DNA of 54,447 nucleotides from a virus (taxonomy: Duplodnaviria > Caudoviricetes). Position 1 is the first letter of the stretch. Each line of letters begins with the position of its first letter. The notes beneath the pieces are model-generated. The model had not been told where the DNA came from. It was given only the letters and a program-made list of their open reading frames with translations, and ran no database searches. The position numbers were made by a program, and so were the translations under genes. This document shows positions 1-54,447 of the stretch, in pieces. The stretch spans positions 1 to 54,447 of IMG/VR virus record IMGVR_UViG_3300006735_000044; one strand, given 5' to 3'.

Positions 1-1
1 A

Positions 2-133
2 ACAACTTTTAGTGTTAGTCCTTTAGAGGCTTATCATACTCCCGCAACTTTAGTATCGCAGATGTTAGAGATACATGGTGAAGTTAAAAGAATAGAATCA
101 GAAGAATTTAATAAAGCAAAGAAAGGAAGGTGA
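2..133 (+). CDS. 3' end of probable tail assembly chaperone (partial, runs off the left edge)
   Basis: Open frame TTFSVSPLEAYHTPATLVSQMLEIHGEVKRIESEEFNKAKKGR* immediately upstream of the tape measure gene, the usual position for tail chaperones. Confidence 0.5.
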   Translation, partial: TTFSVSPLEAYHTPATLVSQMLEIHGEVKRIESEEFNKAKKGR

Positions 134-2439
134 TTTTTATGGGTATGACAGATGAGATTACTGAATTAGAAAATTCCTTGAAAGGGATGGATAAGTTATT
201 AGTTCAATCTAGTAAAGATGCTATGGTGTTAAAATCATCATTAAAGGGTATAAACACGTTAGTTAGTGGTAAGAATTATGAGATTATTAGTAGATTCTTG
301 TCAGGAACAGGTGCTTGGAAAGTATTGAATAAAGCAAAAGCAACTGTTCTAACGATGATACAATTAGTTTCTATACAAGAAAGAGCAGCATTACAAGACA
401 ATCTTAGAATGAAAGAAATGGCTAAGATAATCAAAGAAAGAAAAGAACTTCTTAAATTAGAAGCCCAATTTAAAAAAGCCTCTGTAAACATGGATAAAGA
501 GGCAATTGAAAAATTAAAAGAAAAATCAAATGTATTTGCTGCTATCTCTTTAGAGGTTGGGGATGAAAAGGCAATTGCTCAGATATTAAAAAGAATTGGT
601 AAAAGTAAAGGATTATTAGATAAGATATTAGGTAAAGGTAAAGTATCGGGTAAAACCATTGTAGAAGACCCAACAAGTAAAAGCATATTAGAATCAACTT
701 TCCTACAAACTGCGGCACTTACTGCGGGTTTTATGTTAAATCAAAAATTCTTGAAGCAAATGGCTACCTCGTCTACTGAAGTATCCAAGTTTGCAAGTGA
801 ACAAAATGCTAAAATTGCAGAATTAACTAAGGTATTTGGTACGGAAAATAAAGCGTTAAAAGAAGATTTTACCAAAAAAGCAGAATATGAATCTAAACTA
901 TTAGAATATCTAAGTAAAGAAACGGGATATAATCTAACTGATAAAAATATGGTAGGGGGAGGTGCAGGTGAAAAAAGTATTGCGGCAATTCAAGTTACGA
1001 CAGAACAAGCAAAACAAATGCTTGAAGATAATGCAAGATTGTTTGCTAATATATCACTTAATCCGGAAAAATTATTATCTAAAGGGATGGATTATCTTAA
1101 AGAAGTAACAGATTTAGAAGAAGAAAGTTATAAAAATAGAATAGAGGCAATAAAAAAGAATAAAAAAACATTTTCAGCCGCTAATGATTATGTTGATTCA
1201 TTACTAGATAATATAGACCCTACGACAAAAAAGTTTATTTCAGATAAAGAAAGATACAAGAAATTAGCAGATATTGCACCAAGAGAAGGTAGAAGAAATT
1301 ATGAAACGGGTAGATTTCAAAAAGGGGCAGGTAGATTTAGAAAAATAAATCCCGAATTTAAAAAATTAGTAGATGATGCAAAAGCATTACAAGCAACATT
1401 TGATTCTGAAAAATCTAAAAGAAGGGATAAAAGAATATCGGGAATGAAAAGAGCATTTGGTTTTGGTAAAACTGATGAGGAAAAAGAAACAGAGGCTCAA
1501 AAATTTGCTAATAGACGTAAAACATTTAAGAAATTATATCAAAGACCTATACTTAGAATTAGAGAAAGTATTCAAGAAAATGGTGGTGTATTTAGTGCTG
1601 TAAAAGAATGGGCTTTAGATGGTGGTGCTAAATTAGTTGAGTTTACAGGTAAATTATTGATGTTTGCTAAGAAAGCATTTGTAACAATTGGGTTAGCGTT
1701 GTTAACTTTATTCTTATTATATAGAGCATTTAAGAGTGCAGGTGTTAGAGAAAAATTAGGTGAGATTTGGGAACAAACTAAATCCCTATTTACAATGATG
1801 GTATTGCCTTTCTTAGAACTAGTAGCAAGTGGTATAGGAGATATTGTTACAGGATTTCAAGAAGGTAAATTCTTTTTAGTAATAGAAGGGCTATTGAAGA
1901 TTTTAGGTGGTATAGTTATGGCTTCTTTAGCACTATTATCTTTAGCACTTATAGTAGTATTAAAATTAATACACGCAGGTATTATGGGAATTGCGGCTTG
2001 GGTTAAAAAATCTTCAGGTGATACTAAAATGTTAGTTGCAAAGGTTATGTATATTATCGCAGGTATAGCAGTTTTAGCCGCATTTTTCTTTGGTTTACCT
2101 GCGTTAATAGTTGCAGGGATAGCATTAGCAATTGCATATGCGTTTGAAAAATTCTCTTTCTTTGCTGATGGTGGAGTAACAACAGGTGGTTTATCCGTAG
2201 TAGGAGAAAAAGGCCCTGAATTAGTTAAATTACCAACAGGCTCAAGAGTTTATTCTAATGCAGATTCAGGTAAAATGGTAGCGGCTAATGCGGCTAGTTC
2301 AGGAGGCAATACAATTAATGTTCATGTCAATGGTAGAGTTGGTGCTTCTGATACAGAGATACGAGATATAGCAAATAAGGTTGCTAAAGAAATTAATATT
2401 AGAATGAATCAAACAAGTTCAACGGTGAGTATGGTATGA
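130..2439 (+). CDS. Tail tape measure protein (likely start ATG 139)
   Basis: Long helical K/E/A-rich protein with several hydrophobic segments and the C-terminal FADGGxxxGxxxVGEKGPELV motif typical of tape measure proteins; GGTGA SD before ATG 139. Confidence 0.8.
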   Translation: MIFMGMTDEITELENSLKGMDKLLVQSSKDAMVLKSSLKGINTLVSGKNYEIISRFLSGTGAWKVLNKAKATVLTMIQLVSIQERAALQDNLRMKEMAKIIKERKELLKLEAQFKKASVNMDKEAIEKLKEKSNVFAAISLEVGDEKAIAQILKRIGKSKGLLDKILGKGKVSGKTIVEDPTSKSILESTFLQTAALTAGFMLNQKFLKQMATSSTEVSKFASEQNAKIAELTKVFGTENKALKEDFTKKAEYESKLLEYLSKETGYNLTDKNMVGGGAGEKSIAAIQVTTEQAKQMLEDNARLFANISLNPEKLLSKGMDYLKEVTDLEEESYKNRIEAIKKNKKTFSAANDYVDSLLDNIDPTTKKFISDKERYKKLADIAPREGRRNYETGRFQKGAGRFRKINPEFKKLVDDAKALQATFDSEKSKRRDKRISGMKRAFGFGKTDEEKETEAQKFANRRKTFKKLYQRPILRIRESIQENGGVFSAVKEWALDGGAKLVEFTGKLLMFAKKAFVTIGLALLTLFLLYRAFKSAGVREKLGEIWEQTKSLFTMMVLPFLELVASGIGDIVTGFQEGKFFLVIEGLLKILGGIVMASLALLSLALIVVLKLIHAGIMGIAAWVKKSSGDTKMLVAKVMYIIAGIAVLAAFFFGLPALIVAGIALAIAYAFEKFSFFADGGVTTGGLSVVGEKGPELVKLPTGSRVYSNADSGKMVAANAASSGGNTINVHVNGRVGASDTEIRDIANKVAKEINIRMNQTSSTVSMV

Positions 2440-3155
2440 CAGAATTAACAGTATTTTTAGAATTAGCAAGACGTTCTGATGTTAGTGGAACGAATAGCCA
2501 CGTTAATAGAATACCACTATATGTAACAGAATTATCATTTAATACAAATAAAACTGTGCCTAATATTGGTATTCCCTTTTCAGGAGCAATAAGAGGTGAA
2601 TCTACAAATCTAGCATTTGATATGGGACTCGCACAAAAAACTGTAAGTATAACAGGTGTATTATTAGAACAAGAAATTGTGAAGAATAATAAAGAAGGAG
2701 ATAATAAAACAGTCACATTTACTCCCTACGAATTAGCACAATTAATTCATTCTTATACTGACTCAAGTAGTTTTCAAGATGACCAAAATGTAAACAAATT
2801 ATTAGTATTTTATCCTAGTAAAGTAGATAATAGTTTTAATCAAAGATTAGTAGATAAGGCAGGTAATTCTATTAGTGCCGCACAAATGGCAGCATTGGAT
2901 ATTGGTGATGCACCGTTAATACCATGGAATTGGAAAAATAGAGCATATGATAATACATTTACTGCGGGAAGTGGTAATACAATTGATTCGCCTTCTACTA
3001 CTTTTGATATAGTAAACAAGACTAGTAATCATATTGGTCTTGGTGGATTTATACGTTCATTCAGTACTACCTTTTCAGGAGCAGAATATCCTAGTGTATC
3101 TTTTACTATGGAGTTTGAAGAAGCAACGGTTATTGCGGATAATTTCTTTGATTGA
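2436..3155 (+). CDS. Putative distal tail / tail-tube-like baseplate protein
   Basis: Follows tape measure with ATGA overlap; beta-rich (KTVSITGVL ... GFIRSFSTTF ... VSFTMEFEEA); function inferred from position. Confidence 0.5.
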   Translation: MTELTVFLELARRSDVSGTNSHVNRIPLYVTELSFNTNKTVPNIGIPFSGAIRGESTNLAFDMGLAQKTVSITGVLLEQEIVKNNKEGDNKTVTFTPYELAQLIHSYTDSSSFQDDQNVNKLLVFYPSKVDNSFNQRLVDKAGNSISAAQMAALDIGDAPLIPWNWKNRAYDNTFTAGSGNTIDSPSTTFDIVNKTSNHIGLGGFIRSFSTTFSGAEYPSVSFTMEFEEATVIADNFFD

Positions 3156-4228
3156 TTGGGGGTGTAAAAATAGCAAACGTATATGTTGGAGACTCAAGAA
3201 AATTAGTTTTTCCTGTTATGTGTGATGGATATTTAAAAATAGAATATGATGATACTAACACAAATGCATCTAAAGGCAATCTTTGGAATCATAATGGTAG
3301 TTTTGTTTTTGAAACTATTATCACACCTTATGACGTTAATGGATTTGGTCACGCAACAGATAGTACAAAAGATACATTAGACTCAACTAAAACTCCACCA
3401 TGCCCTGCTACTAGTGATTCACTTGCCAACTTTGAGAGTGGTGCATACTTTGGTACTTCTCGATTTTCACATAAAATGATGTTATTTTATAACGGACATT
3501 TTCAAGTGTATTTAGAAAATACAACTGCTCATAATTTTAATCAACCCGCAGAATATAAGATAGTAGTTAAATTAGCAAATACTGCATCAGGTTCTCCTGT
3601 TTATTATGACCCAATAGAAACAGGAACAGTAATAAAATCAATAAACACTCTTCATGGATACTATGACGTAAATGGATATTATGATGGGAATAATACAAGT
3701 TTAACTAAGTTACAAGGGGATACTACAAATTCTAGTGGTAATCAAATTGTTTTTCCTAATGGGGCGGCCAATGTAGCAAAATTAACAGATGGTTCAGAAC
3801 TGTTCAATAGTAATGGGGTTAGTTTAGGTGTAGTTACAGAAAAGAATAATACAACTACTGTTTCAGTTGCAGATGCTTCTAATCATACAGCAGCAATATA
3901 TGTTTCTCAACCTAAAGAAGCATTCTATGTAGAACAGTTATACAAAATATCTTGTGTATTTAACAAAGGTGGTAGTGTAGATATATATCTAAATAATTCT
4001 TTAATTAAATCTGAAAAGTTTTCTAGTGAACCTACATTTGCATTCAAAGCCGATGATGTTTTTATAGGGCAAAAGGGTGATGAAGCATCAGGTGCAAGAG
4101 AACATTTTCAATTCATGGGGGAGTTATATGAAGTATCTTTATCTAAAGGTAGTCAACCTTCCCAGTCATTAAATACATTATCTCCTAGTTATAGCAATAT
4201 ACTATTCTATTATACATTTGGTGAGTAA
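3152..4228 (+). CDS. Virion protein with LamG/concanavalin A-like domain
   Basis: FVFETIITP ... ISCVF ... VDIYLN ... VFIGQ ... FMGELYEV pattern of LamG-like folds, with an insertion; within tail module. Confidence 0.6.
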   Translation: MIGGVKIANVYVGDSRKLVFPVMCDGYLKIEYDDTNTNASKGNLWNHNGSFVFETIITPYDVNGFGHATDSTKDTLDSTKTPPCPATSDSLANFESGAYFGTSRFSHKMMLFYNGHFQVYLENTTAHNFNQPAEYKIVVKLANTASGSPVYYDPIETGTVIKSINTLHGYYDVNGYYDGNNTSLTKLQGDTTNSSGNQIVFPNGAANVAKLTDGSELFNSNGVSLGVVTEKNNTTTVSVADASNHTAAIYVSQPKEAFYVEQLYKISCVFNKGGSVDIYLNNSLIKSEKFSSEPTFAFKADDVFIGQKGDEASGAREHFQFMGELYEVSLSKGSQPSQSLNTLSPSYSNILFYYTFGE

Positions 4229-7200
4229 ATGGCTAGAGAGAGAATGATATTTCCATTGAATGCAGGAGTGGTGGAGTCTACTTTTGAAGGATTATTAAGT
4301 GGTATTAGTGGTCAATATTATACTGTTAGGGGTAGTAATTCTGATATTAGAGGTAATGCATACAAAGATGTTTCAGTTAATCCTGTATTATTAGCATTAG
4401 GATTACAAGAAGAAACCGCTTATCCTAACACAACTCCGCCTGTTGATAGTAATGGTGATGCTGTTCCAGTATCATCTGCAATGTTTACAGAAATAAGAAA
4501 AGGCCCACATACAGATGGAATATCAGTACAATGTGCTAGTAGTATTCAAAATAGATTATTACCAACTGCTTCCACTTCCCTATCTACTTACGCTACAAAT
4601 AAAGAAAATACTCCATCATATAAAGTTAAAATTTATGACTCTACTAAAACAAATACATCTACAAACAGAAAGGCTACTTACTCTACTGTTTCAGATTGCC
4701 CTGACAGTAATATTGGATTAGATATAGAGAATAGAGACTACTTTATTTTATTAAATCCTGAAATATATGACCATACTACAAGAGAAGATACAGTAAGACC
4801 ACACTTTGCTAGAATAACTAGAATTACTACTTTTGATGAGTTTGGTGATGGGGTTGAGTTTGAGCCTAAATATACAGGAGAAATTGCTAAAGGGACTAAG
4901 TTTGAAATATACAAAGGGCCACATAAAACTACTGATAGTGATGTAGTAGCAGTTAGTTACGGTCTTAGAGGCGATACTGATGCTTCAACTAATAAATATG
5001 ATAAGATAAGTATAGTTAATACTCCTACATTTTATTTTTACAATGATAGGTTAGAAGTAAAGAATCAACTAGATTATAATGAAAAATATACTTTAACTTC
5101 TGTTAGATATTGGGGTACAGGGACAAATTATCAATTTAATATAGATGCAGTTGTAGCGACAGGTGATACTAAAATTTCACAGTATGAGGAAGGTAATCTA
5201 AGTAACAGATTTTTAAAAGCCCCTAGTGCAGAATTAACCAAATTAGTTGTTGGGACTTCTTTATTCCGAGTATCTGATGGTAAGTATTTAGGTAATATAA
5301 ATAGTACTCAAAATGCGATATATACAAAGATAGTATTAGATTACGCTAGAATTGATTTACCTGCTACAACTACTGCTTTTGCTGTCACAACAGGCACAAC
5401 TATACAGAATGTGGTGTTTAAAACAGAAAGAAAATATGGAAATACTATACAGAATTTAGGTAGAAGTAAATTAGATGCTGTATTAGTTGATAATAATATG
5501 GTTACAGATGACGCTGATAGTAATATAGACCCTATATTTTGGCATAAAACATTTCCTAAAATGAAAAGACATACTGAAGATAGTAGTAGTGTAAATACTA
5601 ATACTATTGATGGTAAAATGAATGGTCCTGCTAAATATATAACATGGGAAAGTGCTGAACTTAAAAACGATAAATTACCTGTTGTAATGGATACCGTAGT
5701 TAATAGTCCTAGAAATAAACTATCTAAATTAGCAAGAGTTAAGGGATTAGATAATGCAGGTATTCAACATCTTAAATATAAAGAAGAAGATAAGTTAGTA
5801 GTTAGAAATGGTATCTATTCTAATAATCTAGATATGCAATTATTATTTCATAAAGTAACTACTAATTCTACTCAATTAGAGTTCAATAATAAATCTAATG
5901 ATAATGCTGATACAGGCTGGAAATATGATTACTCTGCTATATTAGGAGCAGATTCAATTATTTTAATAGGTGATTATTATTATAGAGTAAATGCAATAGA
6001 TGCTAAGGCCGATGGGGTTAATCAAAAGTTTAGTGTTTCGCATAAGCGGTTAAAAACTGCATCAACATGGACTCAAGACTCTACTCCTCCAACTGTAAGT
6101 TCTGCTGATATTTATGCTTCTGTATATTCTAACTCTAAATTAATTACAGGGTTTTCAGCAGATACAGAAATTATAACTAGCCAAAATAATAGAATCACAA
6201 TGGATAACCATACTGTTTCAAAAGAATCTACTAAATTATATAATTCTAGAGTATATATTAATGGATTTAAAGGACATGATATTAAGGTAGAATATGGTGA
6301 TAGAAATTTAAAATATCTTTCATTGCAGTCGGCTACCGATAAATATTATCAGAAAACACCTAAAGATAGAGTATATTATTATGGTGGTAGTTATACTTTA
6401 CATGAAGAAGTATTTACAGGAAAAATAGAAGATATAACTTCATCCATGGAAAATGGTATGTTGTATTATGATATAGTAGGAAGAGACAATACATCAAGTT
6501 TATTGGGTAATACATTTACTAAAAATTTAAATTATTCAAATGATATAGTTAAATCTACTTTGAATCCAAGTTTAGTTTTAACTGAAGTTTCAGGTGGTTC
6601 TACTGATATAGATACTGATATAACTAGTACTACTGTTGGTGTTAATGGTTCGGTGTCGTTTGGTAAATATACATTATTATTCGATTCTAATAAACAATTG
6701 ATTGGTGAAGTTAGCAGTACAGAATTTCTAGGTGGGTTTAATAGAACATCAATAACTTTGTTAGATAAAGCATATATTGGTATAGAAAGTGGAAATAAAT
6801 ATTACTATTATAATCCTTTTAGTGCAGTTAACTTTATTTCTTTAAACAAAGCAATGGGTGCTAATACCCTAATGAATAAACATCCTACTGATTTAAATGG
6901 GGCTAGCGATGTAGGTATTACTTTTGAAAAAGGTCTATCTTTTGATAGTACACTTGCGACTACAAATTTAAACTTGTCATCTAATGTAGGTGATAAATCA
7001 CAACTAGGATATGATGTTAATTCTGTTAAATCTATTAGTGATTTTGATTCTGAATTTTTATTAAAATTAGCAAATGAACAAGATGATTATATAACACATA
7101 TCACTAAATCTATTCAGTCCTCTAATTATCTATCAGTAGTAAATGTGGTAGAATCAGAAACTAATAATACTGTAATAGAAGTTTCTTCACAATTCCCTAT

Positions 7201-10200
7201 GGCTCTAGGATTAATAGACGATAATAAGGATGATACTAGATTAAAAACAGGGAATGATGCTCCGACAGATGCTAATACCCATTTTAAGAATGCTAGTATG
7301 TATTTAGTTAACACTAATATACCTAAAGGGGGTTATTTGCATAGGTTAAATAATACTTTTAATAATTTTTATACTTCTAAAGATATTTTTAGATACATGG
7401 ATTTACAAAAATTTGATGCAGGTACTATTCGTAAAATAGGTGAACACCCTAGTTTCCAAGATGTAGATAGTATCTATTTAAATGGAAAACTTCCTAGTAA
7501 GATAAGTGGCTACACTTTATCACATAATATAACTTTAGAAGGAGTAGATAAAGATGCAGTTATATCTAGTAATAATAACTTAATTCAGTTATTTACTGAA
7601 ACAGGGACTACTAATAGCATATATACGTCAAATGCATTAAACGCATACAATACTAATAATCTTGGGTTATTTCCGGCAAGAGATGGATATTGGGAAGAAA
7701 ACGCTTTAAGTTCCGCTACTGTTGCAGAAATAACAAATTTAACTACTGAAGGTCAGAAATTTATTCAAAGAGATTATAGAACTAGAACATATGAATTGTT
7801 TGCACTAGGAGATTTATTTCCAGATTCTTATTTAAGATATAATCATATATCCCATAATTCTATCAATTCTCCCATTAAAGAATATGGTCTATTATTAGAA
7901 GGAGAAGGGACTAAAGGAACTCAAGTAGAACATAGTGGCTATACAGGTAAAACATCATCTCAAGAAATGCAAGATAAAGATTATGACATGACTACTATTA
8001 TAGATTCTAACATAACTAATACTAAAGATTTAATGCGTTGGGGAGTAATTAGATTGACAGAAGCAACATTTGATTGGCACTTTAATCCAGTGGACTCGGA
8101 TGCATTGAAAGATAGAAGTGAAATACCTAGAGTACCTATTTTAGAATTACGAAGATTTACAAATAAAGAGCCTACTGTTTCTTGGTCTAACGGTGTGAAT
8201 GCTCCTGATTTTGATTTATTATTAGCATCAGATGATTATTTATACAGTCTTGGTGATACAGATACTTATGGTAGTGCTAATAGTGGAATTAATTTTACAT
8301 TAGTACATTTTGTTTCTCCTAATCTAGCATTAACTATTGATGATAAATTATATTTTTCTTATAATTCGTTAATGAAAACCATCACAAATAACAATGTTAC
8401 AACCATGAATAGTCAGTTTGAACCTCATAATATATTTCTTCCTGTGTTTTCAGAAACAAGAACACCTAATAATCCCGACTTAAAAGATGATGTTCATTCA
8501 GGTGTTCACTATGGTATAGTACATTCTTCAACCCCTGCTAGTTCTGTTGATGGTACAGTAACCAACAATGTTCATAGTGGGTCTATGTACCACACTTCAA
8601 AGGTATTATCAGCATTATCTGTCCCTAATCTTACAGGTACTAATGGTATTCCTAACCCTAGTCATTATTATGCTGATTTCCCATCTAAAACTATTTATGA
8701 TAATTGTATTGCTGTATTTAGAAATATAAAAAATATTACTGAAAAAGACGAATCTAATTCATATGATTTTGATTCTAGTTGCAAACTTACAATTGATAAT
8801 GATTATACTACACAAAATGTAGACGTTACATTAACTACACAAAATCAACATAATAAAAATATGCTACTAAGAAAAAATCAATATATTGGTGCAGATAATA
8901 CAACCAATACCTATCCTTATGTAGGGACTCTTGGTAGGGGGGCTGTATTTGTCGGTATGAAAAGTGAACATTACCCTTTAATAAATGGGTCTAAAAAATT
9001 AAATAATGCACCTAAATATACTAATCACTCATCAACTTCTACTATCGCTACTGATGCTAAAACTACGCATATAGAACAGTCAGGTGGTAATGAATATGGA
9101 AAAGCGTTTGCCGCACAGATGTTAATTAAACCACAATTTAATATTATTGCAGAGGATTATAGTAGTAGTCCTACTGTAATTACTAGGAGAATGGATAGTG
9201 CTTCTACACATCATTGGTTACATTACATGGTAGATTTAACAGGTCAATATATAGTTGGGCCAAATATAACTGCAAAAGGTACTCCCTCATATATTGGTAA
9301 AATAATTAGCCATACAAAAAAAGTAACTACTGTTAATTCAAGAGATGAATGGGAACATACAATTACTTTCGATAAAGATTTGAGTGCTACTGGTACATAT
9401 AGATTAATGAGAATATCAGAAACTACATTCGATGAAACACCTGACTTCTTTGAAATTAATGTAATGGATGATTCAGGACTACAACACGACAAAATATTTG
9501 CTGATTTCAGAACAGGAGATACAGAAGGAGACAGTAAATCTACAAATTCAGAGGGAGTATATTCTATGAATATGTTATTAGAATTAGATACCGCCAATAC
9601 TTACTTAGAAAGAAGAGTATTTACTAATATGGATATGTTTACTAATGGAGAAGAAATAGATACTTACATTACGGATGGAATCAATACCCAAAGAAAATCT
9701 TTATCGGTAACAAAATCAAATAATGAGTTAAAGTTTGAATATGATGGTAAGATTTCAGCAAATGGTTGCGTTTCTTTCGGTAAAGTAATCAATTTGACTC
9801 TTCCTAAGAAGTTAAACATCACTCCTAAGAATGCATTTTTAGGAACTACTGTTAGATTAGGCAGTAAAGTTGATAATGTTCTTGAAGAAATTGCTAAAGA
9901 ATCGGGTTTAGATTTAAATATTGAAGAAAGTTTGAAAGAATATACCGATTTAATTGTGAAAAGTAATTATTCTAGTGGAAATGAAGTCACTTTAAGTAGT
10001 AGTCCAGTAAATGTAGCCATCAATGATGTAATATATAACCAAGATGGCTATCTAATTGGTAAAATTACGGCTAAAAATACTACTAGTGGTGCATTTTCAG
10101 TGACCTTTGGAGGAGGAATAGTATTTACACCTTCACCCTTCGATGAACTGACTAAAAGAAATAAAAATACATTTGTCACGAATGTTAAATTTGAATCCGT

Positions 10201-10984
10201 AGATTCTTTTAGTGCAATCAACTATTTGGCTAACTTAAAAGATTTAGATTTTAAAATTAAAAATAATGCTATAATTACTAGAAATTTATCTAGTCCATAT
10301 GCTTTAAGAAAATATCATGTATCATATAGCAAAAATAATAATTTAATACGTGTACAATCTAATAAAACACTATTCGATAAAAAGACCAAAGTAATAGTTG
10401 TCGGAGATGGTGTAAAAGCAGAAATGGAATTACCAACTAATAATACTCCACAAGTATTACGTCATGTAGATGCTTCTATTAAAACTCCTGACGAAGCAAA
10501 AATAAAAGCATTAAAGTTATTAAATCATCACAATAAAGATGTAAGGAAAATAAAATTAGTTCTACAAAAGAAAGGAATAGAACTTTTAGAGGCGGGAGAT
10601 ATTATATCTTTAGATTTCCCTAATCAACAAATACCTAGAGATGATTATATGGTTTTTGATATAGAAAATGTTTTATCAGGAACAGCAGAAATTACAGTAG
10701 GTACATTTGATAAATCAATTGCAGAAAGACTATCTGAAATTAATTTAGAACAACAGAATGCTAACTTTACATTATTTACTAAAAATGTAACTGAAAATGT
10801 TGTTGGTAAGGCATTATTTGATGAAATAAAAATTAATAATAACCTTATTAAATATGAAATCAAATCAACTTCTGATAGTACTACTATGGGGGTAGATTTA
10901 ATTCTCGGATTCGGAAATACTTTAGGCTTTGGGGAAACAAGTACAACTACTAATACCACATATGAGAGTGAAAAGGATGTGTAA
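4229..10984 (+). CDS. Large baseplate hub / central tail protein (2251 aa)
   Basis: Hub-like segments (VFTGKIEDI...YDIVGRD; C-terminal LEAGDIISLDFP...ITVG), S/T/N-rich, in tail gene order. Confidence 0.6.
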   Translation: MARERMIFPLNAGVVESTFEGLLSGISGQYYTVRGSNSDIRGNAYKDVSVNPVLLALGLQEETAYPNTTPPVDSNGDAVPVSSAMFTEIRKGPHTDGISVQCASSIQNRLLPTASTSLSTYATNKENTPSYKVKIYDSTKTNTSTNRKATYSTVSDCPDSNIGLDIENRDYFILLNPEIYDHTTREDTVRPHFARITRITTFDEFGDGVEFEPKYTGEIAKGTKFEIYKGPHKTTDSDVVAVSYGLRGDTDASTNKYDKISIVNTPTFYFYNDRLEVKNQLDYNEKYTLTSVRYWGTGTNYQFNIDAVVATGDTKISQYEEGNLSNRFLKAPSAELTKLVVGTSLFRVSDGKYLGNINSTQNAIYTKIVLDYARIDLPATTTAFAVTTGTTIQNVVFKTERKYGNTIQNLGRSKLDAVLVDNNMVTDDADSNIDPIFWHKTFPKMKRHTEDSSSVNTNTIDGKMNGPAKYITWESAELKNDKLPVVMDTVVNSPRNKLSKLARVKGLDNAGIQHLKYKEEDKLVVRNGIYSNNLDMQLLFHKVTTNSTQLEFNNKSNDNADTGWKYDYSAILGADSIILIGDYYYRVNAIDAKADGVNQKFSVSHKRLKTASTWTQDSTPPTVSSADIYASVYSNSKLITGFSADTEIITSQNNRITMDNHTVSKESTKLYNSRVYINGFKGHDIKVEYGDRNLKYLSLQSATDKYYQKTPKDRVYYYGGSYTLHEEVFTGKIEDITSSMENGMLYYDIVGRDNTSSLLGNTFTKNLNYSNDIVKSTLNPSLVLTEVSGGSTDIDTDITSTTVGVNGSVSFGKYTLLFDSNKQLIGEVSSTEFLGGFNRTSITLLDKAYIGIESGNKYYYYNPFSAVNFISLNKAMGANTLMNKHPTDLNGASDVGITFEKGLSFDSTLATTNLNLSSNVGDKSQLGYDVNSVKSISDFDSEFLLKLANEQDDYITHITKSIQSSNYLSVVNVVESETNNTVIEVSSQFPMALGLIDDNKDDTRLKTGNDAPTDANTHFKNASMYLVNTNIPKGGYLHRLNNTFNNFYTSKDIFRYMDLQKFDAGTIRKIGEHPSFQDVDSIYLNGKLPSKISGYTLSHNITLEGVDKDAVISSNNNLIQLFTETGTTNSIYTSNALNAYNTNNLGLFPARDGYWEENALSSATVAEITNLTTEGQKFIQRDYRTRTYELFALGDLFPDSYLRYNHISHNSINSPIKEYGLLLEGEGTKGTQVEHSGYTGKTSSQEMQDKDYDMTTIIDSNITNTKDLMRWGVIRLTEATFDWHFNPVDSDALKDRSEIPRVPILELRRFTNKEPTVSWSNGVNAPDFDLLLASDDYLYSLGDTDTYGSANSGINFTLVHFVSPNLALTIDDKLYFSYNSLMKTITNNNVTTMNSQFEPHNIFLPVFSETRTPNNPDLKDDVHSGVHYGIVHSSTPASSVDGTVTNNVHSGSMYHTSKVLSALSVPNLTGTNGIPNPSHYYADFPSKTIYDNCIAVFRNIKNITEKDESNSYDFDSSCKLTIDNDYTTQNVDVTLTTQNQHNKNMLLRKNQYIGADNTTNTYPYVGTLGRGAVFVGMKSEHYPLINGSKKLNNAPKYTNHSSTSTIATDAKTTHIEQSGGNEYGKAFAAQMLIKPQFNIIAEDYSSSPTVITRRMDSASTHHWLHYMVDLTGQYIVGPNITAKGTPSYIGKIISHTKKVTTVNSRDEWEHTITFDKDLSATGTYRLMRISETTFDETPDFFEINVMDDSGLQHDKIFADFRTGDTEGDSKSTNSEGVYSMNMLLELDTANTYLERRVFTNMDMFTNGEEIDTYITDGINTQRKSLSVTKSNNELKFEYDGKISANGCVSFGKVINLTLPKKLNITPKNAFLGTTVRLGSKVDNVLEEIAKESGLDLNIEESLKEYTDLIVKSNYSSGNEVTLSSSPVNVAINDVIYNQDGYLIGKITAKNTTSGAFSVTFGGGIVFTPSPFDELTKRNKNTFVTNVKFESVDSFSAINYLANLKDLDFKIKNNAIITRNLSSPYALRKYHVSYSKNNNLIRVQSNKTLFDKKTKVIVVGDGVKAEMELPTNNTPQVLRHVDASIKTPDEAKIKALKLLNHHNKDVRKIKLVLQKKGIELLEAGDIISLDFPNQQIPRDDYMVFDIENVLSGTAEITVGTFDKSIAERLSEINLEQQNANFTLFTKNVTENVVGKALFDEIKINNNLIKYEIKSTSDSTTMGVDLILGFGNTLGFGETSTTTNTTYESEKDV

Positions 10985-10986
10985 TA

Positions 10987-11328
10987 ATGATAACTAATGG
11001 CGCAAAAGAAGATATAGCAACTAATTATATTGCTAGTAATTATACTTTAATTAAGATAGGTGATGGTGCAGATAGTACATCTGCTTCACAAACTAGTTTA
11101 GACCATTTTGTAGCAGAAAAAGCGAGTATAACTCCTACGGTTGTGGGTTCTACTTTAGTATGGAATGTAGATTTTTTGGGTTCTGATATTCCTTCTTCCG
11201 GTATTTCAGAATTAGGAGTTTTCAAAAGTGACGGAAGTAAGTTATTAAGTCGGGTTACATTTACAAGCACAGGCGTTGTAGCGGCTAGTGATACAGTTAC
11301 TTTTACAATAAGGATTGAGGTGAATTAG
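10987..11328 (+). CDS. Small tail fibre attachment / baseplate protein
   Basis: IKIGDG...SELGVF...LLSRVTF pattern resembling tail-collar/fibre anchor domains; lies between hub and fibre. Confidence 0.55.
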   Translation: MITNGAKEDIATNYIASNYTLIKIGDGADSTSASQTSLDHFVAEKASITPTVVGSTLVWNVDFLGSDIPSSGISELGVFKSDGSKLLSRVTFTSTGVVAASDTVTFTIRIEVN

Positions 11329-14300
11329 ATGGTAACAAATACAGGAAACATAAGTACATTGGGTGCTTCCCCGACTGCTCAAATAGACGATGCAACAGAT
11401 TCAATTCACTCTGCTATCATAATGTATCTTAATGCTGCTAGTGGTGAAAATAGAGCAATTAGTGGTTTTAATATTACTCAAGGAACTACAAGTAGCCATA
11501 CCCATTATGCTGTAACTGCGGGTAAAGTATTAAGATTTGGTAAACTAGAAAGTGTTCTTGCAGATGATGTAACTACCTCTTCTTCAACAGGTACTTCAAA
11601 CACTAAAGATTGGTATGGTGTACTAGTTGTTTGTGATGGGACTGAAAGCGGTGAATCTGCTAACACTCTAAAATGGAGACATGGTACTCCTGCTAGTGGA
11701 GATACATTATCAACAGGTAAATTAGATACTGCCAATATTACTGTTGCTGCAATAACAGATGGTGATATACCAATTGCAGTAGTTAAATATGTAGGGGGTT
11801 CTGATGCTAATGCAACAGATAGACCAATACAATTTTTAGGTTATTCTCAAGATACTAAAGAGTTTTCTGCTATTAGTGGCGGTGTTGAAACTATTAGAAT
11901 TAATGCTAATGGTACTATTACAAAAACAGTTTCAGGAACAGCAACAACATTAACATTACCTGCTACAACAGGTACAGTTGCATTGACTTCAGATATAGAA
12001 TATACTTCTGCAATACCAAACGCAACTGCAACTCAAACAGGTTTGGTTACATCAACTCAAATAACTAAGTTAGATGGGATTGATACTTCTGCAAATAATT
12101 ACTCATTACCAATTGCTACTGGTAGTGCTTTAGGTGGTATTAAGGTAGGAACTAATTTGAGTATTACTAACGGTGTTTTGTCTGCTACTGATAGCAACAC
12201 TGAATATTCAGTTTTTACAGGTGCAGATGGAACTAATGCAGGAACAACAGGATTAGTCACATCACCTACTGCTAGTGATAATGTAAAATTCTTAAGGGGG
12301 GATTCTACATGGGCTATTCCTACTAATACAGTATATTCCGATTATACAGGTGCAGATGGAACTAATGCAGGAGCAGCAGGTTTAGTTAAAGCGCCAGCAG
12401 CATCAGATAATGTAAAGTTCTTGAAAGGAGATGGGACATGGGGTGTACCAACTGATACTACCACAAATACTCAATTATCTAATGCAGAAGTAGAGACTGC
12501 ATACAATACTCAAGTTTCAGCAGTTAGTACACAAGAAAGAACAGATGGAACTGTAACTGATATTAGAAGATTTACACCTGCTGATATTCATAGTATGATT
12601 GATACTCATCAAAGTGATACTAATACTGATGTTACGGTTGCTAACTTGAAAGCAAGATTAGCAGGTGGCTTTGCTTTGAATGCAGTACAGATTGGAGATT
12701 CAGATGATGTAGTAACAATTCCCGGTTCATTAGTTGTTACAGGAACTACTACAACTGCTAATGTTGAAACAACTACTGTTAGTAATGGTGTTCTCTTTGA
12801 AAGTAATGCAACAGGCGACCATACAGATAAGGAAACAAAATTAATTGGTGTAACAGGATTAACAGGTGATATAACAATTACTTTACCTTCAACAACAGGA
12901 ACATTAGCGTTAGAAAATGCAAATACAACTGGTAATGCTACTACTGCAACAAATCTAGCAGGTACAACATCTGCTACTTTTGTATATGCAGGGCCAACAA
13001 CAGGTGGTGCTGCTGCACCTGCATTTAGAGCATTAGTAGATACAGATATACCAACATTAAATCAAGATACAACAGGTAATGCAGGAACAGTAACAATAAC
13101 AGATAACAATGAAACTGATGAAACTGTATATCCTGTCTTTGTAGATGGTGCAACAGGTTCACAAGGTCTTGAATCAGAAACTAAATTAAGTTACAAACCT
13201 GATACGGGTATTCTAACTTCAGTAGGTTTTGCAGGTGCTTTAACAGGAAATGTAACAGGAGATGTAACGGGTAATGCAGATACGGTTACAGCAAAGAATA
13301 GTAGTACTGTAAATACAACATTTAAACTTGCATTTGTAGATGGAACAACAGGGCCAAAAGAAATAGAAACGGATACTACATTAACTTTCAATGCTAGTAC
13401 CAATGTATTATCTTCTCCAAAGATTGAAGCGGCTAGTCAAATATCTGCTGTTGAAAGAATATTAGTAGGTAAAAATTTACAAGGTGTTGCTACATTAACA
13501 GGGGCAACTACTTTTGCGGCAAATGAATTATTCAATGCGGGTGCTTATTATAGTAATATTAGATACCCACAAATGGAATTAAAAGACACTCAATATACAG
13601 AAGCAAGATTAGTTGTTGATGCTGCTGCCGAGAGTTCAGGTGCAGGTATAGAGTATTATGGAGTAGGTGCAGTATATGCTATTGAAACTCAAAATAATCA
13701 ACATAGAGCAGGTTTAGTTTTATCACATGATGAAGATACAAATACAAGCAATCAAGATGATGATTATACTTGGGGTATTGGAAAGCAATTCTCTACCGCC
13801 GCAGGTACAGGTACGGGAACATTACAAATAGGGTTTGTTGCTGATAAAAGATACCAAGATGGATTCTTAACTAATGATGCTGATTCAGTATTTAGGGAAG
13901 ATAACTCTTATCTATCTATAACCCAAACAGGTATAGTTACTATACCGAATCAATTGAAGGCAAGTAATGGAATTACATTAACTACCAGTAATCTTACTGA
14001 AGCAGGGTCAATAAGATATGATGGTGGAAATATAGAATATTATCATGGAGGTAATTGGGTTGCTTTAGGTACTGCATCAGGTGGAGAAGTAAATCAAAAT
14101 GCTTTCAGTAATGTAGCAGTAAGTGGTCAAACAACTGTTGCGGCTGATGCTAAAACAGATACTCTTACTTTAGTAGGTGGGACTAATGTTTCTATTACAA
14201 CAACTAGTGGTACAGATACAGTTTCTTTTTCATCTACTGATGAGCATTTAGATATAGATGCTTTAATTGGTGAATCAGGCATTCATCTTACTAATGACAC

Positions 14301-17300
14301 TTTAGCATTCTATGATGCTACTGCATCTGCAAATAGAAAAATAACATTAACACAATTAATGGGTGCTGTGACTCATGGATTAATCCCAACATTACCTGCT
14401 GATAAAATTGGTAGTGGTGAATTTGGTACTAGCAGAATACCTATATTAGCACAATCTAAAATAGAAGATTTATCAACCGATTTAGCAGGTAAAGTTCCTA
14501 TTACTAGAACAGTAGCAGGTAGGGCATTGTCAAATAATCTAGCAGTTAGGGTTAATGCTGTTACAGGTAAGTTAGAATTTTATGATGGGAGTTCTACAAC
14601 AATTATACAAGATACCGCAGGTACTCCTGTTGATGTTATATTTGATAATAGAAAAACAGAATATGATGAGATTCAAGACGCTAATAATACTAAACCTGCT
14701 GACAATGCTACTGTTGGTGGAACATTAGGTTCTAGTGGAAATATATTATTAGAAGATGGTAGTACTAAGTTAACAGATACTACTGCATTAAATGCAAATA
14801 CTAATTGGTCGGATGTAGCAGGTACAGCAAACGCACCTGCAAATAACGCTACCGTTGGTGCTAGATTAGGTACTAATCTTAAAGCAGCAGATGGTTCTAC
14901 GACATTAGGTGATGCTGATGTAAAAAATGCTAATATTGCTTCTACGCATGTAGTTGGTACTGGTAAAATATTCGCTACTACTTTACCTGAAGATGGTGCT
15001 ACACGAAGTAGAACATTTAGACAAACAAGCGTACCTACTGCTGTTTCAGCAGGTGATATTTGGATTGATACCGATGATAATAATAGAATGTATCAGGCTC
15101 ATTCTGCGGGTGCAGATGAAGTTACATCAGGAGAATGGGAATCAATTGGCTTCCCTGCGGCAGAAGCAAATGCTACTGCAAGTGCAGGTACAGTTGATAC
15201 AACAGGAACAGTAAATGCAACTGAATATGCTAGATTTACAGATTCAAATACATTAGAAGCAAGAACAACAGCAGAGGTTCGTTCTGATTTAGGTATTTCA
15301 GATAATGAAATAATAGATTGGACTGCTGACCAAGGTTCTACAAATATTCATTCAGGTAATTATGATAATGACCAATTATCAACAGAGGCAGTACAAGATA
15401 TTGTAGGTAATATGTTTGAAAGTAATTCAGAAACAAGAATAGTTACTTCTTATATTGATGGTGGTGAAGGTGCAGGTAAGATACAACTAGTAGTTGCTGA
15501 CCAATCTTCTGATGACAATACAACTTATTCAATATCTGCGGTTGATGGTGATAATACTGATGAAGAAAAGATTCGATTAACTGATAGTGCAGGTGGTACT
15601 GATGATGTAGTACTTGAAGCAGGTACAGGATTAAGTATAGCAAGAAGTAGTGATAAAATTACTTTCACTAATACCGTTTCCAACACGAATGATTATGCAG
15701 AAAGCGTGTCGTTTAACACTGGTTCAGGTGTCTTTACACTGGGTAGAACGGGTTCGTTAGGTGATTTAACGGTTGATTTAGATGGTCGTTATGCCTTATC
15801 TGCGGCTAGTGGTGAATCTAATACTGCTTCTAACGTGGGTTCAGGTAGTGGTACAGAAGTAGGGGTATTCAAACAAAAAGATGGTGCTGACTTAGAATTT
15901 AAGAAATTAAAGCAAGGGTCTAATATTACTTTAACATCTAATACTAGTGATATAACTATTACTGCTACTGATACTCAATTAAGTACAACAGAAGTAACAG
16001 GTAAAGCACTAACTAATTTAAGTGTATCATCCGGTGGAGCAGTAGGTGCAACAGATTCTATATTAGTTGGTATAGGTAAGTTAGAAAATAGAGTAGCATT
16101 AAATGATGTTAAGGCAACTAATGTATCTACTAACTTAGGGATTACAGGAACAACAGGTGCAAGAACAATAACTTCTGATGGCACAAGTGCAGTAATACCT
16201 GTTGCTACTACATCTGTAAGCGGTGTAATGTCAACAGATATATTTGATGCTATTGCTCTTAATACAGCAAAGAATACTAATGTAGTAGGTAATTTAGCAG
16301 CAGTTGCAAATGGTACATCTTTAAGTATTACTACTACTAATGGTAATAATGTATCCTTGCCGTTAGCAGATACAAATAATTGGGGTGTAATATCTGATGA
16401 AATATTTGATAATATTACCGCTAACAATGCTAAGGTTAGTTATACTGATGCTTCTGCTGTTGCGGCTAATACTAATAAAGTTACAAACGTATCAACTAAT
16501 TTATCGGTAAGTAGAGATGGAACTAAATTACACGTTGTATCTTCTGACGGTACTGATGCCGAACTACCTTTAGCAGATACAAATAATTGGGGAGTTATGT
16601 CTGATGAAATGTTCGATAAACTAGATGGTATAGAAACATCTGCTGATGTAACAGATACGACAAATGTTCATTCTGCTCTTAATGCGGCAATGCCAAGTAA
16701 TGCTCTTACTATTGGTGACGGTAATACAGCAGTTTCAATTCCGGGTGATTTAACAGTAACAGGAACAGTGACTACAAATAATGTAGAGACTGTATCAACA
16801 AGTAATGGTGTAGTCTTTGAAGGTTCTACTGCTGATAATAGTGAGACAACATTAGTAGGTGGTAATCCAAGTGGGTCTAATAATGATATTACAATTACAT
16901 TACCTAATACACAAGGTACTTTAGCATTACAAAATGAAAATACTACGGGAACTGCGGGTGGTTTATCTTCTACTTTAGCAATATCAAGTGGAGGTACAGG
17001 TTCTACTACCGCTAGTGGTGCTAGAAGTAATTTAGGGTTGGGAACAGCAGCAACATTATCAGGAACAGGTGCAGTTTCTAACGGCAACGCAGGTTTAGTA
17101 ACAGGAGATGTGGTCTTTGATTATATAGCGGCACAAAACTTTGCATCTAGTGGGGCATCTAATTTCGTTGCGGGGGATATTACAGGTGCAGCAGATTTAG
17201 GAAATAATGTTGCTTCGGGAGATTCATTAATATTACACGATACATCTGAATCTGCTTTGAGAGAAATGACTATTGCTAATTTAACAACTTATTTTAATAG

Positions 17301-20300
17301 TGCTTCAATATTAACAAACTTAGCAAATACTGATACTGTTTACTCTCTTCCAACTGCCTCTTCAACTGTTTTAGGAGGTATTAAAGTTGGTTCTAATTTA
17401 ACAATTAATAATGGCGTATTATCGGGAACTCCTGATACTGTTTATACACATCCTTCACATAATGGAGATGATATAAATATAGATACAGGTGCTTTAACAG
17501 GTGCAACCGTTATATCAGATTTAGATTTTAATGTAACTACTGATACATTAGGACACGTTACAGATGCTAATGCTACAATAGCAACAAGAACATTAACATT
17601 AGCAAACTTAGGTTTTACAGGAGATGCTGACGCTACTGATGACTTAACTGCGGCAGAAATTAGAACTTTAGTTGGAACAGGTAATAGTGGTGTTGTACCC
17701 GCAGAAGGTAGTGCGGGAGAGTTTCTAAAACACGATGGTACTTTTGGTACTCCTAGTTATACTACTAATACAGATACTAATACATTTAGAACAATAGAGT
17801 TAGATACAAATGGTGATGGTTCTGCTAATAATACCTTAACTGCAACTGAAACATTAAGATTAAAGAAAGGTAGTAATATTACTTTAGCAGAAGTAGATGG
17901 TGTTGTAACTATTTCTTCTACTGATACTAATACTAACACCGAATACACAGCAGGAACTAACTTAACATTAAGTGGAACAGAGTTTAGTGTTGATGATGCA
18001 TTCTTGAAGAATGACGCTAATGATAGTACAACAGGAACAATAACTGCCGCAGGTTTTACAACAACAGGGACATGGACTTTTGACGATGCTTCAACAGGAA
18101 CAGTCGGTATTACTGCTATTCATACGGGTACTGGTTTTGCAGACAATGATACTTCTTTAATGACAGCAGGTGCTATTAAAGAAAAAATTGAAGATTATGG
18201 TTATATTACTTCATTTACTAATACCGTAGATATGGGTGATGGTTTCAAACTTAGGGATGATGATAATGATGATGTAACTGTTACTGAAAATAAATTTATC
18301 AAGTTTACTGCGGCAACAGGAACAGCAGGAACTAATGTAACAGGTTCAGGAACAACAGGCGACCCCTACATAATGGCTATTACTTTGCCTGATACAGTTT
18401 ATAGCCATCCAAACCATTCAGGTGATGTAACTTCAAGTAGTGATGGTGCAACTACTATTGCTGCTGATGCAGTAACATATGCTAAGATGCAAAATGTTGC
18501 TACTGCAAATAGAGTATTAGGAAGTTCAAGTGCAGATGGGGCAGTATCAGAAGTTCAAGTTGCTACTGCTATGATTGCTGACGATGCAGTAACTTATGCA
18601 AAATTACAACATACTGCAACAAATAATAGAGTATTAGGTGCAACATCAGCAGGTGTAATATCAGAAGTTCAAGTTAGTAATGCTATGTTAGCAGGTTCTA
18701 TTGCTGATTCTAAACTTTCTACAATTTCTACTGCTAATAAGGTTGCATTAACTGCATTAGATATAGATGGAGCGTCTGATATTGGGGCTAACTTAGTTGA
18801 TGCAGATTTAATGATTGTTGATGATGGAGCAGGTGGTACTAATAAAAAAGCAACAATGAGCAGTTTAGCCACTTATATGCAAAGTGCATTAACATTTACT
18901 AGTAATTCAGATGTAGATGTATCTGTTGATAATCTTGAAACTAGGTTAGGAGAAATAAATTCTAACGTCACCATTGGTAATGCTAATACAGTAGATACTA
19001 CTATTTCAGGAGACTTAACTGTAACAGGGGATTTATTAGTTAGTGGGGCTACTACAACATTAGATGTTGCTACATTAGCAGTAACAGATTTGAACATTAC
19101 AGTTGCTAAAGATGCTGATTCATCAGCAGCAACAAATGGAGCAGGTTTAACCTTTGGTTCAGGGTGGTCATCAGGAACTATACCAACTTTAACTTATGAC
19201 CATGGTAATACAAGATTAGCAGTTAACGTACCTTTACAGGCTACTAGTTTTGTTGGTAATGCTTCTTCTGCAACTCAAGCAACAGTTGCGACAAATGTTA
19301 CTATTACTAATAATGCTAATGCTGATGAAGACAATTTAATTCCATTTGTTCATAATGAAGAAGGTGCAGGGAGTAGAGGATTAGAAACAAATTCAGGATT
19401 CCACTACAATCCAAGTACAGGAAGATTTACTGCAACAAGTTTTGGTGGTAGTGTTGTTGGAGATTTAACAGGTAATGCTGATACTGCAACTAAATTTAAT
19501 AATACAGTTAATATTAACGGTGTTGCTTTTGATGGTTCAACAAATGTTACTGTTACTGCTGATGCTACGACTCTAACAGGTACAAGTTTGAAATCCTCAG
19601 TAGTTGGTTCTTCTTTAACAAGTGTTGGAACTATTACAACAGGTACTTGGAATGGAACTGCAATTGCTACTGCTTATATTGCAAATGATGCTATTAATAA
19701 TGATAAGATAGCGGATAATGCTGTTAGAACTGCTCAAATAGCAGATGACCAAATTACTACTGCTACTATCGCAGATGACCAAATTACTACTGCTACCATT
19801 GCTGACAATCAAATTACTAATGCAACAGTAGCAGACAATGCAATTCAATCAGACCAAATAAATGCTAATGCAGTTGTAGAAGCAAAGATTGCTGATGATG
19901 CTGTAACAGGTGCTAAGGTTAGTGGGTTTGCTATTACTAATACACAAGTTGGTGCAGGTACTTTATCAATTGAATTGGGTTCTACTGCAACAGCATTAAC
20001 TTTCAATACTCAAGCCCAAGCAGATTCATTCCCAACTTCAGGAGTTGTTGACGTTGGCGGTGAGAAAATAAAATACACTGGTAAAACAGGTGCAAGTTTA
20101 ACAGGATTGATTAGAGGCCACAAAGGAACAACTGCTGCAACTCATAATGCAAATGAGAGTGTTAAACATGAATATGCAAAACGAATTACATTAGGTGGTT
20201 CAAGAACATTAGAAGTTAAACAGTTTGAAGGTGCTGATTCTACTAATGCTACTGATTTAGCAGGTGGATTAGTACCTTATGCAGGTACAGGTGATACTGC

Positions 20301-22662
20301 TAAGTTCTTGAGAGGTGATGGAGCATGGGTTACTTTAGGTGGTGGAAGTGGAACTGTTACTTCTGTTACAGCCGGAACAGGAATGACTCAATCAGGAACA
20401 AGCACAGTTAATCCGACATTGAATGTTATTGGCGGTACAGGAATTACTGCTAATGCTGATGATATAGAAATTGATACTTCCGTTGTTGCTACACTTACAG
20501 GAACACAAACTTTGACCAACAAAACTCTAACTTCACCGACAATAGCAACCCCAACAATAACAGGAACACTTGATGAAACAGGAGACATAGATATTTCTTC
20601 TTTGTATGGTCGTCTTAATTTCAAAAAGGATAGTAATGGAAATGTGAATAACGATGCTATCTTTTTCATCAATAGTTCAGACCAATATGCAGGTGGAATA
20701 AAGTATTTCCATAGCACGAATCAACTCAGACTAATGGCTAATCAAGCCGACCAATTATACATTACAGATGGTGCTATTTATCCGCCTGTTGATAACGATG
20801 TGGATTTAGGAACTTCATCTCTCAAGTTCAAGGATTCTTTCTTTGGATTAGTAGATGCTGAAAACTTCAAAGTAAATGGAGGGCAAGGTTCTGACGGTCA
20901 AGTTCTAACTTCAACAGGAAGCGGTGTTGCTTGGGAAAATGCAGCAGGTGGTAGTGGTGATGCTGTCCTTTCAGCAACACAAACATTTAGTGGTGTTAAT
21001 ACATTTAGTGATGTTGTAAAATTATCAAACGGTAGTGTTTCTGCACCCGCATTAAGTTTTGACACTCAAACAAATCAAGGAATGTATAGAATATCAAATG
21101 GCTCAACAGGATTTACTTCATCGGGTCAATTAAAATTAACAGTTGACCCATATGGAATAACTGTTGGAGATGGAAACTCAGCAGGTTATGTCAATGCTAA
21201 GGGAACTCAAGATTTAATTCTCAGAACAAATGATGGAACTAATTCTTCTCAAATACAAATGGTAGATGGTGCTAATGGAGATATTAAAATTGACACCAAC
21301 GGTTCAGGGTCACTATTAGTTAATTATCCAACAGCACTTAATTCATTTTCTTTGATGGTAAAGGGTAGTGGTAGTCACGAAAACCCATTCCATTCAGCAT
21401 TTCACACTACATCAACAAATCAGGTTTATACTGCTGGTCAGTTTGCAGGTTTGATTTCATCAGGTACAAGAACAACAGGCTTTGGAACTCAGATAGAGTT
21501 TAGAATAGGAGAATTAAATTATGGTGGTTATGTTGCCGGAAAAATTGGGTCAAAGATGCAAGATACAGGTGATGCTAACTTTGATATGTTTTTGACTCCA
21601 ATGGGAACAGGCAATATATCGTTAGGTAATTTTACTCTTGATGCAGACCAATCGGTAGGTTCAAACGAAGATAATTATGTAATGACTTACGACCATTCAG
21701 CAGGTACTATTGGTTTAGAAGCAGCAAGTGGTGGTGGAATATCCAATGTTGTTGAAGATACTTCACCACAATTAGGTGCTAACTTAGATACTAATAGTCA
21801 TAATATTGCAATAGATGATGCACATGGTGTATTAGATGAAAATGGTAATGAACAATTAATTTTCCAAACAACGGCTAATGCTAATTCATACCTACAAGTT
21901 TGGAATGGTATTTCTGATTTAGCAACAGGGACTTTGTTTGGTAATGATGTAGTAAGTACAGAAACAGTAGGTACAGGCAGAATGACAGGACCGGGGTTAG
22001 AAGCCACAGGTTCAACAACCGATGTTGGTATGTCTTTCAAAACAAAGGGTTTGGGTCAATTTACATTCTTTTCAGATGAAACATCTGCTAGTGCTGCACC
22101 TGTTATTAGTTTAACACGCTATGTTGATGATAACCAAGTCGCAGATGACGATATATTAGGGCAGATTCAATGGATGGGTGGTCAATCTTCAATGGCTTCT
22201 CCTTTCTTACATGATTTACGGTCATATGCTAAAATAGAAGCCAATTTAGTTGATACTACTTCAGGCACGTCAGATGGTAACTTGATGTTATCCGCTATGG
22301 TTGCTAATACTCATACTGATTTATTAGAAATTGGTACTAACAAAACTAATGATACATCTGCGGGTGTTAGAGCATTTACAGGTTCAATGGTAACTTATTC
22401 AGGTACAGGTACAACTGCACTTAGTAGAGATACTCATGCAGGTGCTTATGTTAGAGCAACAGGCGCAGGTACATTTACTCTATGGGATAACCCTAAGACT
22501 GGCGACCAAGTTGTTGTTATAAGCGACCATGCAGGTACTACTACAATAGATGGATATAGTAATGATACAATTAATGGTGCTGCTAATACTACTATTACTA
22601 CACAATATAATGCTAAGACTTTCATAGCAACTTCTTCTACTACTTGGATTGCACTTGGGTGA
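11329..22662 (+). CDS. Giant mosaic tail fibre / adhesin (3777 aa)
   Basis: T/G/A/S/N/D-rich; many repeated fibre modules (KFLRGDxTW, LGGIKVG, IADDAVTYAK, GDLTVTG); C-terminal gp9/gp10-like docking domain. Confidence 0.8.
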   Translation: MVTNTGNISTLGASPTAQIDDATDSIHSAIIMYLNAASGENRAISGFNITQGTTSSHTHYAVTAGKVLRFGKLESVLADDVTTSSSTGTSNTKDWYGVLVVCDGTESGESANTLKWRHGTPASGDTLSTGKLDTANITVAAITDGDIPIAVVKYVGGSDANATDRPIQFLGYSQDTKEFSAISGGVETIRINANGTITKTVSGTATTLTLPATTGTVALTSDIEYTSAIPNATATQTGLVTSTQITKLDGIDTSANNYSLPIATGSALGGIKVGTNLSITNGVLSATDSNTEYSVFTGADGTNAGTTGLVTSPTASDNVKFLRGDSTWAIPTNTVYSDYTGADGTNAGAAGLVKAPAASDNVKFLKGDGTWGVPTDTTTNTQLSNAEVETAYNTQVSAVSTQERTDGTVTDIRRFTPADIHSMIDTHQSDTNTDVTVANLKARLAGGFALNAVQIGDSDDVVTIPGSLVVTGTTTTANVETTTVSNGVLFESNATGDHTDKETKLIGVTGLTGDITITLPSTTGTLALENANTTGNATTATNLAGTTSATFVYAGPTTGGAAAPAFRALVDTDIPTLNQDTTGNAGTVTITDNNETDETVYPVFVDGATGSQGLESETKLSYKPDTGILTSVGFAGALTGNVTGDVTGNADTVTAKNSSTVNTTFKLAFVDGTTGPKEIETDTTLTFNASTNVLSSPKIEAASQISAVERILVGKNLQGVATLTGATTFAANELFNAGAYYSNIRYPQMELKDTQYTEARLVVDAAAESSGAGIEYYGVGAVYAIETQNNQHRAGLVLSHDEDTNTSNQDDDYTWGIGKQFSTAAGTGTGTLQIGFVADKRYQDGFLTNDADSVFREDNSYLSITQTGIVTIPNQLKASNGITLTTSNLTEAGSIRYDGGNIEYYHGGNWVALGTASGGEVNQNAFSNVAVSGQTTVAADAKTDTLTLVGGTNVSITTTSGTDTVSFSSTDEHLDIDALIGESGIHLTNDTLAFYDATASANRKITLTQLMGAVTHGLIPTLPADKIGSGEFGTSRIPILAQSKIEDLSTDLAGKVPITRTVAGRALSNNLAVRVNAVTGKLEFYDGSSTTIIQDTAGTPVDVIFDNRKTEYDEIQDANNTKPADNATVGGTLGSSGNILLEDGSTKLTDTTALNANTNWSDVAGTANAPANNATVGARLGTNLKAADGSTTLGDADVKNANIASTHVVGTGKIFATTLPEDGATRSRTFRQTSVPTAVSAGDIWIDTDDNNRMYQAHSAGADEVTSGEWESIGFPAAEANATASAGTVDTTGTVNATEYARFTDSNTLEARTTAEVRSDLGISDNEIIDWTADQGSTNIHSGNYDNDQLSTEAVQDIVGNMFESNSETRIVTSYIDGGEGAGKIQLVVADQSSDDNTTYSISAVDGDNTDEEKIRLTDSAGGTDDVVLEAGTGLSIARSSDKITFTNTVSNTNDYAESVSFNTGSGVFTLGRTGSLGDLTVDLDGRYALSAASGESNTASNVGSGSGTEVGVFKQKDGADLEFKKLKQGSNITLTSNTSDITITATDTQLSTTEVTGKALTNLSVSSGGAVGATDSILVGIGKLENRVALNDVKATNVSTNLGITGTTGARTITSDGTSAVIPVATTSVSGVMSTDIFDAIALNTAKNTNVVGNLAAVANGTSLSITTTNGNNVSLPLADTNNWGVISDEIFDNITANNAKVSYTDASAVAANTNKVTNVSTNLSVSRDGTKLHVVSSDGTDAELPLADTNNWGVMSDEMFDKLDGIETSADVTDTTNVHSALNAAMPSNALTIGDGNTAVSIPGDLTVTGTVTTNNVETVSTSNGVVFEGSTADNSETTLVGGNPSGSNNDITITLPNTQGTLALQNENTTGTAGGLSSTLAISSGGTGSTTASGARSNLGLGTAATLSGTGAVSNGNAGLVTGDVVFDYIAAQNFASSGASNFVAGDITGAADLGNNVASGDSLILHDTSESALREMTIANLTTYFNSASILTNLANTDTVYSLPTASSTVLGGIKVGSNLTINNGVLSGTPDTVYTHPSHNGDDINIDTGALTGATVISDLDFNVTTDTLGHVTDANATIATRTLTLANLGFTGDADATDDLTAAEIRTLVGTGNSGVVPAEGSAGEFLKHDGTFGTPSYTTNTDTNTFRTIELDTNGDGSANNTLTATETLRLKKGSNITLAEVDGVVTISSTDTNTNTEYTAGTNLTLSGTEFSVDDAFLKNDANDSTTGTITAAGFTTTGTWTFDDASTGTVGITAIHTGTGFADNDTSLMTAGAIKEKIEDYGYITSFTNTVDMGDGFKLRDDDNDDVTVTENKFIKFTAATGTAGTNVTGSGTTGDPYIMAITLPDTVYSHPNHSGDVTSSSDGATTIAADAVTYAKMQNVATANRVLGSSSADGAVSEVQVATAMIADDAVTYAKLQHTATNNRVLGATSAGVISEVQVSNAMLAGSIADSKLSTISTANKVALTALDIDGASDIGANLVDADLMIVDDGAGGTNKKATMSSLATYMQSALTFTSNSDVDVSVDNLETRLGEINSNVTIGNANTVDTTISGDLTVTGDLLVSGATTTLDVATLAVTDLNITVAKDADSSAATNGAGLTFGSGWSSGTIPTLTYDHGNTRLAVNVPLQATSFVGNASSATQATVATNVTITNNANADEDNLIPFVHNEEGAGSRGLETNSGFHYNPSTGRFTATSFGGSVVGDLTGNADTATKFNNTVNINGVAFDGSTNVTVTADATTLTGTSLKSSVVGSSLTSVGTITTGTWNGTAIATAYIANDAINNDKIADNAVRTAQIADDQITTATIADDQITTATIADNQITNATVADNAIQSDQINANAVVEAKIADDAVTGAKVSGFAITNTQVGAGTLSIELGSTATALTFNTQAQADSFPTSGVVDVGGEKIKYTGKTGASLTGLIRGHKGTTAATHNANESVKHEYAKRITLGGSRTLEVKQFEGADSTNATDLAGGLVPYAGTGDTAKFLRGDGAWVTLGGGSGTVTSVTAGTGMTQSGTSTVNPTLNVIGGTGITANADDIEIDTSVVATLTGTQTLTNKTLTSPTIATPTITGTLDETGDIDISSLYGRLNFKKDSNGNVNNDAIFFINSSDQYAGGIKYFHSTNQLRLMANQADQLYITDGAIYPPVDNDVDLGTSSLKFKDSFFGLVDAENFKVNGGQGSDGQVLTSTGSGVAWENAAGGSGDAVLSATQTFSGVNTFSDVVKLSNGSVSAPALSFDTQTNQGMYRISNGSTGFTSSGQLKLTVDPYGITVGDGNSAGYVNAKGTQDLILRTNDGTNSSQIQMVDGANGDIKIDTNGSGSLLVNYPTALNSFSLMVKGSGSHENPFHSAFHTTSTNQVYTAGQFAGLISSGTRTTGFGTQIEFRIGELNYGGYVAGKIGSKMQDTGDANFDMFLTPMGTGNISLGNFTLDADQSVGSNEDNYVMTYDHSAGTIGLEAASGGGISNVVEDTSPQLGANLDTNSHNIAIDDAHGVLDENGNEQLIFQTTANANSYLQVWNGISDLATGTLFGNDVVSTETVGTGRMTGPGLEATGSTTDVGMSFKTKGLGQFTFFSDETSASAAPVISLTRYVDDNQVADDDILGQIQWMGGQSSMASPFLHDLRSYAKIEANLVDTTSGTSDGNLMLSAMVANTHTDLLEIGTNKTNDTSAGVRAFTGSMVTYSGTGTTALSRDTHAGAYVRATGAGTFTLWDNPKTGDQVVVISDHAGTTTIDGYSNDTINGAANTTITTQYNAKTFIATSSTTWIALG
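12216..12372 (+). repeat. 28-nt identical direct repeat pair (TACAGGTGCAGATGGAACTAATGCAGGA), 129-nt period, inside fibre gene
   Basis: Copies at 12216-12243 and 12345-12372, encoding tandem TGADGTNAG...SDNVKFLxGDxTW modules. Confidence 0.85.
16363..16592 (+). repeat. 23-nt direct repeat pair (TTAGCAGATACAAATAATTGGGG), 207-nt period, inside fibre gene
   Basis: Copies at 16363 and 16570; encode LPLADTNNWGV(I/M)SDE(I/M)FD. Confidence 0.85.
19681..19920 (+). repeat. 30-nt (10-aa) tandem repeats, IADDQITTAT type, inside fibre gene
   Basis: GCAGATGACCAAATTACTACTGCTAC repeated at 19741 and 19771 with degenerate copies on both sides. Confidence 0.85.
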
Positions 22663-23237
22663 TTAAAATGTTTATGCCCGCAATAATAGGAACAATCGCA
22701 CAAGAAGGTCAATCAAGTGGTGGTGGTGGTGGCGGTTCTTCTGCACCAACAAATGTAAGTATAGCAACATCTTCTAGTGGCAATTATGACAATGCAGTTG
22801 TAGTTGATGCTCAAACAGGAATTACTTTCTTTGACGATGATGGCTCAAACTTTGCAGGTGATAATTTAGGATTAACTTTTCAAATAAATCAAATGTCTAG
22901 TGCTTACACGAATAATGCGGTACAAGAAACATTTATTTTCAAAGGATATTGTAGAGCAACGGGGGCAACATCATTCCAATGGGATGTATCAATTGATACT
23001 TCAAACACAAGTGTAAATGGTAGTCATCAAATTGTAGGCACAGCCTCAACAAGTCAAGATGCAACGGGTACAAACGGGGCAGGTGAAAAAGTAGAATGGA
23101 CTTTTGCGGGTGGTAAAGGTGGTGTTCAATATCCTGAAAATGGTATGGCATTGGTAATGAAAGTAAATTGTACGGCCACTAACGCTCATGGCTCAACAGC
23201 CGCAGATGAATTAACAATCGAGTACATCTTTGAATGA
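22644..23237 (+). CDS. Tail fibre tip / receptor-binding accessory protein (likely start ATG 22668)
   Basis: GGGTGA SD before ATG 22668; short N-terminal peptide, poly-Gly linker (SSGGGGGGSS), then a beta-rich Ig/PKD-like domain; last gene of the + strand module. Confidence 0.55.
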   Translation: MDCTWVIKMFMPAIIGTIAQEGQSSGGGGGGSSAPTNVSIATSSSGNYDNAVVVDAQTGITFFDDDGSNFAGDNLGLTFQINQMSSAYTNNAVQETFIFKGYCRATGATSFQWDVSIDTSNTSVNGSHQIVGTASTSQDATGTNGAGEKVEWTFAGGKGGVQYPENGMALVMKVNCTATNAHGSTAADELTIEYIFE

Positions 23238-23310
23238 GATTCTTGTAGAAACTTTATATCTAGAAAGTGTAGAACAGAATAAAAATATCCATTAAAAAGT
23301 TTAAAATTTT

Positions 23311-23384
23311 AAAAAAAAATAAAAAAAAAATAGCCAAGCAGCCGGATAAACTAATCAATATTAGTTTTTTCCGACCACAAGGCT
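23311..23384 (-). terminator. Hairpin plus long oligo-T terminator at the convergence of the two transcription blocks
   Basis: Imperfect inverted repeat CGGATAAACTAAT/ATTAGTTTTTTCCG (flanked by AGCC/GGCT), followed on the - strand by T10-A-T9 (23311-23330). Confidence 0.65.
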
Positions 23385-23500
23385 TTACATTCTCTACATT
23401 CCCAAATTTTTATTGAGGATGCAGAACCTACATATATACCATGTATTCTTTTTGGTATAGTATGTATACCACATAAGAAACATTCTTCACGGAGAGTCAT
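23351..23500 (-). CDS. Zn-ribbon microprotein (49 aa)
   Basis: Manual translation MTLREECFLCGIHTIPKRIHGIYVGSASSIKIWECRECKALWSEKTNID*, two CxxC. Confidence 0.65.
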   Translation of the reverse strand: MTLREECFLCGIHTIPKRIHGIYVGSASSIKIWECRECKALWSEKTNID

Positions 23501-23642
23501 TACGCTTTTCCTCGTCAATTAATTTCTGCATATATTCTTCTATTGAAGATTCTGAATATTTAGAATTTCCAAATGCTGCGAAAAATAATAAAGATATTAT
23601 TATAACGAAGATAATCCATACCATAATTTCTACGGTATCCAT
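23487..23642 (-). CDS. Small single-pass membrane protein (51 aa)
   Basis: Manual translation MDTVEIMVWIIFVIIISLLFFAAFGNSKYSESSIEEYMQKLIDEEKRNDSP*; GAGGTGG SD upstream. Confidence 0.65.
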   Translation of the reverse strand: MDTVEIMVWIIFVIIISLLFFAAFGNSKYSESSIEEYMQKLIDEEKRNDSP

Positions 23643-23644
23643 AA

Positions 23645-24241
23645 TTACCACCTCACTTTTAAATCAATTATTTCTTCTTTGTTAAAAGATAGACATTTGA
23701 CAATGCCTTCTTTTTGACCATATTTCCATAAGTCATACACCAACTCACAATCCTTTAAACAATATTCTGCAACTTCCGAATATCTACCTGCTTTCCAAAC
23801 TGCGGGTGCATCAGCACTGTTCATTAGTTTTTCTGAGCCTAATGTATTCTGTGCCAAATTATCTAGTCTAATTCTCTCACCATGTTCTTTTTGAAGATAA
23901 AGGCTAGTATCTATGTACGCTTTATTATCTAAATATTTTTTAATACAATAAATATCTAGAGCATCTTTCAAAACTTTTAAATCAAATCCTACAATATTAT
24001 GTCCCAACAGAGTTCCACCTTTTTCAAAGTGGTCATCTAAATCAAACTTTAATTGTGATATTGGTTTAATTTGAATATTAGATTTTTTTAAATCATCTAC
24101 TGCTTTATCAATATAAATTGTACCGACATCTCCATCCCAAGTGCAAATTGTTGATACTTTAAACATATGAGTATTGTGCCAACCACCGATTTCGTGAGAT
24201 AAATTTTTAGTTTCTATATCTAGTGCTAGAACACTCATCAA
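23645..24241 (-). CDS. Stand-alone DEDD 3'-5' exonuclease (RNase H-like, PolB-exo/YprB type)
   Basis: ExoI ALDIET, ExoII GHNIVGFDL, ExoIII YCLKDC. Confidence 0.85.
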   Translation of the reverse strand: MMSVLALDIETKNLSHEIGGWHNTHMFKVSTICTWDGDVGTIYIDKAVDDLKKSNIQIKPISQLKFDLDDHFEKGGTLLGHNIVGFDLKVLKDALDIYCIKKYLDNKAYIDTSLYLQKEHGERIRLDNLAQNTLGSEKLMNSADAPAVWKAGRYSEVAEYCLKDCELVYDLWKYGQKEGIVKCLSFNKEEIIDLKVRW

Positions 24242-24477
24242 TCATCACCTGTAATATCTGACCACAATTCAGATAATCTGCTCTTTTCTGCTTCTGCGGG
24301 GTCAGGAGTTTTAGAAGATATATTCTTTGTTAACCAAAGACATAATTTACTACCACCAACAGGTAGCATTGAACTAGGCCACCATCCTTCTTTTCCTAAT
24401 GTATTGATTGACTCAGTTATAGTTTTAGGACCATCCTTTACATCAAAAATAATGTATTGTGTTTCAAATTTTTCCAT
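24238..24477 (-). CDS. DUF4177-like small protein
   Basis: INTLGKEGW resembles the LNxLGxEGW signature. Confidence 0.5.
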   Translation of the reverse strand: MEKFETQYIIFDVKDGPKTITESINTLGKEGWWPSSMLPVGGSKLCLWLTKNISSKTPDPAEAEKSRLSELWSDITGDD

Positions 24478-24487
24478 CGGTATTCAC

Positions 24488-24766
24488 TTACTCCGTTGAG
24501 TGTATCGCATCACTTAGAACAGACATTGCTGCATAAACATTGTCATGATGAGTAGATTTCTTAGCACGATTGATTACACCATCAACAACTTTTCTTTCGC
24601 TGTGGGGCATTAAATAATACCTACCATACAAAAACTCTTCACTGTCTTTATCTCTACCCTTAATTAAATCAACAAACCTTTGCAATTCGTTAAATGACTT
24701 TTGTAGGAAATAGTATAGTTCTAAATCCTCAAAGGCAAATTCTTTTATTTCTTTCATTGTTTTCAT
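24488..24766 (-). CDS. Hypothetical protein
   Basis: ORF coupled to helicase by ATGA overlap, GGAGG SD. Confidence 0.6.
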   Translation of the reverse strand: MKTMKEIKEFAFEDLELYYFLQKSFNELQRFVDLIKGRDKDSEEFLYGRYYLMPHSERKVVDGVINRAKKSTHHDNVYAAMSVLSDAIHSTE

Positions 24767-26235
24767 TTCTTTTCCTCCTTTAGTTTAACGTAGACTTTCT
24801 TATGTACTCGGTTCTCTTCAAAATTATTTTCAATTTTTCTCCACCATTTGTAAATTGTACTACTGCCTTTTCTTGTTTTTACACGCACTTCCGCTAGTAA
24901 CATTGTTTTATTTACCCAACCGTCATTATCTTTTAGTTCTAAATATGATTCTTTGAACGCACCGATATTGGCTCTTTCTTGCAGAGTCTCCTTTTGTACC
25001 TTTAGGGCTACGTCTAACCACGATACGAGACTCTTATAACATTGACGGACTAATGAAGATGCTTGTAAAACGTGATTACTGTTCACAATATACCGTTTAG
25101 ATTTATCACGAATACTTGGCGCTTCTGCTATACAGCATAATACTGACATCCTAATTATTTGATTGTTCATTCTAGTGATAAAATTATTTGCAATCTCAAA
25201 AACTTCAGGTCTACTATCTGCTACATATGCTTTCATATTTTCATATTCACGCATTAATGCATCAGTATAGTCTTCTGAATAACTAACAACTGCTTTAGGA
25301 TTTTCATTTACTTCTTTAAATCTTTCATCTAAAGTTTCATAAATTTTAACAAATCCATTTGCAAACTTATTAACGGGTGCAATTCTATTGACTTCTTTAC
25401 CTACTTCTGATATTACTGATTTTCTTATTTCATCTTGTATTTCAGGTGGCACTTCCCAAATAAATATTAACATTCTTTGTAGTACACCCTTTTCTGCAAT
25501 AACTACTGTCAGTCCTTTAGGGATATAAGAAGTAGCATAAGGAGAACGCTTACTATCACAAATAATATTCTCATCACCATCTTTTAATTTCTTTTTAATT
25601 ATATAGTTCTCACCATGAATACTATTCATTAATTTGTTTAAGTATAGGATAATGTTTTCCTTGTGTTGAGATTGTTTGAATACACCTGAATACTCAAACT
25701 CATCATAAACAATAAGCCCATCACCTTCAAACGCTCCTTTAGTCTGAACATCTACATAAACAGTACGAGTATTACCATCTTCATCCTCAACAACTTCTTG
25801 CTCTTGTTTCATAGAACCTATTAGTGCTGCATCTGTTGTTTCTGTTACATCAAAAATAGTAAAATTAGTACCATGCTTTTCATTTAAAATCTCAAATGTT
25901 TTTCTAGATATAGGTCCAAAGAAATTGTACATTTCTGATTTACCTGTACCTGAAGTCTGCAACCACAATACAGGTACTCTAGTATCTTCTCTACCTTGAC
26001 CCCTAACTATCACAACTTTATCTTTACATAATTGTCCTAGCAAATTAAATGCTGTAAGGGCAGCAGGGATATTATTATACTTTGATACTTGAATTGCATT
26101 TGCAACATATTCTTGTATGAAAGCAGGTAATCTAACCCTATGACTTTCGTTCCTATCCATATTTTCGTCTTCAATAAAACCATAATACACACTATCTTCT
26201 TCAATTTCCATCTTTATATTCTTTTCATTTTCCAT
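24763..26235 (-). CDS. MCM-like AAA+ replicative helicase
   Basis: Walker A LWLQTSGTGKS, TDAALIG (MCM SxAGL-like), Walker B IVYDEFE, Arg finger LQRM, C-terminal wHTH-like region; next to primase and nucleases. Confidence 0.7.
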   Translation of the reverse strand: MENEKNIKMEIEEDSVYYGFIEDENMDRNESHRVRLPAFIQEYVANAIQVSKYNNIPAALTAFNLLGQLCKDKVVIVRGQGREDTRVPVLWLQTSGTGKSEMYNFFGPISRKTFEILNEKHGTNFTIFDVTETTDAALIGSMKQEQEVVEDEDGNTRTVYVDVQTKGAFEGDGLIVYDEFEYSGVFKQSQHKENIILYLNKLMNSIHGENYIIKKKLKDGDENIICDSKRSPYATSYIPKGLTVVIAEKGVLQRMLIFIWEVPPEIQDEIRKSVISEVGKEVNRIAPVNKFANGFVKIYETLDERFKEVNENPKAVVSYSEDYTDALMREYENMKAYVADSRPEVFEIANNFITRMNNQIIRMSVLCCIAEAPSIRDKSKRYIVNSNHVLQASSLVRQCYKSLVSWLDVALKVQKETLQERANIGAFKESYLELKDNDGWVNKTMLLAEVRVKTRKGSSTIYKWWRKIENNFEENRVHKKVYVKLKEEKK

Positions 26236-26237
26236 TT

Positions 26238-26948
26238 TTATATCACCTGCTTTTCTTCAGAGTTGAGAGTGTCTATTACTCTCTTTGCTAATGTACTTCC
26301 AAATCCATCTATCATAGACATTTCCTTGATACTTGATTCACCTATCTCCATAATAGAACCATATTCATCTATTAACATTTGAGCCTTTGTCTCACTGATA
26401 CCTTTTATGGTCATTAATACATCAATACGCAAATCTGCTGTGCTGATTTTCTTTTGTTTAATTATTCTAGGTTGATAAACAGACCTATCAATTGGCTTCA
26501 TTTTGCATACAGCACATATGACTTTAGCCGCCATTTTTTCATTATCTACTAATATTATGTTACAATCAGTATCTAATATTATTTTACCTATTGCACCCAT
26601 GAACTTATTGTGTAGAAAACTAGGTCTTCCATAAGTACCATTGGTGACTCTTTTACGATATTCTTTGATAGCCTTATCAAGACTTCCATAAATAATTACA
26701 TTATTATTTTCAAATGCTCTATCCATGTTATCAATTTGACTCCAAATTCTTTTGTTGATTACAGACTGTAAGAAATCAAATGAAGATTTTGCCTCAAAAC
26801 AAACATCATCAAACACATAATCTCCTATCTCCAACCACTCTTTTTGTGTATCAATCTTAAGCCCAAGTGCTTCTATTTCAACACATTCAGTCAAAGAAGA
26901 GTTTTCTCTACTATCAATTATCAACTTCATTCGTGATACCTCCAACAT
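26238..26948 (-). CDS. ERCC4/XPF (Hef-like) structure-specific nuclease with HhH (likely start 26930)
   Basis: IIDSRE, GDY, FEAKS..D motifs plus two HhH motifs (IKGISETKA, IDGFGSTLA). Confidence 0.85.
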   Translation of the reverse strand: MLEVSRMKLIIDSRENSSLTECVEIEALGLKIDTQKEWLEIGDYVFDDVCFEAKSSFDFLQSVINKRIWSQIDNMDRAFENNNVIIYGSLDKAIKEYRKRVTNGTYGRPSFLHNKFMGAIGKIILDTDCNIILVDNEKMAAKVICAVCKMKPIDRSVYQPRIIKQKKISTADLRIDVLMTIKGISETKAQMLIDEYGSIMEIGESSIKEMSMIDGFGSTLAKRVIDTLNSEEKQVI

Positions 26949-27949
26949 TTACCTACACAATAGCCTTGCGGAATCAAAACATTATAACAACTTGGTGCAT
27001 TGTATCCTTTATTTACGATACCCCATACATAGTTTTTAGTCTTATTATAATCCCAATCTAACCAAACATCGTCTTTTGATGCAATGTGTTCTAGTTCAGT
27101 CATAATAGTTTCTGCAACTCCTTTCTTTTGTTCCAAGTTTAGGTTCTTATGCCCCATAGTTAGTATATCTCTATACCATTGAACTAAATATACTCTAGCA
27201 TAATGCCCCGGATTTTGAACCATTATAGCATTAAGTAAGCAGGGTATTATTGGTAATTTATTAATTGGTTTAGTACCCTCTATCTCTATATCAGACATAT
27301 CCATTGGTTTTACTTTAGGCCAACTAACTAATTTTGTACCATACTTACTTTGAACCAATCTAGGTTTCTTTGCTAATTCAGTAATGTATTCTAACGGTTT
27401 ATCTAAATCCTCCTTCAAGATAGGGATACAGAAATACGGCTCACCATTCTCATCACTACTACTCAAGTTAACTGTATTTGGTATTCTCCTTAATCTGTTA
27501 GTTTGTATTCCACTATCATCCAAAGACTCTAAGACATAGCCATCATTTTCTTTGATATATCTATACCATGATTGTATTTGTCTTATCTCATTAGCAATCT
27601 CACCATGCACAATAACATGAAATCCTTTACCACTAAAATACATTTGAAATAATATATCTTGTTCTAAAAAGTTTCTTGCTAAGAGTTGTAAATCGAGGTA
27701 TGCCCTACTAAGTGACATATCACCATGAGCGTCTAAATCTAAAAACGCTCTATCCTTAATCACAGAAGATTCTATCTTTTCCTTTTCAGAAAAGAACGTA
27801 AAATCATAGATAGTATAATAACAATTCATCTTGCCATTATACTGATTAATCCACTCTATCATTTCACTTTTATTCTTCACTATGTGCCGCTTCATCTGTC
27901 TTGCGTTTTTTAGATGGCTTCCCGCCCATACTTCCTTCGGATACTTCAT
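26927..27949 (-). CDS. Archaeo-eukaryotic primase, PriS catalytic domain fused to PriL Fe-S C-terminal domain
   Basis: FLDLDAH (DxD), SGKGFHV, RLRRIPNT; C-terminal PC...HYARVYL...YNAPSC...CVGKC as in PriL CTD. Confidence 0.85.
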   Translation of the reverse strand: MKYPKEVWAGSHLKNARQMKRHIVKNKSEMIEWINQYNGKMNCYYTIYDFTFFSEKEKIESSVIKDRAFLDLDAHGDMSLSRAYLDLQLLARNFLEQDILFQMYFSGKGFHVIVHGEIANEIRQIQSWYRYIKENDGYVLESLDDSGIQTNRLRRIPNTVNLSSSDENGEPYFCIPILKEDLDKPLEYITELAKKPRLVQSKYGTKLVSWPKVKPMDMSDIEIEGTKPINKLPIIPCLLNAIMVQNPGHYARVYLVQWYRDILTMGHKNLNLEQKKGVAETIMTELEHIASKDDVWLDWDYNKTKNYVWGIVNKGYNAPSCYNVLIPQGYCVGKCWRYHE

Positions 27950-28250
27950 TTTTAATCTCCTCCTTATTTTTATTATTACTAAAGTTTACATTCGCTGTAA
28001 GTAATTGTTCTTGTAATGTGCTTGCTACTTGCAACTGTATTTCTTCTGTTACTAGATTCTGAAAGAACATCCCAAATGACTGTATATTAGTTATATCTTT
28101 TTCCCATACAATAGTTAGTTTTTCTTTAGCATCTAATTGACCATATATATCTTCTGAAAAATCTTTTACCAATTGACTCATGTTAGTCAAATCTGCAAAA
28201 GTCCAATTCTTAGAACTTAATATTTGTTCTACTCTATCTTGCATTTTCAT
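27870..28250 (-). CDS. Hypothetical protein
   Basis: ORF in operon; overlaps primase start. Confidence 0.55.
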   Translation of the reverse strand: MKMQDRVEQILSSKNWTFADLTNMSQLVKDFSEDIYGQLDAKEKLTIVWEKDITNIQSFGMFFQNLVTEEIQLQVASTLQEQLLTANVNFSNNKNKEEIKNEVSEGSMGGKPSKKRKTDEAAHSEE

Positions 28251-28444
28251 TTGTGCATCTCCTTATCCATTTTCATAAATGTTTTATCGGTTGCTTGACC
28301 GTATATTACATCCATAGCAAATCCTTCCTCATGTAAAGCACCCATAGCCATTGCTAATCTTTCTGCAAAATGAGGTGGTGGATTACAAGGGTCATTACTA
28401 TCTGTTGTATATCTAAATGCTACTGTAAAATATGTCTTATCCAT
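28247..28444 (-). CDS. Hypothetical protein
   Basis: Tightly packed ORF with GGAGG SD. Confidence 0.55.
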   Translation of the reverse strand: MDKTYFTVAFRYTTDSNDPCNPPPHFAERLAMAMGALHEEGFAMDVIYGQATDKTFMKMDKEMHK

Positions 28445-28801
28445 TTACTCTTCCTCCATTTTTTTAATCATTTTTTTCCTAAGCATATCTCCTTGATGTG
28501 CATAGCCTAACATTGAACCTCTGCGAAGTAATGTTATCATAACGTGCCATTCCCAATCAGTAAGCCACTTGGAATTAGCCGTAACTAAGAAAGAAACCAT
28601 ATGTTTTGTTAATGTACCAGTTATTATGTGACCTACTGCTTCTGAATTACCACAATGGCAACAGACCATAGTAGTATTATCAAATCTTGATATAGCCTCT
28701 CTCGCTTGATAATTTGCATCATCTCTCAAAGGGATACTACATATAGGGCAGTTATCTTCTTTAGCATTTTGATTATCCGGTGGATATCTTAAATCTCTCA
28801 T
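28445..28801 (-). CDS. Zn-finger protein
   Basis: CPIC...ISRFDN...CCHCG..EA; GGTGA SD. Confidence 0.6.
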   Translation of the reverse strand: MRDLRYPPDNQNAKEDNCPICSIPLRDDANYQAREAISRFDNTTMVCCHCGNSEAVGHIITGTLTKHMVSFLVTANSKWLTDWEWHVMITLLRRGSMLGYAHQGDMLRKKMIKKMEEE

Positions 28802-28862
28802 ACAATCACCTTTCTTTTAGGATAATACATACTACCCTGATTATAAAATATATCTATCATTT

Positions 28863-28922
28863 TCATTTTTTATTCCTCTCTCTATATTCTTTTTTTCTTC
28901 TAAAGTATTCTTTCCATTTCAT
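28863..28922 (-). CDS. Highly basic 19-aa micro-ORF
   Basis: MKWKEYFRRKKEYRERNKK*, abuts Cas4-like stop and overlaps the next ATG (a 22-aa ORF, 28798-28866). Confidence 0.35.
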   Translation of the reverse strand: MKWKEYFRRKKEYRERNKK

Positions 28923-28924
28923 AT

Positions 28925-29818
28925 TTAATTCCACCCATCATTTGTTGCAGCAGGACATATACCATAAAAACTACAATTGATACAAGTTTTAGCATAAAAT
29001 TTAGCCTCAAAGTTACTTTGTTCATATGAATGTAATAGTTTTGCTATGCCTTTCATAACTGCTTTTTTACTAGACTTTTTTACTTCTTCAACATAAGTAT
29101 AATTTGAAGCAGGATAATACCAACCCCAATGCGTCATACTAATATCAGGGTCTATATTGTGTGATAACAAAGTTTCTCTAGGACAGTTTTCAAATAGTAT
29201 TTGATAAAAGGCCATTTCTTTTCTCATCATAGTCTTTTTCCAGTCTTTCCAACCACCTGTTTTTAACTCCATAGGAATATAACCTCCATCCTCTACATAC
29301 ATTCTATCAATAATACCTTGTAAGTGTACAACATAATCGTGTCCAAGTGTAAACTTATCACCCATAATATCTCTAGGTATTACGATTTCAGCATCTAACA
29401 TAATCTCATTAACAACAGGTAAGAACTCTTCTACTTTCTCTTCCATCTTAGAATCCATAAATCTGTTAGCATCATCAATCGCCATTATTTGATACATATC
29501 ACTATAATCATCAATAGGATATACACTCAAAAAATAACTAGCCAGTTCATCACCTGACAATGTTTCAGCCTTTTTGATATCTACATCTTTGAACCAATCT
29601 TCTCTAGCATTATGTATTATGCTGCCTTTTCTCATTACATCAGTTTGGTCTATCGGCATCCTTAGTGGATACTGATATTCATATCTTTGAGGACACCATT
29701 GAAAAGAACCTAAAGAAGATTTAGAAATCTTCAATATTGGTTCTGTTCTGTCCTCACTGTCTTCATATTGTTCTGCATTCCATTGGTATGTGTATTCATT
29801 CATATTTTTTACCACCAT
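28925..29818 (-). CDS. Cas4/AddB-like PD-(D/E)xK nuclease with Fe-S cluster (likely start 29803)
   Basis: SKSS...CPQRY, GSIIH, GIIDR, ELKTG, and C-terminal CINCSFYGIC (1+3 Cys). Confidence 0.85.
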   Translation of the reverse strand: MVVKNMNEYTYQWNAEQYEDSEDRTEPILKISKSSLGSFQWCPQRYEYQYPLRMPIDQTDVMRKGSIIHNAREDWFKDVDIKKAETLSGDELASYFLSVYPIDDYSDMYQIMAIDDANRFMDSKMEEKVEEFLPVVNEIMLDAEIVIPRDIMGDKFTLGHDYVVHLQGIIDRMYVEDGGYIPMELKTGGWKDWKKTMMRKEMAFYQILFENCPRETLLSHNIDPDISMTHWGWYYPASNYTYVEEVKKSSKKAVMKGIAKLLHSYEQSNFEAKFYAKTCINCSFYGICPAATNDGWN

Positions 29819-30726
29819 TCATCTAGTGTTCTTTGATGTACGTCTTTTGTTATTTTAGATGTATCCCAATCCATAGCATCAAATATTGGGCTTGCTTTTT
29901 TAACAACTGATTGAGCATAATGTTCCCAATCAGGTGTAATTGTTTTAAAATCCTCTTCTGTTAATCCCGCCATATAATTAGGAACAAATGAGTTCCCTGT
30001 TATTGGGTGATTAATCATAGATGGATAGTCTTTCATTTTAAGATACAAGTAAGTATCTTCTATTGGTGTAGTGTTAGTTTTATTGTACATTAGTACTCCC
30101 AATATACCTGCACCAACCGTAGGTCTTTTCTCTGCTGAAGCCCAACCTTTACCACTTCTTTTGGCAGTGGTCAGTGCAGATTTGTTGCTATCAGGAAGAA
30201 CGCAGTTACATTTAGTATCTTCTAAATGATATGATTTTTTGCATGCAGTACAATAAACATGAAATCTTTCTTCTTTGTATCTACTACGCTTTAATATTTT
30301 ATCAAGGGTTAATCTACCTTGTAACGTATCTTGATAAATAGATACTAAATAATCTAGTATTTCTTCTTCTGAATTATTCAATACCCACATTTTCAAAACC
30401 TTTATTTGTACCTCTTTCGCAAGTGCTGTTTCTGATATTCTTTTAGCGGTAAAGCCCGTCATAACAAACTCTTTACTTTCTAAGAAATCACCATCTTTCC
30501 AAGAAATCATACCTGCATTTCTGTTCTTTGTTGCACCGACTCCCAATGTTTCAAAATACTTTTCAAACTCTAGTGTTACAGGATGTTCTTCTAATCCTAA
30601 AATATTAGGAAAGTATTCTCTTACAGACTCATTCAACATAGCACAAATCTCCTCTGCTTTTTCAATACTTTCACACTTGACATAAATAGAATCAGTATGA
30701 CCATAAACTACTTTCATTTTCTCCAC
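29809..30726 (-). CDS. polB: Family B DNA polymerase, C-terminal subunit (motif C, thumb; likely start 30717)
   Basis: YGHTDSIYV (variant YGDTDS), LEFEK, KNRNAG, GF..KR, Cys-rich insert, C-terminal PIP box QRTLDEWW. Confidence 0.85.
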   Translation of the reverse strand: MEKMKVVYGHTDSIYVKCESIEKAEEICAMLNESVREYFPNILGLEEHPVTLEFEKYFETLGVGATKNRNAGMISWKDGDFLESKEFVMTGFTAKRISETALAKEVQIKVLKMWVLNNSEEEILDYLVSIYQDTLQGRLTLDKILKRSRYKEERFHVYCTACKKSYHLEDTKCNCVLPDSNKSALTTAKRSGKGWASAEKRPTVGAGILGVLMYNKTNTTPIEDTYLYLKMKDYPSMINHPITGNSFVPNYMAGLTEEDFKTITPDWEHYAQSVVKKASPIFDAMDWDTSKITKDVHQRTLDEWW

Positions 30727-30815
30727 CTACTACTATTGAACCTACTCATCAGTGTAGATATTTTACCTATTACATATATTATTCTCATTAACATTTTATC
30801 TGTCATAATTATCAT
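30714..30815 (-). CDS. 33-aa micro-ORF between polB halves
   Basis: MIIMTDKMLMRIIYVIGKISTLMSRFNSSRWRK*; ATGA overlaps at both ends. Confidence 0.45.
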   Translation of the reverse strand: MIIMTDKMLMRIIYVIGKISTLMSRFNSSRWRK

Positions 30816-30901
30816 TCCTTACAATTTTCACATCTTCTTCTTCTGTCGTGCTTCCAAGTTACTTTGGTTTTGCACCATCTACATATTAATCTATTTCTCA
30901 T
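30812..30901 (-). CDS. 29-aa Zn-finger micro-ORF between polB halves
   Basis: MRNRLICRWCKTKVTWKHDRRRRCENCKE*, two CxxC. Confidence 0.55.
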   Translation of the reverse strand: MRNRLICRWCKTKVTWKHDRRRRCENCKE

Positions 30902-31025
30902 TGATATTACCCCAACATTCTTCACAGCATATACCGCCCTCTTCTAATGTAAATGCATTATTCGTTTTATGAAACTTACACAATTTACATTTAAATATTT
31001 TATTAATAAATATTATTTTGCCTAT
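30891..31025 (-). CDS. 44-aa Zn-finger micro-ORF with non-canonical (ATA?) start
   Basis: IGKIIFINKIFKCKLCKFHKTNNAFTLEEGGICCEECWGNINEK*; GGAGG 7 nt upstream of ATA; no ATG/GTG in frame. Confidence 0.4.
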   Translation of the reverse strand: MGKIIFINKIFKCKLCKFHKTNNAFTLEEGGICCEECWGNINEK

Positions 31026-32725
31026 TCTAATCCCTCCACTTTTAATGCAGCAAATCTAATTGCTTCTCTTGCACTGGCGGTGATACTAGCGGCTATATCT
31101 ACATCAGACCAACCAAAACCCTGATACCCGATGATACCATAAAAACTCGCCATCAAACGCTTTACTGCTAACTGATTGTTATTCCATTTAATCTTATCAT
31201 CTTTAGTAGTCGCTTCTTTCATTTTCTTTTTATACTCATCTCTCAATGCTTTTAATTCTAAAACTGACTTAGGTAATATTCCTAATTCATCAGTCTTATA
31301 ATACAACATTGTTTCAGTTTTAACAGGTGAGAAATCTCTAGGGGTAGAAATGTTTACAGCAAATTCTGTTGGAACATCTGATTTAGTTTCCCAAGATATA
31401 TTACGTGCTATCATCATTGATGGGTATAGTTGTGCATAATCAAATGCTGCTACTCCTTGATGTAGGCCATTAGTATTTTCTTTTAATGGGTCATATATCA
31501 TTGCTCCTTCGTAGTTAATCTTAACACCATCAGTTGATGATGGCGCTTTCCACCAAGCATTACGCATGAAATATATTCCTCCCATATTGCTTGCATAAAA
31601 ACACGCATTAAACGGGGCTTTGATTAAACGCTGTAATGATAATACCGCTTCTGATAAATAGTTTGTTTCATCTAACTCTTTAATTAGTTCTACATCTATT
31701 AAGGCATACTGTAAATATGTATCAGAATCTTCTAACCAACCTCTTCTGAAAAACTCCTGCTTATCAGGAAACTTTTCACTAACTAATTTCTTAGAACCTA
31801 GAACTAGGTTTGATACATAATCTAACGATAGTGAAGGAAGAGTACCTCGTTGAGCATCATTCCATTGTCTTTCAAATGCTACATCTAAACTTAGAGTTAT
31901 TCTTCCTTTAATAGGTTGTTCAATAGGACCAAAAAAATCTCTGTTAAAAGAATAACTATTCTTATTATTCTTGAATCCATCAACTTCCCAAACAGGTGAT
32001 AATAACCTAGCATCTAGATTAAGTGCAGCACATCTTTCTAATAATTTAGGTAAATCGAATCTGTTTCCAAACCAAGATATTAACATATCAGGGTCTTGTT
32101 TATTTATTACTGTTAGGAAATAAAGTATCATTGCTTTCTCATTATCAAAGATAAACTCTTCTGTATCTTCTCTTACAGTATTTTCACTTAAGATTCTTTT
32201 TGTAGGAAACCAACTATATCTATAAAACTTCTTTTCAAAATTATCGTACATAACTATACAAGTTATATCTCCATCATATTCTCCACCTTGCATCCATTCC
32301 ATATCCCAATAACACTTTCTTAAATCATATTCAGGAAATCCTTTTTCGCCAAAAGAACGTATCGCTTCGGTATTACCCTTGCTAAATACATCAACAGCAT
32401 ATCTATGTGTATATCTTACGTCTGCTTCAAAGGTAGTAGTGAACTCATCTTTTACCTTTCTCATCTCTTGAGGGTTTTTACAGTAAACTCTAGTTAAAGG
32501 TAAGTTTTGTAGATTTTTATATGCTGAAAATTCTTCATAAGTTACAGTTAATACTTTACTATTACCCCATCTATCTCTAGTAATAATATTCTCAGGTTTA
32601 GAATCACTTGCTAAAATATAAAAATATGGTCTAAAAACAGAGTGGGGAGTGATACAGGATTCCCTTTTACCTGTATCATCTCTCCATGCTGTGTATATTC
32701 CTTCTGTTGTTTCACTAATTATCAT
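31022..32725 (-). CDS. polB: Family B DNA polymerase, N-terminal subunit (3'-5' exonuclease plus motifs A and B)
   Basis: ExoI WDMEW, ExoII SWFGNRFDLP, ExoIII YALIDV, YEGA, motif A FDYAQLYPS, motif B KRLMASFYG; ends just before motif C. Confidence 0.9.
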   Translation of the reverse strand: MIISETTEGIYTAWRDDTGKRESCITPHSVFRPYFYILASDSKPENIITRDRWGNSKVLTVTYEEFSAYKNLQNLPLTRVYCKNPQEMRKVKDEFTTTFEADVRYTHRYAVDVFSKGNTEAIRSFGEKGFPEYDLRKCYWDMEWMQGGEYDGDITCIVMYDNFEKKFYRYSWFPTKRILSENTVREDTEEFIFDNEKAMILYFLTVINKQDPDMLISWFGNRFDLPKLLERCAALNLDARLLSPVWEVDGFKNNKNSYSFNRDFFGPIEQPIKGRITLSLDVAFERQWNDAQRGTLPSLSLDYVSNLVLGSKKLVSEKFPDKQEFFRRGWLEDSDTYLQYALIDVELIKELDETNYLSEAVLSLQRLIKAPFNACFYASNMGGIYFMRNAWWKAPSSTDGVKINYEGAMIYDPLKENTNGLHQGVAAFDYAQLYPSMMIARNISWETKSDVPTEFAVNISTPRDFSPVKTETMLYYKTDELGILPKSVLELKALRDEYKKKMKEATTKDDKIKWNNNQLAVKRLMASFYGIIGYQGFGWSDVDIAASITASAREAIRFAALKVEGLE

Positions 32726-32730
32726 ATATA

Positions 32731-33519
32731 TTACCTCGGATTAAATCTTGGTGCTTTAATTAATACCCTATTAGGGGATGTAATTAATACAGGAAAGTCA
32801 TCCTTAAGATAGATGGTAGTTATCCCATCTAAAAAATGTGCAAACTCACCTGTTAATTCTACTATTGCTTCTTCACCTTCAACAGTTAATGTTTCAGGAT
32901 ATACTACAATCTTTTCTGTATTAACTTCAGGGATACTGATTCTAAAATCAGTAGAAGTAGATTCTAGTATATACCTAGATGTATTAGCCACATCACAAGT
33001 AATACAGGCATCTTGTAATGAATCAGAAGTTAACATAACTGCTGCTTCAAACTGAACATTAGCCTTACCAAATGTAGGTAGATTAGTTACATCCTTTCCT
33101 TCTAAATCAATATTTCTAACCAACTGAATCATAGAGTAAGATGGATGGCTAATTACTGATGGTATTGTAGCGCTCTTAGTTGAAGTATCTAGTTGAATTG
33201 TTTCACCAATAGTCACTCTAACCAATCCCTTCATTGGTTTAAGATACTTCTTCAACTTAGAAATATCAAGAACAGATTCACCCCCAATGTGAACCATGTT
33301 CAAGTTTTCGTTATCTTGTATTTTAACAGAACAAGCCGTAGAGTCATTTGCATTATACAAAGTAATTGTTGATTGGTGTTCTTCACCTGTTTCAGCAACT
33401 ATATATGCATATTCTGATAATGACTTAATTTTAGTCGTACCACCATTAGGATATTTACCTCTTAATGCTACTGCACTTAATACATCAATAAATTTTTTAC
33501 TGTCTATTACAAATCTCAT
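32731..33519 (-). CDS. pcn: PCNA-like DNA sliding clamp
   Basis: 262 aa, two-domain clamp pattern ending IYLKDDFPVLI...LIKAPR; adjacent to polB, with RFC and PIP boxes nearby. Confidence 0.75.
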   Translation of the reverse strand: MRFVIDSKKFIDVLSAVALRGKYPNGGTTKIKSLSEYAYIVAETGEEHQSTITLYNANDSTACSVKIQDNENLNMVHIGGESVLDISKLKKYLKPMKGLVRVTIGETIQLDTSTKSATIPSVISHPSYSMIQLVRNIDLEGKDVTNLPTFGKANVQFEAAVMLTSDSLQDACITCDVANTSRYILESTSTDFRISIPEVNTEKIVVYPETLTVEGEEAIVELTGEFAHFLDGITTIYLKDDFPVLITSPNRVLIKAPRFNPR

Positions 33520-34418
33520 AATTTACCCTCACGTAGTTCAGGGATACCTGACCATACATTTTCACCATTGGTAACAAATACAGTCCATTCCTTTCCTACT
33601 ATCGAGGGATTTGTTTTACTTGCTTGTAATTCAGCAATATAATTAGTTGTTGCTCCACTCTTAATTTTATTAATGTGTATCATTTGGGTAAATCTAGCAG
33701 GTGTAGATTTATGCCAATCAGGTACAACACCAATAGGTACAGGGTTGACTATATTACCATAGATAGGTTTCATATGTGTTATCAAAAACCTATCTGCATT
33801 AATAGCAATAAACGCATCTAAAAGACGATTGTAAACTCTATTTCTAATCTTCCAATCTAATGGTTTAACTGTTACCGAATCAGTATCATGTATAATTAAA
33901 CCATCTCTCTTTGAAGACCTTACCAAATGTTGCCTTAACACATCACCCGACCCTTCATATGCTTTATCAACACCATCAAAGATTATTGATTTAACAAGTA
34001 TTCCTTCTGCAATCTCTTCCTTAACATATGTTATGAAAGAATGTGCATTTTGAAATGTCTCATTCCAATCAACTGTTCCATCACTTTTCATCTCAATAGG
34101 ATTGAAGATTACTATATTTTCATCTCTACCCCATCCTGAATCCCATGTAGGTTCTGCACCATCATCAAAATCTAAAACGAATACTTTGTATCCTTTTTCT
34201 ATTTCTTCTTCGGTTCTACAATCCATTGCTGTTCCTGTTTTACCTACCTTCGGGTCGCCAGTAATAGAACACAATAAAAAGGATTTCTCCCTTTCATTTC
34301 GTGCCTTAATCTGTGCCTTAATCCTCGCCTTTGCTTCTGCAAAAGTGTCACTGTTATCTTCTGTTTTTTCTGTATTCCAACTCATTTTTATCACCATTAA
34401 ATTCAGGATAAACATCAT
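33516..34418 (-). CDS. RecA-superfamily / Sak4-like (AAA_24) ATPase, putative recombinase (likely start 34385)
   Basis: Walker A ITGDPKVGKT, VLDFDDG, Walker B IIFDG, LITHMK; next to SSB-like gene. Confidence 0.7.
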   Translation of the reverse strand: MMFILNLMVIKMSWNTEKTEDNSDTFAEAKARIKAQIKARNEREKSFLLCSITGDPKVGKTGTAMDCRTEEEIEKGYKVFVLDFDDGAEPTWDSGWGRDENIVIFNPIEMKSDGTVDWNETFQNAHSFITYVKEEIAEGILVKSIIFDGVDKAYEGSGDVLRQHLVRSSKRDGLIIHDTDSVTVKPLDWKIRNRVYNRLLDAFIAINADRFLITHMKPIYGNIVNPVPIGVVPDWHKSTPARFTQMIHINKIKSGATTNYIAELQASKTNPSIVGKEWTVFVTNGENVWSGIPELREGKL

Positions 34419-34623
34419 TACCCTTAGACATAGCCCATTCTCCTAATATGGAATTGACTTCTGTCTCACTTACTTTTATTCTTATTTCTTTGCTAGAAGG
34501 TAAATGCATTTTCAACCAGTATTCACCACTCTCTTCATTTAATCTAACTGTTAGAAATTCTACTGTTTCCAATGGAACAGCAAAACTATGACTATGTATT
34601 ATCTGTCCTGATATCTGATACAT
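34354..34623 (-). CDS. Hypothetical protein
   Basis: ORF with GAGGA SD between SSB and ATPase. Confidence 0.55.
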   Translation of the reverse strand: MYQISGQIIHSHSFAVPLETVEFLTVRLNEESGEYWLKMHLPSSKEIRIKVSETEVNSILGEWAMSKGNDVYPEFNGDKNELEYRKNRR

Positions 34624-34632
34624 ATTATATCC

Positions 34633-35904
34633 TCAGAACCAATCTGTATCATCTTCAACAGGAATCTCTACTTCTACAACCTTACCTCTCTTAGAAGTTA
34701 CAAGTAGTCCACTAACATTTAATGTAGTTCCATCTAAAGAACCATCTTCATTTGTACGTTGTGAAGTTCTACCTACTACAATAATATCAGAACCTACACC
34801 AAAATCAATATCAATGCTACTAGGTATCCAACAAGTTGTTCCAACATAACCATCTCCATCATATTCAAAATCAGCATTTAAATCTGATATAGATACGATT
34901 CTGTTACCATTAGAAGTTGGGGTAAGAATCATACTTGCCACATTACCATCAGTAATAACAAACCTTTCTAAGTATGTTTTAGATAGATTCATACTATGCG
35001 CTCTATCTAAATCATTCAATGGTACATAATGCTCTCTAGCATATTCCATCATTAAATCAGGTTTAGAAGTTTGACTCATATCTCTCTTAGAATCAGAATC
35101 ATCAGGCAACTCATCATTAACAACTAATGAAGCAAGAGTTCTTGTAGTTATACCATGAATCTTACTACTATAAAAACTGTTTATAATACAATTAAATGAT
35201 ACCCATGTAAAGGTTTTAGGTTCAAACGCCTTAGAAGAATCACCTTTGTAATTAAAGTAGTACCTACCAAAATTACCATCAACTTCTCCTACAAATACAC
35301 CACTTCGCCTAAACTCTTCTTTAGGTAATGGCTTACCATAGTTAGGATTTGGGTCTTCTCTATATTTAGCAACTGCATCTAAAGGTACTATCCACCAGTT
35401 TTCATCATCTAACGGCATTGCTCCCGCAGGTAATGTCTGAATATGTCTTTCTTGTCTTTCACCTTCATGATACCTAATTACCTGATAAGTACCATCTTCA
35501 AATTGATTGACGGATGCTACTTTACCTGATTCAAGAGTAGTTTGTTTATCCATATTATATTCATTGAATACATTATTTCTACTCCATTCCATCATATCTC
35601 TAGATTCATCTAAAGATACAAACATACCAAATGCTTGCTTTAACCAACCGTTGCTAGGTGCATTGGTCGGGCTTTCGTTATTATCGGCAGAATCTTTCTT
35701 TCTTGACATCATTACACTTGCAACGAATTGTCTCCATAGATTCATCACAACTAAAGGTTCTTCATTTTTATCTAAACCATTTTGTTGACAGATTTCATCT
35801 ATCTTTAGAACAGCATCTTCTAGACTTAAATCTACACGACCTGCTCCCAATTCCACTTCTTTCATTAATTTCTCAATATTTTCATTATTTTCCATTTTTT
35901 TCAC
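34633..35904 (-). CDS. RPA-like single-stranded DNA-binding protein (likely start 35895)
   Basis: C-terminal OB-fold pattern (ITDGNV...RIVSISD...TCW...GSDIIVVGRT...LNVSG) and acidic-aromatic tail EDDTDWF. Confidence 0.6.
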   Translation of the reverse strand: MKKMENNENIEKLMKEVELGAGRVDLSLEDAVLKIDEICQQNGLDKNEEPLVVMNLWRQFVASVMMSRKKDSADNNESPTNAPSNGWLKQAFGMFVSLDESRDMMEWSRNNVFNEYNMDKQTTLESGKVASVNQFEDGTYQVIRYHEGERQERHIQTLPAGAMPLDDENWWIVPLDAVAKYREDPNPNYGKPLPKEEFRRSGVFVGEVDGNFGRYYFNYKGDSSKAFEPKTFTWVSFNCIINSFYSSKIHGITTRTLASLVVNDELPDDSDSKRDMSQTSKPDLMMEYAREHYVPLNDLDRAHSMNLSKTYLERFVITDGNVASMILTPTSNGNRIVSISDLNADFEYDGDGYVGTTCWIPSSIDIDFGVGSDIIVVGRTSQRTNEDGSLDGTTLNVSGLLVTSKRGKVVEVEIPVEDDTDWF

Positions 35905-35917
35905 CTTTTCTTTTTTT

Positions 35918-36868
35918 TCATATCATTTGCGCTATCATCCAACTTGCTAATAACTTTGGAGTCATGGTTTTACTACGCCATTCAGCCTCCCCGATTACTC
36001 GCAGATATTGGAATTTCTTTTTGTGTTGCATTTCTTTTGTTACAACAGCATCATGTAAATTAACACATAACGATGCCATATCAATAGAATTGTAAATCAT
36101 TTTGTGTACCTCGTCTAATGCTTCTTCATATTTATTTTCATTTAACATATTAATTATAATAACATACGGCTCAAGGCTTTCTTGATTTATTTTTGACAAG
36201 GGACTCTTACTAGAAATTGATGCTTGTAATTCGGTAATCCCTCTACGAATATCACCATGTAGCCCCAATATAAAAGAATCGAGTTCATCTTTATCAACTG
36301 TTGATACGTTTTCTAGTGTTAATATCCTATTTAGGATAAAGGCCATGTTTTCATCACTCAACCTAATGAATAGATAGTTAGCACACCTAGATTGTAATGG
36401 ATATATTATCCTGTTTCTTTCATTACAAGTTATTATGAATCTACAATTTTCTGAATAGCGTTCCATAATCCTTTTTAAGGCGTTTTGCGCATCCTTAGTC
36501 ATACCATCCATCTCATCAAGTAAAACTATTTTGAATGGAACATCACCTATTTTAGATGTGGATGCTATTTCCTTAATCTTAGTCCTAACTGTTTCGAGTT
36601 TCCTGTCATCTGAGGCATTTATCTCAAAGAAATTTGAATCCTTAAAATTACCTAACAGGTCATTAGCCAATGCTCCTGCTAATGCGGTTTTACCTGTACC
36701 CGCTACACCATACAAAAGCAAATTAGGCATCTCTTTATTTTGTATCCATTCTTCTGCATCCATAATTAAATTATAATGACCTACTATCTCATCTAAGTGT
36801 TGAGGTCTATATTTTTCAGTCCATAACATTTTATTCATCTCCTTTAGGTGTATATACCCAAGTACCAT
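35918..36868 (-). CDS. rfcS: Replication factor C small subunit (clamp loader; likely start 36829 or 36838)
   Basis: LWTEKYRP, GVAGTGKT, EINASD, LLDEMD, AQNALKR, SRC, GDIR. Confidence 0.93.
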   Translation of the reverse strand: MVLGYIHLKEMNKMLWTEKYRPQHLDEIVGHYNLIMDAEEWIQNKEMPNLLLYGVAGTGKTALAGALANDLLGNFKDSNFFEINASDDRKLETVRTKIKEIASTSKIGDVPFKIVLLDEMDGMTKDAQNALKRIMERYSENCRFIITCNERNRIIYPLQSRCANYLFIRLSDENMAFILNRILTLENVSTVDKDELDSFILGLHGDIRRGITELQASISSKSPLSKINQESLEPYVIIINMLNENKYEEALDEVHKMIYNSIDMASLCVNLHDAVVTKEMQHKKKFQYLRVIGEAEWRSKTMTPKLLASWMIAQMI

Positions 36869-37088
36869 TTCTAACTATATCATATTCAGGCATTTGATAC
36901 ATTAAATTCACTATAACATTAGTCATAGAATTAACGTGCCGATGCAAACGACCTTTATTATTTTTATAATTATTAATAAATGTCATTATCTCTTGAATAT
37001 TCATTTCTTCTTCTGCTCTTTCATTTCCTAATTCATGCAATGCTATATATCTATAATAATTTTTATTGTTTCTTCCCATTATAACCAC
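36831..37088 (-). CDS. Small hypothetical protein, possible winged HTH
   Basis: MNIQEI..FI helix pattern and GTWVY wing-like end. Confidence 0.45.
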   Translation of the reverse strand: MVIMGRNNKNYYRYIALHELGNERAEEEMNIQEIMTFINNYKNNKGRLHRHVNSMTNVIVNLMYQMPEYDIVRNGTWVYTPKGDE

Positions 37089-37939
37089 TTATCCAATTTT
37101 GTTGTAACAACCGTTGGTTGCTTTGTTTTCACTTTCTTCTTTTCTCCTAATTTTAGGAGTCTACATTGTCTATTATCTAGCCTAGACTTAGCATAATTTC
37201 TAAATTCATCATCTTCTAATAGATGTTTTAGTAGGTGTTGTTGTTCTCTTTTTAATTTTAATCTTCTACATATATCCCGCATTTCACTTTGTGGTCTACG
37301 TTTTGGCATAACTAATTTACCGTAAGTTTTACCCTCATGAGAGTAGGCTAATAACTCATAAAAATAGTCTGATGACCATTTTCTTTTAACTTCTGAATCA
37401 ATATACATTAGTTTGTTAGGATGTACATTCTGTCCTAACCAACTTAGTAACTGTGAATCAGAAGGTTTGTTTATTTTTAATATCTCCAATACATCTTCTC
37501 TATCGGGATTCTTCAAGTAATCCATCATAATCTTAAATATATCCAAATCATATTCTTTTGGTGGATTACTCCTAGGTGATATTTCTTTTATCTTCAATAT
37601 ATCTTCTGAATCAGAAGTAGCCCTAGTCAATTTAACTAATTTAAGTATAGATTTAGGGACATCCTTTTGATTGGATGATGTTAATATAACTGTTCCCCTA
37701 TATTCTAGAATAGATTTAATGATTAAATCTGTCTTAGGTTTGATATTAACTTCTCGAATAATTAATCCTCTATTCCTAGGAAGGGAATAATTATCTTCTA
37801 TATCATATTCATCCGCATATCTAACAATAGGATTATCTGAATTGGATAAAAGCCCTAATGCCTTATCTATACAATTTCTATTTGATTTACCTACTATTAT
37901 TACTGGTCTTTGCTTGTTTTTCATTTTTATTAAACTCAT
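37079..37939 (-). CDS. Degenerate RFC large subunit-like protein
   Basis: RPVIIVG then eroded P-loop, LIIREVN (Walker B-like), VILTSSN, DIFK...WLGQN collar pattern, C-terminal PIP-like TKLDKWL; upstream of rfcS. Confidence 0.55.
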   Translation of the reverse strand: MSLIKMKNKQRPVIIVGKSNRNCIDKALGLLSNSDNPIVRYADEYDIEDNYSLPRNRGLIIREVNIKPKTDLIIKSILEYRGTVILTSSNQKDVPKSILKLVKLTRATSDSEDILKIKEISPRSNPPKEYDLDIFKIMMDYLKNPDREDVLEILKINKPSDSQLLSWLGQNVHPNKLMYIDSEVKRKWSSDYFYELLAYSHEGKTYGKLVMPKRRPQSEMRDICRRLKLKREQQHLLKHLLEDDEFRNYAKSRLDNRQCRLLKLGEKKKVKTKQPTVVTTKLDKWL

Positions 37940-38231
37940 TTTTAATCCTCACATCTAATGCTTCATCATAATCAGCACCACAATTATCACACTTTACTTG
38001 AATAATAAACCACTTTAGTTTACCTTCTTCTAATATTCCCGCATTATAGCCGAAATTACTACTACCGCACTCTCTACAACCTTCTTTCATTTTCATTATC
38101 ATAGAAGATTCTAGTATTTGTTCATCTGTTGCTTGTTCTTTAGGTTCATTGAGAAAGTTTACAGCAATCTTACAAGTGCTACATAGTTGATTCTCTTCAA
38201 CCTCAAAAACATTACAACGATGACACCGCAT
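37887..38231 (-). CDS. Double Zn-ribbon protein
   Basis: CHRC...CSTC and CREC...CDNC. Confidence 0.65.
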   Translation of the reverse strand: MRCHRCNVFEVEENQLCSTCKIAVNFLNEPKEQATDEQILESSMIMKMKEGCRECGSSNFGYNAGILEEGKLKWFIIQVKCDNCGADYDEALDVRIKNEFNKNEKQAKTSNNSR

Positions 38232-38629
38232 TATATCACCCCTTTCAATTCTAAAATCTCATCTAAACCTTGTTCGGTATGTTGGCGGTTAGAATCAACT
38301 ATCGTTACTATCTGTTTGAATGTTTTCCACTCTCCCTTTACACTAGGTAAATTATCAGGAACAATATTACATAAGTTCCATAAATTTTTTTTACCTGTTA
38401 TAGTTAATATTGGTCTAGGTCTAGTTTTATGTTCTTCTTCTTTGTATTTAGCGACTATCTCATGTTGTAGAAGTGTGCGTTGAACACCTAACAAGAACTC
38501 TTTCTGACCTCTAAAACTAACCTTAAGCCTAACTCTATACCCAATGTGAGTTTCCTTGTCTCTAGAGACATTAACTTCACACTTAGGATGTGTTAATAAT
38601 ATTCCTTCAAGTTGGCTTCGGTTAAACAT
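38231..38629 (-). CDS. LAGLIDADG-like endonuclease-fold protein, probably catalytically degenerate
   Basis: QLEGILLTHP at the LAGLIDADG helix position, YRVRLKVSF, I-CreI-like C-terminus HTEQGLDEILELK. Confidence 0.6.
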   Translation of the reverse strand: MFNRSQLEGILLTHPKCEVNVSRDKETHIGYRVRLKVSFRGQKEFLLGVQRTLLQHEIVAKYKEEEHKTRPRPILTITGKKNLWNLCNIVPDNLPSVKGEWKTFKQIVTIVDSNRQHTEQGLDEILELKGVI

Positions 38630-38633
38630 GATA

Positions 38634-39122
38634 TCATTCCCAATAATTCTCTTTTATTTCTGATGCAATTTCATCTTGTTCTCGCACAATATGTTGTGTA
38701 CCGTGTATTGGAACTTCCAACCAGTACCAATGTCTAGGTGATAGTCGCTTATCACCGTTTCTAATTGCGTTATTTTGAGCCTCTAGTGCTAGGTTAGCAA
38801 TAAGAGTTTCAATATGGTCACGCACAAAATAAACTAAATCCCTAGATATTGACATATCAACATCTTCCTTTATAATTTTCATTATATTAATGGTCTTTGC
38901 TTTATGCCTTTTCTGTTTCTTAATCTTTGCTTTAATTACTAATGCCTTATTAGGCGTAATTAGTTCTTTTGAATCAGAATCTATATACGGACAAGTATCT
39001 TTATCAACTTCAATAGTTCTTTTTGGATTACCCACTGGCTGTAATATTGCCGTATTTTGATAGACTCTAATACATCTATATGGGTAATCATCAATTATAG
39101 TCATCATATCTACATCAATCAT
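38634..39122 (-). CDS. Protein with C-terminal archaeal histone fold
   Basis: IMKIIKE...SISRDLV...IETLIANLALEAQNNAIRNGDKRLSPRH matches HMf helix1-L1-helix2-L2; basic linker; extra N-terminal domain. Confidence 0.65.
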   Translation of the reverse strand: MIDVDMMTIIDDYPYRCIRVYQNTAILQPVGNPKRTIEVDKDTCPYIDSDSKELITPNKALVIKAKIKKQKRHKAKTINIMKIIKEDVDMSISRDLVYFVRDHIETLIANLALEAQNNAIRNGDKRLSPRHWYWLEVPIHGTQHIVREQDEIASEIKENYWE

Positions 39123-40768
39123 AATATCATATCCTGTGCAGTTTGCAGTGTATCTATATCTTTAGCAAACTTATCATCTCTTATTCTAACTGCTCTAGGA
39201 AATCTAAGACCATAATTACCATCAGCATCTTGTGTTACTAAATCAGCAGTTATTTCTAACACTATTCTTGGTAAGAAAGTAAATACTCCATTATCGTATG
39301 AAGACACATTCTTTTTCAAATCCGTTGTTAGGTTTAATAAATCTAATCTAGAAAAACCTGTACCAACAGAACCAACAGAAACATATTCTTGACCTCTATT
39401 TCCTGTCAGATTTACTAATATTCTATCACCACCATGAGGTATGCTTTCAGGCATATTTTTTCTTGGGGCTTTATGATAACCAATATTTTTTAATGATATA
39501 CCAAAAGAACCAAATACATCTGACCTATCTCCTGTACCATAAGTAGCACTTGTTATTACAACATCTAAACTTATTCTAGCAGGTTTATATTTTAACCAAG
39601 CCTTACTTCTTTTTCCTGCTTCATATGCCATATCTAAATCTTTTATCATTATACCTTCAAAACCTAAACTGATTGCAGTATTATATGCGCCCTCTATTGT
39701 ATGACTTGGGAAACCTTTTGCTATCAAATCTTTTGATAGTAACCATGATAATCTTTCTAATCTATCTTTAAATTGTAAATCTAAGAAACTTACATTTTTC
39801 CAATAGAGTATATCAAACGCTACCATTTTAACAGGACATTCTCTTACTGCTTCTTCTTTATCTAGTTTATGAACTCTCTTACCCATCTTCTTATGGGGTG
39901 CAGGTGTACCATCTATATTGATTGGATATATTTCAGTATCAATTATGAAATCATCTACATCTAATTCTAGCATTTGGTCTTCAATATCAGGGAATTGTTC
40001 TGTTACAATTTTACCTTTACGGTTAAAGATTATTACAGATAAATCTTTATTCTTATGAATTTGATATCTATTCCCATCATACTTAGCATCTACATAATAA
40101 TTATCAGGTCTTTCTTTACCTTTACGTGCCTTCGCTAACATAGGTTGTACGAACTGTCCGTGAGATAATCTACATTCAGGGATTTGTCCTAACTCTAGAC
40201 TAGAACAAATCTCACTTGCTGAATTATATTGAGCATATTTGTATATAGTAGTATCATTACTTCTATAATGTAAAGCCAATGCTTTCAAAGGTATCTTATT
40301 ATTCACACCATTTCTAGGTTTTCTTAACCAATATCTCACAAACCATTTTAATTCTAAAGCAGACATTTGCCTAAGTGCAGTAGCGAATGTTTCGTATGAA
40401 GTATTATTAATAGAAGAACAATCCAAAAGCAATAAAGAATAGAACTCTCCAAATGTAATATCAGAATGATTATTCTCACCTTCATACATTTGGTACAATC
40501 CTTCTCCTAAATCTCCCCACATTTTAGCAGCAGATTTAACTTCATCATCAAACAATCCTAACGCAGAAGCAATCCAAGATACTGCTTTAATATTACCAAT
40601 ATTGTTGGTAGGGTACTCTAAAGAAAATGCTCGCATCACTAATGATTTAGACTTAAAGGCACTTAGGTTATCAGAGATTGTTTTAGCCTTTTCATTAGGT
40701 GTTTGGAACTCAAGTATCTCACAAACATTAGCAAAATTACTCAAACTACCTGTCTGAATAGTGTACAT
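39119..40768 (-). CDS. lig: ATP-dependent DNA ligase
   Basis: PMLA, motif I KYDGNRYQIH, IIDTEI, AFDIL, EGIMIK, WLKYK, VGTGFS, LRFPR..RIRDDK. Confidence 0.95.
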   Translation of the reverse strand: MYTIQTGSLSNFANVCEILEFQTPNEKAKTISDNLSAFKSKSLVMRAFSLEYPTNNIGNIKAVSWIASALGLFDDEVKSAAKMWGDLGEGLYQMYEGENNHSDITFGEFYSLLLLDCSSINNTSYETFATALRQMSALELKWFVRYWLRKPRNGVNNKIPLKALALHYRSNDTTIYKYAQYNSASEICSSLELGQIPECRLSHGQFVQPMLAKARKGKERPDNYYVDAKYDGNRYQIHKNKDLSVIIFNRKGKIVTEQFPDIEDQMLELDVDDFIIDTEIYPINIDGTPAPHKKMGKRVHKLDKEEAVRECPVKMVAFDILYWKNVSFLDLQFKDRLERLSWLLSKDLIAKGFPSHTIEGAYNTAISLGFEGIMIKDLDMAYEAGKRSKAWLKYKPARISLDVVITSATYGTGDRSDVFGSFGISLKNIGYHKAPRKNMPESIPHGGDRILVNLTGNRGQEYVSVGSVGTGFSRLDLLNLTTDLKKNVSSYDNGVFTFLPRIVLEITADLVTQDADGNYGLRFPRAVRIRDDKFAKDIDTLQTAQDMIL

Positions 40769-40869
40769 TATTCTTCCTCCATTCTTGCTAATCTTTCAGT
40801 ATCATGTTTCTTATTTCTATTCATAAGTTCCATGAGTATTTTCATATTCTCTCTTCTTTCTTTATCCAT
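40768..40869 (-). CDS. 33-aa charged micro-ORF
   Basis: MDKERRENMKILMELMNRNKKHDTERLARMEEE*; TAATG coupling to ligase. Confidence 0.5.
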   Translation of the reverse strand: MDKERRENMKILMELMNRNKKHDTERLARMEEE

Positions 40870-40870
40870 A

Positions 40871-40966
40871 TTATTCTTCCTCTTCTATATTAAAATCGGA
40901 CATATCAATGGCTGACTGTCCTGCTCCGCTAGTTGAAAGCCAAAATAACTTTATTCTTTCATCCAT
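40871..40966 (-). CDS. 31-aa micro-ORF resembling the helicase Walker A loop
   Basis: MDERIKLFWLSTSGAGQSAIDMSDFNIEEEE*; strong GAGGAGGAGTGA SD. Confidence 0.55.
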   Translation of the reverse strand: MDERIKLFWLSTSGAGQSAIDMSDFNIEEEE

Positions 40967-40968
40967 AA

Positions 40969-41202
40969 TCACTCCTCCTCTGTTTTAGATAAAATTAAAT
41001 TCAACATTGCTTTTTCTACATGCGTAGTAGTAATTTTTCTATCACCACTTTCAGCATATATATTAACAATCTCTAAATTTAGTTCATTTAAACTAAATTG
41101 TATATACTTATCCATAATAGGATAAATATCTGCGCTGATATATGTTCCTGCTCTAAGTCTCTTCTTCAATTCTTTCTTTAGTTTTCTTATTGATATTATC
41201 AT
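40969..41202 (-). CDS. Histone-fold protein
   Basis: 77 aa; IRKLKKELK...YISADI...long helix...ESGDRKITTTHVEKA (HMf AGRKTVKAEDIELA equivalent). Confidence 0.65.
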   Translation of the reverse strand: MIISIRKLKKELKKRLRAGTYISADIYPIMDKYIQFSLNELNLEIVNIYAESGDRKITTTHVEKAMLNLILSKTEEE

Positions 41203-41395
41203 TTAATGCTCTCCTTAGTGCCTTATTTAGAGACTGGGCTTCGTCTATATTCATTCTAACACCTTTTTTGGTAGGTTTACCATTATCATACCATCGAATA
41301 TCTAATACATCTATATTCCAATAACTACCTGTCACTACAAGTAATTCTGACGTAGCACTTCTTGGTATTCTTACTACGATTCTTTCATTCTTCAT
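41153..41395 (-). CDS. PC4/Sub1-like ssDNA-binding transcriptional coactivator
   Basis: LDIRWY...PTKKGVRM signature. Confidence 0.8.
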   Translation of the reverse strand: MKNERIVVRIPRSATSELLVVTGSYWNIDVLDIRWYDNGKPTKKGVRMNIDEAQSLNKALRRALNDNINKKTKERIEEET

Positions 41396-41786
41396 AGGCT
41401 ATTCCTCCTTTGAATGTTTTATACTCTTTATATGATTTGAAGTATCTAGGTGATTCTAATTTATCTACTCTATGCACCATCCATAATGCACCACCTAAAC
41501 TACTAATCCTAACTACTTCGTATGTTCCACCATTATATTCAATCATCTCTTCTGTTTCAACTTCGGGAGTTAAACCATATTGAGAGTTTAATAGAGTTGA
41601 CATACTACTCATGTTTTCAGCAACAAACTTTACAATATGCGCTCTTTGAATAGGGACTTTAGCATCTACTGTTAATTGTAGTTTGCCTATCATATCACAA
41701 ACTTTGCACTTATTTCCTTCACAAATAGGACAAGGTATTTCTGCGGGTAAAGGTGCAGGAAATGTTACTGTCACTGTGGGCTGCAT
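41385..41786 (-). CDS. Zn-binding hypothetical protein
   Basis: CPICEGNKCKVCDMIG. Confidence 0.6.
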   Translation of the reverse strand: MQPTVTVTFPAPLPAEIPCPICEGNKCKVCDMIGKLQLTVDAKVPIQRAHIVKFVAENMSSMSTLLNSQYGLTPEVETEEMIEYNGGTYEVVRISSLGGALWMVHRVDKLESPRYFKSYKEYKTFKGGIAYEE

Positions 41787-42259
41787 TCTCTACCATTCCA
41801 TACTCTATACTTAACTTCATATTCAACTGTTACATCAAAAGGGAATATAGGAAATACTAAGGTAGCATTACCGAATTGTGGTGCATAACCACTATCCCAC
41901 AAGTATGTTCCTTGTTGAATATAACCATTAACATTAAATGTGAAATTATTAAATATTACAGTATTGTTTATGATATCAAAACTCAAATGAGTCAAATTGT
42001 AATGGAAATAATCTAATTCAATTAGACCGTGAGTTGTGTTAAAATCTAACACCACTGTTTCTTGTGTTGAATTATTCACATCATTAATTAAGTATGTAAA
42101 TGAACCATTCAACATAGACCAATCTTTCACACATTCTTCGTCTTCTGCAAACACTTCTTCAGGAGATGGTATAGTACATCCCGCTAACATAAATGTTAGT
42201 AAAAATACTAGTCCATATTCTCTTAATGTTGTCTGTCTTGAATTAAGTAGGTTCATCAC
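41771..42259 (-). CDS. Putative lipoprotein
   Basis: Hydrophobic stretch LVFLLTFM followed by lipobox LAGC; several N-x-S/T sequons. Confidence 0.6.
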   Translation of the reverse strand: MMNLLNSRQTTLREYGLVFLLTFMLAGCTIPSPEEVFAEDEECVKDWSMLNGSFTYLINDVNNSTQETVVLDFNTTHGLIELDYFHYNLTHLSFDIINNTVIFNNFTFNVNGYIQQGTYLWDSGYAPQFGNATLVFPIFPFDVTVEYEVKYRVWNGRECSPQ

Positions 42260-42813
42260 TCTTCACCTTCCGTTACAGTGTGCCTACCACTATTGGTCTT
42301 AATAAATGATACGTGCTTACCTATTTCAGTTTTACAATCATAAGCCCACACTTCACCTTGACCTAGAACAATAGCACTATCCAAATTACCTTTCCATGTA
42401 TCAACAGTTCTCCAATCAGTACCACTAAAATATGCTGACATATTAGGGTGAGTATGAATCCAACATTTAATAGGTAATTTCATTGGTTCTTCACTACCAT
42501 ATAACTCATCATCTTGATTTGCAAAAGATACAAAACCCGGTGTTCCAACACTCATGAATAGATTATTATTAGCATCTACTAACACTTGAACTTCTCTAGG
42601 AATATCAAAATACTCAATAGATTGTTTGTATATTTGACTAAGGAATGCTTCTGTACCAAAATCAGGATACACCCATTCCATACTATCAGAACATACTTCC
42701 CATAATTCTTTAATGGGTTTTTTCCATTCGTTATCTTTAACAACATTCTCCATTGTATTCAGATACAATCTATCATTCTTATCATATTCTTCTTCACTAT
42801 TCTTTATATTCAT
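42256..42813 (-). CDS. JAB/MPN+ (JAMM) metalloprotease, deubiquitinase-like
   Basis: Complete JAMM motif: E (PREVQV) ... WIHTHPNMSAYFSGTD (H-x-H-x7-S-x2-D). Confidence 0.88.
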   Translation of the reverse strand: MNIKNSEEEYDKNDRLYLNTMENVVKDNEWKKPIKELWEVCSDSMEWVYPDFGTEAFLSQIYKQSIEYFDIPREVQVLVDANNNLFMSVGTPGFVSFANQDDELYGSEEPMKLPIKCWIHTHPNMSAYFSGTDWRTVDTWKGNLDSAIVLGQGEVWAYDCKTEIGKHVSFIKTNSGRHTVTEGEE

Positions 42814-43190
42814 TCTATTACCCCTGTTTGTATTAATACTCCAACAACAACTGCGGCAATTAGAATTAATCTAAACACCATTTTATTATTAGTTTTCTTA
42901 ACCTCTGCTATCTTCTCATCTAAAACGTCTTTTACCTTTTCTAGATGTTCTTCCATTTCTTCTTCTTTAACCAAATCTTCATGCATCTCTTCTATATCTG
43001 AATCTATATGCCTTTCTTGTATAGCCTTAGATTTAATTTTAGTTTTTATTTGTGCTAAAGTTCTAATATCAACAAATCGCTCTGCTATATCTTCAACACT
43101 TAAACCCTCATCCAAATAATCACAAAGCATTGCTACTTCGGTTTCATTCCATTTTCCTTTATTTCCTTTACTTTTCTTCATTTTCTTCAC
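42810..43190 (-). CDS. Myb/SANT-like HTH protein with C-terminal transmembrane helix
   Basis: KGKWNETEVAML...SVEDIAERF..RTLAQIKTK; acidic coiled linker; LILIAAVVVGVLI. Confidence 0.6.
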   Translation of the reverse strand: MKKMKKSKGNKGKWNETEVAMLCDYLDEGLSVEDIAERFVDIRTLAQIKTKIKSKAIQERHIDSDIEEMHEDLVKEEEMEEHLEKVKDVLDEKIAEVKKTNNKMVFRLILIAAVVVGVLIQTGVIE

Positions 43191-43527
43191 CTTTTAATTC
43201 TTTGATTACAATTTTGTTTGTGAGCCTATCATCCTTAAAAAAAGGAATGGGGCTATTTTTAATAGTTATAGTAAATGTTTGACCATTCATCATATGAACC
43301 AACACACTCTTACCTGTATCAGATACAGCAAATATCTTATCTCTTAGAAAACTAGTCATCCCAAACTCCGTAGGGTACTCGTTAGTCCAATCTGATACTA
43401 CATTAACCATATTTACTTCTGATGGTTTAGAAGGTTTCCAGTCTTCTAATCCCATATCAGACTCCTCCTTGTTGAGATGCTCTGATACTCTCTTTGATAA
43501 TAGACTCATGATATACTTGATGTCCAC
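43168..43527 (-). CDS. Hypothetical protein (likely start 43455)
   Basis: GGAGG SD before MGLEDW. Confidence 0.55.
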   Translation of the reverse strand: MDIKYIMSLLSKRVSEHLNKEESDMGLEDWKPSKPSEVNMVNVVSDWTNEYPTEFGMTSFLRDKIFAVSDTGKSVLVHMMNGQTFTITIKNSPIPFFKDDRLTNKIVIKELKGEENEEK

Positions 43528-43699
43528 CTAAAAACCCTCCTGCATGTCTTTTTGTTCCTATAAACTCTTCACCACAAACATGACAACAAACTCTAACTAT
43601 TTCAGACCTGAGATAAATCCCATCTTTAGAAATAATACTTAATATTTCACCTATCTCCTCATCTGATAATTCTAAGTCGTCATCTACTTTATCACTCAT
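43457..43699 (-). CDS. C2H2-type Zn-finger protein
   Basis: CHVCGEEF...GHQVYH; ATGA-coupled to the E1-like gene. Confidence 0.6.
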   Translation of the reverse strand: MSDKVDDDLELSDEEIGEILSIISKDGIYLRSEIVRVCCHVCGEEFIGTKRHAGGFLGGHQVYHESIIKESIRASQQGGV

Positions 43700-44271
43700 A
43701 TATTAAACACCATACTTGTTTTTACTTCTTGCTTGTTGAACCATTTCTGAATCCATTGAGCAGCAATTGAAGCAATCACATTATTCATCATATTAACACC
43801 CTTAGCAGAACCATCCCAAGACTGTGCTTGGCACGAAAATGAACCTTCTTCTCCTGTTAACACAGTATCTACTAAATCAGGATTAAGCATGTATGATATT
43901 AGCGTAGCATTTCTACCTTGCGCTCTCAAATCTAACCACTTCACGGTAGCATCTTCACCTGTACCTTGCCTATAAAGCAAGCGTCTTACATCCAAATTAT
44001 CTGCACAACAGATAACTAGGTCATAACCTTTCAATTGTTTTGGTACTAAAACTAAATACGGTTGTGCTTTAACACCACTAAACTGACTACTAATCGCTTC
44101 TGCTTTATTTTCTCCTAAGTGGCTTTCATTATAGTGCTGATAAGTTAAATTCTTTTTCTCTACCTTATCATCATCAAAAACAGTTATGTCATAAATACCT
44201 AACCTTTCTAAATTATGTATTAACATACTACCTATACCACCTGCACCTATTATCATTATCTTTCTTTTCAT
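43696..44271 (-). CDS. ThiF/MoeB/E1-like adenylating enzyme
   Basis: IIGAGGIGS, FDDDKVEKKNLTYQ, KAE, YDLVICCADN...RR, candidate catalytic Cys in SFSCQ; no CxxC Zn pairs. Confidence 0.88.
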   Translation of the reverse strand: MKRKIMIIGAGGIGSMLIHNLERLGIYDITVFDDDKVEKKNLTYQHYNESHLGENKAEAISSQFSGVKAQPYLVLVPKQLKGYDLVICCADNLDVRRLLYRQGTGEDATVKWLDLRAQGRNATLISYMLNPDLVDTVLTGEEGSFSCQAQSWDGSAKGVNMMNNVIASIAAQWIQKWFNKQEVKTSMVFNI

Positions 44272-44272
44272 T

Positions 44273-44542
44273 TTAACTACTCCATTCTATTGTTTCCTTT
44301 TTTGTAAAGAGGGAAACTCTCTTTAATTTATAGCCGTAATCTGTTGCTACTACATATCTCCATATTTTTTTAGGAGATGACTCATAATATTCCATATCAA
44401 CTACCGTTACTTTAACATATCTGCCTTTTAATACAGTATATCCCTTATAACCAATATCATAATTATGAGAATTTCTCCATTTTTTCCAAAACTTTATATC
44501 ATTGACCATAAAATTACTTCCTAATTCCATTAATAAAATCAT
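44273..44542 (-). CDS. Hypothetical protein (likely start 44509)
   Basis: ORF filling the gap between TFB and E1. Confidence 0.5.
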   Translation of the reverse strand: MILLMELGSNFMVNDIKFWKKWRNSHNYDIGYKGYTVLKGRYVKVTVVDMEYYESSPKKIWRYVVATDYGYKLKRVSLFTKKETIEWSS

Positions 44543-45416
44543 TTAGTGTTAAATAATTTAATTTATTTTTATCCACATTATATAATTGTAAAATCTTTTT
44601 CATATTCTTTCTTAGTGATACTTCAGTAGTACCCACTAGTTTAGCAACTTCTTGTTGTGTATAGTTTTCTCGTCTAAATACAGAGACTAAATAAAAACAT
44701 GCAGACAAAGTTGCTATTGTAAATTGTACACCATGTGCATCTAGTTTTTGGTAAACGTGTTCTGATAATTTACTTACATCCCCAATATATTGAGGATTAG
44801 GTAAATATAATTTTGAACCAACTTCTTGAATCAATCCTTCAATATTCATTTGAGAAAATACCCAAGGCTTACCCAAATGAGTTGCTATCACTCTAGCGTA
44901 TTTTGATATTTCACCTCTAGGTATCTTAGTTACATTAGAATGTTTCTGTACTGTTACTGCAATACCTGCTTCTTTCAATATATAATAAGTTAAACTTGCT
45001 GCTCTATTATCAATAGGTACTGCTCTTAATGCCTGTTTTTTATTTAGTAGATTATAATATTTACTTACTCTACTCTTTAATACGGGCGCTACGTTATAAT
45101 AAGATAAATTCATATTAGATAATTTTAACATCCTCAAGTAAGATTCATTCAATGGATTATTATGTCTTTGAGTGAAGAATAGTTTTCTACCTACAACACC
45201 AAATTTATTGATATCCCCTTTATGAATTGTTGAACCTAAGTCCCAAGATTTGTTAGGTGAACCTGTATAATCTATATTTGATATATTATAATCTACGTTT
45301 CTAATAGTATCTTCAAATATATTTTGGATTAAAACAAGTCCACAATCTAAACAAACTTGTTCACCTAATCTTTCGTCAAACACATTTTTTTCTGATTTAC
45401 ATTCTATACATTTCAT
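44514..45416 (-). CDS. tfb: Transcription initiation factor B (TFB/TFIIB) homologue
   Basis: Zn ribbon CIEC...FDERLGEQVCLDCGLVL, two cyclin repeats, BRE-binding HTH TQQEVAKLVGTTEVSLRKN. Confidence 0.88.
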   Translation of the reverse strand: MKCIECKSEKNVFDERLGEQVCLDCGLVLIQNIFEDTIRNVDYNISNIDYTGSPNKSWDLGSTIHKGDINKFGVVGRKLFFTQRHNNPLNESYLRMLKLSNMNLSYYNVAPVLKSRVSKYYNLLNKKQALRAVPIDNRAASLTYYILKEAGIAVTVQKHSNVTKIPRGEISKYARVIATHLGKPWVFSQMNIEGLIQEVGSKLYLPNPQYIGDVSKLSEHVYQKLDAHGVQFTIATLSACFYLVSVFRRENYTQQEVAKLVGTTEVSLRKNMKKILQLYNVDKNKLNYLTLNDFINGIRK

Positions 45417-46642
45417 AAATAACCCCTCTCAGATATTAAATCTAAATTATCAAAATACTCTTTAGGTAGCCTATGATATTCTTCATCAGGTAATCTCATA
45501 GTATTAATTTGTGAACTTGATGTAACATCATTCATGAGGAACATTGCTCTTGCAGCAAATTGGTCGCCTACACTAGAGTTCCTGTGGATGTTATCTATAC
45601 ATACACCAGTTGTCTTACCCAAAACAACAGTACCATCTTTAGGATGTGTTACACTTTCAGCACTCTTAGTGAACTCATTCTTTCTATTTAGAATAAATCT
45701 AGTAGTTTTGACTTTTTGAGTAACAGATGAAGAACCGAGATTCTCCATTAATATCCAATCGCACCTTTGACCTCTAACTATCATTATAGTTCTTAAACCT
45801 TTAAGTTTAAAGACTCTTATTTTATTAGGGAACTTACTTTCTAATTCTGTCAATAACTCTTCGGCTCTCTTCTCAACCAATGACTGTGTTCTATTTTGTT
45901 TTAAGAAAGCATACATTAATTTTGTTTGAGATTTACTAGGTAATTCACCTAATAATTTTCTCCATAAGTTCTCAGGTGAAACTCCCCATTTCTCAGACCG
46001 CTTATGACCATGCCTATGAAAATTAACAAACGAATTTAAATCTTTGATAGCAATATTAGCCCAAACACCATCGGATAATTCTAATGCACATTCCTTATCG
46101 GATATAATTTTTGTTTTGATTCTGACATTATGTTTCACCATATCACCATCCTTACTGTAAAATGAATATGGTGTTCTGTTTTCTACTGAATGCATTACGT
46201 TAGGTGGGAATAATAACAACCTACGAATATACCTATCCATCTTTACACTACTATTTTCAAAACAAGAACGATAAAATATTTTACTTAAATTAGCCATAAT
46301 AATAGATTTATTACCCTTCTCACCATTTAAGAAAAAGTGAGGTTTATTCTTTTGAAACACAATAGTTGAATCTCCATCTTTATACTTAAAAGTAATAATA
46401 GTAGTTAGATTATCATTAGTTGACATAAATAAAAACTTATTTATTGCAGTACTAATACCCGCATAAATAGGGTCTAAACTATTTCTTTTTTCTTTATTAA
46501 GTTCAACAGTTACAGGATATTCCCCAAACCTATTGAGTTTACGCCTATAATCACGCTTAATATCAGTAGTACGGTACAGGAAACTAGTTGTATCATACGT
46601 GTTACTATCATCTGCTCTTGCTATTTTCATCTTAACTTTCAT
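45413..46642 (-). CDS. Hypothetical protein with possible E2-like C-terminal Cys motif
   Basis: 409 aa; THPK...GVCIDNI; coupled to tfb; E2 assignment speculative. Confidence 0.5.
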   Translation of the reverse strand: MKVKMKIARADDSNTYDTTSFLYRTTDIKRDYRRKLNRFGEYPVTVELNKEKRNSLDPIYAGISTAINKFLFMSTNDNLTTIITFKYKDGDSTIVFQKNKPHFFLNGEKGNKSIIMANLSKIFYRSCFENSSVKMDRYIRRLLLFPPNVMHSVENRTPYSFYSKDGDMVKHNVRIKTKIISDKECALELSDGVWANIAIKDLNSFVNFHRHGHKRSEKWGVSPENLWRKLLGELPSKSQTKLMYAFLKQNRTQSLVEKRAEELLTELESKFPNKIRVFKLKGLRTIMIVRGQRCDWILMENLGSSSVTQKVKTTRFILNRKNEFTKSAESVTHPKDGTVVLGKTTGVCIDNIHRNSSVGDQFAARAMFLMNDVTSSSQINTMRLPDEEYHRLPKEYFDNLDLISERGYL

Positions 46643-46914
46643 TCTTCTTCATCCCCAAATAAATACTTATCTCCAATGGTTTGGATTCCTTCAATTTCTA
46701 AATCATTAATGAAGCAATGCATTGCAACCATATCTCTAGGCAACCTACGAAAGTCAACCCAACTCATTGGAGTACCCATAACATTAGGTCTTCTTAGGGA
46801 TGATTCACAATCAGATGTATTATACCGATTGGTATAAGCCCCTGACTCTTTCAATTTCTTTCTATATGCTTTAATTATTTTACTCTTAGGTAAGTTCTCG
46901 TAAATTATCTTCAT
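46639..46914 (-). CDS. Hypothetical protein
   Basis: Packed ORF with GAGGA SD. Confidence 0.55.
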   Translation of the reverse strand: MKIIYENLPKSKIIKAYRKKLKESGAYTNRYNTSDCESSLRRPNVMGTPMSWVDFRRLPRDMVAMHCFINDLEIEGIQTIGDKYLFGDEEE

Positions 46915-47173
46915 TTATATTCCTCTCTTTATATTTTTTATATTCATGTATTTCTACTATTTTTGTGAGGGCTAAATCCCTCGGCACATTATTGATAGTA
47001 TTCATTGTTCTCAATAGGTTGTGCATAAATGTTAGGGGGGACATATTGCCATCCTCTAACTGTTTAAATCTTACTTTTATGTTTTCTATGACTACTGGAT
47101 TAGAAAATAAACTATATATTTCCTGTTCTATTTCCAAGAACTCTTCCCTGTTTAGTTTTGACCTATATCTCAT
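46886..47173 (-). CDS. Hypothetical protein
   Basis: ATGA-coupled to RNR stop. Confidence 0.55.
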   Translation of the reverse strand: MRYRSKLNREEFLEIEQEIYSLFSNPVVIENIKVRFKQLEDGNMSPLTFMHNLLRTMNTINNVPRDLALTKIVEIHEYKKYKERNINEDNLRELT

Positions 47174-49062
47174 ATTTCACAAACTCCACCCGCACAGGCA
47201 ATCTCTCCTTGCAAGTCAGTATAATCATCATATTCCTTTACATCCTTAAAATCTAAATCAGAAAGTTTACTGAACATTTCATTATATTCAGATTCAGTTA
47301 TTTCTTCAAATGGCGCTTGTTTATAAGAACCATTATCATATGGTAAAACTGCTAGACCATTGTAATAATGTCTATTTAACCACATCCACGCACCTACATC
47401 TTCCCACTCATCTTCACGAATCTGAACAGTTGCAGATACATTATGAGTGTTCAATCCATCTCTATGACCACGTTGAACCCATCCAACAGAGAAACGCTTT
47501 ACACGTTCTAACATATCAATAGCAGATTCATGTCTAGTTATTATATCACCTTTAGGTGCTTTTTGTGGTATAGAAAATACTGCTTCGGTAGCACTAAAGT
47601 AATCATCTTCTATTAATTCAGGAACTTTATCTAATAGATATTGATATACAGGTTCTACCTTATTTACTCTAACTCTTCTATTATAGAATGGAGCATACCA
47701 AGGATGAATACCCGATGAAGTACCTAATACACAACTAGCAGTTCCCGATGGTTTAACACAAGTAACTCTTGCTGCTTTATTTATCCCAAGCAATTCAGCA
47801 ACTCTTTCATTTTCATTCTTTGCAACGATTGCTGCCTGTTCAATATCTAACAAAGTTACCTTATTACTACCTATTCCAGTCATAGACACACCTAAAAGCG
47901 CATCTTTTTCAGTAGTTTTCTGCCAAACTTCTCTTAAATAATGGAAATCTGTATAACCTGCTTGTAAAGTTCCTAAGAAAGCAGCCGCTTTAACTCTCTC
48001 TTCCAAATCTTCTTGAGATAAAACATCAGAAACATTACATTCAGTCAAGTTACAAAACTGATAAGGGCGTAAAGCAATCTCACAACAAGGATTTGTTCCC
48101 CAATCTTTATCATGAGAGAAATATATTCCCGGTTCTCCTGAATTAGATAATCTAATTCTTTCCCATAAATCTTCAAAGAAGCCCTTTTCTATTCTATGTC
48201 TAAGTAAGAATGCTGAGTTATTCGCTCTACCTCTTTGTGGATTCTGTTCATACCACTTACCTGCTTTACAATTAATCATTTCATTATCATCAGCACTAAA
48301 TAAAGATATTAATGCTGCTCGTCTAATGCCACCTGATAAAACTGCATGAGCAATATGACATAATATATCATGACACTCTAAAGGAGTTAGTTGTGTACCT
48401 TCTTCTTTCTGTAATAACATTGTTTCAATTTTAACCAATGCTATTTTTAGTGGTGCAGGACCGGGTGCTTTCCCACCACTAGTTTTTAGTGGCGCACCTT
48501 TAGGTCTAATATCATCATAATCAAAATTAGGTGAAGATGTTCTCATACCAAAGTATGATTCAAAAAGAACTTTAATTGCATCAGCCCAACCTTCAATAGA
48601 ATCATTAATTAATATTCTTCTAAACTTATCAGGATTGGGTTTTCTAATCGTTGGTAGTTGTTCTACATGGTGTCGTTGTACAGAATAACCTACTCCTGTT
48701 CCACCTAATAACAAAAACATAGATTCAGAGAAACACTCTAAAGAATCTATTGGCATATATGCACAATTGTATAATCTGTTTGGTGATAGTTCTATTGGTT
48801 TACCTGCAAATTGAAAAGACCTCATTGATGGAACTACCTTTCTAGTTTTAACATAGTTCTCATATATATTTTCTATCTCTTCAATCAGTTGAGGATTACC
48901 TAGATTAACATATTTTTTAAGATGCATTTGTTTATTTCTTTCACAAATCTCATCCCAAGATTCTCTTCTATTTTCTTCTGTCTTATATTTAGCATACTTC
49001 GTAAATACATTGAACTCTGATAGCACTTTATTTTGTAATTCCATTTCTTTCATCTTTAACAC
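47170..49062 (-). CDS. nrdJ: Class II (adenosylcobalamin-dependent) ribonucleoside-triphosphate reductase, monomeric type
   Basis: RESWDE, PSMR, YNC, GGTGVG, GGIRRAA, GEPG, TNPCCEI, CNLTE, CVKPSGT, C-terminal CAGGVC; no small subunit gene in the window. Confidence 0.93.
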   Translation of the reverse strand: MLKMKEMELQNKVLSEFNVFTKYAKYKTEENRRESWDEICERNKQMHLKKYVNLGNPQLIEEIENIYENYVKTRKVVPSMRSFQFAGKPIELSPNRLYNCAYMPIDSLECFSESMFLLLGGTGVGYSVQRHHVEQLPTIRKPNPDKFRRILINDSIEGWADAIKVLFESYFGMRTSSPNFDYDDIRPKGAPLKTSGGKAPGPAPLKIALVKIETMLLQKEEGTQLTPLECHDILCHIAHAVLSGGIRRAALISLFSADDNEMINCKAGKWYEQNPQRGRANNSAFLLRHRIEKGFFEDLWERIRLSNSGEPGIYFSHDKDWGTNPCCEIALRPYQFCNLTECNVSDVLSQEDLEERVKAAAFLGTLQAGYTDFHYLREVWQKTTEKDALLGVSMTGIGSNKVTLLDIEQAAIVAKNENERVAELLGINKAARVTCVKPSGTASCVLGTSSGIHPWYAPFYNRRVRVNKVEPVYQYLLDKVPELIEDDYFSATEAVFSIPQKAPKGDIITRHESAIDMLERVKRFSVGWVQRGHRDGLNTHNVSATVQIREDEWEDVGAWMWLNRHYYNGLAVLPYDNGSYKQAPFEEITESEYNEMFSKLSDLDFKDVKEYDDYTDLQGEIACAGGVCEI

Positions 49063-49436
49063 CTTAATTTTTTTCTTTCTACTATTTGGTCAAATGAAGA
49101 GAATGAATGAACATATTCACCATTCTTCTTTACGACCCATTCTCTCTCGACCAAAAAGTTCCAAGATGGGAAGGTAGAAATTACATCAATTCCATATTCT
49201 GAAATTAAATCATCTACGTCTTTGTATTGTTTATTTTTATATTCAATCAGGGTTTCCCCATCACAAATAATAACGGCTTTCATACTCACTGCTAGAACAT
49301 ATCCAACAGGATAAAAGTCGGGCTTCATTAAAGTATAATCTTCATATTTTTTACTATCACGGTAAAGCCAACCTTGTGATTTCAAAAAGACTGGTAATAT
49401 TCCAGTCGGTAATATATTCGCATAATCGCATAACAT
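49056..49436 (-). CDS. Hypothetical protein
   Basis: AGGAGAGG SD; directly upstream of nrdJ. Confidence 0.6.
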   Translation of the reverse strand: MLCDYANILPTGILPVFLKSQGWLYRDSKKYEDYTLMKPDFYPVGYVLAVSMKAVIICDGETLIEYKNKQYKDVDDLISEYGIDVISTFPSWNFLVEREWVVKKNGEYVHSFSSFDQIVERKKLRC

Positions 49437-49531
49437 AGGATTCCTCTCCTAAGAAGGTATGAGGGGCAGCAAGTTGTGAGGGAATGCTGCCACCTCAATT
49501 GTAGAGACATAAATACCTAAATGGTATTTAT
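49437..49531 (-). promoter_or_regulatory. Structured intergenic element (two hairpins) between Ubl gene and RNR operon
   Basis: 9-bp perfect IR 49509-49517/49523-49531; 12-bp GC-rich stem with one bulge 49460-49471/49485-49497. Confidence 0.55.
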
Positions 49532-49737
49532 TGGTTGCCTCCACCCTGCATCCCCGGCATTAGTAGTACATCTGCTACTGAATCCCAGTCTGTTGCTGTA
49601 ATTGTTTCTTTAGGTACTTGAATCCCATCAAGATATATCCAATGTGTTGGATGGTCTTGTATTTGGTCAAGCATATCATCTATTGTCATATTTTCCATTA
49701 CCGTATGTCCGGTTTCATTTGCTATTGTTAATTTCAT
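49528..49737 (-). CDS. Ubiquitin-like (ThiS/MoaD/SAMP beta-grasp) protein with masked di-Gly terminus
   Basis: 69 aa; MKLTI...MTIDDMLDQI...IYLDGIQV...DVLLMPGMQGG-GNQ parallels ThiS/MoaD (TxxELL...vNG...DxVxIxPxVxGG). Confidence 0.75.
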   Translation of the reverse strand: MKLTIANETGHTVMENMTIDDMLDQIQDHPTHWIYLDGIQVPKETITATDWDSVADVLLMPGMQGGGNQ

Positions 49738-49766
49738 ATTTTCACTTTCCTTGTATTTTCTCTACA

Positions 49767-49783
49767 TTTTTATAGGTCTATAA
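49767..49783 (-). promoter_or_regulatory. Candidate archaeal TATA box within a short palindrome upstream of Ubl
   Basis: - strand TTATAGACCTATAAAAA (IR TTATAG/CTATAA; TATAAAAA) 30-37 nt before the Ubl ATG, in one of the few intergenic gaps. Confidence 0.4.
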
Positions 49784-50014
49784 TTATTTTGACCTTCCCT
49801 CTAATAAACGGCCTGTTAAAGCGTTTATTGTATTTTCATATTGAACACATAATGCCTTATGGTTGTTCAAATCCGCAACTAGTTGATTGATTATATTTTG
49901 TGCCTTATTTAGTTCAGCAATATATTCATCAACAGTTGGTTCTGCGTTCACTGGTTCTGCTTCTTTTTTACTTTCTTTCTTTTTACTCATTTTACTCATC
50001 TCCGAATAATCCAA
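49784..50014 (-). CDS. Small coiled-coil protein (likely start 49990)
   Basis: Heptad pattern YIAELNKAQNIINQLVADLNN. Confidence 0.55.
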   Translation of the reverse strand: MDYSEMSKMSKKKESKKEAEPVNAEPTVDEYIAELNKAQNIINQLVADLNNHKALCVQYENTINALTGRLLEGRSK

Positions 50015-50081
50015 TAGGCCATAATGTTGATACCACTACTACGCCTACTGCAAATCTCGCTAATGCTCCTATCTTACTCAT
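49992..50081 (-). CDS. 29-aa membrane micropeptide
   Basis: MSKIGALARFAVGVVVVSTLWPIGLFGDE*; GGAGG SD. Confidence 0.5.
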   Translation of the reverse strand: MSKIGALARFAVGVVVVSTLWPIGLFGDE

Positions 50082-51249
50082 ATCCTTTCCTCCTTTCTTC
50101 TAATAGAGTCGCAATGGCTGCTGATGCATCATGTTTGCTTAGGCTTGCGAAGTCTCCTTCATAGCCTAAGTTCCTCAAATAACTACATTGTTTTTCTGTT
50201 GCCATTTGAACATCTCCATTGTCTCTGTTTAGAATTTTTACTAGTGATTGGCGTTGTGCCTCAGTAGGTTCTTTACCCGACATAATCCAATCCTTAATAC
50301 TACTTAAGAACTTACGTTCCCAATCATTAATACCATCTAATTCTGAAAACATTCTGATACCATAATAGTTACATTTGTCCTCAAATTCTGAATCATTTTG
50401 ATTCTCTTCCATATTAGAAGCAATCATTTTATTCTTCTCTATTTCTAGATATCTTTGTCTTCTTGTTATTAAGTCGTCTTTCTCTTTTTGAACTTCAAGA
50501 AGTCTTTCTGCAAGTTTCTTATCTTCATTGTCTGTCAACGTCTGATGCATTTCAAACATAGCATAAAACAATGTTAAATCATTCATTAACTTCTCAGTTG
50601 GATAACCTCTTGTTAAGATTTGTCTCTTTGGGTTTTCAGGACTATTCCATCTCCAAACGATACTAGCCATCTTGTATGTAGGTGCGCCATAAGTACCTTT
50701 ACTAGATTTACGAATTTTAGTATTATCAAAATACTGTTTATATTCATGATTATAGTATTTACCTACTTTACGAACATTCACTCTCATATCTAAATCCTTA
50801 ACATGGTCAAACATTGTTTTGAATGCATCACCATTAGTATGCCACCAAGCAGTTTTCTTCATAGATTCAACTCTGACATTAATCCACTTCTCAATCATAT
50901 CTTCTGATATAGAATCAATATCAACACCTGTATCTTCTGCAATTGCTCTCAATATTAAGTATGAATTGATGTGGTCTGAACCTACACATTCTCTTACACC
51001 ATTTTCAGTATTTAATATTTCAAAATGGTACACAATATTATGTGAGCATAAACACTTACGTGGATGAGTTGTTACCCATTCAGGCATTTCACTTAATCCA
51101 CTCCACCAACATTCACCAGTTGCTATCCATTCATGTTTCGCTTCATCATAATTATCAGCAACAGATAACTCAGTTAATTTTCTTTTCAGAATCTTATCCC
51201 ACTTACCTTCACCTAATTCTCTTTTATATTTATATTCTTCTTCTATCAT
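50074..51249 (-). CDS. Hypothetical protein with metal-binding N-terminus and helical C-terminal repeats
   Basis: CLCSH...CVGSDH; WERKFL...PTEAQ and ATEKQ..YLRNLG motifs. Confidence 0.6.
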   Translation of the reverse strand: MIEEEYKYKRELGEGKWDKILKRKLTELSVADNYDEAKHEWIATGECWWSGLSEMPEWVTTHPRKCLCSHNIVYHFEILNTENGVRECVGSDHINSYLILRAIAEDTGVDIDSISEDMIEKWINVRVESMKKTAWWHTNGDAFKTMFDHVKDLDMRVNVRKVGKYYNHEYKQYFDNTKIRKSSKGTYGAPTYKMASIVWRWNSPENPKRQILTRGYPTEKLMNDLTLFYAMFEMHQTLTDNEDKKLAERLLEVQKEKDDLITRRQRYLEIEKNKMIASNMEENQNDSEFEDKCNYYGIRMFSELDGINDWERKFLSSIKDWIMSGKEPTEAQRQSLVKILNRDNGDVQMATEKQCSYLRNLGYEGDFASLSKHDASAAIATLLEERRKGYE

Positions 51250-51846
51250 TTATCTCATTCCGTTTTTCTTTTGTCTTCTTCTATAAGTTTGACCACATGG
51301 TTGGTCTGAACAGAACTTTTTGTTCGACTTACCAATAAACAATTTTCCACACTCTAAACACTCTACACCTTTACCTTGTTTAAATGATTTGATGTTTCTT
51401 TCTAGTCTATTTTTAAGAGCATTAAAATTATCATTTGCTTCTATTTTACTAATCAATTTCCTTTTGTTCCTTGCTTCAACCTGACATTGTTCTCTACAAT
51501 ATTTTCTCAGACTTAATATTTTTGCACTATACACTGTAAAGGGTACGCCGCAATTTTCACAATGTTTGTTTGTTGGAGGAAACTTTGGGTTACGACTATC
51601 ATACATTTCTTTTTTACACTTAGGTGAACAAAACAAATTATACTTCTGACCAACATTTAAAATCTGATTTATACTAATAGGGTCATGACAAGTCATACAC
51701 AAAGGTTCACTCAAACCTGCTTTTATGGCTAGGTAAAATGTTTGCCTCAATAGTTGAATATTCAACTTACCTTTTACTGTTGCACCGTCTTTTAACTCTA
51801 GAAGAAAACTATCATCAGTCATTATCCTCATCTTCCATTTTCTCAA
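51250..51846 (-). CDS. Multi-Zn-finger (TRASH/treble-clef-like) protein (likely start 51822)
   Basis: Three CxxC...(F/Y)CxxxC units. Confidence 0.65.
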   Translation of the reverse strand: MRKWKMRIMTDDSFLLELKDGATVKGKLNIQLLRQTFYLAIKAGLSEPLCMTCHDPISINQILNVGQKYNLFCSPKCKKEMYDSRNPKFPPTNKHCENCGVPFTVYSAKILSLRKYCREQCQVEARNKRKLISKIEANDNFNALKNRLERNIKSFKQGKGVECLECGKLFIGKSNKKFCSDQPCGQTYRRRQKKNGMR

Positions 51847-52069
51847 ATGAGCGCATTTCTTGTAGATGTGCTGTAAGAACTCTATCTAATTGTTTAAATA
51901 AATGTTCTGCACATCCTGCTATTTCTTTACGATATAACATCAGCCAAGTCTTGTGTGCTGTATTAATTAATATTTTAGGATAATCTCTATCATCCATCTT
52001 AACAATTAATGGTGGTAAATCAACATCATTAATTAATTTAGTTTCTATTTCCATTTGAAATGTATTCAT
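51815..52069 (-). CDS. Hypothetical protein
   Basis: GGTGA SD, ATGA overlap. Confidence 0.55.
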   Translation of the reverse strand: MNTFQMEIETKLINDVDLPPLIVKMDDRDYPKILINTAHKTWLMLYRKEIAGCAEHLFKQLDRVLTAHLQEMRSFEKMEDEDND

Positions 52070-52320
52070 TCATTATCACCTGTTTCTTTTAATTGGTAGC
52101 CATCTTCTTCTGTATAATTATACAACTCTTTAAGGATGATAGCACTATTAATTTCATCGTATACATATTTCTCATCGAGTTTTTCGTATTGGTCATGCAT
52201 GGTATAATCATCCCTACACATAGTCCAACAATCTGTAATACTCCACAGTGCTTCACATTCTTTCTTCCACATCTTTACTTCTTCAAGCAATTGTTCTTTT
52301 GTCATGTTTTCTAATTTCAT
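52066..52320 (-). CDS. Hypothetical protein
   Basis: GGGGTGG SD, ATGA overlap. Confidence 0.55.
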   Translation of the reverse strand: MKLENMTKEQLLEEVKMWKKECEALWSITDCWTMCRDDYTMHDQYEKLDEKYVYDEINSAIILKELYNYTEEDGYQLKETGDNE

Positions 52321-52682
52321 TCATCCACCCCAAACGCTTTACCTAACATATTTTCATAATGACAATCATCACATATTGGACTATCATATAATGGATATCC
52401 GGGATTTGCTTGATGAAACTGCGGTACACCATTGAATCTAGGTTTAGAAACAGTTGCCTTTTTATTGCAGCAGCCACATTTGAATGTAGCCCTAGAACGG
52501 TTAATTTTAATCGCTTTCATTATACTTTCTTCTACCACTGCTGAATGAGTATGAGCCTTTCCACCAAACGAATTATTCGGATAATCTCTAATATCTATTA
52601 GATTCAGCCAACCATCATACTCAATATAATGTAGACCTAATTTGTATGAACCCATTGAGTCTTTCGCATAAAAATCATTCAT
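52317..52682 (-). CDS. Zn-binding hypothetical protein
   Basis: CGCC...CDDC; GGAGG SD. Confidence 0.55.
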   Translation of the reverse strand: MNDFYAKDSMGSYKLGLHYIEYDGWLNLIDIRDYPNNSFGGKAHTHSAVVEESIMKAIKINRSRATFKCGCCNKKATVSKPRFNGVPQFHQANPGYPLYDSPICDDCHYENMLGKAFGVDE

Positions 52683-52874
52683 TTAAGCCCATCCTCCTGA
52701 TTGTTTCATTTTCTTATCTGATGTAACAAAAATTGTCCCTGACTTAAGATGTATATGATACTCTTCTACCATCATCTCTAGGTCTGTTGACCATGTTTGG
52801 CAGCACGTAACTGCACAAATTTCTTTCGTTTCTATCGTTGTTTCTCCTGTTGTTGTTTTTATTTTCATTTTCAT
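52683..52874 (-). CDS. Hypothetical protein
   Basis: Packed ORF. Confidence 0.5.
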   Translation of the reverse strand: MKMKIKTTTGETTIETKEICAVTCCQTWSTDLEMMVEEYHIHLKSGTIFVTSDKKMKQSGGWA

Positions 52875-52875
52875 T

Positions 52876-53013
52876 TTACTTTTCTCCTATAAACATAGAT
52901 GTATATTCTTCAGATATATACGGCTTGCTACATCTAATACAAAGCCACCTGTTGCTAATTTTACTTTTACGATGTTCCATGATATACAGACATCCTTTAC
53001 ATATTAATTTCAT
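52876..53013 (-). CDS. 45-aa Zn-ribbon microprotein
   Basis: MKLICKGCLYIMEHRKSKISNRWLCIRCSKPYISEEYTSMFIGEK*. Confidence 0.6.
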   Translation of the reverse strand: MKLICKGCLYIMEHRKSKISNRWLCIRCSKPYISEEYTSMFIGEK

Positions 53014-53014
53014 A

Positions 53015-53128
53015 TTATTCTTCTCCTTTCATTTTATCATAACACTCACTACAAAATCTACCGTTGTGTGTGTATCGAACCCTTCTATTTAGGCCACAGC
53101 CTGAGCATATTCTAACCATGATACTCAT
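53015..53128 (-). CDS. 37-aa Zn-finger microprotein
   Basis: MSIMVRICSGCGLNRRVRYTHNGRFCSECYDKMKGEE*. Confidence 0.6.
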   Translation of the reverse strand: MSIMVRICSGCGLNRRVRYTHNGRFCSECYDKMKGEE

Positions 53129-53189
53129 ATTTTAATCCCCAATAATCTTAAACTAATAATTATTACTAACATGATTATAAAGAACTCCA

Positions 53190-53423
53190 CTATAAATCAT
53201 CCTCCATCAAATCTTTGACATCTAATATTATTGTTTCATCATCAATAATTTCTAGTAGTTGTTTTGTTACTCCTTCCATAACTGCTGCTATGGATGTTAA
53301 TGAGTCATCAATTATAGTTCTATGGATATTACTCGCCAATGGTGGCATCTTTTCATAAAATTCTATCATCTGATTAAAGTGATGCTTCATCATTTCAAAA
53401 TTCTTAATATCATTTAATTCCAT
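53190..53423 (-). CDS. Hypothetical protein
   Basis: GGAGTGG SD, packed ORF. Confidence 0.55.
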   Translation of the reverse strand: MELNDIKNFEMMKHHFNQMIEFYEKMPPLASNIHRTIIDDSLTSIAAVMEGVTKQLLEIIDDETIILDVKDLMEDDL

Positions 53424-53538
53424 ATCTAATCAACCACTCCGAGGCATATGCTTTACATAAGCACATTTCTATATCCTTGCTACCCATACTATTTTGTTTT
53501 ACAACCATACCAGTGTCATGACATTCGCTGCACTTCAA
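53410..53538 (-). CDS. 42-aa Zn-finger microprotein (TTG start)
   Basis: (M)KCSECHDTGMVVKQNSMGSKDIEMCLCKAYASEWLIRYGIK*; GGAGTGA SD; TTGA overlap. Confidence 0.55.
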   Translation of the reverse strand: MKCSECHDTGMVVKQNSMGSKDIEMCLCKAYASEWLIRYGIK

Positions 53539-54068
53539 CAATCAACATCACTCCAATCATCTTCTATTGCCTTGAGTCTTTTTTCAATCTTTCCGAGTCT
53601 ATTGTTTAGAGTAAGCATTTGTCTTTGTAATTTTTGGCCTTCGGGTTCTGTTAGTTCTGCCAATTCCTTTGTATAAGTATTCAGTTCCTCATTGACCATA
53701 TTACTATATTCAAGTAATTTCTTAGATATATGAGTTTTATTAGCACTAAGTACTCTATCAATTTCTCCACGCTTAATCCTCATCTTATCCATCTCATCAC
53801 TAAAATGTTTCAATACTTTCTGTATTTCATCTATTTGAGTTTGGCTAGGAACTATATCCTTTACACTAGGATATTCTTCCATCAGTGCTACAAGATAGTC
53901 TTTAATCTCTAAATCAGTTGCTAGAGCCTTCATCCTATTTCCTTTATGTCTAGGATTAGTTTCACATTCAGGACAGAACTTCATCTGCCACTTATGTGAA
54001 GGTACTCTAAATTGTTTGTTACATCGGTGTCCGTCATCTAATATTTTTTGGCAATTGTTATATGGCAT
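53535..54068 (-). CDS. Zn-finger plus coiled-coil protein
   Basis: C...C...FCPEC N-terminus, long heptad C-terminus. Confidence 0.6.
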   Translation of the reverse strand: MPYNNCQKILDDGHRCNKQFRVPSHKWQMKFCPECETNPRHKGNRMKALATDLEIKDYLVALMEEYPSVKDIVPSQTQIDEIQKVLKHFSDEMDKMRIKRGEIDRVLSANKTHISKKLLEYSNMVNEELNTYTKELAELTEPEGQKLQRQMLTLNNRLGKIEKRLKAIEDDWSDVDC

Positions 54069-54447
54069 ATTTATTTCTCCTTATTTTATCTTGGAACTGT
54101 TTCTTTCTTAAGTCTATCATATTGTTGTAATGGTTATTAGGCCACCAATCAGGCTCTTGTGTTTTCCATGTAGCGAAAGTATATTTCTCGTTTAGATAGT
54201 ATTCACGATATGCTTTCACTGCATCTTCATTCTTGTATTTGTCAGGCATCGCTTGAGCAAATGGAGTTTGACCGATATCAGGTAACAAATCATAGGTTTT
54301 TGTAATCTGATAGTCGTATTCTTTCAAAGTTTCTTCTACTTTGTGAGTCTTTCCATAGCGTATTGTATATTCTTTGCACAATTCATAGCAATGATTCCAT
54401 AAGAATGAAAAGTTTTGCTTGCTTTTTCTAGCCCAAATAGTACAAGG
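54058..54447 (-). CDS. Pyrimidine-dimer DNA glycosylase / endonuclease V-like protein (partial, 5' end beyond window)
   Basis: Frame open to the edge: PCTIWAR...N...LW.H..ELCKEY..RYGKTH...TPFAQAMP...AYREYY...K...W...PDWW. Confidence 0.7.
   Translation of the reverse strand, partial: PCTIWARKSKQNFSFLWNHCYELCKEYTIRYGKTHKVEETLKEYDYQITKTYDLLPDIGQTPFAQAMPDKYKNEDAVKAYREYYLNEKYTFATWKTQEPDWWPNNHYNNMIDLRKKQFQDKIRRNKYAI

What the first reader, a model, noticed from the sequence alone, without database searches (positions are those of the whole stretch)
42256..49737. Candidate virus-encoded ubiquitin-like conjugation system (Ubl + E1 + JAMM, possible E2) in an archaeal virus
Seen: one co-oriented block encodes a 69-aa beta-grasp-like protein ending MPGMQGG-GNQ (49528-49737), a ThiF/E1 adenylase with a candidate catalytic Cys (43696-44271) and a JAMM protease with an intact E...HxHx7SxxD motif (42256-42813). 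Established: this trio is the core of haloarchaeal SAMPylation (SAMP/UbaA/JAMM); bacterial antiviral systems use the same parts (CBASS Cap2/Cap3 has E1-E2 and JAB; Bil conjugates a Ubl to phage tail proteins). No sulfur-acceptor enzymes (ThiG, MoaE, TtuA/Ncs6) are visible in the window. Inference: the virus carries its own protein-tagging pathway, to redirect host proteasomal or regulatory SAMPylation, modify its own TFB/histones/replisome, or counter Ubl-based host defence.
Basis: partly seen in the sequence, partly recalled or inferred. Interest (0 to 1): 0.92.

Follow-up and report, generated by a model that had tools for sequence, protein, structure and literature searches.

The report
Virus-encoded ubiquitin-like protein, E1 and JAMM
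A marine archaeal virus carries a small ubiquitin-like protein, the enzyme that activates it and a protease that trims it, all related to a gene cluster of its likely host, which suggests the virus runs its own protein-tagging (or sulfur-carrier) pathway.

Summary
All three ORFs exist on the minus strand. The 69-aa protein folds as a beta-grasp (pLDDT 89). Its Gly-Gly is invariant in 24 orthologues, is followed by 0-3 variable residues, and uses nine different codon pairs. The 191-aa protein is a ThiF/E1 adenylation domain (Pfam E 2.6e-21) with one invariant loop cysteine. The 185-aa protein keeps E...HxHx7SxxD in 31 of 31 orthologues.

The three belong together. In Candidatus Poseidoniales genomes, homologues occur as Ubl-Ubl-E1 fusion proteins with the JAMM gene next door. 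The Ubl family was found in 110 of 201 species genomes searched, often as tandem poly-Ubl. The viral E1 scores higher against these operon E1s than against the hosts' MoeB-like ThiF proteins. In virus relatives anchored on the neighbouring ligase, E1 and JAMM were present in 46 of 46 loci and the Ubl in 43 of 46.

Not shown: whether the output is protein conjugation or a thiocarboxylate. No E2, rhodanese, MoaE or TtuA-type gene was found in five near-complete relatives.

A second "GG-tailed" protein (p80) is better explained by a Shine-Dalgarno site.

Verdict: a real Ubl-E1-JAMM module, a new variant of a known kind, with biochemistry untested.

The parts
49528..49737 (-). Ubl precursor, 69 aa. 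The predicted mature part covers residues 1-66 (49540-49737) and ends in Gly65-Gly66. The tail Gly-Asn-Gln is at 49531-49539 and the stop codon at 49528-49530.
   Evidence: ORF. Beta-grasp model, pLDDT 89. Ubiquitin / MoaD / ThiS structural neighbours. Invariant GG plus a 0-3 residue variable tail in 24 orthologues. GG encoded by 9 different codon pairs, with no printed start codon directly after the stop except in L001, about 16 nt on. Pieces covering this gene are present in contigs of 4 marine RNA libraries.
43696..44271 (-). Compact E1-like adenylation enzyme, 191 aa, ThiF family. It has no rhodanese domain, no E2 domain and no CxxC pairs. The invariant Cys147 codon lies at 43831-43833.
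   Evidence: Pfam ThiF E 2.6e-21. PADLOC E1-E2 (Cap2-type) models match the N-terminal Rossmann half only, best E 1.8e-14. PDB profile hits to a ThiF-type protein (9egc), Uba4, Cap2, MoeB and MccB at about 1e-9. Invariant GxGGxGS, D33, D35, K56, D91, R96, R116, R120, S144, S146, C147 and Q148 in 30 orthologues. Homologous to the E1 part of Ubl-E1 fusion proteins.
42256..42813 (-). JAMM/JAB metalloprotease, 185 aa. The catalytic motif comprises E74 (42592-42594) and H120-x-H122-x7-S130-x2-D133 (42415-42456).
   Evidence: Motif invariant in 31 of 31 orthologues. Prok-JAB is the only Pfam family hit, by 23 of 31 members. PDB profile hits AMSH-LP at 2.4e-5. Homologues (E 1e-16 to 6e-18) lie directly beside the host Ubl-Ubl-E1 gene.
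43457..43699 (-). p80, an 80-aa protein with conserved Cys/His residues, encoded directly after the E1 gene. Its membership of the system is doubtful.
   Evidence: Present in 28 of 46 ligase-anchored relatives. Invariant C39, C42, H52, H60, H64 and a C-terminal GG plus one residue. However, the GG codons are GGA GGA in 18 of 24 locus orthologues (and in the window). The next gene's ATG overlaps the stop or follows it within about 2 nt in most of the 25 rows (a Shine-Dalgarno position). In 3 rows (L006, L008, L020) an ATG follows but the gene behind it was not identified. Not found in 5 host genomes.

Best explanation
The block encodes a genuine three-part ubiquitin-like system that is a conserved core module of this lineage of head-tailed marine archaeal viruses. 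The lineage is magrovirus-like and its likely hosts are Candidatus Poseidoniales.

Proposed mechanism (all steps inferred; none was assayed):
1. The 69-aa beta-grasp protein is made as a precursor.
2. The JAMM metalloprotease removes the 0-3 residues after the invariant Gly-Gly. It may also reverse conjugates.
3. The compact 191-aa ThiF-type E1 binds the mature Ubl and adenylates its C-terminal glycine with ATP.
4. The activated Ubl is most likely passed to the invariant Cys147 in the predicted crossover-loop region. From there it goes directly, without an E2, to lysines of viral or host proteins, as in archaeal SAMPylation.

The module is homologous to a Poseidoniales chromosomal operon with two forms: a poly-Ubl fused to E1 plus a JAMM gene, or a poly-Ubl fused to an unknown domain plus separate E1 and JAMM genes. 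The virus therefore carries its own diverged version of a host-lineage pathway.

My odds: about 0.85 that the three genes are a functionally linked Ubl/E1/JAMM system, and about 0.5 that its output is protein conjugation.
For: Shown by sequence and models:
- Beta-grasp fold of the Ubl.
- The Gly-Gly is invariant with a variable 0-3 residue tail in 24 orthologues; one orthologue ends exactly at GG.
- The GG is encoded by 9 different codon pairs in 23 loci, with no printed start codon directly after the stop except in L001, about 16 nt on. Selection therefore acts on the protein.
- E1: ThiF E 2.6e-21. The nucleotide-binding and Asp/Lys/Arg residues and a single loop cysteine are invariant.
- The JAMM motif is invariant in 31 of 31.

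Functional linkage:
- A profile search of 1.84 billion representatives found 143 relatives of the Ubl.
- These include tandem 2x and 3x poly-Ubl proteins in which nearly every repeat ends in GG (the two repeats of P0252 end in AG), and Ubl-E1 and Ubl-Ubl-E1 fusions (P0275, P0250).
- The E1 part of the fusions is 27-30% identical to the window's E1 and matches Pfam ThiF at about 1e-17.
- The fusion gene sits in Poseidoniales MAG contigs among cellular genes. A JAMM homologue of the viral protease lies immediately downstream (E 6e-18 to 2e-16).
- A second host operon has a poly-Ubl-X fusion, then E1, then JAMM.
- The Ubl family was found in 110 of 201 Poseidoniales species genomes.
- The viral E1 profile scores 95, 85, 68 and 63 bits over its full length on operon E1s. 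It scores 43-46 bits on the N-terminal half only of the hosts' other ThiF proteins.
- In a tree, the 30 viral rows (support 89/87) and the 6 operon rows (93/84) are each one side of a branch, and the 3 MoeB-like rows lie on a far longer branch.

Conservation in viruses:
- Of 34 E1-anchored loci, 33 have the JAMM and 28 have the Ubl. The 6 loci without the Ubl have under 4.9 kb of upstream sequence.
- Of 46 ligase-anchored loci with at least 9.7 kb upstream, JAMM was in 46, E1 in 46 and Ubl in 43. The 3 misses run off the fetched flank.

Against a sulfur role:
- In 5 relatives 93-100% complete: PF01171 (TtuA/Ncs6-type) 0 of 5, Rhodanese 0 of 5, MoaE 0 of 5.
- Pfam scans of 45 ORFs of the complete relative G001 and 28 further window ORFs found structural and replication genes only.

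Weak support for expression: contigs of 4 marine RNA libraries from 3 studies cover parts of the Ubl, E1-p80 and JAMM genes at 90-99% identity.
Against: - No biochemical step was tested.
- No E2 or E3 was found. UQ_con was 0 of 5, but that search's control rang in no genome, so it shows little.
- The E1 is unusual. The Arg of the canonical NLxRQ motif (motif name recalled) is Tyr in nearly all viral copies and His in the host operon copies. There are no CxxC pairs. PDB and PADLOC alignments cover only the N-terminal ~100 residues. Adenylation competence is therefore assumed.
- Placing Cys147 in the crossover loop rests on my recalled layout of MoeB/ThiF, not on a model.
- Structural scores for the Ubl are modest (Foldseek E 5e-3, TM about 0.44; VIA Z at most 5.2). 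The best VIA row is MoaD, a sulfur carrier.
- ThiS-ThiF fusions, and JAMM trimming of sulfur carriers, are known in sulfur pathways (Iyer 2006, passages seen). Fusion and a trimmed tail therefore do not separate conjugation from sulfur transfer.
- Every relative examined has the whole module. Co-loss, the stronger phyletic test, could not be observed.
- The RNA-library contigs cannot exclude DNA carry-over.
Confidence: 0.6

Rival explanations
1. Sulfur-carrier system. The E1 adenylates the Ubl, a host persulfide donor converts it to a thiocarboxylate, and the sulfur goes into a tRNA, a cofactor or another small molecule using host enzymes. The JAMM only matures the carrier, as in QbsD/QbsE or Mec+/CysO (those names are recalled).
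For: - The best VIA-align row is MoaD (Z 5.2), with ThiS, CysO, TtuB and Urm1 also in the list.
- Weak Pfam ThiS hits in 4 of 24 orthologues.
- The ...PAVVGG ending is ThiS/MoaD-like (recalled).
- No E2 was found (weak control).
- ThiS/MoaD + JAB + E1 operons and ThiS-ThiF fusions are listed for sulfur pathways by Iyer 2006.
Against: - No rhodanese, MoaE or PP-loop thiolase in 0 of 5 near-complete relatives. ThiG was not searched on its own.
- No sulfur-metabolism family appeared in Pfam scans of G001 and the window.
- The E1 has no rhodanese domain.
- Host relatives are tandem poly-Ubl proteins of 2-4 repeats. I know this form only from conjugation-type systems (Iyer 2006 row 6e and the Bub operons).
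- The host operon sits among glycosyltransferase and transporter genes, not cofactor genes.
Confidence: 0.2
2. Counter-defence or hijack. The host poly-Ubl/E1/JAMM operon is an antiviral conjugation system like the bacterial Bil or Bub systems. The viral copies exist mainly to interfere with it. The viral JAMM would strip host Ubl from viral proteins. The viral Ubl and E1 would compete with or mis-direct the host pathway, rather than tag targets for the virus's own programme.
For: - Each viral part has a homologue in the host operon.
- The host operon resembles the bacterial 6E/Bub architecture: a Ubl with 1-3 beta-grasp domains fused to a second domain, plus JAB and E1. That paper links Bub to antiphage immunity.
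- Borg elements of archaea carry many JAMM genes proposed to undo host SAMPylation.
Against: - A protease alone would suffice for stripping. Yet the Ubl, E1 and JAMM are all kept in every relative examined.
- Viral and host E1s form separate, deeply split groups (about 2 substitutions per site each). This argues against recent mimicry.
- The host operon's neighbours are ordinary housekeeping genes, and no defence genes were seen beside it.
- Nothing shows that the host system is antiviral.
Confidence: 0.15
3. The three genes are unrelated neighbours in a replication module. The protease and the adenylase act on other substrates, and the small protein merely happens to end in Gly-Gly.
For: - The Ubl gene lies 5.2 kb from the E1 gene, with ribonucleotide reductase, TFB and other genes between them.
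- The whole module is syntenic, so co-occurrence within this virus lineage alone proves little.
Against: - Ubl-E1 fusion proteins exist, with the JAMM gene adjacent, in host genomes.
- Selection on the Gly-Gly acts at the amino-acid level.
- The variable tail after GG is typical of a processed precursor.
Confidence: 0.04

Closest known systems
Haloarchaeal SAMPylation (SAMP1-3 / UbaA / HvJAMM1); names recalled, cf. the passages
   Same: A small beta-grasp modifier ending in Gly-Gly, a single ThiF-type E1, a JAMM protease and no E2. The likely host is an archaeon.
   Different: - The viral E1 is much shorter (191 aa) and lacks CxxC pairs.
- It has Tyr where the canonical NLxRQ motif has Arg.
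- It is closer to a separate Poseidoniales operon E1 than to the hosts' MoeB-like proteins, which do carry NLQRQ.
- The Ubl is made with a tail, and host relatives are poly-Ubl or are fused to the E1.
Bacterial Bub (6E) operons: BubAB Ubl-E2 fusion, BubCD JAB-E1 fusion, BubE (PMC11601596, abstract and sections 5 and 7 read; Iyer 2006 Table 1 row 6e)
   Same: - Ubl proteins with 1-3 tandem beta-grasp domains, sometimes fused to a second domain.
- A JAB peptidase that cuts out the Ubl.
- A minimal homodimer-type E1 without a separate cysteine domain.
- The host Poseidoniales operon (poly-Ubl-X, E1, JAMM) has the same outline.
   Different: - In the virus the three parts are separate genes spread over 7.5 kb.
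- No E2-like domain was recognised, and the host X domain matches no known family.
- DUF6527/BubE was not searched for.
- BubCD has no crossover-loop cysteine and works through oxyesters, whereas this E1 keeps an invariant cysteine.
- The PDB match of the viral E1 profile to BubCD is weak (E 6.7e-4).
Type II CBASS Cap2 (E1-E2) / Cap3 (JAB) and Bil systems
   Same: An E1 adenylation domain and a JAB protease that act on a C-terminal glycine. PADLOC Cap2-type E1-E2 models hit the viral E1 (best E 1.8e-14).
   Different: - Only the Rossmann half matches. There is no E2 domain and no CD-NTase.
- The viral E1 (window gene) gave no BilD hit among the 25 of 31 PADLOC families shown. One host operon E1 hit BilD at E 3.7e-4.
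- Those are bacterial defence systems, whereas this is a core gene set of a virus.
JAMM-matured sulfur carriers (ThiS/MoaD + JAB + E1 operons, Iyer 2006 Table 1 rows 4a-4e; QbsCDE and CysO/Mec+, recalled)
   Same: A ThiS/MoaD-like beta-grasp protein with residues after GG, a JAB peptidase and an E1-like enzyme.
   Different: Those E1s are usually fused to rhodanese and the operons carry sulfur-metabolism genes. Here there is no rhodanese domain and no sulfur enzyme in five near-complete genomes.
Ubl-system parts on other prokaryotic mobile elements: Borg JAMM 'deSAMPylases' (PMC12660748) and the lambda-type tail-assembly Ubl TAPI with the JAB of TAPK (Iyer 2006)
   Same: Mobile genetic elements of prokaryotes that carry JAMM proteases and/or beta-grasp Ubl domains.
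   Different: - Borgs carry mainly the protease. One Borg has a SAMP, and the E1 is in the host.
- The phage TAPI/TAPK set has no E1.
- Here one virus carries the Ubl, the E1 and the JAMM together.

Membership tests
Ubiquitin-like beta-grasp modifiers/carriers (ThiS/MoaD/SAMP/Ub superfamily) | Beta-grasp fold | tested here: met
   The AF2 model has pLDDT 89 and the order b-b-a-b-b-a-b. All 50 listed Foldseek PDB rows are ubiquitin entries (probability 0.85-0.99, E >= 5e-3). VIA-align top rows are MoaD, Ubl and ThiS at Z 3.8-5.2. BFVD rows are mostly viral ubiquitins and Ubl domains, with some unnamed proteins and tail protein J. The scores are modest, as expected for 66 residues.
Ubiquitin-like beta-grasp modifiers/carriers (ThiS/MoaD/SAMP/Ub superfamily) | C-terminal Gly-Gly exposed directly or after trimming | tested here: met
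   G65-G66 is invariant in 24 of 24 orthologues. The tail is 0-3 residues and variable, and one orthologue ends at GG. Nine codon pairs encode the GG.
Ubiquitin-like beta-grasp modifiers/carriers (ThiS/MoaD/SAMP/Ub superfamily) | Sequence match to a curated family (Pfam ThiS, ubiquitin) | tested here: not met
   No family passes its cut-off. ThiS is hit by 4 of 24 members, best E 0.0073. There is no sequence match in the PDB.
E1-like adenylating enzymes (ThiF/MoeB/UbaA) | ThiF-type Rossmann adenylation domain with a GxGxxG loop and an Mg-binding Asp | tested here: met
   Pfam ThiF E 2.6e-21, above the cut-off. G9-x-G11-G12-x-G14 and D91 (CADN) are invariant in 30 sequences.
E1-like adenylating enzymes (ThiF/MoeB/UbaA) | Canonical Arg of the NLxRQ motif and the two CxxC zinc pairs (features recalled) | tested here: not met
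   The Arg position is Tyr in nearly all of the 30 viral sequences (Y44 is 'nearly invariant') and His in the host operon E1s. The hosts' MoeB-like proteins do have NLQRQ. The only invariant cysteines are C88, C89 and C147.
E1-like adenylating enzymes (ThiF/MoeB/UbaA) | Catalytic cysteine in the crossover loop | tested here: inconclusive
   C147, in the motif G-S-F-S-C-Q, is invariant in the viruses, and the S-C-Q part is also kept in host operon E1s that are only 27-30% identical. Its position in the crossover loop is inferred from a recalled domain layout. No E1 model was made.
JAMM/JAB metalloproteases | E...HxHx7SxxD zinc site | tested here: met
   E74, H120, H122, S130 and D133 are invariant in 31 of 31. 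The PDB profile aligns this motif to AMSH-LP at E 2.4e-5.
Archaeal SAMPylation (SAMP/UbaA/JAMM) | The E1 is the UbaA/MoeB orthologue of the lineage | tested here: not met
   The viral E1 profile scores 43-46 bits, on the N-terminal half only, against the hosts' MoeB-like proteins. It scores 63-95 bits over its full length against the poly-Ubl operon E1s. The tree agrees.
Archaeal SAMPylation (SAMP/UbaA/JAMM) | Isopeptide conjugates on target lysines | not testable with these tools
   This needs expression and mass spectrometry.
Bub / 6E poly-Ubl operons | Ubl with 1-3 tandem beta-grasp domains fused to an E2-like domain | tested here: inconclusive
   The virus has a single Ubl with no fusion. 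Host relatives are 2-4x tandem and some are fused to a ~300-aa domain X. X matches nothing in Pfam, PADLOC, the PDB or the ESM Atlas, so its E2 nature is unknown.
Bub / 6E poly-Ubl operons | JAB fused to E1; DUF6527 serine protease | not tested
   In the virus, JAB and E1 are separate genes 0.9 kb apart. In hosts they are adjacent. DUF6527 was not searched for.
CBASS Cap2/Cap3 | E1-E2 fusion with a CD-NTase substrate | tested here: not met
   PADLOC E1-E2 models align only to residues 1-127 of the 191-aa protein. There is no E2 part. No nucleotidyltransferase appeared in the Pfam scans.
ThiS/MoaD sulfur-carrier pathways | Sulfur donor or acceptor enzyme (rhodanese, MoaE, ThiG, TtuA/Ncs6) in the same genome | tested here: not met
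   PF01171 0 of 5, Rhodanese 0 of 5 and MoaE 0 of 5 near-complete relatives, with controls ringing in 11-14 of 14 genomes. ThiG was not searched on its own. Host enzymes could still serve.

The most novel reading that the evidence does not exclude
An abundant group of marine archaeal viruses encodes a complete, self-sufficient, E2-independent protein-conjugation pathway: a precursor Ubl, a minimal E1 and a JAMM maturase/deconjugase. It descends from the same stock as a lineage-wide poly-Ubl system of its Poseidoniales hosts. The virus uses it during replication to tag host or viral proteins, or to override a host Ubl-based antiviral system. This would be the first autonomous ubiquitin-like conjugation machinery in a virus of prokaryotes, and it would reveal an uncharacterised Ubl pathway in one of the ocean's most abundant archaea.
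Probability: 0.4. Interest if true: 0.9.

Novelty: new variant of a known kind. Interest (0 to 1): 0.78.

Why it matters
Ubl/E1/JAMM sets are known in archaea (SAMPylation), in bacterial antiphage systems (CBASS, Bil, Bub) and in sulfur-carrier pathways.

What is in print for archaeal viruses, as far as my searches reached:
- MoeB/ThiF genes are a prevalent 'auxiliary' gene of archaeal viruses, with a remark about ubiquitination (PMC8276007, passage seen).
- Borgs carry JAMM proteases (PMC12660748, passages seen).

What this work adds:
- The cognate diglycine Ubl and its protease.
- The finding that the three genes are a fixed core module of the virus lineage.
- A link to a previously unremarked poly-Ubl/E1/JAMM operon found in 110 of 201 Poseidoniales species genomes searched.

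If the output is protein conjugation, three points become testable:
- How a prokaryotic virus uses a modifier of its own.
- What the host operon does (defence, proteostasis or regulation) in an uncultivated but globally abundant archaeon.
- How minimal an E1 can be.

All three proteins are small, which makes them practical for in-vitro reconstitution.

Tried and rejected
1. p80 (43457-43699) as a second Gly-Gly-tailed E1 substrate.
- Its C-terminal GG plus exactly one residue is invariant in 25 sequences, and the gene directly follows the E1 gene.
- However, the GG codons are GGA GGA in 18 of 24 locus orthologues and in the window. The next gene's ATG overlaps the stop or follows it within about 2 nt in most of the 25 rows; in 3 rows (L006, L008, L020) an ATG follows but the gene behind it was not identified.
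- Shine-Dalgarno-like motifs precede 20 of 39 minus-strand starts in the window.
- The conservation is therefore better explained by a ribosome-binding site for the downstream gene.
- The model is three strands plus a long helix, not a beta-grasp, with no Foldseek PDB match (best E 1.6) and no PDB sequence match.
- p80 is missing from 18 of 46 relatives and from 5 host genomes.
- The single complex-prediction job (two E1 copies plus p80 residues 1-79) returned 'no answer', score 0.00. I draw nothing from that result.

2. p409 (45413-46642) as an E2-like fourth component related to domain X of the host poly-Ubl-X fusions.
- By eye, both share a short Cys-containing motif.
- hhalign aligns that motif, but only at E 0.08 and 0.03 with probability under 2%.
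- HMM scores between the two families do not exceed the 20 shuffles made of each database sequence.
- The p409 profile does hit other host proteins of 448-492 aa (E 1.3e-4 to 9e-3; 17.8 bits against 5.8 for the best shuffle). Those proteins are not in the Ubl operon.
- Rejected as unsupported. p409 has no match in Pfam, PADLOC, the PDB or the ESM Atlas.

3. Domain X: no match in Pfam, PADLOC, the PDB or the Atlas.

4. Phyletic co-loss test: relatives were fetched through the neighbouring ligase, but all of them carry the module, so no informative absences exist.

5. The 'phages' collection gave no tblastn match to the E1. A viral-contig scan with the Ubl-E1 fusion P0275 found nothing.

6. UQ_con search: 0 of 5, but its control rang nowhere, so it is uninformative.

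7. Literature.
- No paper holds 'magrovirus' together with 'ubiquitin'.
- The main texts of three magrovirus papers and of the archaeal Caudoviricetes paper have 0 mentions of ThiF, JAB or ubiquitin.
- 'Poseidoniales' + 'ubiquitin-like' returned one unrelated paper.
- 'archaeal viruses' + 'ubiquitin-like' + 'JAMM' returned two papers.
- Supplementary gene tables were closed and may list these genes.

9. Not done: models of the E1 and the JAMM, models of the Ubl-E1 and Ubl-JAMM complexes, and a separate ThiG search.

Full report
**What the window is.** The window is a 54,447-base IMG/VR virus record, estimated 57% complete. Its G+C content is 0.29-0.38.
- From about 23.6 kb to the end, almost all long ORFs lie on the minus strand.
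- Pfam scans show a replication module: family-B DNA polymerase in two ORFs, an RFC-like AAA protein, ERCC4 and PD-(D/E)XK nucleases, ATP-dependent DNA ligase, a PC4-like protein, TFB and a class II ribonucleotide reductase.
- A 96%-identical (E1 protein), complete 95.6-kb relative (G001) adds portal, prohead protease, SU10-type capsid, tail tube and terminase genes.
- This gene content fits the published description of magroviruses, including 'ribonucleotide reductase in group B' (PMC5434244, passage seen).
- I did not place the window in a magrovirus group by phylogeny, so 'magrovirus-like' is an inference.

*E1.* The 191-aa protein is a ThiF-family adenylation domain (Pfam E 2.6e-21).
- In 30 orthologues the glycine-rich loop, D33, D35, K56, D91, R96, R116, R120 and the stretch S144-x-S146-C147-Q148 are invariant.
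- It is unusually small. It starts at the first Rossmann strand.
- It has no rhodanese or E2 domain and no CxxC pairs.
- It carries Tyr where canonical E1s have the Arg of NLxRQ (the motif name is recalled). The host's MoeB-like proteins show NLQRQ.

*JAMM.* The 185-aa protein is only a sub-threshold Pfam Prok-JAB hit.
- That is the only family hit, by 23 of 31 orthologues.
- A profile of the 31 aligns its HxH...S..D segment to AMSH-LP (E 2.4e-5).
- E74, H120, H122, S130 and D133 are invariant.

*Ubl.* The 69-aa protein has no family match but folds confidently (pLDDT 89, pTM 0.75) with beta-grasp topology.
- All 50 listed Foldseek PDB rows are ubiquitin entries.
- VIA-align's top rows are MoaD, Ubl domains, ThiS, CysO, TtuB and Urm1.
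- BFVD returns mostly viral ubiquitins and Ubl domains.
- All of these scores are modest: E at best 3.6e-3, Z at most 5.2.

**The Gly-Gly.** In 24 distinct orthologues, G65-G66 is invariant. All but one are 41-63% identical to the window's protein. The GG is followed by nothing, or by one to three residues that vary freely: C, Y, V, F, L, N, IR, RF, TE, SL, CN, LQ, GNQ. This is the signature of a modifier or carrier made as a precursor.
- The two glycines use nine different codon pairs in 23 loci.
- No printed start codon follows the stop directly except in L001, about 16 nt on. The constraint is therefore on the protein.
- I made this check because a second small protein, p80, also ends in an invariant GG plus one residue.
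- For p80 the codons are almost always GGA GGA and sit at Shine-Dalgarno distance from the next gene's ATG. I therefore do not count p80 as a modifier.

**Do the three genes belong together?** Within the virus lineage the whole module is syntenic.
- Of 34 loci fetched through the E1, 33 have the JAMM and 28 have the Ubl. The six without the Ubl have less than 4.9 kb of upstream DNA.
- Of 46 loci fetched through the neighbouring ligase with at least 9.7 kb upstream, 46 have the JAMM, 46 the E1 and 43 the Ubl. The three misses run off the flank.
- Because nothing is ever lost, this alone is weak evidence.

The stronger evidence comes from outside the viruses.
- A profile search with the Ubl over 1.84 billion representatives found 143 relatives.
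- Among them are proteins with two or three tandem Ubl repeats, nearly all ending in GG (the two repeats of P0252 end in AG).
- There are also Ubl-E1 (P0275) and Ubl-Ubl-E1 (P0250) fusions, and Ubl repeats fused to an unknown ~300-residue domain X.
- The E1 part of the fusions is 27-30% identical to the window's E1 and is a ThiF domain.
- The fusion gene lies in contigs of Candidatus Poseidoniales genomes among ABC-transporter, glycosyltransferase, GDP-mannose dehydratase, wyosine-synthesis and phosphate-transporter genes.
- A homologue of the viral JAMM (E 6e-18 to 2e-16) lies directly downstream.
- A second operon form has poly-Ubl-X, then a 216-aa E1, then a 171-aa JAMM.
- The Ubl family was found in 110 of 201 Poseidoniales species genomes at E<=1e-5, often as 2-4 tandem copies. 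These genomes are incomplete, so this is a lower bound.

**Relation to the host's ordinary E1.**
- The viral E1 profile scores 95, 85, 68 and 63 bits over its full length on the operon E1s.
- It scores 43-46 bits, on the first ~100 positions only, on the hosts' other ThiF proteins.
- In a maximum-likelihood tree of 39 rows (two masked fragments left out), the 30 viral rows and the six operon rows each form one side of a branch (support 89/87 and 93/84).
- The three MoeB-like rows sit on a much longer branch.
- With three groups and no outgroup, the tree cannot give a donor or a direction of transfer.
- The viral set is therefore not a copy of the canonical SAMP/UbaA pair. It is a diverged sibling of a separate host-lineage Ubl system.

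**Conjugation or sulfur?** Nothing computed here decides this.

For conjugation:
- Poly-Ubl precursors in the same family.
- No rhodanese on the E1.
- No rhodanese, MoaE or TtuA/Ncs6-type gene in five relatives that are 93-100% complete.
- No sulfur-metabolism family in Pfam scans of 45 G001 ORFs and 28 further window ORFs; ORFs under about 90 aa and the two giant ORFs were not scanned.

For sulfur transfer:
- The best structural row is MoaD.
- ThiS is the only meaningful, though weak, Pfam signal.
- No E2 was found (that control was silent).
- Iyer et al. 2006 list ThiS-ThiF fusions and ThiS/MoaD + JAB + E1 operons in sulfur pathways.

I put protein conjugation at about 0.5, sulfur carriage at about 0.2, and the rest on interference with the host system or other outcomes.

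**Comparison with known systems.**
- The host operon's outline (a Ubl with several beta-grasp domains fused to a second domain, plus JAB and a minimal E1) resembles the bacterial 6E/Bub operons. There, BubCD (JAB-E1) cuts BubAB (Ubl-E2) and conjugation runs through oxyesters (PMC11601596, abstract and sections 5 and 7). It also resembles row 6e of Iyer 2006.
- I could not show that domain X is E2-like.
- Unlike BubCD, this E1 keeps an invariant cysteine.
- The viral arrangement (single Ubl, separate E1 and JAMM, no E2) works more like SAMPylation, but it fails the membership test for the UbaA orthologue.

**Prior reports.**
- The RaFAH paper notes that a MoeB/ThiF gene is among the most prevalent auxiliary genes of archaeal viruses and mentions ubiquitination.
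- Borgs are reported to carry many JAMM proteases.
- I found no report of the cognate Ubl, of the trio in magroviruses, or of the Poseidoniales poly-Ubl operon (searches; text finds).
- Supplementary tables were closed.

**Expression.** Contigs assembled from four marine RNA libraries of three studies cover parts of the JAMM gene, the E1-p80 junction and the Ubl gene at 90-99% identity. These are contigs from RNA libraries. They show presence, not proven transcription.

**Verdict.** Its biochemical output and its targets are unknown. It is a new variant of a known kind, and small enough to reconstitute in vitro.

Noticed in passing
window 43457-43699 and 43168-43527: p80's invariant C-terminal Gly-Gly codons (GGA GGA) lie at Shine-Dalgarno distance from an ATG 1 nt after its stop. 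That ATG is an internal Met of the listed 119-aa ORF, so the true start of that gene is probably this ATG, not the GTG at 43527.
   Followed up: yes
L047 7878-9152; L067 34-1628; L068 1789-3572 (Poseidoniales genome contigs): Candidatus Poseidoniales genomes carry an unannotated operon in two forms: Ubl-Ubl-E1 fusion plus JAMM, and poly-Ubl-X plus E1 plus JAMM. They also carry stand-alone ~85-aa Ubl genes. The Ubl family was found in 110 of 201 species genomes searched.
   Followed up: partly
proteins P0251, P0290, P0271, P0289 (residues after the last GG): A ~230-320-residue domain X is fused behind one or two Ubl repeats. It has a Cys in a C-I-Q/S context in four of the five aligned sequences (the fifth, P0262, is cut short there) and no match in Pfam, PADLOC, the PDB or the ESM Atlas. 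By analogy with BubAB it could be an E2-like domain, but this is untested.
   Followed up: partly
window 45413-46642: The 409-aa protein of unknown function is conserved in all relatives (46 of 46). It has one invariant Cys (C348) in a C-terminal Cys...G-D-Q...N-D motif. Weak homologues of that C-terminal part exist in host proteins of 448-492 aa; one of these host proteins (L070) has Cys-rich N-terminal motifs.
   Followed up: partly
window 43696-44271: The viral E1 has Tyr, and the host operon E1s have His, at the position of the Arg in the canonical NLxRQ motif. The hosts' MoeB-like proteins keep the Arg. This may mean altered ATP handling.
   Followed up: no
window 4229-10984 and 11329-22662 (+ strand): Two giant ORFs of 2251 and 3777 aa on the plus strand, also present in G001 (2201 and 3720 aa). 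They were not analysed.
   Followed up: no
window 44514-45416, 41153-41395, 47170-49062: A TFB-like transcription factor (TFIIB zinc ribbon, E 2e-7), a PC4-like protein and a class II ribonucleotide reductase are interleaved with the Ubl-system genes. The Ubl gene sits just upstream of the reductase gene in most relatives, and it persists in two relatives (L019, L031) where no reductase match was found.
   Followed up: partly
protein P0112: One Ubl homologue is named by a source as 'sulfur transfer complex TusBCD TusB component (DsrH family)'. I saw no support for that name, and the other 119 listed relatives carry no functional name.
   Followed up: no
G001 (L042-L044): In the Pfam scan of the first 45 ORFs of G001 (positions 1-47.3 kb), one ORF matched the ATP-dependent DNA ligase domain, separate from the ligase at the window-equivalent position (57.2 kb). 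Others matched a pyrimidine-dimer glycosylase, an RNA-ligase-like domain and a GNAT acetyltransferase.
   Followed up: no

Follow-up and report, generated by a model that had tools for sequence, protein, structure and literature searches.

The window analysed here, a 54,447-nucleotide stretch of viral DNA, carries on its minus strand a gene for a small ubiquitin-like protein (Ubl), together with genes for a ThiF-type activating enzyme (E1), a JAMM metalloprotease and a zinc-finger-like protein. The Ubl gene (49528..49737, stop codon included) starts at an ATG at 49737, ends with a TAA at 49530-49528 and encodes a product of 69 residues, which is assigned as a beta-grasp ubiquitin-like precursor on the basis of the ORF, its viral relatives, an AF2 model and structure matches. 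The ORF translation ends in ...LLMPGMQGGGNQ. In line with the initial annotation, the C-terminus as translated reads QGGGNQ* and a free terminal GG is absent. That annotation had given the masking tail as GNQ or NQ; because G65-G66 is invariant in all 68 sequences of alignment A4, the conserved di-glycine is G65-G66 and the tail is GNQ, not NQ. The di-glycine codons, which specify the predicted site of adenylation by E1 after trimming, lie at 49540..49545 on the minus strand, and those of the tail G67-N68-Q69, which aligns with variable tails of 0-4 residues in the orthologues and is predicted to be removed, lie at 49531..49539 on the same strand.

The Ubl gene is genuine and conserved. A search of viral contigs matched 223 stretches, 204 of which encode a Ubl relative, and the window and four complete relatives each carry one copy of the gene (5/5). 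In alignment A4, which consists of the window Ubl, 60 viral loci and seven database proteins, G10, G65 and G66 are the sole invariant columns, and the di-glycine is also invariant in a smaller 16-sequence alignment (16/16). The tail behaves differently. Among 62 distinct Ubl orthologues out of 81 loci, GG is followed by no residue in 7, one residue in 23, two in 29, three in 2 and four in 1, so that at least one residue beyond GG is present in 55 of the 62; its sequence varies as well, with 30 different tails among the 62 proteins. The three-residue class is made up of the window Ubl and its 99% relatives, whereas the tail-less class comprises six listed orthologues and the L056 group, in which the stop codon directly follows GG. 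A conserved GG with a variable tail, as had been expected of homologues, is therefore what the alignments display. Two loci of the first scan, L006 and L007, are false matches within a terminase-like ORF that shares a peptide word with Ubl, and are excluded from all counts.

Known protein families offer little guide to the Ubl. Single-sequence queries against Pfam, PHROG, NCBIfam and PDB sequences do not recognise it, a word-based protein search returns just one 97% relative and one fragment, and a profile built from alignment A1 yields only noise against PDB (E >= 0.31). Specifically, Pfam ThiS (PF02597), ubiquitin, Prok_Ub and Multi_ubiq are absent for the window Ubl at E <= 0.1 and for all 16 members of the family at E <= 1, and the Ubl is therefore placed in no curated Ubl sequence family; a ThiS-family cluster assigned in Atlas at 0.85 is a lead only. 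The phage collection contains no DNA or protein match to the region, E1 or Ubl. A narrow pattern run on cellular genome contigs, which says little about cellular genomes, matches Ubl in just three contigs of one flavobacterial MAG, and these are probably mis-binned viral DNA.

The fold of the Ubl is predicted to be beta-grasp. The AF2 model obtained from the 16-row alignment (pLDDT 82.6) has the element order b-b-a-b-b-h-b, with b1 at residues 2-6, b2 at 11-15, a1 at 19-28, b3 at 32-36, b4 at 39-41, h at 43-46 and b5 at 56-61, whereas residues 62-69 are unstructured and pLDDT falls below 50 at 66-69. In the model, the C-terminal GG accordingly lies beyond the last strand on a flexible tail, as it does in beta-grasp modifiers and carriers. 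In Foldseek searches with this model, the top rows are nearly all ubiquitin or Ubl proteins (E 7e-3 to 3e-2, prob 0.8-0.99), with no match at E <= 1e-3. VIA-align gives Z scores of 5.0 for MoaD, 4.9 for Ddi1-UBL, 4.6 for ThiS and 4.3 for Urm1, followed by TtuB (4.0), BubA (3.8) and CysO (3.8), with ISG15 within 3.8-5.0; all of these structure-match scores are modest, since none exceeds 5.0 and a Z under 8 may mean a common arrangement. A single-sequence AF2 model (pLDDT 69) gave no meaningful Foldseek match, and the alignment-based model was used in its place.

The E1 gene (43696..44271, minus strand) encodes a minimal ThiF-type E1 of 191 residues, which matches Pfam ThiF at 2.6e-21 (76.3 bits against a cut-off of 28.1) and contains GxGxxG, DN...R and, within an SCQ motif, Cys147. 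GAGGIGS is invariant across orthologues, and C147 is invariant in 68/68 distinct orthologues and aligns with the SCQ of P0013, a Ubl-Ubl-E1 fusion protein; C147 is a candidate acyl acceptor that could correspond to the crossover-loop Cys. The NLxRQ-like motif reads NLTYQ. Inspection of the sequence finds C88, C89 and C147 as the only cysteines, no CxxC pairs and no rhodanese domain. A structural zinc site of two CxxC pairs is a feature of MoeB, ThiF and UbaA, and UbaA has, besides its CxxC pairs, a further C-terminal part, both of which are missing from the viral protein. Judged by its sequence, the window E1 is a truncated, minimal E1 that does not carry the two-CxxC zinc site. The NCBIfam model of SAMP-activating E1 matches it weakly (1e-9, far below cut-off), and its nearest solved E1s include Cap2, Uba1 and UBA5.

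The initial annotation had noted a viral JAMM about 7 kb away, and the gene indeed lies 6.7 kb from Ubl on the same strand, at 42256..42813. It encodes a JAMM/MPN+ metalloprotease of 185 residues, a predicted pro-Ubl peptidase and possibly a deconjugase, as suggested by its catalytic motif, profile matches and a complex model. The motif HTHPNMSAYFSGTD fits HxHx7Sx2D, the full E..HxHx7Sx2D is intact and the motif is kept in 70/70 distinct orthologues; E74, H120, H122, S130 and D133 are invariant in a 64-sequence alignment. Against Pfam Prok-JAB the protein scores 19.8 bits, below the cut-off of 25. The profile of the 64 JAMM orthologues matches AMSH-LP (1.2e-5), AMSH and an Rpn11-like protein, the Candidatus Caldiarchaeum subterraneum chain 6fjv (E 9e-5), only over 30-60 residues around the motif, and no Mec+ is matched among solved structures at E <= 1. 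The nearest solved JAMMs are deubiquitinases.

The JAMM is predicted to dock the Ubl. The modelled Ubl-JAMM complex scores 0.86, against 0.41 for the best of three controls, and passes a mark that 58 of 80 solved complexes and 2 of 110 mismatched pairs reach, although custom alignments and a zinc ion went into this model and not into the calibration. At least 94% of contacts agree between runs, with partner pLDDT at or above 88, and Ubl residues 60-68 contact E74, H120, H122, S130 and D133 of JAMM. Because JAMM-ubiquitin complexes have already been solved, this pass may reflect likeness.

The three genes are tied together by their genomic arrangement. Across 76 diverged Ubl loci, E1 is found in 72 and JAMM in 71, downstream and on the same strand, and the five loci without one or both enzymes are truncated, ending 0.6-8.3 kb after Ubl. 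Additionally, 47 HMMER matches to Ubl include eight tandem Ubls of two or three copies and three fusions, among them Ubl-Ubl-E1. The tandem repeats end in GG (AG in P0010), which is followed by a linker or a short tail, and such tandem and fused relatives cannot work without cleavage. Nine of the matches are without the C-terminal part and are left out of the tail counts (P0026, P0028, P0029, P0032, P0033, P0034, P0036, P0042 and P0044). The Ubl-Ubl-E1 fusion P0013 matches ThiF at 3.6e-17 and shows homology to the window E1 in its E1 part (E 1e-15). Of five metagenome loci with the Ubl-Ubl-E1 gene, four have a JAMM gene immediately after it and the fifth is cut at the start of the fusion gene; a search with the viral JAMM profile recovers this neighbouring JAMM at about 2e-21. 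P0013 and P0008 have no relatives found in the viral contigs. On this genomic evidence, synteny and fusion argue for a partnership between Ubl and E1. The functional link that had been drawn between the dispersed genes is likewise supported, for Ubl with both JAMM and E1, by the synteny (71-72 of 76 loci), by the fusions that adjoin JAMM and by the complex model.

Directly after E1, at 43457..43699 on the minus strand, lies a gene for an 80-residue Cys/His zinc-finger-like protein that ends in ..QQGGV. Its orthologues occur in 41 of the 76 diverged loci, and 29 of 38 distinct orthologues end in GG plus exactly one residue. This ending raises the possibility of a second, non-beta-grasp client; the protein may be such a client of E1/JAMM or a regulator of them, and its membership of the system is uncertain.

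The structured 3' region of the Ubl gene (49443..49531, minus strand), a candidate terminator or RNA-stability element, folds with an MFE of -33.2 kcal/mol (z -5.08) and contains a 9-bp hairpin that overlaps the stop codon, followed by a larger GC-rich stem-loop, in an intergenic gap of 91 nt. The downstream hairpin of the initial annotation is therefore borne out, and the structure is conserved: the median z in orthologues is -3.09, and z is at or below -2 in 37 of 61 orthologues versus 11 of 63 controls. The upstream intergenic region (49738..49783, 46 nt, minus strand) was compared among orthologues and contains the Shine-Dalgarno-like sequence AAGGAAAGTGA and TATA-like elements. A strong Shine-Dalgarno-like site is conserved upstream of Ubl, being present in 31 of 61 loci versus 5% of controls. 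A candidate TATA box of its own had also been ascribed to the gene, and a TATA-like TATAAAAA does lie at -37..-30, that is, 30-37 nt before the Ubl ATG, with a second, TTATAGAC, at -46..-39. However, matches to TTTAWATA are only weakly enriched over controls, at 8/61 Ubl loci versus 4% of control windows when at least 7 of 8 positions agree and at 39% of loci versus 31% of controls when at least 6 of 8 do, which makes the TATA evidence weak.

A large group of magrovirus-like tailed viruses of marine archaea has the Ubl-E1-JAMM set as a conserved core module; their genomes are ~85-100 kb long and encode viral TFB, a family B DNA polymerase, an RFC-like clamp loader, DNA ligase and a class II RNR. 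Related contigs of 85-103 kb are CheckV-complete, and the window itself carries PolB domains, an RFC-like AAA+ protein, an ATP-dependent ligase, an RNR and a TFB. Magroviruses, the viruses of Marine Group II (Poseidoniales), are linear, ~100 kb in length, and encode PolB, RFC and ligase, with RNR and a split PolB in group B (PMC5434244). The gene content of the window matches this description of magroviruses, the likeness being one of description (PMC5434244). The main texts of three magrovirus papers do not mention ThiF, JAB or ubiquitin, and two of them, searched for JAMM as well, do not mention it either. Searches for rhodanese (PF00581), PP-loop (PF01171), MoaE (PF02391) and PALP (PF00291) give 0/5 in the window and four CheckV-complete relatives, with controls positive in 11-14 of 14 genomes, and host genes could supply the missing sulfur-relay steps. 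In a Pfam scan of 20 ORFs that span 41.4-54.1 kb of the window, neither Prok-E2 nor UQ_con is matched, many ORFs being of unassigned fold, and a genome search for UQ_con gives no match either, with its controls also silent.

Adenylation by an E1 needs a free C-terminal Gly, and JAB proteases mature precursors in which this residue is masked. We consider it likely that the virus encodes a three-part system consisting of a Ubl precursor, a JAMM that clips after G66 and an E1 that adenylates the exposed Gly, with conjugation favoured over sulfur carriage. Specifically, Ubl is translated as a precursor in which G65-G66 is followed by GNQ, so that the end of the chain does not offer the carboxylate needed for adenylation. 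The viral JAMM would most likely bind the Ubl body and clip after G66. Comparison and modelling lend good support to this predicted trimming of pro-Ubl, for which a host peptidase could also be responsible. The viral E1 would then adenylate the exposed Gly and probably hand Ubl to the invariant Cys147. For the downstream fate of mature Ubl, we infer that E2-independent protein conjugation of the SAMP/Urm1 type is favoured over sulfur carriage, given the lack of rhodanese, PP-loop, PALP and MoaE genes in the window and four complete relatives, the deubiquitinases nearest to the JAMM and the presence of Cap2, Uba1 and UBA5 among the E1s nearest to the viral one. JAMM is present in six of the seven loci with tail-less Ubl orthologues, the seventh being truncated. 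Because JAMM is kept in these relatives, it probably also strips Ubl from its targets; masking is dispensable, trimming is not needed by all orthologues and cannot be the sole role of JAMM, and the tail would be a tolerated cap and no essential switch.

An alternative that we regard as unlikely is that Ubl is a sulfur carrier like ThiS, MoaD or CysO, which would be adenylated and thiocarboxylated and would feed host tRNA thiolation or the synthesis of cofactors or cysteine, with JAMM trimming it as QbsD and CxnF do or releasing a product as Mec+ does. MoaD, ThiS, TtuB and CysO are indeed among the structure matches of Ubl, nothing E2-like was found in the 20 window ORFs scanned against Pfam or in the UQ_con search with its silent controls, and the Ubl end LMPGMQGG resembles the usual carrier C-terminus. 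Tandem forms, however, are not known to be typical of sulfur carriers, and the two- and three-copy Ubls resemble polyubiquitin. The JAMM profile is closest to deubiquitinases of the AMSH and Rpn11 type and matches no Mec+ at E <= 1, the E1 is without a rhodanese domain, and neither the window nor the four CheckV-complete relatives encode a rhodanese, PP-loop thiolase, MoaE or PALP/CysM-type enzyme. Capped GG does have exact precedents among sulfur carriers in the QbsE/QbsD and CxnE/CxnF pairs, as described in PMC5925218, and moeB and mec are counted among 14 'core' viral AMGs in a passage of PMC13079714 that cites Kieft 2020.

It is decidedly unlikely that the tail is a drifting appendage without regulatory meaning, that JAMM was selected as an isopeptidase and that tail removal is incidental or left to host peptidases. 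The 30 different tails in 62 proteins, the seven proteins with none and the retention of JAMM in all of their untruncated loci would fit such drift, as would an archaeal Rpn11 homologue that is described as both maturing and deconjugating (PMC5654768). On the other hand, at least one extra residue is kept in 55/62 distinct orthologues, the fused and tandem Ubl relatives adjoin a JAMM of the same subfamily and the complex model puts the scissile region at the metal site. This account overlaps with the three-part system that we prefer, and the sole difference between them is which role of JAMM was selected.

The initial annotation had offered the tail as a timing switch, by which Ubl would be made early or abundantly and stay inert through masking of GG until JAMM is expressed. 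The Ubl gene has intergenic gaps of its own, a conserved Shine-Dalgarno-like site and a conserved structured 3' region, whereas E1 and JAMM are found 5-7 kb further downstream among closely spaced genes, which makes separate transcription plausible. However, the tail varies and is absent in 7/62 orthologues, which would have no switch while six of their seven loci keep JAMM; Ubl, E1 and JAMM share a strand and belong to a single long block of co-directional genes; and the TATA evidence is weak. A timing switch is therefore very unlikely, and that proposal is not upheld. Finally, the reading that the ORF is not a Ubl, being a chance ORF or a domain akin to the Ig-like DUF7507/DUF11 repeats of giant proteins, can point to 12 giant repeat proteins among the 47 HMMER matches, each of them matched in 5-15 places, and to the absence of a curated family match, but is effectively refuted by protein-level conservation in 204 viral contigs, E1 fusions among the relatives, the beta-grasp prediction and the giants themselves, which are chance or repeat-summed matches: the two that were scanned (P0005 and P0011) are DUF7507/DUF11 repeat proteins, 10 of the 11 others than P0005 are homologous to it, and profile A4 matches 0/12 even at E <= 10.

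The viral set resembles several known systems, each in part. The SAMP, UbaA and HvJAMM1 proteins of Haloferax volcanii are comparable to the viral set in that a small beta-grasp GG protein is accompanied by a ThiF-type E1 and a JAMM, independently of an E2 and in Euryarchaeota-type hosts, and SAMPs double as sulfur carriers via host enzymes. In comparison with this system (PMC4443979 and PMC4895103), the viral Ubl falls outside Pfam ThiS, the viral E1 is without UbaA's CxxC pairs and C-terminal part, and SAMP-type host sulfur enzymes are not encoded by the virus in the window and the four complete relatives. The system of C. subterraneum, as described in passages of PMC5654768, also has an archaeal-world Ubl with residues beyond GG and a JAMM that is nearby but not adjacent; its pro-ubiquitin is refractory to E1 until Rpn11/JAMM removes nine residues, and this JAMM also deconjugates. 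An Rpn11-like chain of C. subterraneum is one of the solved structures closest to the viral JAMM profile. In this cellular system there are an E2, a RING E3 and a true ubiquitin homologue with a nine-residue propeptide (PMC5654768), whereas in the viral system no E2 or E3 was found, Ubl lies outside the curated families, the tail has 0-4 residues and the E1 has 191 residues.

The closest match to a tail of 1-3 residues is offered by QbsE/QbsD and CxnE/CxnF, in which, according to the account in PMC5925218, a short cap after GG (GG+CF in QbsE) is cut by a cluster-encoded JAMM before adenylation. QbsE and CxnE come from bacterial gene clusters for secondary metabolites that also encode sulfur-transfer enzymes and acceptor enzymes (PMC5925218); none of these enzymes is present in the viral genomes examined. 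JAB/JAMM peptidases of the Bil, Bub and type II CBASS systems, as presented in PMC11601596, expose a reactive Gly in pre-proteins and/or cleave conjugates; BubCD, for example, cuts BubAB after a Gly. Their Ubls have one to three beta-grasp domains and include Ubl-enzyme fusions cut after Gly (PMC11601596), and BubA and Cap2 appear among the structure or sequence matches of the viral Ubl and E1. These are, however, host anti-phage defence operons with E2 or E2-like proteins and adjacent genes (PMC11601596), whereas the viral genes are dispersed over 7 kb. Among viruses, TAPI and TAPK of Lambda and T1 comprise, in the description of PMC1779556, a Ubl with a conserved C-terminal Gly and its predicted release by a viral JAB (JAB + NlpC/P60). 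As described there, TAPI/TAPK come with no E1 and lie in the tail module, with the Ubl fused to a C-terminal domain (PMC1779556), unlike the viral Ubl module here, which has an E1 and is surrounded by genes for replication and transcription. Maturation of a capped GG by JAMM is thus a known mechanism, exemplified by pro-ubiquitin/Rpn11 and QbsE/QbsD, whereas the virus-encoded Ubl family is new. Literature searches yielded no account of a viral Ubl from this family, although supplements may list such genes.

Taken together, these findings reveal a complete modifier-activator-protease set as a conserved core module in a very abundant, uncultured group of marine archaeal viruses. The mec gene is of the JAMM type. 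MoeB/ThiF E1 is named as one of the AMGs that are most prevalent in archaeal viruses and is linked to ubiquitination (PMC8276007), and the passages on viral moeB/mec AMGs in PMC8276007 and PMC13079714 name no cognate viral Ubl. As no curated library recognises Ubl, it is annotated as a "hypothetical protein" while its enzymes count as sulfur-metabolism auxiliary genes, and its recognition changes the reading of viral "moeB/mec" genes. It is possible, and we suggest it tentatively, that an ocean-abundant archaeal virus group runs its own minimal, E2-independent Ubl conjugation, which would tag host or viral proteins, with the widespread viral 'moeB/mec' genes encoding its enzymes, a deubiquitinase-like JAMM among them, and perhaps with the zinc-finger protein as a second, non-beta-grasp client. 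The system is small (69 + 191 + 185 residues) and can be rebuilt in vitro to probe how an archaeal virus uses a Ubl modifier of its own.

The Ubl gene (49528-49737, minus strand) opens with ATG and encodes a 69-residue protein, MKLTIANETGH...LLMPGMQGGGNQ, followed by a TAA stop, and the C-terminus is thus correct as the initial annotation had written it. The protein goes unrecognised in curated libraries and among PDB sequences. Searched exhaustively with HMMER, 1.84 billion representatives yield 47 matches: 15 full-length single-domain proteins, 8 tandem proteins, 3 fusions, 9 fragments without a C-terminus and 12 giant repeat proteins. The giants are spurious, because none of the 12 is matched by the family profile; P0005 and P0011, the two that were scanned, both proved to be DUF7507/DUF11 proteins, and homology to P0005 extends to 10 of the remaining 11 giants. 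Additionally, a degenerate-pattern scan of viral contigs yields 204 Ubl relatives, of which the best 80 were kept. Across a 68-sequence alignment, full invariance is limited to columns G10, G65 and G66, while H11, also invariant in the first 16-sequence alignment, is conserved in at least 90%. The LLMPGMQGG of the window, with GNQ behind it, aligns with ..L.PAIVGG and a following x in the others, which places the conserved di-glycine at G65-G66 and leaves GNQ as the window tail. Among 62 distinct orthologues (81 loci), 30 different tail sequences occur, with lengths of 0 (n=7), 1 (n=23), 2 (n=29), 3 (n=2) and 4 (n=1) residues; the L056 group is scored as tail-less, as the NN of its pattern match lies past the stop codon. 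A constant GG (68/68) followed by a variable tail is the pattern that the initial annotation had put forward as a test. The window and four complete relatives each contain one copy of the Ubl gene. A narrow Ubl pattern run against 185,579 representative genomes matches solely L084-L086, three contigs in one flavobacterial MAG, which are probably viral contigs mis-binned into a bacterial genome.

The AlphaFold2 model of the Ubl, built on a 16-row alignment (pLDDT 82.6, pTM 0.64), comprises strand 2-6, strand 11-15, helix 19-28, strand 32-36, strand 39-41, a short helix 43-46, strand 56-61 and an unstructured tail, and the order of these predicted elements is that of a beta-grasp. Foldseek against the PDB gives no match at E <= 1e-3, and its top rows are nearly all ubiquitin or Ubl chains (E 7e-3 to 3e-2, probability 0.8-0.99). 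VIA-align Z scores are 5.0 for MoaD, 4.9 for Ddi1-UBL, 4.6 for both ThiS and ISG15, 4.3 for Urm1, 4.0 for TtuB and 3.8 for both BubA and CysO, in a range (Z < 8) that, as the tool warns, may reflect a common arrangement. These scores are modest for a model of 69 residues; the beta-grasp assignment is made because the match list is consistent and is joined by the GG end and the links to the E1.

Of 76 diverged loci, tblastn with the window proteins detects the E1 in 72 and the JAMM in 71, in every case on the Ubl strand and downstream of the Ubl; the E1 follows the Ubl at approximately 3-7 kb, and the JAMM follows the E1 at up to approximately 2 kb. In the loci without one or both (L027, L041, L044, L052 and L081), contig DNA ends 0.6-8.3 kb past the Ubl. 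The window E1 (43696-44271, minus strand, 191 aa) is a ThiF-family protein (76.3 bits against a cut-off of 28.1) that retains GxGxxG and an invariant Cys147 in an SCQ motif, and contains zero CxxC pairs; its closest solved relatives, matched across the N-terminal half only, are a ThiF-type protein, Cap2, Uba1, MccB, UBA5 and MoeB. The 185-aa JAMM (42256-42813, minus strand) is a weak Prok-JAB match (19.8 bits against a cut-off of 25); the motif HxHx7Sx2D is intact in 70/70 distinct orthologues, and an alignment of 64 sequences shows E74, H120, H122, S130 and D133 without any substitution. The closest solved relatives of the JAMM profile, AMSH-LP/AMSH and an Rpn11-like protein, are deubiquitinases.

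Tandem and fused relatives bear on how the GG is exposed. Among the more remote family members, P0008, P0019, P0022, P0031, P0041, P0043 and P0050 carry 2-3 Ubl domains in tandem, each with GG and then a short linker or tail. P0013 has the architecture Ubl-Ubl-E1, the E1 part of which (ThiF 3.6e-17) is 29% identical to the window E1 (E 1e-15) with the SCQ cysteine aligned. The Ubl-Ubl-E1 gene occurs on five metagenome contigs of approximately 51% G+C (L092-L096); directly behind it, in 4/5 loci, lies a JAMM gene that matches the viral JAMM profile at approximately 2e-21, and the remaining contig stops at the start of the JAMM ORF. As judged from these architectures, the GG carboxylate of tandem and fused Ubls can only be exposed by proteolysis, which ties the adjacent JAMM subfamily to Ubl processing. 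The two genes overlap in the same 4/5 loci, for example Ubl-Ubl-E1 4992-6227 and JAMM 6068-6739 in L093. Upstream of Ubl-Ubl-E1 on these contigs is a 327-aa protein whose N-terminal zinc ribbon, CPDCGSNC, recalls the TFB beside the window E1, and thus the TFB-E1-JAMM neighbourhood is also present in a quite different genetic element. P0010 has AG in place of GG at the ends of both repeats, and P0024 and P0037 have two Ubl domains followed by a domain of approximately 290 aa without a Pfam family.

JAMM-ubiquitin complexes have already been solved. A complex of the JAMM (64-row alignment) and the Ubl (68-row alignment) modelled with zinc scores 0.86, against 0.41 for the best of three controls; this mark is one reached by 58/80 solved complexes and 2/110 mismatched pairs in the calibration, from which the present job differs in its custom alignments and its ligand. 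Contact agreement between runs is at least 94% and partner pLDDT at least 88. The predicted interface involves JAMM residues 74, 120, 122, 130 and 133 and Ubl residues 6-8, 10, 33-42, 58 and 60-68, and in the model the C-terminal strand and tail of the Ubl pass through the JAMM metal site. Because solved complexes exist, the pass may reflect structures already known to the predictor, and it shows likeness of the model to solved JAMM-ubiquitin complexes rather than binding. Residue 10, within this interface, belongs to the ETGHT loop that joins strands 1 and 2 (G10-H11, 49705-49710) and is the sole invariant residue besides GG (68/68).

The initial annotation had further proposed that masking of GG, relieved by the viral JAMM, offers a timing switch. 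However, 7/62 distinct orthologues terminate exactly at GG, and six of these tail-less loci (L034, L046, L056, L070, L071 and L074) still encode the JAMM, the seventh being truncated. Tail-less Ubls beside a retained JAMM indicate that the cap is dispensable and that the JAMM must have another selected role, which leaves a dedicated timing switch unsupported. Most simply, this other role would be the stripping of Ubl from its targets, as is described for the JAMM of the archaeon Caldiarchaeum subterraneum (PMC5654768).

After activation, the Ubl may be attached to proteins or serve as a sulfur carrier, and we consider conjugation roughly twice as likely. For conjugation speak the tandem, polyubiquitin-like Ubl forms, the deubiquitinase-like JAMM, the invariant Cys in the E1, and the absence of rhodanese, PP-loop thiolase, MoaE and PALP enzymes from the window and four complete relatives, in a search positive for control genomes. 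Sulfur carriage, the less likely outcome, draws on the structural matches to MoaD and ThiS, on QbsE/QbsD and CxnE/CxnF, described with short caps after GG like the viral tail (PMC5925218), and on viral moeB and mec being customarily taken as AMGs (PMC13079714). Also in favour of sulfur carriage, no E2 is found by Pfam scan among 20 window ORFs of 41.4-54.1 kb; a UQ_con genome search is without a match, its controls being equally silent.

Separate expression of the Ubl had been suggested from a TATA box and a downstream hairpin. The Ubl is flanked by gaps of 46 and 91 nt, and most neighbour genes abut or overlap. The hairpin is borne out: the folding energy of the 3' region is -33.2 kcal/mol (z -5.08), and strong structure at this place is conserved across orthologues, with a median z of -3.09 against mononucleotide shuffles and z <= -2 in 37/61 loci versus 11/63 control windows (median -0.29). 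The window does contain a TATA-like word, but the consensus TTTAWATA at -55..-25 is weakly enriched across loci (at least 7 of 8 bases in 8/61 loci versus 4% of controls; at least 6 of 8 in 39% versus 31%). Counting sites with 5 or more exact bases of GGAGGTGA between -20 and -3, 31/61 loci have a Shine-Dalgarno-like site, versus 5% of controls. The gene is covered by RNA-library contigs of four runs, each from a different study (X1 record 4, 49446-49983; X4 record 13, 49220-50686; X7 record 20, 49560-49998; X8, in pieces); they are uninformative on level, ends and strand, and DNA may occur in such libraries.

The window, an IMG/VR virus record of 54,447 bases (57% complete by CheckV, approximately 32% G+C), carries one co-directional minus-strand gene block from approximately 23.6 kb to its end. 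Near the Ubl lie a class II ribonucleotide reductase (47170-49062) and a TFIIB-like protein (TFB; 44514-45416, minus strand; zinc ribbon 30.8 bits against the Pfam cut-off of 29), with genes for an ATP-dependent DNA ligase, an RFC-like AAA+ protein and a family B polymerase located further upstream. The TFB, one small ORF upstream of the E1 (89 aa, 44273-44542, between the two), is present in 67/76 diverged loci at a median identity of 26%; this virus-encoded factor shows the host to be archaeal. Complete related contigs measure 85-103 kb, and there is no match to the window in the phage collection. The gene set and the size of these related contigs agree with magroviruses, especially group B, as published (PMC5434244). 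A 567-aa ORF (31022-32725, minus strand) combines a PolB exonuclease domain with just positions 40-195 of the polymerase domain (453 positions), and would fit a piece of the split DNA polymerase reported for group B viruses (PMC5434244). On the strand opposite to the Ubl, two giant ORFs (4229-10984, 2251 aa; 11329-22662, 3777 aa; both plus strand) contain no Pfam families bar one sub-threshold DUF5907 repeat in the latter, and presumably encode virion, fibre or adhesin proteins.

Three minus-strand ORFs without known function (50074-51249, 391 aa; 45413-46642, 409 aa; 51815-52069, 84 aa) are kept in 72-73/76 diverged loci, a conservation equal to that of E1 and JAMM, and are candidates for further system components or targets. 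An 80-aa acidic, Cys/His-rich, zinc-finger-like ORF (43457-43699, minus strand) overlaps the E1 stop and ends in ..QQGGV. Its orthologues are detected in 41/76 diverged loci; 29 of 38 distinct sequences finish with GG and a single further residue (A, I, V, Q or L), and the other 9, without GG, end in ELEA, ELEV, GMEA or GMVA. Possible identities of this protein are a second GG-ended client of E1/JAMM, a regulator of the two, a mimic, or a split-off E1 part.

JAMM trimming of a capped GG ahead of E1 activation has been demonstrated by experiment in an archaeon (PMC5654768), was predicted in 2006 for prokaryotic and phage Ubls (PMC1779556) and is described for bacterial Bil, Bub and CBASS systems (PMC11601596). 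The viral E1 is noted as prevalent in archaeal viruses and linked to ubiquitination (PMC8276007). Its cognate Ubl is not described in the literature we searched, where supplementary gene tables may list these ORFs; the main texts of the magrovirus papers searched contain zero mentions of ThiF, JAB or ubiquitin, nor of JAMM where it was searched. Taken together, the trimming mechanism is already known, and what is new is an unannotated viral Ubl within a known kind of system, which locates a Ubl system in an ecologically important virus group.
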